Part shown: in pieces, positions 1 through 64,000 of the stretch
Numbering within the stretch: position 1 is the stretch's first letter
Layout of the letters: each line of letters starts with the position of its first letter
From: Phyllobates terribilis
Lineage: Eukaryota
Length of the DNA stretch: 64,000 bases
Direction: 5' to 3'
Assembly: GCF_046119375.1 (NCBI RefSeq)
Contig: NW_027362769.1
Location: 366,482,001 to 366,546,000, forward strand
The notes under the pieces: model-generated
What the model was told of the DNA's origin: nothing
Seen by the model: only the letters and a program-made list of their open reading frames with translations
Databases searched by the model: none
Program-made: the position numbers and the translations under genes

Positions 1-257
1 TGCTGGCGATGATACTCAAGTCGTCGTCAGGGTAGCGGATTATATCCGAGTCATTCCAGTACTGCTTGAAGAGCACGTACGGGATGGTGGTGACCTGTGA
101 CCCGGTGTCCAGTAGGGCACTCATAGGAATGCCATCCAGTACCACAGGCAAGACTGGACGTCCTCCCACGTATTTGTCACGCCAGTTCGATGGGCCTGGT
201 GATCTTATTCCTAGGGGTTGGCCCTCTACCCCAGGTTGTGCCAGTTTAAAGGACAGT
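1..257 (-). pseudogene. Aspartic protease region of element B polyprotein
   Basis: Manual translation PLNWAQPGVEGQPLGIRSPGPSNWRDKYVGGRPVLPVVLDGIPMSALLDTGSQVTTIPYVLFKQYW..., in frame with gag once element A and one TSD copy are removed. Confidence 0.88.
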
Positions 258-679
258 TGTTATGTTCTGCTACCAGAGCTAAGGAAAGAGAGGAGATCTG
301 TCCCTACGATAGAACTCAGCTTAATCCCTACGATGTAACAGGGGACCTGATCCTGCGATCAGACCTGCTAAAGTCCTAAGCTAGTCTGTACGGAGACCTA
401 TAGATGTGGGGAAGGAATCCCTACAAGTACTAAGGACTGGGAGGAATATGGGACACCTCCTAACAGAAATAGTAGCAGACAGACGAACAAACAAAATATA
501 TAGAACATAGAGGTCAGTAGACCAAGCAAACTAACAGAGCAAGACACAGAGCACAGGCTAGCTAGAAAGTAGATATACAATGAAGTCCAGCAAAGCCAGA
601 AGGGCGGAGCAGGATTAAATAGGCCAACAAGGTCATGTGACCAGCAAAGGAAAAAAAACCTAAGAGCAAGGTTCTAACA
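258..679 (-). repeat. 3' LTR of element A
   Basis: TGTTATG...CTAACA, direct repeat of 4809-5230. Confidence 0.96.
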
Positions 680-700
680 GTACCCCCCCTTCTAAGAGGA
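680..700 (-). promoter_or_regulatory. Polypurine tract of element A
   Basis: Minus strand reads TCCTCTTAGAAGGGGGGGTAC immediately before the 3' LTR. Confidence 0.85.
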
Positions 701-3175
701 TCCTCCGGATCCCCTAGGACCAGGCTTATCAGGAAATCTCCTGTGAAACGCTCTGATAAGTCTGGACGCGGAAACATCATCCGACCTCACCCAAGAGTTA
801 TCCTCGGGACCGAAACCTTTCCAGGCCACAAGATACTGCAAACTACCTCTATACCGTCTAGAGTTAAGGATGCGAGAAATTTCATATTCCCCGTCCTCCA
901 CCACCGGAGAAACAGAGGCAGAGGCGTCACAATCCGATACAACAGCTTTTTTCAACAGAGAGACATGAAATGCCGGATTAATTTTCCAGGAGGTAGGAAC
1001 CTCCAACCTAACAGCAGATTGGTTGACAACCTGAAGCACCTTAAAGGGCCCTACAAACTTGGGACCCAATTTCTTAGAAGGAATCCTCAACCGCAGATTC
1101 CTAGAGGACAACCAAACCATGTCACCAACAGCGAACAAAACCTCCTGTCGTTTCCTATCAAAGTAGTCTTTAGATTTTCTGTTGGCCTCCTGAAGATTAC
1201 CACGCACATCCGTCCAAACTCTCTCCAAATCACCGGAAAAATTCTCCTCCTCAGGCACGGCAGATCCCAACTTGGAGAACGACCCAAACGACGGATGTCT
1301 CCCAGAACAACAAAAAAAAGGCGAACAACCAGCAGAAGAAGATGTATGATTGTTCAGAGCAAATTCAGCAAGTGGCAGAAACTCAGACCACCCCTCTTGA
1401 TTGTCTGCCACAAAACAACGCAAGAACTGCTCAACATCCTGGTTTTTCCTTTCTGTCTGGCCATTAGATTCAGGATGATATCCGGACGAGAACGACAAAT
1501 GAACTCCCAACCTATCACAAAAGGCACGCCAAAAACGAGCCACGAACTGAGGACCCCTATCAGAAACAATGTCAGTAGGAACGCCATGAAGTCTGACAAT
1601 TTCCTTGACAAAGGCCTTAGCGAGAGTTTTAGCGCAGGGCAGTTTGACGAAAGGAACCAAGTGACACATCTTGCTAAAACGGTCCACGACCACCCAGATG
1701 ACAGTAAAACCCTCAGAGGGGGGAAGGTCAGTTATAAAGTCCATAGCCAAATGTGTCCAAGGAGCACTGGGAACCTCCAAAGGACAAAGCAACCCCGCAG
1801 CAGGAGTATGTGAGGACTTAGATCTAGCACATATAGTACATTGACGCACCCACTTAATGACTTCCTTCTGCCATCCAGGCCACCAAAAACTGCGACCCAC
1901 CAGTCTCTTGGTCTCAGATATTCCGGGATGACCTGCCAACCGAGATTCGTGACACTCAACAAACAAATCTCTCCTAAAGGTCCCAGGCACAAACAACCTC
2001 CCATGAGGAGTGTTAGAAGGGGCATTCTCCTGTGCTTTAAGAATCTCATTTTCCAAAACGGAGTCCAAAGCAGCTATCACAACACCTTCTTGTAAAATGT
2101 TCTCCTCTTTCTCAGCACCGACTATGGGAGAAAAACTGCGAGACAAGGCATCCGCTTTAACATTCTTAGTACCAGGGATGTAAGTAATGGAGAAATTAAA
2201 CCGCGAGAAAAACAGTGCCCACCTAGCCTGACGGGCATTCAGGCGCTTGGCAGCATCAAGATATATCAGATTTTTATGATCCGTAAGAACCTGAACGGGA
2301 AATTCCGCACCTTCCAAGAAGTGGCGCCAGTGTTCAAATGCGAGTTTAATAGCCAATAATTCCCGATTACCAATATCGTAATTCAGTTCAGTCTCCGAAA
2401 ATATTTTTGAAAAAAAAGCACAGGGATGTAATCCATCCCCGTTATCCTGAGACAATACTGCGCCAACCCCCACAGAGGAAGCATCAACCTCAACCAAAAA
2501 CGGCCTAGTAACATCAGGCTGCATAAGGATGGGAGCAGAGGTGAACCTCTCCTTGAGATACACAAAAGCTTCAATGGCCTCAGAAGACCACTGAACCGCA
2601 TCAGCACCTTTCCTGGTGAGATCAGTCAGAGGTTTGACAATACTAGAAAATTTTTTTATGAATTTTCTGTAGTAATTGGCGAAACCCAAAAACCTCTGTA
2701 TCGATTTCAAACCAATAGGCCTAGGCCATTCCTGCACAGCCTGAACCTTAACCGGATCCATCTCAAAACCTTTGCTGGAGATAATGTAGCCCAAAAAACT
2801 AATTCTCTGTACAGCGAACTCACATTTCTCCAGCTTAGCAAAAAGCGAATTGTCCATTAATAAATGTAATACCTCACGCACGCTCCGCCAATGAGACTCC
2901 AGATCCGGCGAATAAATCAAAATGTCATCCAAATACACAACCACATTTTTGCCGATCAAAGGTCTAAGGATGTCATTAATCAGATTCTGAAAAAATGCAG
3001 GAGCATTAGTAAGACCAAAAGGCATAACCAGATTCTCAAAATGACCCACAGGAGTGTTAAAAGCAGTCTTCCATTCGTCACCCTCCTTCATGCGCAACAG
3101 ATTGTATGCCCCCTTAAGGTCAATTTTAGAGAACCACTTGGCCCCCATTAACTGGTTAAACAGATCAGGAATCAA
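692..3175 (-). CDS. pol: pol of element A: RT, RNase H, integrase, C-terminal chromodomain
   Basis: Motifs FSKIDLKGAY, VYLDD, TDHKNL, H-x5-GH...CxxC, MDFIT/VVVDRFSK/SDRG/GQTER, chromodomain EYEISRIL...YLVAWKGFGPEDNSW. Confidence 0.95.
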   Translation of the reverse strand: MIPDLFNQLMGAKWFSKIDLKGAYNLLRMKEGDEWKTAFNTPVGHFENLVMPFGLTNAPAFFQNLINDILRPLIGKNVVVYLDDILIYSPDLESHWRSVREVLHLLMDNSLFAKLEKCEFAVQRISFLGYIISSKGFEMDPVKVQAVQEWPRPIGLKSIQRFLGFANYYRKFIKKFSSIVKPLTDLTRKGADAVQWSSEAIEAFVYLKERFTSAPILMQPDVTRPFLVEVDASSVGVGAVLSQDNGDGLHPCAFFSKIFSETELNYDIGNRELLAIKLAFEHWRHFLEGAEFPVQVLTDHKNLIYLDAAKRLNARQARWALFFSRFNFSITYIPGTKNVKADALSRSFSPIVGAEKEENILQEGVVIAALDSVLENEILKAQENAPSNTPHGRLFVPGTFRRDLFVECHESRLAGHPGISETKRLVGRSFWWPGWQKEVIKWVRQCTICARSKSSHTPAAGLLCPLEVPSAPWTHLAMDFITDLPPSEGFTVIWVVVDRFSKMCHLVPFVKLPCAKTLAKAFVKEIVRLHGVPTDIVSDRGPQFVARFWRAFCDRLGVHLSFSSGYHPESNGQTERKNQDVEQFLRCFVADNQEGWSEFLPLAEFALNNHTSSSAGCSPFFCCSGRHPSFGSFSKLGSAVPEEENFSGDLERVWTDVRGNLQEANRKSKDYFDRKRQEVLFAVGDMVWLSSRNLRLRIPSKKLGPKFVGPFKVLQVVNQSAVRLEVPTSWKINPAFHVSLLKKAVVSDCDASASVSPVVEDGEYEISRILNSRRYRGSLQYLVAWKGFGPEDNSWVRSDDVSASRLIRAFHRRFPDKPGPRGSGGSS

Positions 3176-3215
3176 TGGCAGTGGGTAAGGATTGCGTACA
3201 GTAATTTTGTTAATC

Positions 3216-4760
3216 TCACGAAAATCCAGACAAGGACGTAAACCGCCGTCCTTTTTTTTTTACAAAAAAAAATCCAACCGCCACAGGAGACTTAGAGGGC
3301 CTAATGTGACCGGCGGCCAAACTTGTCTGTATGTATTCCTCCAAAGCCTTCCTCTCAGGAATAGTAAGGTTAAATAAACGACTTTTAGGAAGAGTCGCTC
3401 CAGGGACAAATTCAATAGAACAATCATAGTCTCTATGGGGAGGCAAAACCTGCGATTCCTTCTCAGAAAAAACTCTCCAAAAATCCTGAATAGGAACAGG
3501 CAATTCTCCCCTATCCAAAGCTGCAATACGCCCGTTACAACACTTGTCATAACATTTATGGCTCCAGGATTTAATTTCACTGGTAGACCAATCCAGTACA
3601 GGATTGTGAAATTTTAACCAGGGCAATCCCAATATTACTGGAGAAGGCAAGTTATTCAACACTACCAAATCCAATTTCTCATGGTGAACACCATTAATAG
3701 TGAGAGGAAACTCACAGACCTTGAGAGTAATATTCTTCAAAGGGGAACCATCCACAGAAACCACAGCAATGGGGGATGATAAAGGTTCAGGTTTTAAATT
3801 GAGTCTTTCCACGAATCCCCCATCAATTACATTCAGAGTAGACCCGCAATCAACAAACACCCGAAATTCCATTAATTTTTTCTGAGCAATCGTGGAAGCA
3901 GCTAAAAATATACCCTTGGAATTTAAACAGGCAATACGGGCGTGACTGACCATTTTTTTTTCTTTCTTCATACGAAGCTCACAGCCTTTAATCAAATGAC
4001 CAGATTTTCCGCAATAGAAACACAAGCCTTCAGAAAATCGACGGTCTTTTTCTTGAGAGCGAGGTGCCACCGATCCAATCTCCATCGGTTCACCTCTGTT
4101 AGTACACACATTCTCATAACCAGAAACTGACATAGCAGAGGATTTGCTCTCATTAACCCTTGCACGCAGTCTTCTATCCACCCGTATAGCTAATTGCATA
4201 GCCTGTTGCAAATCTTCAGGTGTAGGATAAGCAATTAGCAGGTCTTTAACCCTTTCACTGAGCCCAGCAAGAAATAGACTTTTCAGAGCAGAATCGTTCC
4301 ACCCTGTTTGAGTAGACCAAAGACAGAAATGAGTACAATATTTTTCCACATTACCTGATCCCTGTTTTAAACGTCTCAACTCAGTCTCAGCTGATGCGAC
4401 ACGGTCAGGATCATCATATAATAGTCCCAAAGCAGGAAAAAAACTATCCACTGATCTGAAGCATGTATCACTAGGTTGCAAAGAAAAGGCCCACTCCTGA
4501 GGCTCTTTGCGCAAAAGTGACATTATGAACCCTACGCGCTGGGATTCATCCCCAGAGGACTTAGGTCTCAAACGAAAATACAATAAGCAAGCATTTTTAA
4601 ATGAAAAAAATTCTCGGTGTTCACCAAAAAATAAATCCGGCAAACATACCTTAGGCTCCAAGAAATGTGCTCCAGGACAGTTACTCACGTGCTGACGGAG
4701 CTCGGCCACCTCCAGAGAGAGTCCCTGCAGGCGATGAACCAAATCCTGAACCGACACCAT
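3216..4760 (-). CDS. gag: gag-protease-RT start of element A, frameshifted from pol at an A-run near 3251-3261
   Basis: CFYCGKSGHLIKGC knuckle, VDCG protease motif, LGLPWL, PPHR, GFFFVKKK then frame loss. Confidence 0.92.
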   Translation of the reverse strand: MVSVQDLVHRLQGLSLEVAELRQHVSNCPGAHFLEPKVCLPDLFFGEHREFFSFKNACLLYFRLRPKSSGDESQRVGFIMSLLRKEPQEWAFSLQPSDTCFRSVDSFFPALGLLYDDPDRVASAETELRRLKQGSGNVEKYCTHFCLWSTQTGWNDSALKSLFLAGLSERVKDLLIAYPTPEDLQQAMQLAIRVDRRLRARVNESKSSAMSVSGYENVCTNRGEPMEIGSVAPRSQEKDRRFSEGLCFYCGKSGHLIKGCELRMKKEKKMVSHARIACLNSKGIFLAASTIAQKKLMEFRVFVDCGSTLNVIDGGFVERLNLKPEPLSSPIAVVSVDGSPLKNITLKVCEFPLTINGVHHEKLDLVVLNNLPSPVILGLPWLKFHNPVLDWSTSEIKSWSHKCYDKCCNGRIAALDRGELPVPIQDFWRVFSEKESQVLPPHRDYDCSIEFVPGATLPKSRLFNLTIPERKALEEYIQTSLAAGHIRPSKSPVAVGFFFVKKKGRRFTSLSGFS

Positions 4761-4797
4761 GATGGAACAGAAAAATCTTTCCTTAGAGAATTTGCTG

Positions 4798-4806
4798 GCT
4801 GGACTT
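4798..4806 (-). promoter_or_regulatory. Self-priming primer-binding site of element A
   Basis: AAGTCCAGC 2 nt inside the 5' LTR boundary; complementary to GCTGGACTT starting at 5142, 30 nt downstream of TATTTAA (5172). Confidence 0.75.
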
Positions 4807-4808
4807 AC

Positions 4809-5230
4809 TGTTATGTTCTGCTACCAGAGCTAAGGAAAGAGAGGAGATCTGTCCCTACGATAGAACTCAGCTTAATCCCTACGATGTAACAGGGGACCTG
4901 ATCCTGCGATCAGACCTGCTAAAGTCCTAATCTAGTCTGTACGGAGACCTATAGATGTGAGGAAGGAATCCCTACAAGTACTAAGGACTGGGAGGAATAT
5001 GGGACACCTCCTAACAGAAATAGTAGCAGACAGACGAACAAACAAAATATATAGAACATAGAGGTCAGTAGACCAAGCAAACTAACAGAGCAAGACACAG
5101 AGCACAGGCTAGCTAGAAAGTAGATATACAATGAAGTCCAGCAAAGCCAGAAGGGCGGAGCAGGATTAAATAGGCCAACAAGGTCATGTGACCAGCAAAG
5201 GAAAAAAAACCTAAGAGCAAGGTTCTAACA
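4809..5230 (-). repeat. 5' LTR of element A
   Basis: Direct repeat of 258-679; TATA-like TATTTAA at 5166-5172 on minus strand. Confidence 0.96.
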
Positions 5231-6187
5231 ACAGTACCTTGCCATATGTCCGGGTTGATTGCAGCGGTGGCAGATGGGTTGTCCGTCCTCGTTGTATCGG
5301 TCGCTGGGTTTTCCTCTGGCCGGTGGGGTCCTCCTTGGTCGGCGCCACGGGATATCCTCCGGTCCGGATGCTAGCTGGATCTTCCCTGGAGTAGAAACCT
5401 GTAAAGACTGCACAGTTCGGGTTAGCGCAGCAACGCTTTTAGTTAGCTCTTGGACCTGATGGTGCAGGTCTGTAGCCGGGTCATTGTTTAAAGCCTGCGC
5501 ATCAGCTCCCACAGGCCCTGCCGACAAGGGCGCCGTCTCCTGGTGGTAAGTGGTAGTAGGGCGTCTGTGGGTCACAGCGCCACCTGGTGCCGGTTCTCGG
5601 AGCACCCGGATGGCTCTGTCCTTGAACTGTGCAAAGTCCAGATGAGGGTCCTGTAAGGCCATTGCCCGCAACTGGGTTCGGTGGGCATTGCAATGTAGAC
5701 CCTCTATAAATTGTTCAGTCAACAGCTTGTCTTCGTTTCCCACGCCGTCAGGGTCGGCCTGCTTAATGGCTCTCAGGGCCTCTTGTAGGTTTAGTGCATA
5801 GTCCCTTATATTCTCATGTGCTCACTGCTTACACCCGTAGAATCTAAGCTTGATCTCGGCTGAGGTACGGGTATCAAATGTGTCCTTCAGCCGGGCTAGT
5901 ATCTCTGCGACAGTCCTCCTCCTCCCGAGTGGCCAGGACTTTACCTCCCTTTGGGCTGCCCCTTTTAATTGAGCCACCAGGATGCTCACTTTTTGCTCCT
6001 CTGTGAGGGGGTACACCTGGAAGAGGCTATCCAGCCTTTCTCTGAAGTCATTTAGGGTATGTGACTCCCCTGAGTACTGGGGTAGCCAGGCTGCCCCCGG
6101 GATATAGGGCATAGTGAAAGGCATGACCGCAGCAGCGGTGGCGCTGGCGGTGGCTGTGGCAGTGAAGCTCTCCTCTGTATCCGACAT
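5231..6187 (-). pseudogene. gag: gag of element B, with one in-frame TGA at 5822-5824
   Basis: ORFs 5822-6187 and 5225-5743 share a frame; reads through as FYGCKQ*AHENIRDYALNLQEAL (probably CGA>TGA); ends in CCHC knuckle. Confidence 0.85.
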
Positions 6188-6426
6188 CCTCCTCCCCCCT
6201 AGTGGACCGTGGCCTACCTTGCGATGATCCTCTTCCGTAGGCCGCGGCTCCGCAGTGGATCGTCAGGGTTGAGGACCTTCCGTCGCGCTCCTGTGACGTC
6301 GGCGTCTGCTGGGCTCCTTCCAGGACCTTACGCAACGTCCGGACGTGAGGCGGAGCTTCAGTTCTCGCGCGCTTTCGGAGTCCACGCCCCTCTTCTTCCC
6401 GCGCGGCGTCCTAAAGATGGCGTCCA

Positions 6427-6538
6427 ATGGCGGGAAAACTCCACGGATGGCGTGAAGAAGGCAGAAGATGGCGTCGGATGGCGGGAAAACTCCACGGATG
6501 GCGGGAAGAAGGCAGAAGATGGCGTCGGATGGCGGGAA
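6427..6538. repeat. About 2.2 copies of a 51-bp tandem repeat in the leader of element B
   Basis: ATGGCGGGAAAACTCCACGGATGGCG(T/G)GAAGAAGGCAGAAGATGGCGTCGG repeated. Confidence 0.8.
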
Positions 6539-6610
6539 TCCTCACCACAGGTAAGTTTAACAGTCTCTTTTTTTTTCAGGCACGCAGTAGTCGGTGGTTG
6601 CGGGCACGGG

Positions 6611-6628
6611 ATCCTGCCGACTACGCCA
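6611..6628 (-). promoter_or_regulatory. tRNA-Ser primer-binding site of element B
   Basis: TGGCGTAGTCGGCAGGAT is the 18-nt complement of the vertebrate tRNA-Ser 3' end (...ATCCTGCCGACTACGCCA, from memory); 4 nt from the LTR. Confidence 0.9.
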
Positions 6629-6632
6629 AAGT

Positions 6633-7675
6633 TGACGCGCCCCCTGGGCCTCTGTTGTGTAGCGTTGCGCACGCGGGGACTACCCGGAGCCAGATCTGAT
6701 AGGGGTAGTAGTCCTCATGGCGACGATCCGGTCCGTGCCCAGGGTGTCAAACCAAGTGGCAGAATTTAGTAGAAGATGTTATAGTGTTCGACTACGCCAC
6801 CCGTTGAATGCGGTTATGAAGCCGCCGCTGCAGGGCAGACCGCTGAGGCCGGTGGTACGGTTGTGCAGCGTGGATAGTATAACCCCCAACGGGAGGGGTA
6901 TGGCCTCAGGGCAGCGGACGTGGATGATGGGGATAGCAGAATTGCACGCAGGCACTAGGAACCACTCAGAGACGGTGCGGTGTAGTTCAGGGTCTTTACT
7001 GGTGGCAAAGGTAGACCCTTCCGGGCGTACTGGCTAGCGATCGGGGCCTGGTCAGTCTGTGAGCAGATAGAATCTCCCCCGGCCAGGCGGAGTTGTAGGC
7101 CTCCCCGACTTATTGTACTCTCCCTGGCTACCTTGCTAGAAGCGGGTAAAAGTAGCCCACGTCCCTGAGTGTACCGTGTGGTGCTCACCCGTATGGCCGG
7201 TGACTCGGGGCCTTCTGGTAGCCTCCGCTCCACAACGGCGGTGCTGGTCCCTTGCGTGTGACCGTGCCTTCGGGTTTCTTGGCCAGAGGACCTGAAATCC
7301 CCTGCCGGTCGGTTTCTGCTGCTGGGTATGGATCAGTCCCCATTGCCTCGGACTCCGTGTCCGGTGAGATCTCTTCAGTCAGGACGAGCTCTACAGCTTC
7401 CAGTCTCTGACCCCTTTTATCACTGCTCCCACATAGCTCCTGATCTTGCTCTCTCTGTATCTGCTCCACTCCAGACCAGACTGTGTCTCTGTCTGGGACT
7501 CCTCTTCTTCTCCTCTAACCCCGCCTCAGCCCCAGTTTATATAGGGGAAGTTCTTCCCCTCCCAGGACTGGGCATGAAGTGTTGCATGCTTAGGGTTCCT
7601 GACCAGGAGACCTCCCACCTGCTCTCAGACGTAATATTGCTATTACTGTGGTAACCAGACCCCTGGGGTGCCACA
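6633..7675 (-). repeat. 5' LTR of element B
   Basis: TGACGCGCCCCCTGGG...GGGGTGCCACA; TATATAAA on minus strand near 7536-7543; shares blocks with LTR at 61871. Confidence 0.88.
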
Positions 7676-8878
7676 TGTAGCGTCGGCGTCCCTGCCTCCT
7701 GCTAGGCTGGGACGCCGTTCCCCTCACCTCTCCACTCCAGGCTCGGCGTCTTCCTCCCGCTCTGCTGGCAGCGCGCGCTGCTTCCCGGCCTCTGTGCTTA
7801 GGGCGCGCGCGCTCCCCCTCTCTTAAAGGGGCCACGCGCGTCGTCCTAAGGAGTCCCAGGCCAATGGCCGGAGGACCTCACCATATATAAGGCACCTCCT
7901 CCAAAATGGAGGTGCCCGAGCAATGTTGTTGCAAAGCCTTTCAACTCTGCTTCAGCCCTCAGGTCCCGTTACCAGTTACCTGCCAGTCACCTGCCAGATT
8001 CCTGCTTGATACCTGCCTGATTCCTGCCAGATATCTGCTTACCTGCTTGCTATCCTGTGGTCCGACAGTCTGCCTACCAGCACCTGCCAGTCTGTCTATG
8101 GATCAGTCCACTTGCGACCAGGAAGTACCTACCAGATACCTGCCTGATACCTGCCTGCCTGTCCAGAGACTCTTACTCGCTCACCTGGGAGCGCTCACCT
8201 GCTACCTGCCTGCTAGCCTACCTGGAGGCTTAGCCGTCACTTGCTGTGACCACCTGCCTGTCCAGAGACTCTTACTCGCTCACCTGGGAGCGCTTACCTG
8301 CTACCTACCTGCTAGCCTACCTGGAGGCTTAGCCATCACTTGCTGTGACCACCTGCCTGTCCAGAGACTCTTGCCCGCTCACCTGGAAGTGCTCACCTGC
8401 TTCCTGCCTGCTAGCCTACCTGGAGGCTCTGCCGTCACTTTCCGCGACCACCTGCCAGTCCAGAGACTCTTGCCCGTTCACCTGGGAGCGCTCACCTGCT
8501 ACCTGCCTGCTAGCCTACCTGGAGGCTCTGCCGTCACTTGCCGTGACCACCTGCCTGTCCAGAAACTCTTGCCCGCTCACCTGGGAGCGCTCAACTGCTA
8601 ACTGCCTGCTAGCCTATCTAGAGACTCTTTCCCTGCTGTCACTTGCCGTGACCACCTGCCCATCTAGAGACTCTTACCCTGCTGTCACTTGCCGTGACCA
8701 TCCGCCTGTCAAGAGACTGTCCCCGTCACTTGCCGTGACTTCCTGCCCTTCTACCCAGAGACTGTCCCTGTCACTTGCCGTGACTACCTGCCCGCCTTCC
8801 CTGGGAGCCACCCGCTTCCTTACAAGGACTGCCCCTTTGTATAGTTGCTCAGAGGTTCCACCTCTCAGACCCGTTACA
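7676..8878 (+). repeat. 5' LTR of element C (1203 bp)
   Basis: Direct repeat of 13092-14196; TATATAA at 7884-7890; internal 99-bp tandem repeats. Confidence 0.95.
8153..8620 (+). repeat. 99-bp tandem repeat inside the LTR of element C (also about 13572-13935)
   Basis: Unit CCTGCCTGTCCAGAGACTCTT...GCCGTCACTTGCTGTGACCA; 33-aa periodic ORFs; LTR lengths differ by 98 bp. Confidence 0.88.
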
Positions 8879-8880
8879 GT

Positions 8881-8890
8881 TTGCTCGGGC
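8881..8890 (+). promoter_or_regulatory. Self-priming primer-binding site of element C
   Basis: TTGCTCGGGC is the exact complement of GCCCGAGCAA at 7914-7923, 30 nt after the TATA box. Confidence 0.8.
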
Positions 8891-8891
8891 C

Positions 8892-9824
8892 ATGGAACCC
8901 GGTGGCACCCAAGCTCCCTCGCTCTCGGACCTATGTCATGAACTTTCCCGTCAGAGGTCCCAACAGGAGTCCATCCTGAGCCACCTGCGTAGTGTTAACT
9001 CCCGCCTGGACACACTGACTACCTCTTCGGGACCTGCTTCCAGTCCCACGACTCCTACCCCGGCAGTGCCGCTGCCCATCAATTCCATGGCAACTCTTCC
9101 CGGTCCTCGCCTCACCGCCCCGCCTCGTTTTGGACGAGATCCCGGACAGGCACGGGGCTTCATTAACCTGTGCACTCTGCACTTCGAACTGTTGGCACAC
9201 CAGTTTTCCACCGACCGAGCCAAAGTAGCCTTCATCATGTCCCATCTCACGGGAGAGGCGCTGGCTTGGTTAAATCCTCTATGGGAGAGAGGAGACCCCC
9301 TGGTATCCAACCTGCCATCCTTTCTCACGACTTTCCGGAAGGTCTTAGACGAACCAGGATGGAGGACCTCATCCGCCTCATCTCTGCTACGCCTCCGCCA
9401 AGGAAGTCTCACCGTGGGTCAATATGCCATACGGTTCCGTACCCTTGCTTCGGAGCTTGCCTGGGATAACGACGCTCTGGTGTCCGTCTTCTGGGAGGGT
9501 CTGTCCGGCCGTATTAAAGATGAACTCGCCGGTCGGGACATTCCTACCACTCTTGACGACTTAATTACACTTGTCACCCGGATTGACATCCGGTTCCAGG
9601 AGCGCACCAAAGAGGCCACCCGTGAGAGGAGGTTTCCACGCCTTGCCCCTACCTTCCAGAGATCCGTCACTTCCTCCGTTACTCCCCCGGCGCACTCACC
9701 CGAGCCTATGCAGGTCGACCAGACCAAGATGGTCAAGACCCGTCAAGAATTACGCCGTGCCGAGGGGAGCTGCTTCTACTGTGGCAATAAGGAGCACCGG
9801 ATCCGTTCCTTCCCGGAGAGGTAG
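8892..9824 (+). CDS. gag: gag of element C
   Basis: Retrotransposon gag motifs (PPRFG.D...RGFI, LTGEALAW, LRLRQG..TV.QY, EPMQVD) and degenerate knuckle CFYCGNKEHRIRSF. Confidence 0.88.
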   Translation: MEPGGTQAPSLSDLCHELSRQRSQQESILSHLRSVNSRLDTLTTSSGPASSPTTPTPAVPLPINSMATLPGPRLTAPPRFGRDPGQARGFINLCTLHFELLAHQFSTDRAKVAFIMSHLTGEALAWLNPLWERGDPLVSNLPSFLTTFRKVLDEPGWRTSSASSLLRLRQGSLTVGQYAIRFRTLASELAWDNDALVSVFWEGLSGRIKDELAGRDIPTTLDDLITLVTRIDIRFQERTKEATRERRFPRLAPTFQRSVTSSVTPPAHSPEPMQVDQTKMVKTRQELRRAEGSCFYCGNKEHRIRSFPER

Positions 9825-9892
9825 GGAAACGCCTGTGTCTAGGGTCGCTCTGAGAGGTCGCCCTAGACAGAAATAAACCCTCTCCATCTCTA

Positions 9893-11746
9893 ATGCTGTC
9901 GGTCTCTATCATCTGCGGGGAGAACCGTTATTTTGAACTGACTCAATTTGACTCTGGAGCTGCCGGAAATCTCATTTCTCAGTCCCTGGTAGAGAAATAC
10001 CGCATTCCCACCAAACCTCTGGCTGTACCCTTATCTGTCGCCGCCGTGGATGGAGGCCTCTTACCTCATCCCATCCAACTCATCACCGAATCCATAACTT
10101 TGCAGGTGGGAATGCTGCACTCTGAGAGCATCTTCTTTCATGTTCTGCCTGGACTCTCTCACGCCCTCTTGCTAGGCCTACCTTGGCTCCAGAAACACGC
10201 ACCCGTGCTTGATTGGCAGACCGGAGAAGTTCTTCGCTGGGGACAGGACTGCCATAAGACTTGTTTAGTTCCCGTTCATCCTGCCCATCCTTCTCCTACC
10301 CCAGCCAATCTACCCGGCCTACCGGTTCCCTATTGGTCTTTTGCGGACGTCTTTAATAAAAGAGAAGCAGAGACATTACCCCCTCATAGACCATACGACT
10401 GCCCAATTGACCTGATGCCCGGCGCTACTCCTCCCCGTGGGCGTATTTACCCTTTATCCGCTGCTGAGACCCGGTCCATGTCTGAATATATTGAGGAGAA
10501 TCTGGCCCGGGGATTTATCCGGAAATCTACCTCCCCGGCGGGAGCAGGCTTCTTCTTCGTCAAGAAGAAGGACGGCTCACTCCGTCCCTGTATAGACTAT
10601 AGAGGCCTTAACCAGATCACAGTGAAGAATAAATACCCCCTTCCGCTCATTCCTGAATTATTTGACCGTCTGAGGGGGGCTAGAATCTTCACCAAGCTGG
10701 ACCTCCGTGGGGCGTATAATCTGGTCCGTATCCGTCAGGGGGATGAATGGAAGACGCCATTCAACACCCGGGATGGCCAATATGAATACCTTTTAATGCC
10801 CTTCGGTCTCTGTAATGCTCCCGCCGTCTTTCAAGAGTTGGTCAATGACATCTTCTGTGACCTTCTCTACTCCTGCGTGGTGGTGTACCTGGACAACATC
10901 ATGGTCTTCTCTCCAGATCTTCTCACTCACCGGAGGGACGTTCGTCAGGTCCTGCTCAGGCTCAGGCAGAACCACCTCTACGCTAAATATGAGAAGTGCC
11001 TCTTTGAGCAGACCTCGCTTCCGTTTCTGGGCTACATAATCTCTCAGACCGGCCTACAAATGGACCCTGAGAAACTGTCTGCCATCCAGAAGTGGCCCCG
11101 ACCAGAGGGGTTGAAGGCTATTCAGCGGTTCCTGGGCTTCGCCAACTACTACCGCCTCTTCATTCCGCACTTCTCTTCCCGGACTGCCCCTATCTCGGCG
11201 CTCACCCGTAAGGGCGCTAATCCCAGAGAATGGCCGCCCGAAGCAGAGGAGGCCTTCCTTTCCTTAAAACGAGCTTTTTCCTCCGCCCCTGTGCTGCATT
11301 GTCCGGACGGCAACAAACAATTCTTTCTAGAAGTCGAAGTTTCCTCCTCCGGAGCCAGAGCAGTACTTACCCAAAAGTCGTCTTCCGGAAGAATGGTAAC
11401 CTGCGGCTTCTTCTCCAAACTCTTCTCCTCTTCTGAGCGCAATTATTCTATAGGAGACCGAGAATTGTTGGCCATTAAGCTGGCACTGGAGGAGTGGCGT
11501 TACCTGCTCGAGGGGGCTCTTCACCCGGTAATAATTTACACGGACCACAAGAACTTGGCTTACCTCCAGAGTGCCCAGAGACTTAACCCGCGCCAAGCCC
11601 GGTGGTCCTTGTTCTTCACCCGCTTTAATTTCATTCTTCATTTTCGCCCGGCTGACAAAAACATCAAAGCTGATGCTTTATCCCGATCCTTTTGGTCTCT
11701 GATCTTGAGGAGGAGCCTAAACACATCATCGACCCCGCCAAAGTAA
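9893..11746 (+). pseudogene. pol: Protease-RT-RNase H of element C, inactive
   Basis: FDSGAAGN, LRPCIDYRGLN, KLDLRGAY, YLDN (catalytic Asp lost), TDHKNL; -1 frameshift in the T-run at 11690-11693. Confidence 0.9.
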
Positions 11747-13242
11747 TGCAGGTGGCCCCCGTGAATCTAAATCGTCTTCCACCCGATAAGACGTTCGTAT
11801 CTGTTCCTGATCGTGAGAGGGTTCTACACTGGGGACACTCGTACAAGCTAGCTGGCCATGCTGGTCAGAAAAAGACCCTCCAGCTTATTTCCCGGCATTA
11901 CTGGTGGCCTACCCTGCACAATGACGAAATAGACTTTGTTTCAGCCTGTGTGTCCTGCGCCCGCAACAAGGTTCCGAGACATCTGCCAGCCGGCCGTCTC
12001 CTTCCTCTTCCTGTACCTGCTGCCTCGTGGCAGCATATAGCTATGGACTTTATTACGGACCTCCCTGGCTCTGCCGGTTGTACGGTCATATGGGTGGTCG
12101 CTGACCGCTTTTCCAAAATGGCTCACTTTATTCCCCTGCCGGGTCTCCCGTCTGCATCAGAGTTAGCTAAAGACTTGATTCATCATGTCTTCCGTCTTCA
12201 TGGTCTTCATCTCCACATTGTATCCGACCGAGGGGTTCAGTTCACCTCTCGTTTTTGGCGAGCCATGTGTAAACTGCTGGGGGTCACCTTGGACTTTTCT
12301 TCTGCTTTTCACCCACAGTCCAATGGCCAAGTAGAACGGATCAACCAAATTTTAACCAGTTACCTCCGGCACTTTGTTAATGCTCACCAACCCGACTGGG
12401 TGGATCTTTTACCGTGGGCCGAATTTTCTTACAATAATCACGAGAGCGAATCTTCCTCCAAATCCCCGTTTTTTGTAGTCTTCGGTCAGCATCCTCGGAT
12501 CCCGTTTCCCGTCTCCGCTTCGGTGGACAATCCGGCTGCGGAATCTCTCGTTAACGAATTTTCCTCCATTTGGGAAAGTACCAGATCTGCACTTCTTCAG
12601 TCATCCGAGCGGATGAAAAAACAGGCTGACAAAAGACGTCTGGATCCACCACAATTCCGTCCTGGAGATAAGGTCTGGCTCTCGTCCAAATATGTCCGGC
12701 TCAAGATTCCTTCCTACAAGTTAGGGCCTCGGTTCATCGGTCCACTGGAAGTTATCAAACAGATCAATCCGGTGGCCTATAAATTGAAACTCCCGGCCAA
12801 TTTGCGGATCCCTAACTCCTTCCATGTATCTCTACTCAAACCCGTGGTACTTAACTCTTTTTCCAAGTCTACAGGTACGCCTCCTGCTCCGGTTTCCGCT
12901 GAAAATGAGTTTGAGGTAGAGAACATTCTGGCCACCAAAAGGGTAAGAGGAAAATCCTTTTTTCTAGTGGATTGGAAGGTGTTTGGTCCTGAGGAGAGAA
13001 CATGGGAGCCCCGGGAGAACATCCATGCCCCTCTCATCCTTGATAAATTTCTCTCCGGCCTAAAAAAAGGGGGGCCTAAAGGGGGGGGTACTGTAGCGTC
13101 GGCGTCCCTGCCTCCTGCTAGGCAGGGACGCCGTTCCCCTCACCTCTCTGCTCCGGGCCCGGCGTCTTCCTCCCGCTCTGCTGGCAGCGCGCGCTGCTTC
13201 CCGGCCTCTGTGCTTAGGGCGCGCGCGCTCCCCCTCTCTTAA
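11692..13242 (+). pseudogene. pol: Integrase and chromodomain of element C (ORF runs into the 3' LTR)
   Basis: HSYKLAGH...CVSC, MDFIT, SDRG, GQVER, EFEVENIL...FLVDWKVFGPEERTWEP. Confidence 0.9.
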
Positions 13243-14196
13243 AGGGGCCGCGCGCGTCGTCCTAAGGAGTCCCCGGCCAATGGCCGGAGGACCTCACCGT
13301 ATATAAGGCACCTCCTCCAAAATGGAGGTGCCCGAGCAATGTTGTTGCAAAGCCTTTCAACTCTGCTTCAGCCCTCAGGTCCCGTTACCAGTTACCTGCC
13401 AGTCACCTGCCAGATTCCTGCTTGATACCTGCCTGATTCCTGCCTGATATCTGCTTACCTGCTTGCTATCCTGTGGTCCGACAGTCTGCCTACCAGCACC
13501 TGCCAGTCTGTCTATGGATCAGTCCGCCTGCGGACCAGGAAGTACCTACCAGATACCTGCCTGATACCTGCCTGCCTGTCCAGAGACTCTTACTCGCTCA
13601 CCTGGGAGCGCTCACCTGCTACCTGCCTGCTAGCCTACCTGGAGGCTTAGCCGTCACTTGCTGTGACCACCTGCCTGTCCAGAGACTCTTACTCGCTCAC
13701 CTGGGAGCGCTCACCTGCTACCTGCCTGCTAGCCTACCTGGAGACTTAGCCGTCACTTGCTGTGACCACCTGCCTGTCCAGAGACTCTTGCCCGCTCACC
13801 TGGGAGCGCTCACCTGCTACCTGCCTGCTAGCCTACCTGGAGGCTCTGCCGTCACTTGCCGTGACCACCTGCCTGTCCAGAGACTTTTGCCCGCTCACCT
13901 GGGAGCGCTCACCTGCTACCTGCCTGCTAGCCTATCTAGAGACTCTTTCCCTGCTGTCACTTGCCGTGACCACCTGCCCGTCTAGAGACTCTTACCCTGC
14001 TGTCACTTGCCGTGACCATCCGCCTGTCAAGAGACTGTCCCCGTCACTTGCCGTGACTTGCTGCCCTTCTACCCAGAGACTGTCCCTGTCACTTGCCGTG
14101 ACTACCTGCCCGCCTTCCCTGGGAGCCACCCGCTTCCTTACAAGGACTGCCCCTTTGTATAGTTGCTCAGTGGTTCCACTTCCCAGACCCGTTACA
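13092..14196 (+). repeat. 3' LTR of element C (1105 bp)
   Basis: Follows PPT AAAAAAAGGGGGGCCTAAAGGGGGGGGTAC; ends GTTACA. Confidence 0.95.
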
Positions 14197-14200
14197 CGGT

Positions 14201-14216
14201 GGCTCTGAAAAGAGCC
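14201..14216 (-). terminator. Histone 3' stem-loop of the divergent H4; downstream element displaced by LTR
   Basis: GGCTCTTTTCAGAGCC on minus strand, then ACCG, then the LTR terminus. Confidence 0.93.
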
Positions 14217-14248
14217 TTTTGGTTGTCAGGATGGAGCAGAGAATACAA

Positions 14249-14569
<321 letters not shown>

Positions 14570-15339
14570 TCAGCTGAAAACTGTGACGAAGCCCCACGGA
14601 CTCTTCTTTTTTTTAGCGGATGGGTGGACCAGAGAGAAGACTGCAGAGGTGACGCGTTTCCAGGGCGGGTCTTACAGAATCTACATTAGCTCCTCCTTCC
14701 TCTGCTGATTGGCTGAACACTGAACTGCTGGGGAGTTTGAATTTCCCGTTCATTGTGCAGTTTCTGCAGTTCTTTCCAGCTTCTACTCTATGTAACTTAT
14801 TTCCCTGTGAAGAGAAATATCCCAAATATTGTCATCACCTTTCCAGATCATGGTGGAGAAATCTAATCAATGAAATTCATAGTTGGAGAAATAACCTGAC
14901 AATCATAAATGAAAATGAATATATTTTTATAACATGAATACAAAACCACCAAGGACACACAACATAACAGATTTGAAGAGCAAAAACTCAACAACAAAAA
15001 AAAAACTCAGGATGTAGTGCTCTTCAATGAGAATTAACCAGGTCTTTACTGAAAATTCCACTGAACACTGAAAGAACAATTTTACAAATATATTAATACC
15101 ACATATGTGTGTTTTTTTATTTTTTTTAAGTTTCTCTGATTTAAACGGGAGTAATTGGGAAGTGATTCCACCCTGTGATCATCTGTTTGCCTGTACTATG
15201 CACAGCGCTGTATACAGCTATAGTATATAGCTATAGCCATGGTTACCTGGGAACATCAGCCGTGAGCTGGCTTATATAGACGTGCAAACATGACAGATAT
15301 GAGGGTCTTCAGCAGACCCCTTGCTTTCATGACACCCCT

Positions 15340-16262
15340 ATTCAAACTGCCCATCACACGTTCTGAGTCTTTGTGCCCACGATGCGTTTTTTAAGCGTTC
15401 CCGCAATGGCAATTCCGCTGCAGAAACGCTTAAAAAACGCTTGATAGAAGGTCTGCCATGGTCCCCAACGATTATCCGCATGTGTTGTGCACATGCTGCG
15501 GAAATTTCTGCTGCCGATTATCATTGCGGAAAAAAACGCAGCACTACCAATTATTTTGCGAAAGAGCTGTATTTTCACCGCCATTGACTTGCACTGGAAC
15601 GCTTGGATTCCACATCACTGGATCTGTACATGCGGATTCCATGCATTTCAATGTGCGGATGGTACCCGGGTGTGCAGCACAGGAGACTCTCCTCCAGACC
15701 CAGGTACCATAGAACCTGTAAAAAAAAAGAATAAAATGAAAAAATAAACATTATACTTACCTTCTGATGGCCCCCGGTGTCTTTGTTCTGGCTTGCCGGC
15801 AGATCGCGGTGGACTCAAGGACATGCCATGACGTCATTTAGTCATGTGACGGGTCACGCGACCGCTGACGTTGGCAGGTCCTTTCAGTGCACCGCGAGCC
15901 GCCGGCAAGCCGAGACGCATCGAATAAAGACTCCGGGGGCCATCAGAAGGTAAGTATAAATTTATTTTTTATTTTTTAACATTCTTTCGGTCACACTATA
16001 TAAATCTATGCCGGCTGCGTGGATTTATATAGTGTGACCAAGTTGTCAAGCACTTTCCAGGTGATGCTAAAATCGCTTGGAAAGCGATTGACAACTCGCA
16101 TGTGGAAATACATGTGAAGAACGCTTCACATCCGCTTGTCCCTGGCAGGAAAAACGCATGTACAATCCGCATGTGTTTTTTCTGCCAGGGAGATGTAGAA
16201 ACTTTCAGGAAAAAATCTGGAGCATTTCTGCATCGTGGACACATAGCCTGCATCACTGTGAT
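15340..16262. mobile_element. Degenerate MITE-like element with central inverted repeats; ends uncertain
   Basis: TATACTTACCTTCTGATGGCCCCCGG (about 15752) is inverted at about 15934-15958; further palindromes at 15385-15440. Confidence 0.45.
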
Positions 16263-17061
16263 AGACTGAAGAAGTTAAGCTCCTCTCAAGACTGTTGCAG
16301 GCGGATGATGGCTGAATAACTCAACAATCAACTGTCGGCAAAGATACCGGCTTAGTTCCCTACACACCAGGAGTATAATAATTAAATAACATCCTACTGG
16401 TGTATAAGCTTATACTAACATTATTCAATGGAATGGTGGCGCTAATGGTTAAGACCTATATCTGCTGCAAGAGAGGACAACTACCACAGTTGTCTGACGT
16501 TTTCAAGATAAAAAATATATAAAACAACTTGCGCTAGTGTATAGGGTATGTGGCAAGAAATAACAATGAAGATGCTAAAAATGACCAATTTTATTAAATA
16601 CGTAGGTTACGAGAAGTTAAAAATCATTGTTTTAAAAGTTGGCTAGTAGGCTAAAAGCAATGGGAGGAGGGAAGATAGTCATAATGGGAGCCCTAGAAGT
16701 TTTTCCTGGTTGAGAGGCAGTTATGAGCTTCCTGGAGGGTCTTTTGATGACCAGGTAGGAGGGTCCCCCTTATATGGAGAAAAGTTAATTTGCACTCTTC
16801 TTGTCAGTTGTGGACCTCCAATGTCAGTGGACCTGTGTGGCTGCCGGTCCGTGTGGCAGAAGAAGCTTCCTCCACTATATGAATGAGCGCTTGTGGCATG
16901 GTGCAGAGAGGGGAGGTGCAGGGTCCCGGCCAGAGACCCGCCGCTCTCACCAATCTCTGTGTTTATCGGCACTCGGCGGTGCAGAAGAGAACCTGCGCGC
17001 TTGTGCACACTGGCAGCTTGAGGACCTGTGTGACGTCACGTAGGTGAGTACCGGTACGGTG

Positions 17062-17132
17062 GCCTAGGGGGATCAGAAAGGCTGATGCGTTTCAGAAACT
17101 CCGGTTTCCTTCTTCAGAGCTGATCCCTAGGC
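17062..17132 (-). ncRNA. Minimal type I hammerhead ribozyme motif in the 3' region of the Penelope-like element
   Basis: Minus strand: GCCTAGGGATCAGCT-CTGAAGA-AGGAAAC(CGGA)GTTTCT-GAAA-CGCA-TC-AGCCTTTCTGATCCCCCTAGGC; core boxes, stem II and long stem I present. Confidence 0.75.
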
Positions 17133-17190
17133 ACTTCTGGGTCCTTTTTATAGGTCTATGGGTGGGAGTTTACCAATGGGCAGGTAGCTG

Positions 17191-17619
17191 TCACTTTTTT
17201 TTTTTTCTCTTTCCTTTTTTTTGGCCGTCAATCTTCATTAATCGCAACAGTTCGATTTCTGAGTTCAAGCCTCTAGGTTTTAGAGAGTCAAACATAAAGA
17301 TCCATTTACTCTCAACTCGAGACATTTGTTTTGGGTAGTCACCTTTCCACCATTGTTTTGGCACGTTTTGTATAGCTGTCACCACAGTTCCTGCTATGGA
17401 ACCCCCATGTTTTTCAGCATAGTGTTTTGAAAGTGGGTGCCCGTCAAACTTGGTGGTGATATTCCGTAGGTGTTCATTAATGGGGCATTTCGTTCTGCCT
17501 ACGTATAGTTTTTTGCACGGACATTTTAAGCAATAAATAACCCCCTCTCTTGTGCATGTAATTAAATCTGGTATGGTATGTGTTACGTCTCTTTCGGTTA
17601 TTACTTTTTGTTTTTTCAT
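17191..17619 (-). pseudogene. GIY-YIG endonuclease domain of the Penelope-like element
   Basis: CTREGVIYCLKCPCKKLYVGRTK...EHLRNI...RVESKWIFMFDSLKPRGLN. Confidence 0.85.
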
Positions 17620-17631
17620 ATTTAGTTTTTT

Positions 17632-19408
17632 TCATACTGTGCATTTTTGACATGGGAAGAAGCCGCAGATATCTTTAGTAAAGGAGAGGGTTCCATTTTT
17701 TAGGGGGGTAATTTTGGACTGTGGCACAAGATTTCCCAGGTTGCATGCTTTCTTGTATATAAAGCGTGGGTTCTTTGCTAGTTTGTCACCAATAATCTTT
17801 TCATTTTGTAGGATACTCCAGTGTTTTTTAATGATTCTCTTTAGTAAATGTGTATTTGAGTTATAGGGTGTCATAATGGGTACATTCAAATCATTAGATG
17901 CTACCTGAATCGTTCTAGTGGGGCACTTTAGAATGTTTTCACGTGGAATTTGTTTTACTAGATTTTTGGTTGAGGTGAGGAAATGGGGGTCATATCCTTT
18001 ATTTTGGAATTTGGTGGTTAGTACTCCTGCTTCCTCCTCAAAGTATTTGGTATCTGAACAGTTTCTATGAAGTCGCATAAATTGGCTCTTTGGGATGTTG
18101 AATAACCAACTAGGGAGGTGGCAACTGTCCAGGGAGATGTAGCTGTTTGCATCTGTGGGTTTGGTAAAAGTGCAGTTGTGGATCTGATTATCACGTACAT
18201 GGATATTGAGGTCAAGAAAATTGATTTGTTGGGTACTCGTGGTTGAGGTAAAATGTAAAGTCATTCTGGTTAATCTCCTCAATGAATTTGTCCAGAGAGA
18301 GTTGGTTGCCAGACCAAATAAAAATGATCTCATCGATAAAGCGATGCCATAGGACCAGGTTCGATCTCAGCGACCCACCCGGGTAGATGGTGGAGTCTTC
18401 CCATTTTCCGACGTATAGGTTTGCATAACTGGGCGTGAACCTGGTCCCCATCACTGTGCCCCATTGCTGGGTATAGTAGTTCTTCCCGTGTTTGAAGTAA
18501 TTGTGTGAAAGAATGAAATGCATACATTCATTGATGAATGAAATCTGGTACTCCGGTAGTTTATTCTGTTTTTTTTAGGAAATATGGAGCCGCTTGGCAT
18601 CCTTTTTTATGTTGGATTACTGTGTATAGTGATGTGATGTCAAGGGTGCCGAGGATGTAATTTTCCTCCCATGTGACTTGTTTTAGTAGGCGTAGTACAT
18701 GTTGGCTGTCCTTGATGTAGGCCGGTAGGCGTGGGACCAAGTCATGTAGATGGTTGTCAATGTATCTGGAAAGGTTTGCAGTGAGGCACTGTATCCCTGA
18801 GATGATGGGTCTTCCTCTTGGATTGGTAAGAGATTTGTGAATCTTAGGAAGATAATAGAACACGGCTAATCTAGGTGATCGGATGTTAATATAGTCAAAT
18901 TCTGCTTTATTCATAAAACCTGCTTCTAGTCCCTTTTTGGTAAGTTGTCTCTATTTGTTATAGTAGGTAGAGGTAGGGTCGTTAGCAAGTACCTTAGTGC
19001 CTCATTTTGATAATGTTTGCTATCTATGATGACGAAGCCTCCTCCTTTATCTGCAGGGCGTATGATTATGTCATGGTTGTTTTGTAGGGATTTTATTGCC
19101 TTTCGTTTAGCCATGCTTAGATTATTTTTCCGTTTTGTGCATCTTTTATCACTGAGTGTACGTATTTCGGTAATTACATTATGCTGGAAGCTTTCAAAGG
19201 CTGCCGAGTATTCGTTGAGAGGGTGTGTATCAGGGCTGGCGTCACCATCCAGCGCACCCGGGCAAGTGCCGGGGCCCTGGACTAACAGAGGGGCCCACTG
19301 GCAGTCTGGGACAACGCTGCTCACTCTGGGAGTGTCTAAAATGGAGTTTCTCCCGGGAGGTGATGATGCGATTGGAAGGGATGGTGTCTCCTCCAGTTCA
19401 GTCCCCAC
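17632..19408 (-). pseudogene. Penelope-type reverse transcriptase and thumb, split over several frames
   Basis: ORF pieces 18926-19408, 18561-18914, 18212-18523 and 17632-18333 carry consecutive PLE motifs. Confidence 0.85.
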
Positions 19409-19762
19409 CGATACCAGGAAGCAGCGTGGTGCTGCTGAGGCTGCTGTATATGAGGTGATGCTTCACTACAGATCCTAGGAGGGCTGAGGAGCTGCATAAG
19501 TGGTCAGTGTGGAGACAGAAATTATGTATTTAGTTTTTATGTATAGGACAAAGTGTAAATGGTCTGATACTGTGTTTTGGGGGCATAAAAATGTGGATCA
19601 GGTTGCTACATGAGGGTTGCATGTAGTGGGTCTTGCACACAGAATGTGCACAGTTCTGCAGGTTGTGAGGGCTTACATAACTAAAGGTGTGATGTTGAGG
19701 GTCTTGCACATAGAGGGTAGTGATGCATACATGTGCTGGATGTTGTGGGGCCTTTCACAGGG

Positions 19763-20216
19763 AAGGGATTGTCCACTGCTAGAACAACCCCTGTTCATAC
19801 CCCACGCTTGGCCCAGATAAAATAAAAAAGCCTATACTCAGCTCTGATGCCGTTTCAGCGGTGTCCGTACGAGCGGGCTCTGGGCTCCCGTGCGGTTGTT
19901 GTGTCACGTGACCCCAGCACCCAGTCAGCGCTGGCGTCACTGTTCCCACCTTCGTACAAACTGAACATGAAGAGGAAGTCTGAGATCAGCCACAGCCCTG
20001 ACTTCTTGTTGATGTTCGATTTGTACGAAGGTGGGGACAGTGACGCCAGCGCTGACTGGTCGCCGGGGTCACGTGTCACAACAACCGCACGGGAGCCCAG
20101 AGACCACTCGTACCGACACCGCTGAAACGGCATCAGAGCTGAGCATAGGCTTTTTTATTTTATCTGGGCCAAGCGTGGAATATGAAAAGGGTTTGCTCTA
20201 GTAGCGGATAACCCCT
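19763..20216. mobile_element. Near-perfect palindromic MITE (T2/Kolobok-like)
   Basis: Two arms of about 220 bp are reverse complements of each other; right end AACCCCT followed by TTAA; left TTAA not retained. Confidence 0.8.
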
Positions 20217-20345
20217 TTAATGCAGTATGTTGTGGGTCTTGCACAGGGAAGGGGGGGAAGATGATGTACATGAAATGTGCTGATGCTTTATGCACAGGAC
20301 TGCCTGCATGTTGTGGGGCTTGCACAGTGAAGGGGGTGATGCATG

Positions 20346-21704
20346 TGTGACGCCTCTACTCAGAGAAGCCCGTGTTTTACCCTGGGTGATGAGGGACTCG
20401 GTGTCGGGCCCTGTGATGGAGAGATGGGATGCAGCCGTGGCCTGGGCCTGACTCGTGCTCAGGGCCGTCACATTAGAAAGAGATGCTGTGGGCTTGTCCG
20501 GGTTGAGTGGCTTATTTTAATGACTACGCCACCTGTGGTGCCTGGTGAAGGGTCACCAGCGCCGCTGCAGTCCGCTGAGGCCCGGTGTCATGGCGGCTAA
20601 AGTTCTCGCTGCTCCCCACAGGCGGAGCAAGGCCTCAGGGCAGGCAAACAGGAAAGAGAGGGGGTAGTAGTGCGGGGAGTACGGGCACCGCGTCGCATGG
20701 TATGCCGCGTAATGAACAGTCCGGAGGCCATAGGGGTGAACTTCCAAGGCTTTACTCACTTAGAGATGTCAGCGGGAAGGCGTCTCCCTGCTCCCTGCGG
20801 AGTCCTGCGGCCACCAGGGACGGGGGTCCGACTACCTCCGAGAAAGTCCAGTGTTCGGTAGCGACCCTACACCAGAGTGTTCCTGCACTATAAACTTCAC
20901 CCTTTCCCGTCTGTGCGTGTGTAGATAGGCCGGGTCTCCCTCTGAGCTCCTCTCAGGACTAGGGCACGGGTGGCAATTCCTCTCCATCCGATGCCCGGTG
21001 GGATCCTCAGGGCCTAACCGGGCTTTCCCGTCCAGGACATAGAGTACAAGGTCGGGTGTCGAGGGCCGGTACCCCTCTTGCAGCCGGAATCCCTCTGAAT
21101 AGATCAGGTAGTCGAGGACAGGTGGCGTGCTCCGCTCCGTCTGCATCCTCCCCGGGACCCATTTTCTGGGGAGCCACACTCTAAAGCTCCCAGGGCCTTC
21201 TTGATCCTGGTCCTTGGCCGGGTTGAGACATTACTTGTCTACAACCTACCTCTCGTCCCAAGGCCAGGGTACGAGGGCTGTGTCCCTTACCGGCGCAGGC
21301 CCACACAGGATCTGCGCTCCCGGAGGGAAGTCACATTACACACAGTATTTTGACTGCAAAGAGACAGCCGACAGACTAGCAAAGGCTAGACAAAGGACCA
21401 GAGAAGAACAACAGACCAAGATCAAAGATGGCTTTCTATTAAATATGAAATTTAAGGTGTAACTAACTTGTAAGTCCTCCACCCACACCCACTAACTGCT
21501 TCCTACCACTTTGTGTTCCCCAGTCTCCCTGTAACCAGGGGAGCAACACCTAGTGCATACTAGCTCCCTCTGGTGGAGAAGTGTGGTGTTGGATGCAAGG
21601 CTGGGTCGCGACCATCACACCGGGCTTACCTCAGAGGAGGAACACTACACTCCATTAGAGAAGCGCAGCATTCCTGTGGCGGTCAAACCCTCAGGGGCGC
21701 CACA
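20346..21704 (-). repeat. 3' LTR of element D (1359 bp)
   Basis: TGTGACGCC...GGCGCCACA inverted termini. Confidence 0.88.
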
Positions 21705-21855
21705 TTACCCCCTGGTAAAACACAGCACGTCCGCGGGCTGCAAAAGAAGCAACACCCAGGATGTTTTCTTTTTATGATAACATGCAAAACTATCATCCCT
21801 TTATGGGAGGCACATTTCTTAAACGTTACATAACAAGGTGCATAGTATAAAAGTA

Positions 21856-23936
21856 TCTACTATATAATTGTCTTATCCCGTCTGTCTGTCTGTATGTCTG
21901 TCTTTCTGTCTGTCTTTCTGTCTGTCTGTCCTGGAAATCCCGCGTCGCTCATTGGTCCGGCAGAGGCCAATCAGCGCCGCGGGATTTCTAAAAAAAGATG
22001 GCGGCCGTTAGCGGCTCATCTGGCGGACGGAGGTCAGCGGCGATGCAGCGGGGAGATGAGCGGCGCTAGCAGCACAACTACCCCGACCGGCGCCGCTGAC
22101 CTCCATGCGACTAACGTCGGAAGATCAGCGGCTTGGCCCGCTGATCTCCCGACAGCAAGTGTGAACGGAGGACCGGGGAGCGGCGCCGCCGGTCGGGATG
22201 CTTCTGCTGCGAGCAGCCGCTCATCTCCCAGCTTCTCGCAGCAGAAGGAGCCGCACAAGCAGCGCCGCTCCCCGGTCCTCGCTAATACGGCGCTGCACAA
22301 GCAGCGCCGCTCCCGGGCCCACACTAATACCACGCTGATTGGTCGCGGTGGCCGGCCGCGACCAATCAGCGATATGGGCGGCAAATTTAAACGCCGCTCT
22401 GCTGATTGGTTGCTGCCGGCCACCGCGACCAATGAGCGAGATGGACGGCAAATTTAAACGCCGCTCTGCTGATTAATCGCGGCCAGCCACCGCGACCAAT
22501 CAGCGAGATGGGCGGCAAATTTAAACGCCGCTGTGCTGATTGGTCACGGCCGGCTACCGCGACCAATCAGCGAGATGGACGGCAAATTTAAACGCCGCTC
22601 TGCTGATTGGTCGCGGTAGCCGGCCGTGACCAATCAGCGAGATGGGTGGCAAATTTAAACGTTGCTCTGCTGATTGGTCGCGGCCGGCCACCGCGACCAA
22701 TCAGCGAGATGTCCGGCAAATTTAAACGCCGCTCTGCTGATTCGTCGCGGTGGCCGGCAGTCCGCGACCAATCAGCGAGATAGGCGCCAAATTTAAACAA
22801 CGCTCTGCTGATTGGTCGCTGACGCCAGACGCGACCAATCAGCGAGATTGGCGCCAAATTTAAACAACGCTCTGCTGATTGGTCGCGGACGGCAGACGCG
22901 ACCAATCAGCGAGATTGGCGCCAAATTTAAACAACGCTCTGCTGATCGGTTGCGGTGGCCGGCCGCGACCAATCAGCGATTTTGGTGCCAATTTGAAACA
23001 CCGCTCTGCTGATTGGTCGCGGTCACCGGCCGCGACCAATGAGCAGTATTGGCGCCAAATTTAAACCCCGCTCTGCTGATTGGTCGCCACCGCTGGCCAC
23101 GACCAATCAGCGATTTTGGTGCCAAATTTAAACAACGCTCTGCTGATTGGTCGCGGTCGCCAGCCGCAAACAATCAGCAGTATTGGCGCAAAATTTAAAC
23201 CCTGCTCTGCTGATTGGTCGCGACTGCCGGGCGCGACCAATCAGCGATTTTGGCGCCAAATGTAAACACCGCTCTGCTAATTGGTCGCCAGCCGCGACCA
23301 ATCAGCAGTATTGGGGCCAAATTTAAACCTCGCTCTGCTGATTAGTCGCAACCACCTGTCGTGACCAATCAGCGATATTGGCGCCAAATTTAAACACCGC
23401 TTCGCTAATTGGTCGTGGTGGCCGGCCGCGACCAATCAGCGATATTGGCACCATATTTAAACACCGCTCTGCTCATTGGTCGCGGTTACCGGTCACGAAT
23501 AACCAGCATTATTGGCGACAAATTTAAACACCGCTCTGCTGATTAGTCGCGGCCGTAACCAATCACCATTACTGGCGCCAAATTTAAATAACGCTCTGCT
23601 GATTGGTCGCGACCGCCGGCCGCAACCAATCAGCATTATTGCCGCCAAATTTAAACCTCACTCTGCTGATTGGTCACGTTCGCTGGCCGCGACCAATCAG
23701 CATTATTGGCGCCAAATTTAAACCCCGCTCTGCTGATTAGTCGCGACCGCCGGCCGTGACCAATCTGCGATATAGGCGCCAAGTTTTAACACCGCTTTGC
23801 TAATTGGTCGCGGTTGCTAGCCTCGACCAATCAGCGATTTTGGCGCCAAATTTTAAAACCGCTCTGCTGATTGCGCCCGGTCGGCCGCATACCTATTCTA
23901 GAATACCCGATGCGTTAGAATCGGGCCAACATCTAG
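21856..23936 (+). mobile_element. Non-autonomous Helitron with about 23 copies of a 67-bp satellite
   Basis: 5' TC, 3' CTAG, inserted between A and T, no TSD, hairpin CCCGAT-N8-ATCGGG at 23906-23925, (GTCT)n near the 5' end. Confidence 0.88.
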
Positions 23937-24336
23937 TAAAATTATAAAAGTGCTAGCATTTTTCCAGAGACATTATTGCAGACAGACAGGTAAAGTGCAA
24001 GGACACCGAGTCAGTTCAGAAGTGCGAGGGACCGGTCCTAAACCCTCCACGTTGGCCCTGGGGTGGCTGCAAGGCATGCAGATCCAGAGTTGGACCTCCC
24101 GGAGAGCCACCCTAACAGGTTTTTCTTCTGAGGTTTTGAGGTAGAGAATATCCGCGGTTTTGCATAAAACCAATATGGAGCACCTAAGGAGATGCAAACT
24201 ATATACAGGGTGAAAGAGTCTGTCTGCTAGTCCGCAGGGACAGGTGTCTCTAGAAACCGGGTTAGAAATTAAGCATAATAGGAAAAGTCAACTTTTAAAC
24301 TTGTAAACAAAACTGCAACAACAGCCGGGGGCTGCT

Positions 24337-24498
24337 TTAAACTTCGGGCTGCCGTCTTGGAAAGGGCTCATTCCTCCCGACGGTGGCTAGCCGGTCCCCT
24401 GAGGCTGAGCGCGGGGTGGCGTCACTCCCGGACACTTTGTGTACGTCCAGGGCGTACCACCCACGCTCCCCCTGGTGGCGAGTGAAAGTCACTGTGTC
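24337..24498 (-). pseudogene. C-terminal half of a cold-shock-domain ORF in element D, truncated by CR1
   Basis: Manual translation DTVTFTRHQGERGWYALDVHKVSGSD...PEV*, aligning with DEVTFTRHKCAKGPYALHVHR of element E. Confidence 0.7.
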
Positions 24499-24499
24499 A

Positions 24500-26649
24500 C
24501 ATAGGTGTCACATAGTTAGTAAAGCCGAATAAAGACTTGCGTCCATCAAGTTCGACCTGTTAGGTCTGTAATTGCTAAAGTTGATCCAGAGGAGGGCAAA
24601 AACCCCAAATGATTTGGCCAATCTTCACCTGAGGAAAAATTCCCTCCCGACTCTGAAACCAGCAGTCAGAATAAATCCCTGTATCAACCTACTATTTTAT
24701 TCTATTGTTAAGTATATGCAGAAATCTGCCTGGTATCTAGAAAAGCATCCAGTCCCCGCTTGAACTGGTGTAGTGAATCCGACATTACCGTCTCCTCACT
24801 CAGTGAATTCCATATTCTCACTGCTCTTACCGTAAAGAACCCCTTCCTATGCTGGTGCTGAAACCTTTTCTCTTCCAGTCTTAGTGAATGCCCTCTTGTT
24901 ACCGTAATATCCCTCCTTTTGAACAAATCCCGGGCAAGGTCTCTATACTGTCCCCTAACATATTTGTACACATTTATTATGTCCCCCCTCAACCTTCTCT
25001 TTTCCAGGCTGAATAGTCCTAGTTTTGCCAACCTCTCTGGGTATTGCAGTCCCTCCATTCCCCTTATTAATTTTGTTGCCCTCCTTTGTACCTTTTCAAG
25101 CTCATTTATATCCTTTCTATATATTGGGGCCCATAACTGAGCACAGTATTCCAAGTGTGGTCTGACCAGTGCTTTGTACAGTGGAAGAACAATGTTCTCA
25201 TCCTTTGCAGCTATACCTCTTCTGATACATCCCATTACCCTGTTTGCCCTTACAGCAGCGGCCTGACTTTGGGCACTCCAATTTAGTTCGCTATCAATCA
25301 CGATGCCCAAGTCCTTCTCCATCTCTGAATTCCCCAATGATTTCCCATTCAGTGAGTACTGGTGACTTCCATTTTTCCTTCCCATATGTATGACCTTACA
25401 TTTCTCCTCGTTAAACCTCATTTGCCATTTAATGCTCCACCTACCCAGCTTATCCAAATCCCTCTGTAGGTCTGCACTGTCCTCTTTTGTATTAATTGTT
25501 TTACATAACTTTGTGTCATCTGCAAATATTGATATTTTACTATTTATCCCGTTGACTATGTCGTTAATAAAGATATTAAATAACATTGGGCCTAGTACAG
25601 ACCCCTGTGGTACCCCACTAGTGACGCTTACCCAATCTGAGTATATTCCATTTATAACCACCCTCTGCCTTCTATCCTTTAGCCAGTTAGCTACCCACTT
25701 GCAGACATTTTCCCCCAGCCCCATCATTCTCATTTTGTATACCAACCTATTATGTGGCACGCTATCGAACGCTTTTGAGAAGTCGAGATACACGACATCC
25801 ACTGGTTCCCCCTGATCTACTCGAGAGCTCACCTCCTCGTAGAAGTCAATCAGGTTTGTTTGGCAGGAGCGATTCCTCATGAATCCATGTTGGTTCGGGG
25901 TTAATAGATTATTAGCATCAAGATGCTCCATGATTGCCTCATTAATAAAGCCTTCAAAAATTTTGCCCACAACGGACGTCAGACTCACCGGCCGATAGTT
26001 TCCGGTGATACTTTTTGCTCCCTTTTTGAATATTGGCACTACATTCGCCTGTCGCCAATCAAGTGGTACAGACCCAGTCTCAACAGAGTCCTTAAATATA
26101 AGATATAATGGTCTGTCTATCACATTACTTAGTTCCCTTAGTACCCGTGGGTGTATGCCATCAGGTCCTGGTGATTTGTTTATTTTAATGTTACTGAGGC
26201 GTTTCTGTACCCCAGCTTGGGTTAGATTTGTCATACTTAGTGGAGGATTAAGCTTGTCACTTCTCATTTCGCCTGTTAGTTCTTTTTCCTTTGTGAAAGT
26301 TGACGAAAAAAATTTATTTAATAGATTAGCTTTATCCTCATCTTTCTCTATGATTTTGCCTTCATCACTTTTTATCGGTCCAATATTATTCGATTTAATC
26401 CTTTTACTATTTATATACGTAAAGAATAGTTTGGGATTTGATCTACTTTCCCTAGCAATACGTCTCTCTGTTTCCTCCTTTGCTATTTTTATTTGTTTTT
26501 TGCAGGTTCTCGTTTTTTCCTTGTAACACATTAGTGCCTCCTTACTGTTTTCCTGTTTTAATCTCTTGAATGCCTCTTTTTTGCTATTTAACGCCCCTTT
26601 TACGTTCTTATTCAACCATATTGGTTTCCTCTTATTTCTGGCCCTTTTA
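24500..26649 (-). mobile_element. CR1 LINE, 3' 2.1 kb with open RT region (ORF 24708-26804 begins in the adjacent minisatellite)
   Basis: KSPGPDGIHP, NYRPVSLTS, LDFSKAFD, GVPQGSVLGP, FADD; 3' tail ACTATGTGACACCTATGTGAC; nearly identical to 46446-48593. Confidence 0.93.
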
Positions 26650-27240
26650 ATATGGGGAGGTGACATCCTGCATGGGGCATGATATGGGGGGTGACATCCT
26701 GCATGGGGCATTATATGGGGGGGTGACATGCTGCAAGGGGTATAATATGGGGGGGGGTAAACATCCTGCATGGGGCATGATATGGGGGGGGTGACATGCT
26801 GCATGTGGCATTATATGGGGGGGGGTGACAAGCTGCATGTGGCATTATATTGGGGGGGTGACATGCTGCATGGGGCATTATATGGGGGGTGACATGCTGC
26901 ATGGGGCATTATATGTGGGGGGTGACATGCTGCATGGGGTATAATAAAGACAGGGGAGTGTTATCCTGCATGGGGCATTATATGGGGGGGTGACATCCTG
27001 CATGGGGCATTATATGGGGGGTGACATCCTGCATGGGGCATAATATAGGGGGGGTGACATGCTGCATGGGGCATAATATGGGGGGGTGACATGCTGCATG
27101 GGGCATAATATGGGGGGGTGACATGCTGCATGGGGCATTATATGGGGGGGTGACATACTGCATGGGGCATTATATGGGGGGGAACAGCCTGCATGGGGCA
27201 TTATAAGGGGTGGAACAGACTGCATATGGCATTATAAGGG
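26650..27240. repeat. G-rich minisatellite, unit about 32 bp
   Basis: ATATGGGGGGGTGACATGCTGCATGGGGCATT repeated with variable G-run length. Confidence 0.9.
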
Positions 27241-27244
27241 GGAA

Positions 27245-27530
27245 ACAGCCTGCCTATTTGGAACATTTACCTGCCCATTGAGGACCTATGCTGCCTATTG
27301 GGGACATTTACCTGCCTATTGGGGACCTATGCTGCCTATTGGGTACATTTACCTGCCTATTGGGGACCTATGCTGCCTATTGGGGACATTTACCTGCCTA
27401 TGGGGGACATTTACCTGCCTATTGTGGATATTTACCTGCCTATTGAGGACCGATGCTGCCTATTGGGGACATTTACCTGCCTATTGAGGACCTATGCTGC
27501 CTATTGGGTACAGTTACCTACCTATTGAAA
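27245..27530. repeat. Minisatellite, unit about 21-22 bp
   Basis: CCTGCCTATTGGGGACATTTA and CCTATTGGGGACCTATGCTG variants. Confidence 0.88.
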
Positions 27531-27729
27531 TACCGGTTGATTTAACTTTACTTGTTCTTCATTTTAAATATTGTATTTGTTCCTGTATTGTTTTTTTTAC
27601 TACAAAATAAGATATGTGCAGTGTGCATAGTAATTTGTTCATAGTTTTTTTTAAAAACTATATTCCGGCCCTCCAATGGTCTGAGGGACCGTGAACTGGC
27701 CCCCTGTTTAAAAAGTTTGAGGACCCCTG
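27531..27729. mobile_element. One terminus of a hAT (Charlie/OC1-like) element; other end lost
   Basis: Ends ...GGCCCCCTGTTTAAAAAGTTTGAGGACCCCTG (TIR CAGGGGTCCTCAAACT), followed by GGCTAGAC, a Charlie-type CTAG-centred 8-mer; family recognised from memory. Confidence 0.72.
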
Positions 27730-28050
27730 GGCTAGACAAAGGACCAGAGAAGAACAACAGACCAAGATCAAAGATGGCTTTCTATTAAATATGAAATTTA
27801 AGGTGTAACTAACTTGTAAGTCCTCCACCCACACCCACTAACTGGTTCCTACCACTTTGTGTTCCCCAGTCTCCCTGTAACCAGGGGAGCAACACCTAGT
27901 GCATACTAGCTCCCTCTGGTGGAGAAGTGTGGTGTTGGATGCAAGGCTGGGTCGCGACCATCACACCGGGCTTACCTCAGAGGAGGAACACTACACTCCA
28001 TTAGAGAAGTGCAGCATTCCTGTGGCGGTCGAACCCTCAGGGGTGCCACA
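27730..28050 (-). repeat. Truncated 5' LTR of element D
   Basis: Near-identical to 21384-21704. Confidence 0.92.
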
Positions 28051-28420
28051 CATGCATGGCATTGCATATTGTGGGGAATTGCATAGGGAAGTGATGTTGC
28101 ATGTTGGGGACTTGCATATATAAGTGGGTGATGTTGAAGGTCTAGCAGAGGGAAGGGCGTGATGCATGCATGGCACTGCATATTGTGAGGAATTGCATAG
28201 GGAAGTGATGTTGCATGTTGGGGACTTGCATATATAAGTGGGTGATGTTGAGGGTCTAGCAGAGGGAAGGGCGTGATGCATGCATGGCACTGCATATTGT
28301 GGGGAATTGCATAGGGAAGTGATGTTGCATGTTGGGGACTTGCATATGTAAGTGGGTGATGTTGAGGGTCTAGCACAGGGAAGGGGGTGATGCATGCATG
28401 TGTTGCATGTTGTGGGGGCT
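28051..28420. repeat. About three copies of a 120-bp tandem repeat; related degenerate units at 19600-20345
   Basis: ...GCATAGGGAAGTGATGTTGCATGTTGGGGACTTGCATATATAAGTGGGTGATG... repeated. Confidence 0.85.
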
Positions 28421-28430
28421 TTTACAGGGA

Positions 28431-28800
28431 ATGAGTTATGGGCACACCATCTGTACTGTCAACGCTTTGAACGCAGTATACTTTATGCTGCGTCCAAAGC
28501 GCTGCACGCAGGTGAATCCGCATGTGTTCATTGAACCATGCGGATTCACCCCATCCTATACATTGCACTGATCTAATTTCTCTTGTGGAGACTAGCGACT
28601 CCGCAAGAGAAATTGACGGAAAGACGTTTGCAAGTCCGTGTCCGCGGGTGATCCGCAGGTGCCTGGAGATGCATAGTGGGCATGGGATTTCTTCAAATCC
28701 CATCCACTTTGCTTGTATTATCGAATGCTGTGGTTTGCACGCAGCGCAAGTGTGCTGCATCCAATCAGCAGCGTTTACTGACCGTGTGCACATACCCTTT
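28431..28800. mobile_element. Degenerate T2-like MITE
   Basis: Right end CGTGTGCACATACCCTTTA; degenerate left end GAGTTATGGGCACAC. Confidence 0.4.
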
Positions 28801-28903
28801 ATGTTGCATGTTGGCGCCTTGCATATGTAAGGGGGTGTTGTTGCATTTCATTCCTCTTGCATGTAGAATTTGACTGATGCTGCATGTTGGGGGGCTTACA
28901 CAC

Positions 28904-29760
28904 TTAAGGGGTGCATCTGGAATCATAATATCTGTTAAAGGGGCCCACTGAGACTCTTTCGCCCGGGGCCCACAAAAACCTGGAGCCGGCCCTGGTGTGT
29001 ATATACGATGAAGTGGGCGGATTAGCTTGATCCTGTGTTGGAGTTTGGGTTTCCTTTTTTATGTAATATTTTTTGAGAGCCAATTTTCTCATGAATTGTT
29101 TGATTCCAATAAAGGCCTGAAATTTGTTAAGGCCTATCGAGGGGGCAAACTTCAGGCCCTTATTAAGTAGGTTGATTTCATTGGGTTTTAGGTTGTGTTT
29201 ACTTAGGTTAAAAATAGAATCACCTTTACTGTTTATCTCTTCTAATTGTTTCTTCTTTTTGGAGAATTGCCCTCCTCTACAGCCCCTTTGGCGCCTTTTC
29301 TTTGGGCCAACTGAAAAAAATTTGAGTTGCTGGCCCTTTTACTAATTTGTGGGTGTTGAGAGTTCGATCTGGTTCTCAAGCCGTTGTCTTGGGAGGCGGT
29401 AGGATATTGATTATTATTGCTAGGGTATTCATTAATTTTTTTCCAGTGGGTCAAAGCGGTTTTGTGTGTTAATGGGCGTAAGTATTGGGGAGGTAGCTTC
29501 AGTGGAAGGTTGAGGGCTGGTTGTTGTGCCTCTATGGCCATCCAGTTGTGTTTGATGATAATAGTCTGGTGTTGGATGGGTGGAAAATCTGTCCTCTGAT
29601 ATTTGGGTGTCCGATGGTGGTGGACTGGCTATGGCCTCGTTCACAACTTCAAAAACTAATCCTTCCCGTATGTGATATTGTGTGTTAATGTCTGGGATAG
29701 TGTCACGTCCAAATTTCAATCTTTTCAAATTTCTATACCGAGCAATGATTTTTAACTTCT
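28904..29760 (-). pseudogene. 5' fragment of a second Penelope-like ORF
   Basis: Manual translation SIFNLSKHNLKPNEINLLNKGLKFAPSIGLNKFQAFIGIKQFMRKLALKKYY, matching the PLE N-terminal NLS...LxKGLxFxP motif. Confidence 0.7.
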
Positions 29761-30620
29761 TGTAACCTACATATTTAAATAAAATTGGACATTTTTAACA
29801 TCTTCAATGTTATTTCTTGCCACATACCCTATACACTAGCGCAAGTTGTTTTATATATTTTTTATACTAACATTACGTTAAATAACATCCGCCTGGAATA
29901 TAATCATATACACCTCTTGTAGAAAAACGATGCCCCCTGGAATGTTTGGTGGCCAGTGTGAACATGGGCCTACACAGTGCATGCACATGCATTTATTTTC
30001 CACTTTTTCTCTTTAGGCTTCGGTTTCAGGATTTTTGCACTCTTTGCAAATAAAGGAGTGGTTTCCTTTTTCCTTGAGCTGGACATTACATTTGTATATT
30101 TCTCCATGGCTGGGTGTCCATTAGCCAGGTCTCAGGCCTTCTCATCCCTTATTAACATTACGTCACTTTACATACGTAAGGTTTTAATACTAGAGGTTAG
30201 GATTCCTTACCTTTCCATGGTTCCCAGGATGGCTTTAGCTCTGCTACATTGACATGACAGGCTGGATCGCAGCAGAACGCTGCCATCCAGTTTGCCATGC
30301 CGCAGACACTGAGAAGCTCCTCAGTGAAGCTCCTCAGTGTCTGGCTGTGACGGCATCCAGATGAGTCGAGTTCATGTCCCCCATTTTAATAGCTAGTAAA
30401 GGCTAGGTATTCAGCTGGGGGCTGATATTAGTAGCCTGGGAAGCTCCGTGGGAATTACCCCCTTCCCAGGCTTCAAACATCTGCCCCAGCCATCTGCTTA
30501 ACCTCCGCTAGAGACTAAAATAACGGGGAACCCCACGCCAATTTTTTTTTTAATAAATCCTTTATTTTAACACTAAATGACAAGTACAGTAACCAACACT
30601 GTCACTGTACTTATTATATA

Positions 30621-33600
30621 CTAGATGGTGGCCCGATTCTAACGCATCGGGTATTCTAGAATAGGTATGCGGCCGACCGGGCGCAATCAGCAGAGCGGTA
30701 TTTAAATTTGGCGCCAAAATCGCTGATTGGTCGAGGCCGGCAACCGCGACCAATTAGCAAAGTGGTGTTAAAATTTGGCGCCTATATCGCAGATTTGTCA
30801 CTGCCGGCGGTCGCGACTAATCAGCAGAGCGGGGTTTAAATTTGGCGCCAATAATGCTGATTGGTCGCGGCCGGCGGTCGCGACCAATCAGCAGAGCGTT
30901 ATTTAAATTTGTCGCCAATAATGGTGATTGGTCACGGCCGCGACTAATCAGCAGAGCAGTGTTTAAATTTGTCGCCAATAATGCTGGTTATTCGTGACCG
31001 GTAACCGCGACCAATGAGCAGAGCGGTGTTTAAATATGGCGCCAATATCGCTTAATGGTCACGGCCGGCCACCACGACCAATCAGCGAAGCGGTGTTTAA
31101 ATTTGGCGCCAAAATCGCTGATTGGTCGCGCCCGGCGGTCGCGACCAATCAGCAGAGCGGGGTTTAAATTTTGCGCCAATACTGCTGATTGTTCGCGGCC
31201 GGTGACCGCGACCAATCAGCAGAGCGTTGTTTAAATTTGGCGCTAATCTCGCAGATTGGACGCGTCTGCCGTCCGCGACCAATAAGCAGAGAGTTGTATA
31301 AATTTGGCGCCAATCTCGCTGATTGGTCGCGTCTGGCGTCAGCGACCAATCAGCAGAGCGTTGTTTAAATTTGGCGCCAATCTCGCTGATTGGCGGCGGC
31401 TGGCAGCCGCGACCAATCAGCAGAGAGTTGATTAAATTTGGCGCCAATCTCGCTGATTGGTCGCGTCTGCCATCCGCGACTAATCAGCAGAGCGTTGTTT
31501 AAATTTGGCGGCAATCTCGCTGATTGGTCGCGGTGGCCGGCCGCGACCAATGAGCAGAGTGGCGTTTAAATTTGCCGCCCATCTCGCTGATTAATTGCAG
31601 CCGGCCACCGCTACCAATCAGCAGAGCGGCGTTTAAATTTGCCGGACATCTTGCTGATTGGTCGCGGCCGGCCACCGCGACCAATCAGCACAGCGGCGTT
31701 TAAATTTGCCGCCCATCTCGCTGATTGGTCGCGGTGGCCGGCCGCGATTAATCATCAGAGCGGCGTTTAAATTTGCCGCCCATCTCGCTGATTGGTCGCG
31801 GTAGCCGGCCGCGACCAATCAGCAGAGCGGCGTTTAAAATTGCCGCCCATCTCGCTGATTGGTCGCGGTGGCCGGCCGCGATTAATCAGCACAGCGGCGT
31901 TTAAATTTGCTGCCCATCTCGCTGATTGGTCGCGGTAGCCGGCCACCGCGACCAATCAGCAGAGCGGCGTTTAAATTTGCCGCCCATCTTGCTGATTGGT
32001 CACGGCCAGCCACCGCGACCAATCAGCAGAACGGCGTTTAAATTTGCCGCCCATCTCGCTCATTGGTCGCTGTGGCCGGCCGCGATTAATCAGCAGAGCG
32101 GCGTTTAAATTTCCCGGCCATCTCGCTGATTGGTCGCGGTAGCCGGCCGCGACCAATCAGCAGAGCGGCGTTTAAATTTGCCGCCCATCTCGCTGATTGG
32201 TCGCGGTGGCCGGCCGCGATTAATCAGCACAGCGGCGTTTAAATTTGCTGCCCATCTCGCTGATTGGTCGCGGTAGCCGGCCACCGCGACCAATCAGCAG
32301 AGCCTCGTTTAAATTTGCCACCCATCTCGCTCATTGGTCACGGCCGGCCACCGCGACCAATCAACAGAACGGCGTTTAAATTTGCCGCCCATCTCGCTCA
32401 TTGGTCACGTCCGGCCACCGCGACCAATCAGCAGAACGGCGTTTAAATTTGCCGCCCATCTCGCTCATTGGTCGCTGTGGCCGGCCGCGACCAATCAGCA
32501 CAGCGGCGTTTAAATTTGCCGCCCATCTCGCTAATTGGTCACGGCCGGCCACCGCAACCAATCAGCACAGCGGTGTTTAAATTTGCCTCCCATCTCGCTG
32601 ATTGGTCGCTGCAGCCACCGCGACCAATCAGCAGAGCGGCGTTTAAATTTGACGCCCATCTCGCTGATTGGTCGCGGCCGGCCACCGCGACCAATCAGCA
32701 GTGGGGCGTTTAAATTTGCCGCCCATCTCGCTGATTGGTCGCGGTCGGCCGGCCACCGCGACCAATCAGCAGAGCGGCGTTTAAATTCGCCGCCCATCTC
32801 GCTGATTGGTCGCGGTAGCCGGCCACCGTAACCAATCAGCAGAGCGGTGTTTAAATTTGCCGCCCATCTCGCTCATTGGTCACTCCCGGCCACCGCGACC
32901 AATCAGCAGAGCGGCGTTTAAATTTGCCGCCCATCTCGCTCATTGGTCACTCCCGGCCACCGCGACCAATCAGCAGAACGGCGTTTAAATTTGCCGCCCA
33001 TCTCGCTCATTGGTCACGTCCGGCCACCGCGACCAATCAGCAGAACGGCGTTTAAATTTGCCGCCCATCTCGCTCATTGGTCGCTGTGGCCGGCCGCGAT
33101 TAATCAGCAGAGCGGCGTTTAAATTTCCCGGCCATCTCGCTGATTGGTCGCGGTGGCCGGCCGCGACCAATCAGCACAGCGGCGTTTAAATTTGCCGCCC
33201 ATCTCGCTAATTGGTCACGGCCGGCCACCGCAACCAATCAGCACAGCGGTGTTTAAATTTGCCTCCCATCTCGCTGATTGGTCGCTGCAGCCACCGCGAC
33301 CAATCAGCAGAGCGGCGTTTAAATTTGCCGCCCATCTCGCTGATTGGTCGCGGCCGGCCACCGCGACCAATCAGCAGTGGGGCGTTTAAATTTGCCGCCC
33401 ATCTCGCTGATTGGTCGCGGTCGGCCGGCCACCGCGACCAATCAGCAGAGCGGCGTTTAAATTTGCCGCCCATCTCGCTGATTGGTCGCGGTAGCAGGCC
33501 ACCGTGACCAATCAGCAGAGCGGTGTTTAAATTTGCCGCCCATCTCGCTCATTGGTCACTCCCGGCCACCGCGACCAATCAGCAGAGCGGCGTTTAAATT

Positions 33601-34459
33601 TGCCGCCCATCTCGCTCATTGGTCACTCCCGGCCACCGCGACCAATCAGCAGAGCGGCGTTTAAATTTGCCGCCCATCTCGCTTATTGGTCGCTGTGGCC
33701 GGCCGCGATTAATCAGCACAGCGGCGTTTAAATTTCCCCGCCATCACGCTGATTGGTCGCGGTGACCGGCCGCGACCAATCAGCACAGCGGCGTTTAAAT
33801 TTGCCTCCCATCTCGCTGATTGGTCGCGGCCGGCCACTGCGACCAATCAGCACAGCGGCGTTTAAATTTGCCGCCCATCTAGCTGATTGGTCGCGGTCGG
33901 CCGGCCACCGCGACCAATCAGCAGAGCGGCGTTTAAATTTGCCGCCCATCTCGCTGATTGGTCGCGTATGGCCACAGCGACCAATCAGCGTCGTATTAGT
34001 GTGAGCCCGGGAGCGGCGCTGCTTGTGCGGCTCCGTATTAGCGAGGACCGGGGAGCGCCGCTGCCTGTGAGGCTCCATCTGCTGCGAGAAGCCGGGAGAT
34101 GAGCGACTGCTCGCAGCAGAAGCGTCCCGACCGGCGGCACCGCTCCCCGGTCCTCCGTTCACACTTGCTGTCGGGAGATCAACGGGCCAAGCCGCTGATC
34201 TTCCGACGTTAGCCGCATGGAGGTCAGCGGCGCCGGTCGGGGTAGTTGTGCTGCTAGCGCCGCTCATCTCCCCGCTGCATCGCCGCTGACCTCCGTCCGC
34301 CAGATGAGCCGCTAACGGCCGCCATCTTTTTTCAGAAATCCCGCGGCGCTGATTGGCCGCTGCCGGACCAATGAGCGACGCGGGATTTACAGGACAGACA
34401 AACAGAAAGACAGACATAAAGATAGACAGACAGATGGGATAAGACAATTATATAGTAGA
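30621..34459 (-). mobile_element. Non-autonomous Helitron with about 49 copies of the 67-bp satellite
   Basis: Reverse complement of the termini at 21856 and 23936; A/T target; hairpin plus CTAG. Confidence 0.9.
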
Positions 34460-35032
34460 TGTGACTCACATGTTTCTATCTGTCTAATCTATGTGTGATG
34501 CTCTATTCTTTCTGTTCTACCAAGGCTGTGACATTACAGTGAGTGGTAGACAATCCCTGTATGATTGGTGCTCTAAATAGCGCCAAACATGCAGTATTCG
34601 GCGAGCTCCCAGCATCTCGAGTACTGAGATGCTCGGCGAGTACCGAGCAGTGGCAAGCATGGTCGCTCATCACTAGTGTTCCCACATTCCACTGAGGCTG
34701 AGATCACCGAGGCTGATCAGCTGATCTTCAGCTTATGAACCCAAGTGACCTCACACTTGCAGCTGCAATGTATACTGGCAGTAGTGATTACACCCCTGTC
34801 AGTGTACATTGCTGTCTTCTACAGCAGTGACATCAGTGATTGCTGAAGTCACTGCTGTAGATGTGACCCGGATCGCCGAGGGACAATCTGGATTGCGTCA
34901 TGATAGCGGACATGTGAGGGATATGGTTTATGTTGCATGTTGGCGCCTTGCATATGTAAGGGGGTGTTGTTGCATTTCATTCCTCTTGCATGTAGAATTT
35001 GACTGATGCTGCATGTTGGGGGGCTTACACAC

Positions 35033-35890
35033 TTAAGGGGTGCATCTGGAATCATAATATCTGTTAAAGGGGCCCACTGAGACTCTTTCGCCCGGGGCCC
35101 ACAAAAACCTGGAGCCGGCCCTGGTGTGTATATACGATGAAGTGGGCGGATTAGCTTGATCCTGTGTTGGAGTTTGGGTTTCCTTTTTTATGTAATATTT
35201 TTTGAGAGCCAATTTTCTCATGAATTGTTTGATTCCAATAAAGGCCTGAAATTTGTTAAGGCCTATCGAGGGGGCAAACTTCAGGCCCTTATTAAGTAGG
35301 TTGATTTCATTGGGTTTTAGGTTGTGTTTACTTAGGTTAAAAATAGAATCACCTTTACTGTTTATCTCTTCTAATTGTTTCTTCTTTTTGGAGAATTGCC
35401 CTCCTCTACAGCCCCTTTGGCGCCTTTTCTTTGGGCCAACTGAAAAAAATTTGAGTTGCTGGCCCTTTTACTAATTTGTGGGTGTTGAGAGTTCGATCTG
35501 GTTCTCAAGCCGTTGTCTTGGGAGGCGGTAGGATATTGATTATTATTGCTAGGGTATTCATTAATTTTTTTCCAGTGGGTCAAAGCGGTTTTGTGTGTTA
35601 ATGGGCGTAAGTATTGGGGAGGTAGCTTCAGTGGAAGGTTGAGGGCTGGTTGTTGTGCCTCTATGGCCATCCAGTTGTGTTTGATGATAATAGTCTGGTG
35701 TTGGATGGGTGGAAAATCTGTCCTCTGATATTTGGGTGTCCGATGGTGGTGGACTGGCTATGGCCTCGTTCACAACTTCAAAAACTAATCCTTCCCGTAT
35801 GTGATATTGTGTGTTAATGTCTGGGATAGCGTCACGTCCAAATTTCAATCTTTTCAAATTTCTATACCGAGCAATGATTTTTAACTTCTT
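35033..35890 (-). pseudogene. Duplicate of the Penelope-like 5' fragment
   Basis: Copy of 28904-29760 with one coding change seen (GRDT vs GRDA). Confidence 0.7.
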
Positions 35891-36749
35891 GTAACCTACA
35901 TATTTAAATAAAATTGGACATTTTTAACATCTTCAATGTTATTTCTTGCCACATACCCTATACACTAGCGCAAGTTGTTTTATATATTTTTTATACTAAC
36001 ATTACGTTAAATAACATCCGCCTGGAATATAATCATATACACCTCTTGTAGAAAAACGATGCCCCCTGGAATGTTTGGTGGCCAGTGTGAACATGGGCCT
36101 ACACAGTGCATGCACATGCATTTATTTTCCACTTTTTCTCTTTAGGCTTCGGTTTCAGGATTTTTGCACTCTTTGCAAATAAAGGAGTGGTTTCCTTTTT
36201 CCTTGAGCTGGACATTACATTTGTATATTTCTCCATGGCTGGGTGTCCATTAGCCAGGTCTCAGGCCTTCTCATCCCTTATTAACATTACGTCACTTTAC
36301 ATACGTAAGGTTTTAATACTAGAGGTTAGGATTCCTTACCTTTCCATGGTTCCCAGGATGGCTTTAGCTCTGCTACATTGACATGACAGGCTGGATCGCA
36401 GCAGAACGCTGCCATCCAGTTTGCCATGCCGCAGACACTGAGAAGCTCCTCAGTGAAGCTCCTCAGTGTCTGGCTGTGACGGCATCCAGATGAGTCGAGT
36501 TCATGTCCCCCATTTTAATAGCTAGTAAAGGCTAGGTATTCAGCTGGGGGCTGATATTAGTAGCCTGGGAAGCTCCGTGGGAATTACCCCCTTCCCAGGC
36601 TTCAAACATCTGCCCCAGCCATCTGCTTAACCTCCGCTAGAGACTAAAATAACGGGGAACCCCACGCCAATTTTTTTTTTAATAAATCCTTTATTTTAAC
36701 ACTAAATGACAAGTACAGTAACCAACACTGTCACTGTACTTATTATATA

Positions 36750-39700
36750 CTAGATGGTGGCCCGATTCTAACGCATCGGGTATTCTAGAATAGGTATGCG
36801 GCCGACCGGGCGCAATCAGCAGAGCGGTATTTAAATTTGGCGCCAAAATCGCTGATTGGTCGAGGCCGGCAACCGCGACCAATTAGCAAAGTGGTGTTAA
36901 AATTTGGCGCCTATATCGCAGATTTGTCACTGCCGGCGGTCGCGACTAATCAGCAGAGCGGGGTTTAAATTTGGCGCCAATAATGCTGATTGGTCGCGGC
37001 CGGCGGTCGCGACCAATCAGCAGAGCGTTATTTAAATTTGTCGCCAATAATGGTGATTGGTCACGGCCGCGACTAATCAGCAGAGCAGTGTTTAAATTTG
37101 TCGCCAATAATGCTGGTTATTCGTGACCGGTAACCGCGACCAATGAGCAGAGCGGTGTTTAAATATGGCGCCAATATCGCTTAATGGTCACGGCCGGCCA
37201 CCACGACCAATCAGCGAAGCGGTGTTTAAATTTGGCGCCAAAATCGCTGATTGGTCGCGCCCGGCGGTCGCGACCAATCAGCAGAGCGGGGTTTAAATTT
37301 TGCGCCAATACTGCTGATTGTTCGCGGCCGGTGACCGCGACCAATCAGCAGAGCGTTGTTTAAATTTGGCGCTAATCTCGCAGATTGGTCGCGTCTGCCA
37401 TCCGCGACTAATCAGCAGAGCGTTGTTTAAATTTGGCGGCAATCTCGCTGATTGGTCGCGGTGGCCGGCCGCGACCAATGAGCAGAGTGGCGTTTAAATT
37501 TGCCGCCCATCTCGCTGATTAATTGCAGCCGGCCACCGCTACCAATCAGCAGAGCGGCGTTTAAATTTGCCGGACATCTTGCTGATTGGTCGCGGCCGGC
37601 CACCGCGACCAATCAGCACAGCGACATTTAAATTTGCCGCCCATCTCGCTGATTGGTCGCGGTGGCCGGCCGCGATTAATCATCAGAGCGGCGTTTAAAT
37701 TTGCCGCCCATCTCGCTGATTGGTCGCGGTGGCCGGCCGCGATTAATCAGCACAGCGGCGTTTAAATTTGCTGCCCATCTCGCTGATTGGTCGCGGTAGC
37801 CGGCCACCGCGACCAATCAGCAGAGCGGCGTTTAAATTTGCCGCCCATCTTGCTGATTGGTCACGGCCGGCCACCGCGACCAATCAGCAGAACGGCGTTT
37901 AAATTTGCCGCCCATCTCGCTCATTGGTCGCTGTGGCTGGCCGCGATTAATCAGCAGAGCGGCGTTTAAATTTCCCGGCCATCTCGCTGATTGGTCGCGG
38001 TAGCCGGCCGCGACCAATCAGCAGAGCGGCGTTTAAAATTGCCGCCCATCTCGCTGATTGGTCGCGGTGGCCGGCCGCGATTAATCAGCACAGCGGCGTT
38101 TAAATTTGCTGCCCATCTCGCTGATTGGTCGCGGTAGCCGGCCACCGCGACCAATCAGCAGAGCCTCGTTTAAATTTGCCACCCATCTCGCTCATTGGTC
38201 ACGGCCGGCCACCGCGACCAATCAGCAGAACGGCGTTTAAATTTGCCGCCCATCTCGCTCATTGGTCACGTCCGGCCACCGCGACCAATCAGCAGAACGG
38301 CGTTTAAATTTGCCGCCCATCTCGCTCATTGGTCGCTGTGGCCGGCCGCGATTAATCAGCAGAGCGGCGTTTAAATTTCCCGGCCATCTCGCTGATTGGT
38401 CGCGGTGGCCGGCCGCGACCAATCAGCACAGCGGCGTTTAAATTTGCCGCCCATCTCGCTGATTGGTCACGGCCGGCCACCGCGACCAATCAGCAGAACG
38501 GCGTTTAAATTTTCCGCCCATCTCGCTCATTGGTCGCTGTGGCTGGCCGCGATTAATCAGCAGAGCGGCGTTTAAATTTCCCGGCCATCTCGCTGATTGG
38601 TCGCGGTAGCCGGCCGCGACCAATCAGCAGAGCGGCGTTTAAAATTGACGCCCATCTCGCTGATTGGTCGCGGTGGCCGGCCGCGATTAATCAGCACAGC
38701 GGCGTTTAAATTTGCTGCCCATCTCGCTGATTGGTCGCGGTAGCCGGCCACCGCGACCAATCAGCAGAGCCTCGTTTAAATTTGCCACCCATCTCGCTCA
38801 TTGGTCACGGCCGGCCACCGCGACCAATCAGCAGAACGGCGTTTAAATTTGCCGCCCATCTCGCTCATTGGTCACGTCCGGCCACCGCGACCAATCAGCA
38901 GAACGGCGTTTAAATTTGCCGCCCATCTCGCTCATTGGTCGCTGTGGCCGGCCGCGATTAATCAGCAGAGCGGCGTTTAAATTTCCCGGCCATCTCGCTG
39001 ATTGGTCGCGGTGGCCGGCCGCGACCAATCAGCACAGCGGCGTTTAAATTTGCCGCCCATCTCGCTAATTGGTCACGGCCGGCCACCGCAACCAATCAGC
39101 ACAGCGGTGTTTAAATTTGCCTCCCATCTCGCTGATTGGTCGCTGCAGCCACCGCGACCAATCAGCAGAGCGGCGTTTAAATTTGCCGCCCATCTCGCTG
39201 ATTGGTCGCGGCCGGCCACCGCGACCAATCAGCAGTGGGGCGTTTAAATTTGCCGCCCATCTCGCTGATTGGTCGCGGTCGGCCGGCCACCGCGACCAAT
39301 CAGCAGAGCGGCGTTTAAATTCGCCGCCCATCTCGCTGATTGGTCGCGGTAGCCGGCCACCGTGACCAATCAGCAGAGCGGTGTTTAAATTTGCCGCCCA
39401 TCTCGCTCATTGGTCACTCCCGGCCACCGCGACCAATCAGCAGAGCGGCGTTTAAATTTGCCGCCCATCTCGCTCATTGGTCACTCCCGGCCACCGCGAC
39501 CAATCAGCAGAGCGGCGTTTAAATTTGCCGCCCATCTCGCTTATTGGTCGCTGTGGCCGGCCGCGATTAATCAGCACAGCGGCGTTTAAATTTCCCGGCC
39601 ATCACGCTGATTGGTCGCGGTGACCGGCCGCGACCAATCAGCACAGCGGCGTTTAAATTTGCCTCCCATCTCGCTGATTGGTCGCGGCCGGCCACTGCGA

Positions 39701-40317
39701 CCAATCAGCACAGCGGCGTTTAAATTTGCCGCCCATCTCGCTGATTGGTCACGGTCGGCCGGCCACCGCGACCAATCAGCAGAGCGGCGTTTAAATTTGC
39801 CGCCCATCTCGCTGATTGGTCGCGTATGGCCACTGCGACCAATCAGCGTCGTATTAGTGTGAGCCCGGGAGCGGCGCTGCTTGTGCGGCTCCGTATTAGC
39901 GAGGACCGGGGAGCGCCGCTGCCTGTGAGGCTCCATCTGCTGCGAGAAGCCGGGAGATGAGCGACTGCTCGCAGCAGAAGCGTCCCGACCGGCGGCACCG
40001 CTCCCCGGTCCTCCGTTCACACTTGCTGTCGGGAGATCAACGGGCCAAGCCGCTGATCTTCCGACGTTAGCCGCATGGAGGTCAGCGGCGCCGGTCGGGG
40101 TAGTTGTGCTGCTAGCGCCGCTCATCTCCCCGCTGCATCGCCGCTGACCTCCGTCCACCAGATGAGCCGCTAACGGCCGCCATCTTTTTTCAGAAATCCC
40201 GCGGCGCTGATTGGCCGCTGCCGGACCAATGAGCGACGCGGGATTTCCAGGACAGACAAACAGAAAGACAGACATAAAGATAGACAGACAGATGGGATAA
40301 GACAATTATATAGTAGA
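36750..40317 (-). mobile_element. Non-autonomous Helitron with about 45 copies of the 67-bp satellite
   Basis: Same termini and flanks as 30621-34459. Confidence 0.9.
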
Positions 40318-41076
40318 TGTGACTCACATGTTTCTATCTGTCTAATCTATGTGTGATGCTCTATTCTTTCTGTTCTACCAAGGCTGTGACATTACAGTGA
40401 GTGGTAGACAATCCCTGTATGATTGGTGCTCTAAATAGCGCCAAACATGCAGTATTCGGCGAGCTCCCAGCATCTCGAGTACTGAGATGCTCGGCGAGTA
40501 CCGAGCAGTGGCAAGCATGGTCGCTCATCACTAGTGTTCCCACATTCCACTGAGGCTGAGATCGCCGAGGCTGATCAGCTGATCTTCAGCTTATGAACCC
40601 AAGTGACCTCACACTTGCAGCTGCAATGTATACTGGCAGTAGTGATTACACCCCTGTCAGTGTACATTGCTGTCTTCTACAGCAGTGACATCAGTGATTG
40701 CTGAAGTCACTGCTGTAGATGTGACCCGGATCGCCGAGGGACAATCTGGATTGCGTCATGATAGCGGACATGTGAGGGATATGGTTGTTTTTTTTTATTT
40801 TTAGTTATTTTACAAAAGATAGGGCTTCGGGGATTGAGCATATAATAAAAAAAAATATTAAAACAGCTTTCAGATGCCCCAGAAATTACATGAATGGGAA
40901 TGCTGATGAAAATTGGGTGAATTGGATTAGCTTACACCTAGCTCTTTTGTTTGGTGATGACAAAATGTCAATCAGACCCTGTCATTACCAAGCCTAAATA
41001 AAGTAAAGTAAAGAGTTAAATAAACACACAGACACAGAGTAAACACTTTATTTGAAATACAACAGACACATTCTGT

Positions 41077-41520
41077 TAAGGGAATCTGCCACCCCCTGGG
41101 AGATATCAGACCTCTACTATGGGCATACAGGTTGTAGAAAAGAAAATCTATACATACCTGTATGGCTCATAGTAGAGGCTTGATTGCAGAGAAAAGTGTT
41201 TTCATCTACTCTATTTTCCACAGGCTTGGCATCCCCCGGATGCCAATAAATCCCCACCTAACTGTATATTGTTCCCCAAAATATCCGCCTATATGGTTAG
41301 TTACCTTATTACCCCACTGCCCTACACGTCACACGGCCCTGTGATGTGCTCTGTTCTACCTCACTTCTCGGGCATGAGCAAAGTGCCGCTCACATAAGGC
41401 GCGCTTTGCTTCATCCTGGCGCCGTCCCTCTCTGCACTGCGCCGCAGGGTTCCATTGCGCAGGCACCGGGAAGTGATAGTTACTGCATACGCAATAACAG
41501 TATAGGAGACCCACTCTTTA
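41077..41520. mobile_element. Possible degenerate T2/Kolobok-like MITE
   Basis: Starts TTAAGGGAATCTGCCACC; weak matching end ...CACTCTTTAA. Confidence 0.3.
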
Positions 41521-41924
41521 ATAATGGGAACAACAAAGCATAGCCAGCTGATGGCTGATTCACTCTTTATATCCATGAAAGGAAACCGAAGCATCCCTGA
41601 CCCCGGGTCTTGTATTACAGAAAGCGGAGACTGCTCAACTAAAATCTCCAGACTAATGTATGGGATGTAAACGACCAATGATCGCTGAACACAAGCTGCT
41701 TTCCCGATATAGGTCGGTCATAGAACCTTGTGTTATATGGAGACAAAGAACAGAAAAGCCATCAGCCGCTGAGCGGGAACTTCAAACTCATGGACAAAAA
41801 GTCACGTGACCTGTGTAGGCTGCGTCTTATTGGTGTTTCCACAAGTCTGCTTCACATTGGCGGCTTCAGATCCATCCAATGATAAGGTAGGAGGTCGGGG
41901 CAGCGGTGGATAAAAAGCGACTGA

Positions 41925-42356
<432 letters not shown>

Positions 42357-42425
42357 TAAGCCTGTACATATAACAGGCGCCTCCAGCTCCGGCCTCAGTG
42401 TTTTGTTGTAGTTCCGCAGCACACG

Positions 42426-42660
42426 ATGGCAGAGACCGCACCAGCCGCCGCTCCCCCTCCCGCGGAACCGGCCGCCAAATCCAAGAAGCAGCCGAAGAAA
42501 TCCGCCGCCGGGGGCGTCAAAAAAAGCAAGAAGCCCTCCGGTCCCAGCGTCTCCGATCTGATCGTGAAAGCCGTGTCCGCCTCTAAGGAGCGCAGTGGGG
42601 TGTCTCTGGCCGCCCTGAAGAAGGCTCTGTCCGCCGGAGGATACGATGTAGGGAAGAACA
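42426..42660 (+). pseudogene. H1: 5' third of histone H1, fused to H4-upstream DNA
   Basis: [12 protein letters not shown]...GGYDVGKN, then sequence matching 56473 onward. Confidence 0.92.
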
Positions 42661-43473
42661 TTCGTGTAATCACCTTCCAGATCACAGTGTATTCTCCATT
42701 GGATATGGGACCACTGGAATGAGAATCAATCAGCTGCTCAGTGATTATGTTATTTATACGGTTCCTTTTTTATTTGACCAATCTGAGCTGTTGTCATTAT
42801 CTTCTACAGGAAGAATTCTGTTCCCAATTGATATCAGTACTGTCGTGCCATTATCGTTTGCAGGGAGAGACCCTCTGTAAGCCAGACTGAGGGGATTCCC
42901 GGCTTATGAGCTGGTGTCAGTATCGGAGCAGTGCTGCTGACCGCGGCTTCCTCCCTGCACTGTCCTTAGAAGAGGCAATAATCCTGGCTGCCACAATCCT
43001 CCTCAAATCACCGCACCCCAAGAGCAATTCTATCTGAAGTGACAAGCCCATCCTAGAAATGTCAGAGCTCAGTCAGGATCCTATAGATTAGCCGACGGGA
43101 GCAGCCAGAATGTCCCATGTAGATTGTACAGAATGCAAGGGATGATGAGGGGAGTAGTAAGGTGCGGAAATGACCCTTCCTGGACATTAGTGAATAGCAT
43201 GTTACGAATATGCTGGTATGATGGAAGTGGGGGTTAATCACTGTCAGTGCCGTTACAGGTATATTCAACAGTGATCTGAAGCTTCTATATGAAGTGTAGA
43301 TCACTTGCAGCTGGTGTCGTGTCTGCCCTTTTATTTATAGACTGTTTCTGAAACATTTCTCATCACAGGTAAAACATATATATTAGAAGCTGCGGAAACT
43401 GCACAATGAGCGGGAAATTCAAACTCCCCAACAGTTCTGTGTTCAGCCAATGAGCAGAGGAAGGAGGAGCTAA

Positions 43474-43911
<438 letters not shown>

Positions 43912-43943
43912 TTGTGTTCTCTGCTCCATCCTGACAACCCAAA

Positions 43944-43959
43944 GGCTCTTTTCAGAGCC
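43944..43959 (+). terminator. Histone 3' stem-loop (H4)
   Basis: GGCTCTTTTCAGAGCC followed by ACCACA and a purine-rich element. Confidence 0.96.
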
Positions 43960-45285
43960 ACCACATCTTCTAGATGAGAGGCTACAATCTCCTGTTGTGG
44001 AATAATTCTGTGCTTCTGTGAATGCCAGTGCAAGCTTTATACGCTGTTCATAAAGAATTAATGTTCACTCGTTTTTCAGAGCGAACTCAGAATACTGGCA
44101 CTGACGGGTTAACAGTTTCTTGTGGTTGGAACGATTTCTAGTCAATGACCGATTACGTCCTATACAGAAATCTGTAGATCTCCCGAGTTATGGAAGCAGT
44201 ATCCGCTTTCTGTAATACAAGGTACATTCCTGCTCCCATCAGTAGCGATGTTCCAAGTGTTGCTTGGAGAAAACCTTGAATGATGGTGAAGATTGTTCAC
44301 CCGAAAATAATTAATAATGGAGCCCACCCTCCTCTACGATCACTGTGATTGGGGTAAGCGGCTCTGCGCCGTACAGTGGGGTAGAACTTCCCCCAGACCA
44401 GATTGCGATCTCCCTACAAGCAGAGGAGCCGGTAATATGACAAAAGACAAAGAACGATTGAGCGGGAAATTCAAAACCACCAACGGATCTGTGATCAGCC
44501 AATGACTGACAGACATCCTCAGGCACCGATCAATACCGGATACAAGTATTTCTTCCACCGTTTAACTCTTTAGTAGCCGTGTGTCTGCTGATCCCCACTC
44601 CACACTTACACATGCTTTACAGAAGCGGTGTCTTCCCCAGACCCGGCGGCGATCAGGCTCCTGGTAGAACCTGTGAGACTTCTCCTTAGTCTGTGATCAG
44701 ATCGGCGCGAACACCACAGGGAATCAATGTAGATTAGTGGGTGAATGAGGAGCCTCCTGGATGTGTAGATGGAGCGGAGGATTGAATGGGGCTCGTAGAA
44801 CCCACTCCCAAAATAAGTCAGATTTTTAAAAGTTAGCTTTTCTAGAATTAGGACCTCGTCATCCTCAGGTGATCGGGGCAGATCTAAGCTCTTTCCTCAT
44901 ACATCCGGAGGTCCAGCAAGTTGTCTTTGTGCAAGATTGTAAACAGTTTAGCGAGGAAGGCTGTCAATTGTATGACTTACCTTATTAGCAGCCGCATTGT
45001 ATGTATGAAAAACTGGCTTCTCACGGGCCAGGACCCATGTTCACCCTTCCCCTCTTCAGTATAAACTAGATCACTGTCCAGCATGAGTAAATCAACCGCT
45101 GCGCTATAACAGGAGCAACATGTACGAGGACCAAGCTAGGAGTCCTCTGCAGCAAATCATACAGTGGAGCAAAGATCGTGTACACAGATAGATCTATATA
45201 CCGTCTGGTACACAGGTGTCAGCAGACCCTAGTGTGGACCATCGCCTGCTATCAGCGGTGCCGGCTCTTATGAGGAGGATGTGGT

Positions 45286-45301
45286 GGCTCTTAGAAGAGC
45301 C
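45286..45301 (-). terminator. Histone 3' stem-loop (H2A)
   Basis: GGCTCTTCTAAGAGCC on minus strand. Confidence 0.94.
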
Positions 45302-45335
45302 TTTGGTTGTTCGGACAGATGTGGAGGAGCGGCGC

Positions 45336-45718
45336 TCACTTGCTCTTGCTCGCCTTGCTGCTCTCGGTCTTCTTGGGCAGCAGCACGGCCTGGATGTTGG
45401 GCAGGACGCCTCCCTGGGCAATGGTCACCCCACCCAGCAGCCTGTTGAGCTCCTCGTCATTGCGCACCGCCAGCTGCAGGTGACGGGGGATGATGCGGGT
45501 CTTCTTGTTGTCCCGGGCAGCATTGCCGGCCAATTCCAGGATCTTAGCAGTCAGATACTCCAGCACAGCGGCCAGATAGACCGGAGCGCCGGCGCCGACT
45601 CTCTCGGCATAATTGCCCTTGCGGAGAAGCCTGTGCACACGGCCGACTGGGAACTGGAGTCCTGCCCGGGATGAGCGGGTCTTTGCCTTAGCACGGACTT
45701 TGCCTCCTTGTTTGCCGC
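45336..45718 (-). pseudogene. H2A: Histone H2A lacking its promoter and first 10 nt; carries E61K
   Basis: Matches 58828-59210; ATGTCTGGAC is replaced by minisatellite; LTAKILE vs LTAEILE. Confidence 0.92.
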
Positions 45719-46426
45719 TGACAGGAGCCCATAGATTCTCCTGCCTCCAATAATATATACCTGACATGAGCCCATACATATCAGACTCTCGCCGACCGTG
45801 GAAACCTTCAAAAGGAACCTGAAGACCCACCTCTTCCGACAAGCCTACAACCTGCAGTAAACACCACTGCACGACCAGCTCTACCCTCACCTACTGTATC
45901 CTCACCCATCCCTCGTAGACTGTGAGCCCTCGCGGGCAGGGTCCTCGCTCCTCCTGTACCAGTCGCTGACTCGTTTTGTTAAGATTATGTAAATGCTTTT
46001 GTTATGTATATCCCTATCACATGTAAAGCGCCATGGAATAAATGGCGCTATAATAATAAATAATAATAATAATAATAATAATACATTCTGCTGCCTCCAA
46101 TAATATATACCTGACAGGAGCCCATAGATTCTGCTGCCTCCAATAATATATACCTGACAGGAGCCCATAGATTCTGCTGCCTCCAATAATATATACCTGA
46201 CAGGAGCCCATAGATTCTGCTGCCTCCAATAATATATACCTGACAGGAGCCCATAGATTCTGCTGCCTGCAATAATATATACCTGATAGGAGCCCATACA
46301 TTCTCCTGCCTCCAATAGTATATACCTGACAGGACCCATAGATTCTGCTGCCTCCAATAATATATACCCGACAGGAGCCCATAGATTCTGCTGCCTCCAA
46401 TAATATATACCTGACAGGAGCCCTTA
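45719..46426. repeat. 43-bp minisatellite (about 9 units) interrupted by an L2 fragment
   Basis: ACAGGAGCCCATAGATTCTGCTGCCTCCAATAATATATACCTG repeated. Confidence 0.92.
45781..46082 (+). mobile_element. 5'-truncated L2-clade LINE 3' end
   Basis: [22 protein letters not shown]2 tail, 3' stem-loop AGCGCCAT-GGAATAA-ATGGCGCT, (AAT)n tail. Confidence 0.8.
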
Positions 46427-46652
46427 GATGGCAGGTGGCGCTATTAACATAGTAACATAGTTTGTAAAGCCGAATAAAGACTTGCGTCCATCAAGTTCGA
46501 CCTGTTAGTTCTGTAATTGCTAAAGTTGATCCAGAGGAGGGCAAAAACCCCAAATGATTTGGCCAATCTTCACCTGAGGAAAAATTCCCTCCCGACTCTG
46601 AAACCAGCAGTCAGAATAAATCCCTGTATCAACCTACTATTTTATTTTATTT

Positions 46653-49554
46653 TTAAGTATATGCTGAAATCTGCCTGGTATCTAGAAAAGCATCCAGTCC
46701 CCGCTTGAACTGGTGTAGTGAATCCGACATTACCGTCTCCTCACTCAGTGAATTCCATAGTCTCACTGCTCTTACCGTAAAGAACCCCTTCCTATGCTGG
46801 TGCTGAAACCTTTTCTCTTCCAGTCTTAGTGAGTGCCCTCTTGTTACCGTAATATCCCTCCTTTTGAACAAATCTCGGGCAAGATCTCTATACTGTCCCC
46901 TAACATATTTGTACACATTTATTATGTCCCCCCTCAACCTTCTCTTTTCCAGGCTGAATAGTCCTAGTTTTGCCAACCTCTCTGGGTATTGCAGTCCCTC
47001 CATTCCCTTTATTAATTTTGTTGCCCTCCTTTGTACCTTTTCAAGCTCATTTATATCCTTTCTATATATTGGGGCCCATAACTGAGCACAGTATTCCAAG
47101 TTTGGTTTGACCAGTGCTTTGTACAGTGGAAGAACAATGTTCTCATCCTTTGCAGCTATACCTCTTCTGATACATCCCATTACCCTGTTTGCCCTTACAG
47201 TAGCGGCCTGACTTTGGGCACTCCAATTTAGTTTGCTATCAACCAAGATGCCCAAGTCCTTCTCCATCTCTGAATTCCCCAATGATTTCCCATTCAGTGA
47301 GTACTGGTGACTTCCATTTTTCCTTCCCATATGTATGACCTTACATTTCTCCTCGTTAAACCTCATTTGCCATTTAATGCTCCACCTACCCAGCTTATCC
47401 AAATCCCTCTGTAGGTCTGCACTATCCTCTTTTGTATTAATTGTTTTACATAACTTTGTGTCATCTGCAAATATTGACATTTTACTATTTATCCCGTTGA
47501 CTATGTCGTTAATAAAGATATTAAATAACATTGGGCCTAGTACAGACCCCTGTGGTACCCCACTAGTGACGCTTACCCAATCTGAGTATATTCCATTTAT
47601 AACCACCCTCTGCCTTCTATCCTTTAGCCAGTTCGCTACCCACTTGCAGACATTTTCCCCCAGCCCCATCATTCTCATTTTGTATACCAACCTATTATGT
47701 GGCACGCTATCGAACGCTTTTGAGAAGTCGAGATACACGACATCCACTGGTTCCCCCTGATCTACTCGAGAGCTAACCTCCTCGTAGAAGTCAATCAGGT
47801 TTGTTTGGCAGGAGCGATTCCTCATGAATCCATGTTGGTTCGGGATTAAAAGATTATTAGCATCAAGATGCTCCGTAATTGCCTCTTTAATGAAGCTTTC
47901 AAAAATTTTGCCCACAACGGACGTCAGACTCACCGGCCGATAGTTTCCGGCGTCACTTTTCGCTCCCTTTTTGAATATTGGCACTACATTCGCCTATCGC
48001 CAATCAAGTGGTACAGACCCAGTCTCAACAGAGTCCTTAAATATAAGATATAACGGTCTGTCTATCACATTACTTATTTCCCTCAGTACCCGTGGGTGTA
48101 TGCCATCAGGTCCTGGTGATTTGTTTATTTTAATGTTACTGAGGCGTTTCTGTACCTCAACTTGGGTTAGATTAGTCATACTTAGTGGAGGATTAAGCTT
48201 GTCACTTCTCATTTCTCCTGTTAGTTCTATTTCCTTTGTGAAAGTTGTCGAAAAAAAATTATTTAATAGATTAGCTTTATCCTCATCTTTCTCTATGATT
48301 TTGCCTTCCTCACTTTTTATCGGTCCAATATTATCCGATTTAATCCTTTTACTATTTCTATACGTAAAGAACAGTTTGGGATTTGATCTACTTTCCCTAG
48401 CAATACGTCTCTCTGTTTCCTCCTTCGCTATTTTTATTTGTTTTTTTACAGGTTCTCGTTTTTTCCTTGTAACACATTAGTGCCTCCTTACTGTTTTCCT
48501 GTTTTAATCTCTTGAATGCCTCTTTTTTGCTATTTAACGCCCCTTTTACGTTCTTGTTCAACCATATTGGTTTCCTCTTATTTCTGGCCCTTTTATTCCC
48601 ATACGGTATATACCTCTCGCACTGAGAATTCAGAATTCTTTTGAAGGTTTCCCATTTACTATTCGTATTCCTTTGATTAAGAACTTTGTCCCAGTCTATA
48701 AGTTGAAGGCTTTCTTTCAGCTGATCAAACTTCGCCCTCCTAAAGTTTAATGTTTTTGTTGTTCCCTTATTGATAACCCTACTGAAGGGCATTTTGAAGT
48801 CGATAATATTATGGTCGCTATTACCTATGTGCCCCCCTTTCTGTACCTCAGTTATTCTATCAGGCCTATTAGTCAATATTAAGTCCAACACGGCCTTCCC
48901 TCTCGTTGGTTCCTGCACTTGTTGGGAGAGATAATTATCCTTAATATTTGTCAAGAACCTTTTACCTTTCTGAGATCTACAGGTTTCTGTTTCCCAGTCA
49001 ATATCCGGGTAGTTGAAATCCCCCATTACAATCACTTCATTATGTTTTGCTACTTTGTCTATTTGTCCTAATAGCAGATTCTCATTCTCCTCTGTTATAT
49101 TGGGTGGCTTATAGCAGACCCCCAGTAATATTTTATTATTATTTTTAGTTCCCTCTATCTCTACCCACATGGACTCGACCCCCTCTTCTCCCTCTCCTAT
49201 ATCTTCCCTTAGTCTGGGTTTTAGACATGACTTTACATATAAGCAGACTCCTCCGCCTTTCCCCTGTTTCCGGTCCCTTCTAAATAAACTATAATCTAAT
49301 AAATTTACCGCCCAGTCGTAGCTATCGTCTAGCCAAGTCTCTGTTATACCTACGATGTCATACCTCTCCTCCGATATAAGCGCCTGCAGCTCATCCGCCT
49401 TATTGGTCAGGCTTCTTGCGTTGGTCAGCATGCAAGATAAAACTTTGGGGTTATTTAGCATCCTATTCTTCTCTAACGATCTAACTGTACAATCCCCACC
49501 CCCCTCTCCACCCTCATTATATTCACTTCTCCCCTTCCCCCTTGCTTGCCTCAC
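46653..49554 (-). pseudogene. CR1 ORF2 (endonuclease-RT)
   Basis: TNARSL, GITETW, GDFNYP, LDLIL, SDH; +1 frameshift in the A-run near 48441-48447; CAG>TAG at 47994; FADD retained. Confidence 0.93.
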
Positions 49555-49592
49555 ATCCCACCTATTTCCTTGGTTCCCCCCCCCCCCCGTCT

Positions 49593-50599
49593 CTAGTTTA
49601 AAAACTCCTCCAACCTATTAGCCATCTTCTTCCCCAGCACCGCTGCACCCTCCCCATTGAGGTGCAGCCCGTCCCTACGGTAGAGCCTGTAGCCGACCGC
49701 GAAGTCGGCCCAGTTCTCCATGAACCCAAACCCTTCTGCCTTGCACCAACTCTTTAGCCACTTATTCACCTCCCTAACTTCCCGTTGGCGCTCCTGTGTG
49801 GCTCGCGGGATTGGTAGTATTTCTGAGAAAACTACCTTGGAGGTCCTTGCCCTAAGCTTCCTACCTAGGTCCCTGAAATCATTTTTAAGGACCCTCCATC
49901 TACCACTCACTTTGTCATTGGTGCCGATGTGGACCATGACCGCTGGGTCTTCGCCAGCCCCACCCAGTAACCTGTCAACCCGATCCGCGATGTGCCGGAC
50001 TCGAGCGCCAGGGAGGCAGCACACTGTTCGGCGATCCCGGTCTTTGTGACAGATTACCCTGTCTGTCCCCCTAATAATAGAGTCACCCACTACCAGAACC
50101 TGTCTTGCCTGCCCTACACTTCCCCACTCCCCCGGCGGTCAGAGGATCTGTCGTGCTCCAATAATGCCGGTTCTGAACCAGCCTTCCTATACTTCTTCCC
50201 TCTATCCCTCCTAACTGTTATCCAGCTCCCTGCCTGTTCAGCCTGCACTTCCCCTCTATGCTCCACCCCCAGTATTGACCCATTGAGTGTCTGCTCGGTG
50301 AGCAGCAAACTCCGTTCCATGTTGTCGATGCTCCTCAGTACCGCTATCTGAGCACTTAGATCCAGAATTTGGGCTTCCAAGTGCACGATATGCTCACATC
50401 TCTCGCAGCAGTATGGATCCTCGAGCGGTTGCTCACGGAATGCATACATTGCGCAAGATGTACACTGCACGGCTCCGGCCAACATGGACGTCATTCTAAA
50501 TATGGGGATACAGTCAGTATATATATACAAGTACAAAACACAATTATTTATATATAGGTGTATGGATGGGGATAAATTAGGGATGTGCAAGTGTATCAA
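49593..50599 (-). pseudogene. CR1 ORF1 (zinc finger plus SGNH esterase), frameshifted near 50100
   Basis: CTSCAMY...CCERCEH; GDSIIRG, VHIGTND, DGLHLN. Confidence 0.88.
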
Positions 50600-52140
50600 T
50601 TAGATATCGGCGGGGGATCAGTTAAGTATCAAGTATGGACGGGGGAATCAGATAAGTAGGTCAGTTGGATTAATTAAGTAAAAAGTAAAGTAAAGAAAGA
50701 ATGAAATACAGTCAACAATTCAGTCCTAAGTCCTCCCTTCCAAACTCCCAGAATCCAAAGTCACTGAAAAACAAGTCACACACTTACTTTCGTTCGCACT
50801 GACGCTCCGGACACACGCAGCTCGTTCACACTCGCAAACTGAGAGATTTAAAGAGTTTTTTTTTTTCTTCCTTTTCCAGCAATGTACCCTTCACCTCAAT
50901 GCACTTCCAAAGGACTTGATGTCCAACCAGCTGCCCCTTATAAACCCTTAATTATGACCCCTTCCCCTTAATTAACCCCTTGTGAGTAAATCTACACCTC
51001 AGGATTTTATTGCAATGTAGTTAACCCTTAAATACACAGGTAGTTACCTAAGAAACTAAAACTGTAGTGAGAAAATAGGTTTAAAAATGCCCAATAAATC
51101 TAAACAGGTAGAAAAGCACTCAGCAGGTCACAATGCAGCACTCACCGCAATTCACACAAGTATTTTCTGCAGGATTCCCAAATACCTCTTCACTGAAAAA
51201 CAAGTCACACACTTACTTTCGTTCGCACTTACGCTCCGGACACACGCAGCTCGTTCACACTCGCAAACTAAGAGATTTAAAGAGTTTTTTTTTTTTTTTC
51301 TTCCTTTTCCAGCAATGTACCCTCCACCTCAATGCACTTCCAAAGCTGATTAACGCTTTCTAGACCGATAGTGCGAAAACTATGATTGAGTTCCTTCACA
51401 GCTCTGATCCTCAGTAATTTTGAGCGAGTTGTCCTGTGTTCAGTGGCTTTTTACTCAACCACTTGCTCCCCAGAACAGATATTCTGGGGTCTCCTTTATA
51501 TATATTTATCTGTGTCACAGAAGAGAAGATCTCACAACTTTCTAGCCTTTTCTTACTAATTTTCCTCCTTCCGAAGTCCTAGATTCCTCTTTCATTGCCC
51601 CCATAAAGTATGACACCCCATAAAAGTGTACCCCAAACACAGTATGACACCCACAAGGGGAATGACTCCACATGCACAGTATAATGAAGCTATTGTACCC
51701 CACCTCAAATCCCAAGGCAAAGTTTGGTGACCCCAACACAGTATGATCCCCCAATTGTGACCGCCACACAGCCCTCCATACAGCATAATGGGCTTACATA
51801 CAGTATAATAGCCCCTACACAGCCCTCCAAACAGTATGATGGACCCCACACAAACCTTCACACCATATAATTGCTTTCATACAGTATAATCGCCCCCCAC
51901 ATAGGCCTCAAAATATTTAATGGCCCCATCTAGCCTTCCATATAGTATAATATGCCCTCCATAATCCTCCATATAGTATAATGAACTTCCCATGGTCCTC
52001 CATAGAATATAATGCACTTCCCTTAGTCCTCCATACAGTATATTACACAGCCCATAGGGTAAAATGCAGCCCCCATATAGTATAATGCACCCCACAGTCC
52101 TGCAATATTATGGGCACCACGTACTCACTGATTTTAAAAT

Positions 52141-52430
52141 ACTGTATATTTTAAAAAACCGACCTGAGTATAAGCCGAGGCCCCTAATTTTACCACAAAA
52201 AACTGGGAAAACGTATTGACTCGAGTATGCATGCCCCCCTCATCCCCCAATCCTGATATGCGTGGCCTCCTTATCCCCCAATTTTGGTATGCGCAGCCAC
52301 CTCATTCCCTAATCCTGGTATGCATGGCCTCCTTATCCCCCAATCCTGATATGTATGACCCCCTCATACCCCCATCCTGGTATGTGTGGCCTCATTATCT
52401 CCCAATCCTGGTATGCGTGGTCCCAGTTAT
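52141..52430. mobile_element. Possible Tc1/mariner (Tc2/pogo-like) non-autonomous element end, followed by a 35-bp minisatellite
   Basis: TACTGTATAT...GAGTATAAGCCGAGG...CTAATTTTACCACAAAAAACTGGGAAAAC...GACTCGAGTAT, recognised from memory only. Confidence 0.45.
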
Positions 52431-53074
52431 CTCACCGGAGATGTTTATGTGTTTGGTTGGGGGATGAGTCGCATTGTGAAGCTGGCGCCTTATCAGAGCT
52501 CTTCCCTCCATTACCTGCAGCAGCGTCACAGCTGCACACAGGGTCAGACACGATATTACACAGGTGATTGCAATCAGCCCCCTATGTGGATCATCTACTG
52601 ATGTGGATACGAGTTCATCCCCCAATACACTGCACATTCGGGGCGTACTTATATTACAGGTCAGGGAGGTGGCAGTCAGCGGAGGCCATCGCCTGTGTTA
52701 CCCTTCTGGGCTCTCAGCAGCTCCAGGTCGTCCCCACATCGTACAATCCGCTTCCTGTACGATGGATATTGTAGTAAAGATCCCTGTGATGGTGACAAGA
52801 GCCGGGAATAGGAGGAACGAGCTCCCGCAGCAGTTTTATCTTCCCGGATACACAGTGATGCGCAGATCGGGAGGACGGCGGCGATGATCCCGGGACCTCC
52901 TCTCGGCTCTTTCGCGGCATCTCTGCTGGTGACAGCTACAAACGGTCAGTGGAGATGATGGAGAAGAGGAAGCGACGGAGAAAGTGCGCTCTGCTGTCCG
53001 GTGTTAGCCGGTAAAGGGCTTTTATCCCGGGCAGGGAAGCACAAGAGGAAAGCGGAGCTCCACTCGGGATCAGC

Positions 53075-53200
53075 TAGAAGGAGGCGGGGCCTGTGCTCAG
53101 TGTCAGCGTCAGCCAATAGATGCTCAGGATGATGCAGCTCAGCAGCCAATCAGTGCGCAGTAAGCCTGTACATATAACAGGCGCCTCCAGGTCCGGCCTC
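53075..53200 (+). promoter_or_regulatory. H1 proximal promoter
   Basis: GC box GGAGGCGGGG, two CCAAT boxes (AGCCAATAGA, AGCCAATCAG), TACATATAA; duplicated at 42270-42390. Confidence 0.75.
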
Positions 53201-53252
53201 AGTGTTTTGTTTCCTATCAGGAGATATTTGTGTTCTAGTTCCGCAGCACACG

Positions 53253-53933
53253 ATGGCAGAGACCGCACCAGCCGTCACTCCCCCTCCCGCAGAACCGGCC
53301 GCCAAATCCAAGAAGCAGCCGAAGAAATCCGCCGCCGGGGGCTCCAAGAAAAGCAAGAAACCCTCCGGTCCCAGCGTCTCCGATCTGATCGTGAAAGCCG
53401 TGTCCGCCTCTAAGGAGCGCAGTGGGGTGTCTCTGGCCGCCCTGAAGAAGGCTCTGTCTGCCGGAGGATACGATGTAGAGAAGAACAACAGCCGCCTGAA
53501 GCTGGCCGTCAAGTCTCTGGTCATCAAGGGCGCCCTCCTCCAGGTGAAGGGCAGCGGCGCCTCCGGGTCCTTCAAGCTGAACAAGAAGCAGCAGGAGACT
53601 AAGGACAAAGCGGCCAGGAAGAAGTCAGCAGCTGCAGCCAAGCCCAAGAAGCCTGCTGCAGCCAAGCCCAAGAAGCCTGCTGCAGCCAAGAAAGCCGCCA
53701 AGTCTCCGAAGAAGCCCAAGAAGGCTCCGACCGCGGCCAAGAAGAGCCCGAAAAAGACCAAGAAGCCCGCAGCAGCAGCCAAGAGGGCGGCCAAGAGCCC
53801 CAAGAAGCCAAAGGCCGCTCCGAAGCCCAAGAAGGTGACGAAGAGTCCGGCTAAGAAAGTGGCCAAACCCAAAGCTGCCAAGAATCCTGCTAAGAAGGCA
53901 GCTAAAGCCAAGAAGCCCGCAGCTAAGAAATAA
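53253..53933 (+). CDS. H1: Linker histone H1 (226 aa)
   Basis: Globular domain [30 protein letters not shown]...[13 protein letters not shown]; K/A/P-rich tail with SPKK motifs; stem-loop downstream. Confidence 0.97.
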
Positions 53934-53964
53934 GCCAAAGCCGCCCTGTTAATTACCCCACAAA

Positions 53965-53980
53965 GGCTCTTTTCAGAGCC
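53965..53980 (+). terminator. Histone 3' stem-loop (H1)
   Basis: GGCTCTTTTCAGAGCC. Confidence 0.96.
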
Positions 53981-54572
53981 ACCACCTTGTTCCCTGCAGA
54001 GCTGTATGATCAGTGCCATCATCTTGTCCCCTTCAGAGCTGTATGATCAGTGCCACCACCTTGTCCCCTTCAGAGCTGTATCATCAGTGCCACCACCTTG
54101 TCCCCTTCAGAGCTGTATGATCAGAGCCACCACCTTGTCCCTGGCAGAGCTGTATGATCAGTGCCATCACCTTGTCCCCGGCAGAGCTGTATGATCAGTG
54201 CCATCACCTTGTCCCCGGCAGAGCTGTATGATCAGTGCCACCACCTTGTGCCCGGCAGAGCTGTATGATCAGTGCCACCACCTTGTCCCCTGCAGAGCTG
54301 TATGATCAGTGCCACCACCTTGTCCCCTTCAGAGCTGTATGATCAGTGCCACCACCTTGTCCCCTTCAGAGCTGTATGATCAGAGCCACCACCTTGTCCC
54401 TGGCAAAGCTGTATGATCAGTGCCACCACCTTGTCCCCGGCAGAGCTGTATGATCAGTGCCATCATCTTGTCCCCGGCAGAGCTGTATGATCAATGCCAT
54501 CATCTTGTCCCCGGCAGAGCTGTATGATCAGTGCCATCATCTTGTCCCCGGCAGAGCTGTATGATCAGTGCC
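53974..54572 (+). repeat. 16 x 37-bp minisatellite derived from the H1 3' processing signal
   Basis: Units start every 37 bp from 53974 to 54566; consensus CAG(A/T)GCCACCACCTTGTCCCC(TT/GG/TG)CAGAGCTGTATGAT; the first unit is the stem 3' arm, cleavage site and HDE. Confidence 0.93.
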
Positions 54573-55166
54573 CGTATATCCTGCCTCTTCTAGATTATAG
54601 TGTGTACAGGGAGCGGCTCCAGTGTTATAATGAATAAGCTTTTCCCCACATCTCCACATAGAGCTGCGCTGTGTCCCGATCACACCAGTGCAGGTGACCG
54701 ATCAGTGTAATCAATGGAGGGAAGGGGCCGATGTCCTACAGAAATCTACATCATCCTAATCAATCACCACTTGTAACCTGCATCTTTATTAGTGAAAGGA
54801 TTAGTGTGCGGTTATTACTTCGATGTGAGAATTGGAGAACCAGTGATTTGACTGATGATAGATTAGAGCCTGTACAGCTCCGTGTACTGGTGACATAGAA
54901 CAGTGACGACTGCGGCTCTTGCTGTAGAAGCCGCATGTAGACATGGTGTGACCCTGTGCCAGTATCCGCAGCCAGAAAAGAGTGTGAACAGAGACCCTGC
55001 CCCTCTTTATGAGGGCGGGATTACTGGGTGTTGGGTTGATTTCGTGAATAATGATTGGTCGCAGACATCACACGTGTTTTGGCGGCTCATGTTAATTTAT
55101 GAACTAGCCAATAGAGTTGTAGGGAGCGTGTTCACATGACGCGCTAACAGGAGCAGAGGAGTATAA

Positions 55167-55631
<465 letters not shown>

Positions 55632-55662
55632 ATCCGTCCTGCACGTCTGACTATAACACAAA

Positions 55663-55678
55663 GGCTCTTTTCAGAGCC
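55663..55678 (+). terminator. Histone 3' stem-loop (H3)
   Basis: GGCTCTTTTCAGAGCC. Confidence 0.96.
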
Positions 55679-57261
55679 ACCAAATCCTCCATAATATCGA
55701 GCTAATCCCTCACATCAGCTTCTCTGCCCTGATTATTGAATAATATCTTTATATAATCTATTAGGAGTCTGTACGGTGTTGTGAAGAAATCTAGAAAAAA
55801 TGCGCAGATTTCTTGGTGTATATGATGCGATCATTATAGGACGTCCATTATCCAGCGCTATCTCCTGTGAACACTCGCTGACTCCTATCAGCAGCACGGG
55901 TCTGATCCTGAAAACGCATCAGGATTAAGAGACTAATATCCTCTGCAGCTCTGTAGTAGGTTTATCTAGATAATATTAACCTACATTTTATAAAATCCCC
56001 ACCTCCTTCTTTCAAAGTTCTCTGTAAACTGCAGTATCTCGTTTCTTTATATTCCCGGCACTCGGAATATTGCTGGTGTGATGGAGTCACCATTGTTAGA
56101 ATCAGTTCTGCACTTTGTGTTTATAGAAAGCGGATACTGTTCCCTGGATCCTGGAAAATGATAGAAATTCCTGTATGGAACCAAGAGACCATTGATCGCT
56201 CAACACAAGCAAATTTCCTGATATCCGACAGTCCTGAAACTACGTGATACAGAAGGACAGAAAAAGCCTTCAGCCCCTGAGCGGGAACTTCCTATTCGGT
56301 AACTACTAACATTAGCTCCTCCCCTTCCTCTGCTGATTGGCTGAACACAGGACGTTAGGGAGTTTGAATTTCCCGCTCCTTGGAGTTTCCGCAGCTTCTA
56401 CATGTAATTGTGTTACTACTTCTGCTGTGAAGAGAAGTGTCCGGTCTATAGATAAAACTCCACTGACCACATTCATGTAATCACCTTCCAGATCACAGTG
56501 TATTCTCCATTGGATATGGGACCACTGGAATGAGAATCAATCAGCTGCTCAGTGATTTTGTTATTTATACGGTTCCTTTTTTATTTGACCTGAGCTGTTG
56601 TCATTATCTTCTACATGAAAATAACAAATGTTCTCTAAATGCAAATCTTCATATGAAGAAACAAGTGATATCTGAGTTTTATGATCTCTGACAATTACAA
56701 TACAAGTGTTATTAGGAGAAAGTAAATATTGTCATTTCTGATGAGCGGAAAATCCCAGTGGTGGCAAAATATTAAGTTTTATAATTCTGTTCCCAATTGA
56801 TAACAGTACTGTCCTGCCATTATCGTTTGCAGGAAGAGACCCTCTGTAAGCCAAACTGAGGGGATTCCCGGCTTATGAGCTGGTGTCAGTATCGGAGCAG
56901 TGCTGCTGACCGCGGCTTCCTCCCTGCACTGTCCTTAGAAGAGGCAATAATCCTGGCTGCCACAATCCTCCTCAAATCACCGCACCCCAAGAGCAATTCT
57001 ATCAGAAGTGACAAGCCCATCTTAGAAATGTTAGAGCTCAGTCAGGATCCTATAGATTAGTCGACGGGAGCAGCCAGAATGTCCCATGTAGATTGTACAG
57101 AATGCACGGGATGATGAGGGGAGTAGTAAGGTGCGGAAATGACCCTTCCTGGACATTAGTGAATAGCATGTTACGAATATGCTGGTATGATGGAAGTGGG
57201 GGTTAATCACTGTCAGTGCCGTTACAGGTATATTCAGCAGTGATCTGATGTTTCTATATGA

Positions 57262-57882
<621 letters not shown>

Positions 57883-57914
57883 TTGTATTCTCTGCTCCAT
57901 CCTGACAACCCAAA

Positions 57915-57930
57915 GGCTCTTTTCAGAGCC
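57915..57930 (+). terminator. Histone 3' stem-loop (H4)
   Basis: GGCTCTTTTCAGAGCC. Confidence 0.96.
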
Positions 57931-58777
57931 ACCACATCTTCTAGATGAGAGGCTACAATCTCTTGTTGGAGTAACAATCCCTGTGCTTGTGTGAATGCCA
58001 GTACAAGCTTTATACGCTGTTCATGAGTTAAAAATATTCACTCATTGATAACTGAGGATACTTGCACTGAAGGGATGAGTTTGTTGTGGTTGGAGTGATG
58101 TATAGTATTTGACGGGCTGATTGCGTTCCTTACAGCAATCTGTAGATATCCCGAGTTATGGAAGCAGTATCAGCTTTCTTTAATACAAGATACGCAACTG
58201 CTCCCATCAGTAGTGATGTTCCGAGTGCTGCTTACAGAATGGAAACATAAGATCCTGTGATTGAGGACGGGGCTTGTATCAGGCTCAGTGTATATGGAGG
58301 CCGCTGAAGGTTCATGACCTCACAAATGATTAGTGGAGAACCATCCTCTTTTCGATAAGAACCATTACCGTGTTCGGGGAAAGCTGCTCTGCGCTGTATT
58401 CTCAGAGGGGTAGAGCTGTGCTCAGACCGCATTGCTCAGATTGCGATCTCCGCTACAAGCAGAGGGGCGGGTAATAATCCGACGCACAAAGAAAGATTGC
58501 GCGGGAAACTCAAAACCACCAATTACAGACATCTCAGCAGGCGCCAACCAATACCAGATACAAGTGTTTTCTCCACCGTTTAACTCTCTATTAGCCGGGT
58601 CACTAAAATTAGTATCTGCGCTACAAAATATAGCAGGATCAACCTATTTAATGATTTACATTTCCGATCTATAGCAAATCATACAGTAGAACATAGAATA
58701 GATCGTGTTGTTCTCTCTATATAGTGTGGACCATCGCCTGCTATCAGCGGTGCCGGCTCTGATGAGGAGGATGTGGT

Positions 58778-58793
58778 GGCTCTTAGAAGAGCC
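58778..58793 (-). terminator. Histone 3' stem-loop (H2A)
   Basis: GGCTCTTCTAAGAGCC on minus strand. Confidence 0.95.
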
Positions 58794-58827
58794 TTTGGTT
58801 GTTCGGACAGATGTGGAGGAGCGGCGC

Positions 58828-59301
<474 letters not shown>

Positions 59302-61870
59302 TTATCATTGGATGGATCTGAAGCCGCCAATGGAGAGCAGACGTGTGGAAACACCAATAAGACGCAGCGGGCGCAGCTTACACAGGTCACCTGACTTTTT
59401 GTCCATGAGTTTGAAGTTCCCGCTCAGTGGCTGATGGCTTTTCTGTTCTTTGTCCCCATATAACACGAGGTTCTATGACCGACTTATATTGGTCGTTTAC
59501 ATCCCATACAGGAGTCTGGAGATTTTAGTTGAGCAGTCTCCGCTTTCTATAATACAAGACCCGGGGTCAGGGATGCTTCGGTTTCCTTTCATAGATATAT
59601 AGAGTGAATCAGCCAAAAGCTGTGATGTGCCCCGTGTGTCTGACCTCCCTTTATACGATATACTAGCCAGGGACGCATCCTACATGCGATATTTCAGGGA
59701 AGACCAATTCTGCTTTGACCCACCATATCCCCCCGATCATCTCCCCAGTAGTTTAATCCAGTAATTCATGTACAGATCAATTGTACAGCTACAGGGAGGA
59801 AGTGTGTGACAGGACATGTACGATCATGTATTGCAGATTGCTCAGAAAATTACACTGTTGTCCGGATCCCATAGGTCAGACATGCAGTTAGGTTATCGGT
59901 CATCACACCCTCACAGGAGCTTTATTCCTTTTCTATAGATTCCTGCTCCGTTACTGCTCGTTCTTCTGCTCTTTCACTTGTCCTCCTCCCCTTTATCCAG
60001 TGTCAGGACGGGCGGCTCTCGGGCAATATATCCACATGTAGAAGCTCCAAGAATGAAGAGTAGAACAATGAATCCCTTGTTAAGAGGAGAAATATCCCAA
60101 TACAATCTCTAGATAACTTCCTCTAATACCAGATGTAGCGATGTATAACGAATATAGGGGATCTCGGTGACACATTGAGAAAACAAACAATAAGACTCAG
60201 ATCTGAGCATCAATCTCCATCTGTATAATAACAACGATGAAAATAGTAAGTCCATAAAAGATCAGAGGACTTTAGTAGTCTGGAAAGAAAAGTGTTAATA
60301 TACTATAAGATGAAATCACTGCGGAAGTGCGGAGAGCTCCGATCACCAATCTGATTGTAAGAAGATGAAGTCTCCCCGGGGAGAAGTGGCCTCTGTGCTG
60401 TCAGTGCAGCTGCCGCCTCTTACAGGTTGTTGTTCCTGCAGGATATGGGGAGATATTAGCGGCTGGGCTCAATCAGGAAGACGGATGAGATGAGATCTTG
60501 GTTCTGGATCCTTTTCTATCATTATATGTATAATAAATTATGTTTCTAATGCAGATTGTAGAGAATAAATGATACAGCAGAAACATGGACAGCAGTAAGA
60601 AGTTTCTGACATTTGCAATCTGTCACCAAGTCATAACTCTGCAGCAATGTCATACATGATAGATACCTCTGTGCACACAGTACATAGCTCTCTGTGCTGC
60701 GATTACTACACAGCAGAAATCCTATCATACTGCAGTCAGATGAATGTGTTGATCTTGATATTAACAGGATCAGATACGATTGTGTTGTAGAGGCAGCGAA
60801 TACTCGCAGGGAATGTGTCCGTATGAGGCAGCTGGATGGACGCCCTGTGTAGCCGGAATACGGACGTCTGTGTGATGACCGCGTCCTGGGCACTGGAGTC
60901 TCGGATGGATGGCGGCCTCAAAAGGTTAATAACCTCCCAGAATAATAACAAGGCCGGCACATCCTCCACCTGCCGATCAGGAGAACGATCACATTTGTTC
61001 GGGGGCAGACCGCTCTGGAGGAGAGGACCCTGTATTCTCAGCGGGGTAGAGCTGCCCCCAGACCGGATTGCTCAAATTGCGATCTCCGCTATTAACAGGA
61101 GTCGTTAATAAATAATCCGGAGGACAAAGAACAACGATTGAGCGGGAATTTCAAAATCACCAACGGATCTGTGATCAGCCAATGACTGGCAGACATCCTC
61201 AGGCACCGACCAATACCGGATACAAGTATTTCCTCCATTTAACTCCTCAGTGGCCGTGTGTCTGCTTATTCACCCCTGAATTATACTGGTGCCTTGTCTG
61301 CTCCCCCAGCCCATGCTGAGTTCGGTCCCACTCATCCATTATGTGGCAGATGATAAATACAAACTATCTTGGGATGAACAACTGGATTCTGATACATGAG
61401 ATCTTCAGGATCAGACCCGTGCGGGTGATAGGGGAGAGCGAGTGTTCACAGGAAATGTCCCAGCTGTAGATGGACGCCGTGTAATGACCGGGTCCTGTGC
61501 ACTAAGACCCCGGCATAACACCCATCAGGCTGCTGGTAGATTATGTGAGGATATGGTCTCACTATCCATATTTGTAAGCCAAACCAGGAGAGTGATAAAT
61601 GCAGAATATATGCACTGGTATGTATTATACCTTTTCTCTGATTGCTCCTCATCTGGTTTTGGCTTCCAAATACTCAAGAAAAAGACTGACAAAATACTGA
61701 TCGTGTGACAGTAGCATTATTCGGTCTGTGGTAGGATCGGCGGGGACAATAGCGCCACAGATATTAAAGAGCTGTAGAGGATAATACGTGACTGGTGTAA
61801 TATCTAATGTCTGTACTCATGGTGTAATGTGCACTAGTTACATATTAGCCTGTATGTGGTATAATATATA

Positions 61871-63106
61871 TGACGCGCCCCCTGGGCCAGTGCTGTTTGG
61901 GGATTACCCGGATCAGATGGGGATTGTAGTCTCTGAGTGGCGGCGACCCGGTCCGTGCCCAGGGTGTCAAACTCAGTGTGTGGCAGTCTTGATAGATGTT
62001 ATTGGTGTTCTTAGTGTCGACTACGCCACCCGTTGATTTGCGGTCAAAAGGCCGCCGCTGCAGAAGGGTCCGCTGAGGCTGGTGGTATGTGTGCCGCTGT
62101 GGTAGTATAACCCCCAACGGGAGGGGTATAGCCTCAGGGGGTCAGATGTAGAGGATGGTGGTTGTGAAGGTGCAGGAGAGCTAAGCAAGAAGACTCAGTC
62201 GGGCTGTGCAGTTCAGGGGTTTTTACTTACGGGTGTTCTTATGGTCACTCTGGCCTGAAGCGACCACCCGAGCTGTGCTGTGTCCACCAGGTCCTGGACT
62301 CGGCCAACCCCCAAGCAATTCTGGAGCGTGGTCCTGAGCTCCTGTCTGACTTTCCCTCTCTTCTGGCCGTTCTCACTAGGGATCCACTTATGTCCGGCTC
62401 CCTCGGGTCTCTTGGTGGGTACACCTCTTCTGGGTTCCCTGACCCTATACTTGGTATGCCTTCCTAGTGGATTTAGTGAGGGTCGTGGCAGATCCTGCCC
62501 ACGACCTCCGGTCTCTGGCTAAGGTGTGCTTTTCTCTCTGCCAGCTTGGGATCCGGTACCCTGGGTGCCAACCCTTCACCCTGCTGTTTGTATTCTGGGG
62601 TCTTGGGGTTCCTTCTTCTTCTCTCTGGGTCCTTCTGACTCCTCTCTCTCTCTCTCTCAGACTTGGCCTTGGAGCTGGGCCCAGCCGGAACCACAACTCC
62701 CTGTCAGCCCTTCTGGCTGAGCTTCTCTGCTCTGCTCCTCTGACTCACTCTACAAAAGACTGACCCTGATCTAAGATGGTGCCCACCTTATATACTCCCT
62801 CTATGTGTGAGCTCAGGTGACCAGCACCCAATGAGCTCCTAGCATTACCCAGACTGCTCCCCCTATCTGCCCCTACACTACTGGGATGTTCCACCCCCCT
62901 CCCACTCCAGCCAGGGACAGACACTATCGTACCTGCACATATATTGGTGGGAGTACCGTCGATCTGTCCCCCGGAAATGGGATGTATGTAGTGTATGCAG
63001 CTATCTGAGCTCAGTTCCACACTCCATCCTTACCCGGGAGTGGAATACCACACCTCTGGCTTGAGGTGTAATACCCCTGTAGCAGCCGAGTCCTCAGGGT
63101 GCTACA
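61871..63106 (-). repeat. 3' LTR of element E (1236 bp)
   Basis: TG...CA ends adjacent to the PPT. Confidence 0.88.
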
Positions 63107-63572
63107 TTCCCCCCTGGTAAATCACAGCACGTCCTCGGGCTGTAAGAGAACATAAACATCCACAAACATACATTTTTTTTCATAAAACATAAACATATAA
63201 AACATCATATATTATCAGCATAAACTTTTCATATAAAGCTTTTCATAAATAACACTCTTGTTCCTCCGGCCACGGTGCAACTTGTGACCGGGTAAAGTGC
63301 GACAGTCTCTTGTAGTAAAAACAACAGTTTCCTATAAACCGGTAGGGGGCGCCTTAGAAAGCGCAACTATATACAAGGGAAGGTATGGCCGCTCTCAGTC
63401 CTCGGCCAGGTATCAGGAAAGGAATGACCGCTCTCAGTCCTCGGTCAGTGGGAATAGGGACACACGGGTTTCAGTTCAATTTGCTGGTCCCAACGGGGAC
63501 TATATTTTAACTAGCAGCAGTAACAGTTCTTATACCCTGACGGCTAACTATATACAGTCTCTTTACCGTACT

Positions 63573-63998
63573 TTAATGACGGCGTACTCCTGCTCCTCTT
63601 TCAGACCCGTCCGGATCCTCTTGCTCCTCTTCACACCGTAGCTCCTCCTCCGTCAGCCGGTGTACATGGAGGGCGTAGGGTCCTTTGGCACACTTGTGCC
63701 GGGTGAACGTGACCTCGTCCCCTACATATAGGTCACGACCTCTGTGTCCCTCCGGCAGATGGGACTCCACGTCTCTGCGGGTGACAAAGACGTCGCCGGG
63801 GGTGTGATGATCCCTGATGAAACCCCAACCGTGCTGCAGTTGGAATTTAATTACAGTCCCGGTGGCACGGGGACCGTGGGCTGCACGGGGGTTCCTCCTG
63901 GTCCTGCTCTTCTGCCTTGCGCTCTGTTCCTGCAGCCGCTGCTCTCGGACCCGCCTCTCTCTTCGCTCGCGGTCAAAGACCTCTAACTGCTGCCGGCA
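63573..63998 (-). CDS. Cold-shock-domain (Y-box-like OB fold) ORF inside element E; 5' end outside the window
   Basis: Frame open from the window edge: CRQQLEVFDRERRERRVREQRLQEQSARQKSRTRRNPRAAHGPRATGTVIKFQLQHGWGFIRDHHTPGDVFVTRRDVESHLPEGHRGRDLYVGDEVTFTRHKCAKGPYALHVHRLTEEE...*; RNP1-like GWGFI and RNP2-like DVFV. Confidence 0.82.
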   Translation of the reverse strand, partial: CRQQLEVFDRERRERRVREQRLQEQSARQKSRTRRNPRAAHGPRATGTVIKFQLQHGWGFIRDHHTPGDVFVTRRDVESHLPEGHRGRDLYVGDEVTFTRHKCAKGPYALHVHRLTEEELRCEEEQEDPDGSERGAGVRRH

Positions 63999-64000
63999 GC

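What the first reader, a model, noticed from the sequence alone, without database searches (positions are those of the whole stretch)
63573..63998. Gypsy LTR retrotransposon encodes a cold-shock (Y-box-like) domain
Seen: the ORF track shows only a 65-aa piece, but the frame is open to the window edge (at least 141 codons). It reads GTVIKFQLQHGWGFIRDHHTPGDVFVTRRDVESHLPEGHRGRDLYVGDEVTFTRHKCAKGPYALHV, with a charged R/E/Q-rich segment before it and an acidic tail after it. It lies on the element's sense strand and stops 466 nt before the 3' LTR, where env or accessory ORFs sit. Established: this follows the cold-shock-domain pattern of YBX1/FRGY2 (GTVKWFNVRNGYGFI...DVFVH...GETVEF...KG..A.NV, from memory), including the longer eukaryote-type loop. 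Y-box proteins bind single-stranded nucleic acid and package oocyte mRNA in frogs. The aromatic W of KWF and the H of DVFVH are replaced, so specificity may differ. Inference: a captured RNA chaperone that could help packaging or reverse transcription, or protect element RNA in the germline. I know of no described Gypsy lineage with such a domain, but I could not search.
Basis: partly seen in the sequence, partly recalled or inferred. Interest (0 to 1): 0.88.

Follow-up and report, generated by a model that had tools for sequence, protein, structure and literature searches.

The report
Cold-shock-domain gene inside frog LTR retroelement
The window ends in the last 141 codons of a frog-specific gene for a Y-box-like cold-shock (RNA/ssDNA-binding) protein that sits just upstream of the 3' long terminal repeat of a retrovirus-like element, an apparently undescribed cargo for such elements; the label 'Gypsy' and any role in the element's life cycle are not shown.

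Summary
On the minus strand an ORF is open from the window edge (63998) to a stop at 63573-63575. It encodes a long helix, a basic linker, a cold-shock domain (CSD) and an acidic tail. The CSD passes Pfam's threshold (35.7 vs 27 bits), folds as a confident five-strand barrel (pLDDT 85.7), and matches CRHSP-24, CspA, YB-1 and YBX2 structures. A profile of the family scores best against Y-box CSDs.

Its relatives are a small family of single-exon, about 380-550 aa 'uncharacterized' proteins in dendrobatoid frogs. The best is Phyllobates terribilis XP_073514116 at 81% identity. More distant members occur in Bufo bufo and two sequencing-run contigs.

The LTR context holds. A purine tract and a 1236-bp TG..CA repeat begin 466 nt after the stop. 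The repeat's last 330 nt or so match the 5' LTR of another in-window element that has a primer-binding-like site, a zinc-knuckle gag and a protease. A second, truncated CSD remnant lies upstream of a second homologous junction.

Not shown: that the element is Gypsy, that gag-pol lies upstream (outside the window), or any function. The four single-exon homologues whose neighbourhoods were listed have no pol gene nearby. Verdict: real, probably a new cargo for a known kind of element; moderately interesting.

The parts
63573..63998 (-). 3' part (141 codons plus stop) of the CSD-protein ORF; open to the window edge. By homology about 280-290 further codons lie beyond coordinate 64000.
   Evidence: Translation. 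81% identity to residues 284-419 of the 431-aa P. terribilis protein P0001.
63870..63998 (-). Residues 1-43: long alpha-helix (R/E/Q-rich, possible coiled coil) followed by a basic linker.
   Evidence: AlphaFold model: helix 2-41, pLDDT 96-87 over the first 30 residues and 68 for residues 31-40. In full-length P0001 the helix spans residues 271-318. Only 65% identical to P0001, against 89% for the CSD.
63657..63869 (-). Residues 44-114: cold-shock domain (five-strand OB barrel) with a long strand 3-4 loop.
   Evidence: Pfam PF00313 35.7 bits vs cut-off 27. Strands 44-53, 58-63, 69-73, 95-103, 106-114. Foldseek probability 1.0 to CRHSP-24, CspA, YBX2, YB-1, Lin28. Profile hits to Y-box CSDs at E = 6.5e-12.
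63576..63656 (-). Residues 115-141: short helix and acidic, low-confidence tail.
   Evidence: pLDDT 53-63.
63107..63572 (-). 466-nt non-coding spacer between the stop and the LTR. It contains a duplicated motif of about 40 nt and an A/T-rich tract, and ends in the polypurine tract AGGGGGGAA (63107-63115). Its last 44 nt are conserved at a second junction in the window.
   Evidence: Sequence; alignment with 21705-21750 (81.6% over 76 nt spanning the junction).
61871..63106 (-). 3' LTR, 1236 bp. It starts TGTAGCACCC and ends GCGCGTCA, has a TATA-like box about 300 nt in, and has a conserved 330-nt 3' end (presumed U5). Unrelated A/T-rich sequence follows, not a primer-binding site.
   Evidence: about 80% identity of the last 330 nt or so to the element X LTR; identical 18-mer end, 2 sites, 0.04 expected; start motif at 4 sites.
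6633..7675 (-). 5' LTR of a related element ('element X'), 1043 bp, with the same start motif and the same 18-nt end as the tail LTR.
5231..6632 (-). Element X leader (TGG-containing primer-binding-like stretch 3 nt after the LTR, then about 450 nt with short tandem repeats) and gag ending in one CCHC zinc knuckle. The gene is broken by one in-frame stop and one nested insertion.
   Evidence: sequence; zf-CCHC 19.8 bits, just under the cut-off; pieces searched apart.
1..257 (-). Continuation of element X after the nested element: the start of an aspartic protease (DTGS motif); runs off the window.
   Evidence: RVP 16.7 bits and Asp_protease_2 17.5 bits, both below cut-off; weak retropepsin hits.
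24421..24498 (-). Second, truncated CSD-gene remnant (last two strands of the barrel). It is closest to the A. baeobatrachus protein P0021. Its 5' part is missing, and it lies next to a 5'-truncated CR1-like insertion (24507-26649).
   Evidence: tblastn (50% to the tail ORF, 84% over 19 aa to P0021).
21384..21750 (-). Second 3'-type junction: a conserved purine-tract region (21705-21750) followed by a 321-bp LTR-like repeat (21384-21704). The 98.75% identical partner is at 27730-28050.
   Evidence: This repeat does not end in CA, no target-site duplication was found, and nothing like a primer-binding site follows the upstream copy, so this element is not cleanly defined.

Best explanation
The ORF is the C-terminal third of a separate, intronless gene of about 430 codons. 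Its product has a short N-terminal helix, about 250 disordered Pro/Ala-rich residues, a helix of about 50 residues, a basic linker, a Y-box-like cold-shock domain and an acidic tail. In this window the gene lies in the internal 3' region of an LTR retroelement, on its sense strand, 466 nt before the polypurine tract and a 1.24-kb 3' LTR. It is therefore most likely cargo (an additional ORF) of a frog LTR-retroelement lineage whose CSD came from a host Y-box-type protein. Shown: the domain, the fold, the family, the LTR and the junction. Inferred: the protein binds single-stranded RNA or DNA through the barrel, and the long helix lets it oligomerise. It would then coat or chaperone the element's own transcript (packaging, strand-annealing help, or masking and stabilising the RNA in germ cells). 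That resembles in architecture a coiled-coil-plus-RNA-binding-domain protein such as L1 ORF1p, and in role a nucleocapsid. Whether the carrier also encodes gag-pol upstream (an autonomous element like element X) or is a compact element carrying only this gene cannot be seen from the window. The comparators lean slightly towards compact or stand-alone copies.
For: The CSD is real. Conservation is concentrated in the CSD: 89% vs 65% identity with P0001, and 46-61% vs 21-33% with more distant members. That pattern fits selection on the domain. The family is P0001, P0002, P0003, P0013 and P0021 in Phyllobates, Ranitomeya and Anomaloglossus, P0127 in Bufo, and P0151/P0063 in two sequencing runs. 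The four with a one-exon gene range start at their own Met. The P0001 model has no capsid-like fold. On the LTR: TG..CA ends, a purine tract directly upstream, and a 3' end homologous and co-terminal with the 5' LTR of element X, which is followed by a primer-binding-like site, gag and protease. No such site follows the tail LTR. On linkage: the only other CSD-coding remnant in 64 kb lies on the same strand, upstream of the only other purine-tract/LTR-start junction. The two junctions share the 44 nt before the LTR, while the rest of the sequences are no longer alignable. After subtracting the nested CR1-like copy and a satellite-bearing segment, that second unit has only about 1.85 kb between its repeats, enough for one such gene.
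Against: The 5' LTR, primer-binding site, target-site duplication and any gag-pol of the carrier lie outside the window. The second unit is degraded and atypical: no CA end, no duplication, no primer-binding site, and the 5' half of its CSD gene was not found. Annotated homologues look like ordinary single-exon genes. No pol-bearing gene model lies within 10 kb of any of the four, and two have host genes 2.7 and 3.7 kb upstream. Only a handful of family members are annotated. That could mean low copy number, or masking of repeats before annotation. Two of the four classical base-stacking positions of the CSD are replaced, so nucleic-acid binding is not assured. No expression or binding data exist.
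Confidence: 0.5

Rival explanations
1. One reading: a full-length autonomous Ty3/Gypsy element whose gag-pol lies just beyond the window edge, with the CSD gene in the env or accessory position between integrase and the 3' LTR.
For: The position 466 nt before a purine tract and 3' LTR on the sense strand. The tail LTR is homologous to the LTR of element X, which does carry gag and protease. Gypsy-type elements are abundant in poison-frog genomes (PMC11152451). In the distant relative L001 an upstream overlapping ORF is open to the contig start.
Against: No pol sequence is visible. Element X gag and protease show no BLASTP similarity to the window's two chromodomain Gypsy elements, and their Pfam hits do not separate Gypsy from retrovirus-like or Bel-Pao. 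The L001 upstream ORF has no Pfam domain and looks like the family's own disordered N-terminus. No single-exon homologue has a pol gene model within 10 kb, and two leave too little room upstream for an LTR plus gag-pol.
Confidence: 0.2
2. An ordinary host gene family: lineage-specific, intronless, fast-evolving Y-box-derived RNA-binding proteins of anurans. It merely has an LTR element inserted downstream here, and the gene plays no part in any element.
For: Homologues are annotated as stand-alone genes next to host genes. One is named 'Y-box-binding protein 2-A-like'. There are few annotated copies. The window is a repeat-dense histone cluster where chance juxtapositions are common.
Against: The LTR is not solo. 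It carries its purine tract and at least 44 nt of conserved internal sequence. The same gene-then-junction order and strand recur at a second, highly diverged locus. No flanking homology suggests a segmental duplication.
Confidence: 0.2
3. A decaying relic: the ORF is open only by chance or recency, and the protein has no present function for host or element.
For: The local G+C-rich composition makes a 141-codon open frame not very rare (3%). The second in-window copy is truncated. One of the two near-identical Logan copies carries three disruptions relative to the other: one stop and two deletions, one of them frame-shifting. Key RNA-binding residues are replaced.
Against: There is 89% identity across the CSD to a P. 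terribilis gene, versus 65% in the adjoining helix. Full-length intact ORFs occur in at least four species. The predicted fold is confident.
Confidence: 0.1

Closest known systems
Vertebrate Y-box proteins (YBX1/YB-1, YBX2/FRGY2): the cold-shock domain
   Same: Same fold. The loop between strands 3 and 4 is of eukaryote length. These are the best profile-to-sequence matches among solved structures (49 bits, E = 6.5e-12). The GxGFI and VFV cores are kept. A toad relative is named YBX2-A-like by NCBI.
   Different: Only about 30% identity to YB-1/YBX2 CSDs, whereas true Y-box CSDs are nearly invariant (general knowledge). Lys replaces the Trp and Thr replaces the His of the classical stacking set. 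There is no C-terminal domain of alternating basic and acidic islands. A long helix directly precedes the CSD. The gene is intronless and here sits in an LTR element.
CRHSP-24 / CARHSP1 (PDB 3aqq)
   Same: Top structural match (Foldseek E = 1.2e-06, TM 0.64 on the target). It is also a small single-CSD protein with disordered flanks.
   Different: No sequence-level hit in the PDB searches, so it is a fold neighbour, not a demonstrable relative.
Additional ORFs of LTR retrotransposons (plant aORFs, PMC7264820; bdelloid rotifer elements, PMC5408684; Cer1 CERV, PMC10309623; orchid Ty3 elements with an RNA demethylase domain, PMC9289625)
   Same: An extra sense-strand gene inside an LTR element near the 3' LTR, of host or unknown origin, proposed to act on the element's RNA.
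   Different: None of the papers found reports a cold-shock domain. Here a pol upstream is not shown.
L1 ORF1p and retroviral/Gypsy nucleocapsid (functional analogues, from general knowledge)
   Same: A helix or coiled coil followed by a single-strand nucleic-acid-binding domain and basic residues: the architecture of a self-associating RNA chaperone.
   Different: A different fold (OB barrel, not RRM or zinc knuckle) and no homology. The related element X has its own zinc-knuckle gag.

Membership tests
Cold-shock domain (Pfam PF00313) | Profile match above the curated threshold | tested here: met
   35.7 bits vs 27, E = 8e-09, profile positions 2-64 of 66.
Cold-shock domain (Pfam PF00313) | Five-stranded antiparallel OB barrel | tested here: met
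   AlphaFold pLDDT 89-96 over the barrel, five strands. Foldseek probability 1.0, TM up to 0.9 on Csp targets.
Cold-shock domain (Pfam PF00313) | RNP1-like motif (G-aromatic-G-F-I) on strand 2 | tested here: met
   GWGFI aligned to GYGFI of YB-1. G, G and F are invariant in the family.
Cold-shock domain (Pfam PF00313) | RNP2-like motif V-F-V-H and the strand-1 Trp | tested here: not met
   VFVT (His replaced by Thr) and Lys in place of the Trp. The fold is kept but the binding surface is altered.
Cold-shock domain (Pfam PF00313) | Binding of single-stranded RNA or DNA | not testable with these tools
   No assay possible.
Y-box protein family (YBX1/2/3) | CSD closest to Y-box CSDs, with the eukaryote-length loop | tested here: met
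   The family profile ranks eight Y-box chains first. There is one gap versus YB-1 and five versus a bacterial Csp.
Y-box protein family (YBX1/2/3) | Near-identical CSD sequence and a C-terminal domain of basic/acidic islands | tested here: not met
   About 30% identity. The C-terminus is a 27-residue acidic tail. P0001 shows no such domain.
LTR retroelement (any superfamily) | Terminal repeat with TG..CA ends, preceded by a polypurine tract | tested here: met
   63106 to 61871, purine tract at 63107-63115. The end is co-terminal with a bona fide 5' LTR.
LTR retroelement (any superfamily) | Matching 5' LTR, primer-binding site, target-site duplication | not testable with these tools
   They lie beyond the window edge. 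No frog genome DNA could be fetched: 'file too large'.
Ty3/Gypsy | pol with the order PR-RT-RNaseH-integrase, and an RT that groups with Ty3/Gypsy | not testable with these tools
   No pol of this element is in the window.
Ty3/Gypsy | Similarity of the related element's gag and protease to known Gypsy proteins | tested here: inconclusive
   No similarity to the two in-window chromodomain Gypsy elements. The only Pfam hits are a generic zinc knuckle and weak retropepsin matches.
Additional ORF of an LTR retrotransposon | Sense-strand ORF in the internal region next to the 3' LTR, recurring in related elements | tested here: met
   Tail locus and a second, truncated locus. The recurrence rests on one degraded copy.

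The most novel reading that the evidence does not exclude
A lineage of anuran (chiefly poison-frog) LTR retroelements carries a Y-box-derived cold-shock-domain protein with a self-associating helix as its cargo, in some copies possibly as its only gene. The protein would be an OB-fold RNA chaperone that does for an LTR element what ORF1p does for L1. Compact copies would depend on gag-pol supplied by autonomous relatives such as element X. This would be the first cold-shock domain reported in any retroelement.
Probability: 0.35. Interest if true: 0.75.

Novelty: new variant of a known kind. Interest (0 to 1): 0.58.

Why it matters
LTR retroelements normally rely on zinc-knuckle nucleocapsid domains to handle their RNA. 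Extra genes are known but are mostly of unknown function. A captured Y-box-type cold-shock domain would be a new and readable case of host-gene capture. Y-box proteins are the main mRNA-masking proteins of frog oocytes, the tissue where a germline element must survive. It would give a defined protein whose RNA targets, expression and evolution can be described in genomes that are largely built of such elements. If the family turns out to be ordinary host genes instead, it is still an unannotated, fast-evolving branch of Y-box-like RNA-binding proteins restricted to some frogs.

Tried and rejected
1. The search for homologous proteins gave little in three attempts. The 141-aa fragment found nothing (length window). 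The family alignment was swamped by low-complexity words. The region search returned only P0001 and P0013.

2. DNA around the frog homologues could not be fetched (files too large). So LTR flanks, copy number and dN/dS could not be measured. Only gene tables were obtained.

3. The two Logan contigs L001 and L002 (distant family member) share no nucleotide similarity with the window. Their upstream ORF has no domain. They did not settle whether a pol precedes the gene.

4. Classifying element X failed. Its gag pieces and protease fragment gave only a sub-threshold zinc knuckle and weak retropepsin hits.

5. I considered that the conserved junction might be a small host exon, because acceptor-like and donor-like signals flank it. 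I rejected this because the partner repeat at 27730-28050 and the element X LTR both begin exactly at the TG of the motif.

6. I considered that the tail LTR might be a 5' LTR of a downstream element. I rejected this because the primer-binding-like stretch that follows the element X LTR is absent.

7. The NCBIfam 'retron Se72 effector' and Csp hits are all far below their cut-offs. They only restate the CSD.

8. The multi-CSD hits that fill the representative search are dinoflagellate proteins scoring by repetition, not relatives.

9. BFVD has no retroviral protein with this fold.

While choosing coordinates to search the pieces of element X's gag apart, I worked out where its internal stop lies, so the piece bounds appear.

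Full report
**1. The observation**

On the minus strand, window:63573-63998 translates without a stop from the window edge to a stop at 63573-63575: 141 sense codons. The ORF lister reports only the 65-aa piece that begins at an internal GTG. Such an open frame arises in 0.2% of random sequences of window composition and in 3% at the local G+C-rich composition. The coding argument therefore rests mainly on homology.

**2. The domain**

- Pfam's CSD model (PF00313) matches residues 46-113 at 35.7 bits against a curated threshold of 27 (E = 8e-09).
- An AlphaFold model built with 14 relatives has a mean pLDDT of 85.7. It shows a long helix (2-41), five strands (44-114) and a short helix (117-125).
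- Foldseek against the PDB returns only cold-shock domains at probability 1.0: CRHSP-24, CspA, CspE, YBX2, YB-1, Unr and Lin28.
- Against predicted viral structures it finds only phage and giant-virus CSD proteins and no retroviral protein.
- With the single sequence, a bacterial Csp and YB-1 score alike. With a profile of eight family members, the eight best solved chains are all Y-box proteins. They score 49 bits (E = 6.5e-12), ahead of CspA (40 bits) and Lin28 (25 bits).
- The loop between strands 3 and 4 needs one gap against YB-1 and five against a bacterial Csp.
- Lys stands where the Trp of KWF sits in YB-1, and Thr where the His of VFVH sits. GWGFI and VFV are kept.

The domain is therefore a diverged, Y-box-like CSD with an altered binding face.

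**3. The protein family**

A scan of 1.84 billion representative proteins gave one close relative. This is P0001, a 431-aa 'uncharacterized protein' of Phyllobates terribilis (XP_073514116), 81% identical over residues 284-419.

A few more distant single-CSD proteins were found:
- P0002, Ranitomeya variabilis, 382 aa
- P0003 and P0021, Anomaloglossus baeobatrachus, 481 and 549 aa
- P0013, R. imitator
- P0127, Bufo bufo, named 'Y-box-binding protein 2-A-like'
- P0151 and P0063, from two sequencing-run assemblies

The many multi-CSD hits in that list are dinoflagellate proteins that score by repetition.

The only Pfam domain in the family is the CSD. The model of full-length P0001 shows a short N-terminal helix and about 250 disordered Pro/Ala-rich residues. 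A 48-residue helix, the barrel and a disordered tail follow. Nothing is capsid-like.

Conservation is concentrated in the barrel. Identity with P0001 is 89% there against 65% in the helix. For the more distant dendrobatoid members (P0002, P0003, P0013, P0021) it is 46-61% against 21-33%. By homology the window ORF should extend about 280-290 codons beyond the window edge and start at its own Met. That would make it a separate gene, not a tail of integrase. This last point is inference.

**4. The LTR**

Reading the minus strand after the stop, there are 466 nt of non-coding sequence. They end in AGGGGGGAA, followed by TGTAGCACCC... at 63106.

The same start motif occurs at four places in the window, all on the minus strand: 63106, 28050, 21704 and 7675.

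The one at 7675 opens a 1043-bp repeat whose last 330 nt or so are about 80% identical to 62200-61871. It ends in the same 18-mer, GGCCCAGGGGGCGCGTCA (2 sites found, 0.04 expected). That repeat is a 5' LTR:
- Three bases later comes a TGG-containing primer-binding-like stretch, then a 450-nt leader.
- A gag ORF follows, ending in a CCHC knuckle (zf-CCHC 19.8 bits).
- Beyond a nested Gypsy element with a clean 5-bp duplication, there is the start of an aspartic protease with DTGS.

I call this element X. Its gag carries one in-frame stop and one nested insertion.

After the tail repeat there is no primer-binding-like stretch, only A/T-rich unrelated sequence.

**5. Is the gene part of the element?**

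The window gives one independent check. The only other CSD-coding sequence in 64 kb is a 26-codon remnant at 24421-24498 on the minus strand. It is 50% identical to the tail ORF and 84% identical over 19 residues to P0021. It lies upstream of the only other junction that has the purine tract.

At 21705-21750, 44 nt match the bases before the tail LTR. They are followed by a 321-bp repeat starting with the same motif. A 98.75% identical copy of that repeat lies at 27730-28050, where similarity begins exactly at the TG.

Between the two repeats are a 5'-truncated CR1-like copy (24507-26649) and a 2-kb satellite-bearing segment also found elsewhere in the window. Without them the internal region is only about 1.85 kb.

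Gene-then-junction, in the same order and on the same strand, at two loci that are otherwise no longer alignable, argues that the gene travels with the LTR element.

The caveats are real. The 321-bp repeat does not end in CA. I found no target-site duplication. Nothing like a primer-binding site follows the upstream copy. The first half of that CSD gene is missing.

**6. What the comparators add**

DNA for the frog homologues could not be fetched, but their gene tables could.
- P0001, P0002, P0003 and P0021 are single-exon genes.
- No gene with RT or integrase domains is called within 10 kb of any of them.
- P0003 has a guanylate cyclase gene 2.7 kb upstream in divergent orientation.
- P0002 has a WD40 gene 3.7 kb upstream in divergent orientation.

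That leaves room for an LTR and a leader but not for gag-pol.

The two Logan contigs are near-identical copies from different runs. One carries three disruptions relative to the other. An upstream overlapping ORF is open to the contig start, but it is domain-free and looks like the family's disordered N-terminus.

These data lean towards compact or stand-alone copies. Repeat masking before annotation could hide pol genes, so they do not exclude an autonomous carrier here.

**7. 'Gypsy'**

Nothing in the window classifies the carrier. Element X gag and protease have no BLASTP similarity to the two chromodomain-bearing Gypsy elements of the window. Their Pfam and PDB matches are generic. The label may be right, since Ty3-type elements dominate poison-frog genomes (PMC11152451), but it is not tested.

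**8. Mechanism (inference)**

The architecture is a long helix, a basic linker, an OB barrel for single strands and an acidic tail. That is the architecture of a self-associating nucleic-acid chaperone. For an element-borne gene, the most economical reading is that the protein binds the element's own RNA. It could do so for packaging, annealing or strand transfer, or to mask and stabilise the RNA as Y-box proteins do for oocyte mRNA. The replaced Trp and His suggest a changed or weakened specificity. I put about 0.4 on this functional reading, given element linkage.

**9. Novelty**

Additional ORFs in LTR elements are well known (PMC7264820, PMC5408684, PMC10309623, PMC9289625). No paper in the held library links a cold-shock domain with an LTR retrotransposon or an endogenous retrovirus. 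Repbase and Dfam could not be searched. I rate it a new variant of a known kind, conditional on linkage.

**10. Verdict**

- The LTR context is confirmed, and linkage of gene and element is probable (about 0.7).
- Gypsy membership and function are open.
- Interest is 0.58: a real and apparently undescribed cargo, but the body of the element is outside the window and the homologues look like ordinary small genes.

The piece bounds used to search element X's gag apart reveal where its stop lies, and I do not restate them.

Noticed in passing
window 258-5230 (minus strand): Chromodomain-bearing Ty3/Gypsy element nested in element X with a 5-bp target duplication (ACAGT). Its 422-bp LTRs are 99.5% identical. 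It has long open gag-protease (514 aa) and RT-RNaseH-integrase-chromodomain (827 aa) frames. It looks like a recent insertion.
   Followed up: partly
window 7676-14196 (plus strand): Second chromodomain Gypsy element with LTRs of about 1.1 kb that contain tandem repeats of about 99 bp (91% identical pair). Its left end abuts the start of the element X LTR head-to-head with zero spacing. Its two flanks do not form a target-site duplication, so the arrangement is not a simple insertion.
   Followed up: partly
window 24507-26649 and 46452-50600 (minus strand): Two copies of a CR1-like non-LTR element, 97.6% identical over 2.1 kb. The longer one has an endonuclease, an RT and an upstream ORF with a GDSL-esterase domain (the esterase-type ORF1 known from some CR1/L2-like elements). 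The shorter one is 5'-truncated and lies next to the CSD remnant.
   Followed up: partly
window 28798-39847, also 21855-23887: A unit of about 6.1 kb is duplicated in tandem (93% identity). It contains long arrays of a 67-bp satellite. A 2-kb piece of it occurs inverted at 21855-23887, between the CSD remnant and the second LTR junction.
   Followed up: no
window 14198-14826, 41545-45718, 53010-59622: Repeated histone gene units (H3 at 55221-55631, H4 within 57274-57882, H2A at 58828-59244 and 45336-45890), 83-99% identical to each other. The retroelements are inserted into a histone cluster.
   Followed up: partly
window 26648-27525 and 28051-28431 (minus strand): Proline/histidine-rich tandem repeats, open in several frames, flank the 27730-28050 repeat. 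Whether they derive from a low-complexity N-terminus of the truncated CSD gene is unknown.
   Followed up: no
window 61910-62160 and 6690-6930 (minus strand): The conserved 3' part of both LTRs contains a copy of the first 11 bases of element X's primer-binding-like stretch (TGGCGTAGTCG) about 200 nt before the LTR end. Unexplained.
   Followed up: no
window 15733-15975 and 19763-20217: Two palindromic (self-inverted) stretches of 243 and 455 bp (77% and 87% arm identity). Not examined.
   Followed up: no
L001 1-2449 and L002 1-1578: Near-identical copies of a distant CSD-family gene were recovered from two unrelated sequencing runs (ERR14218477, SRR23595345). The source organisms are unknown to me.
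   Followed up: partly
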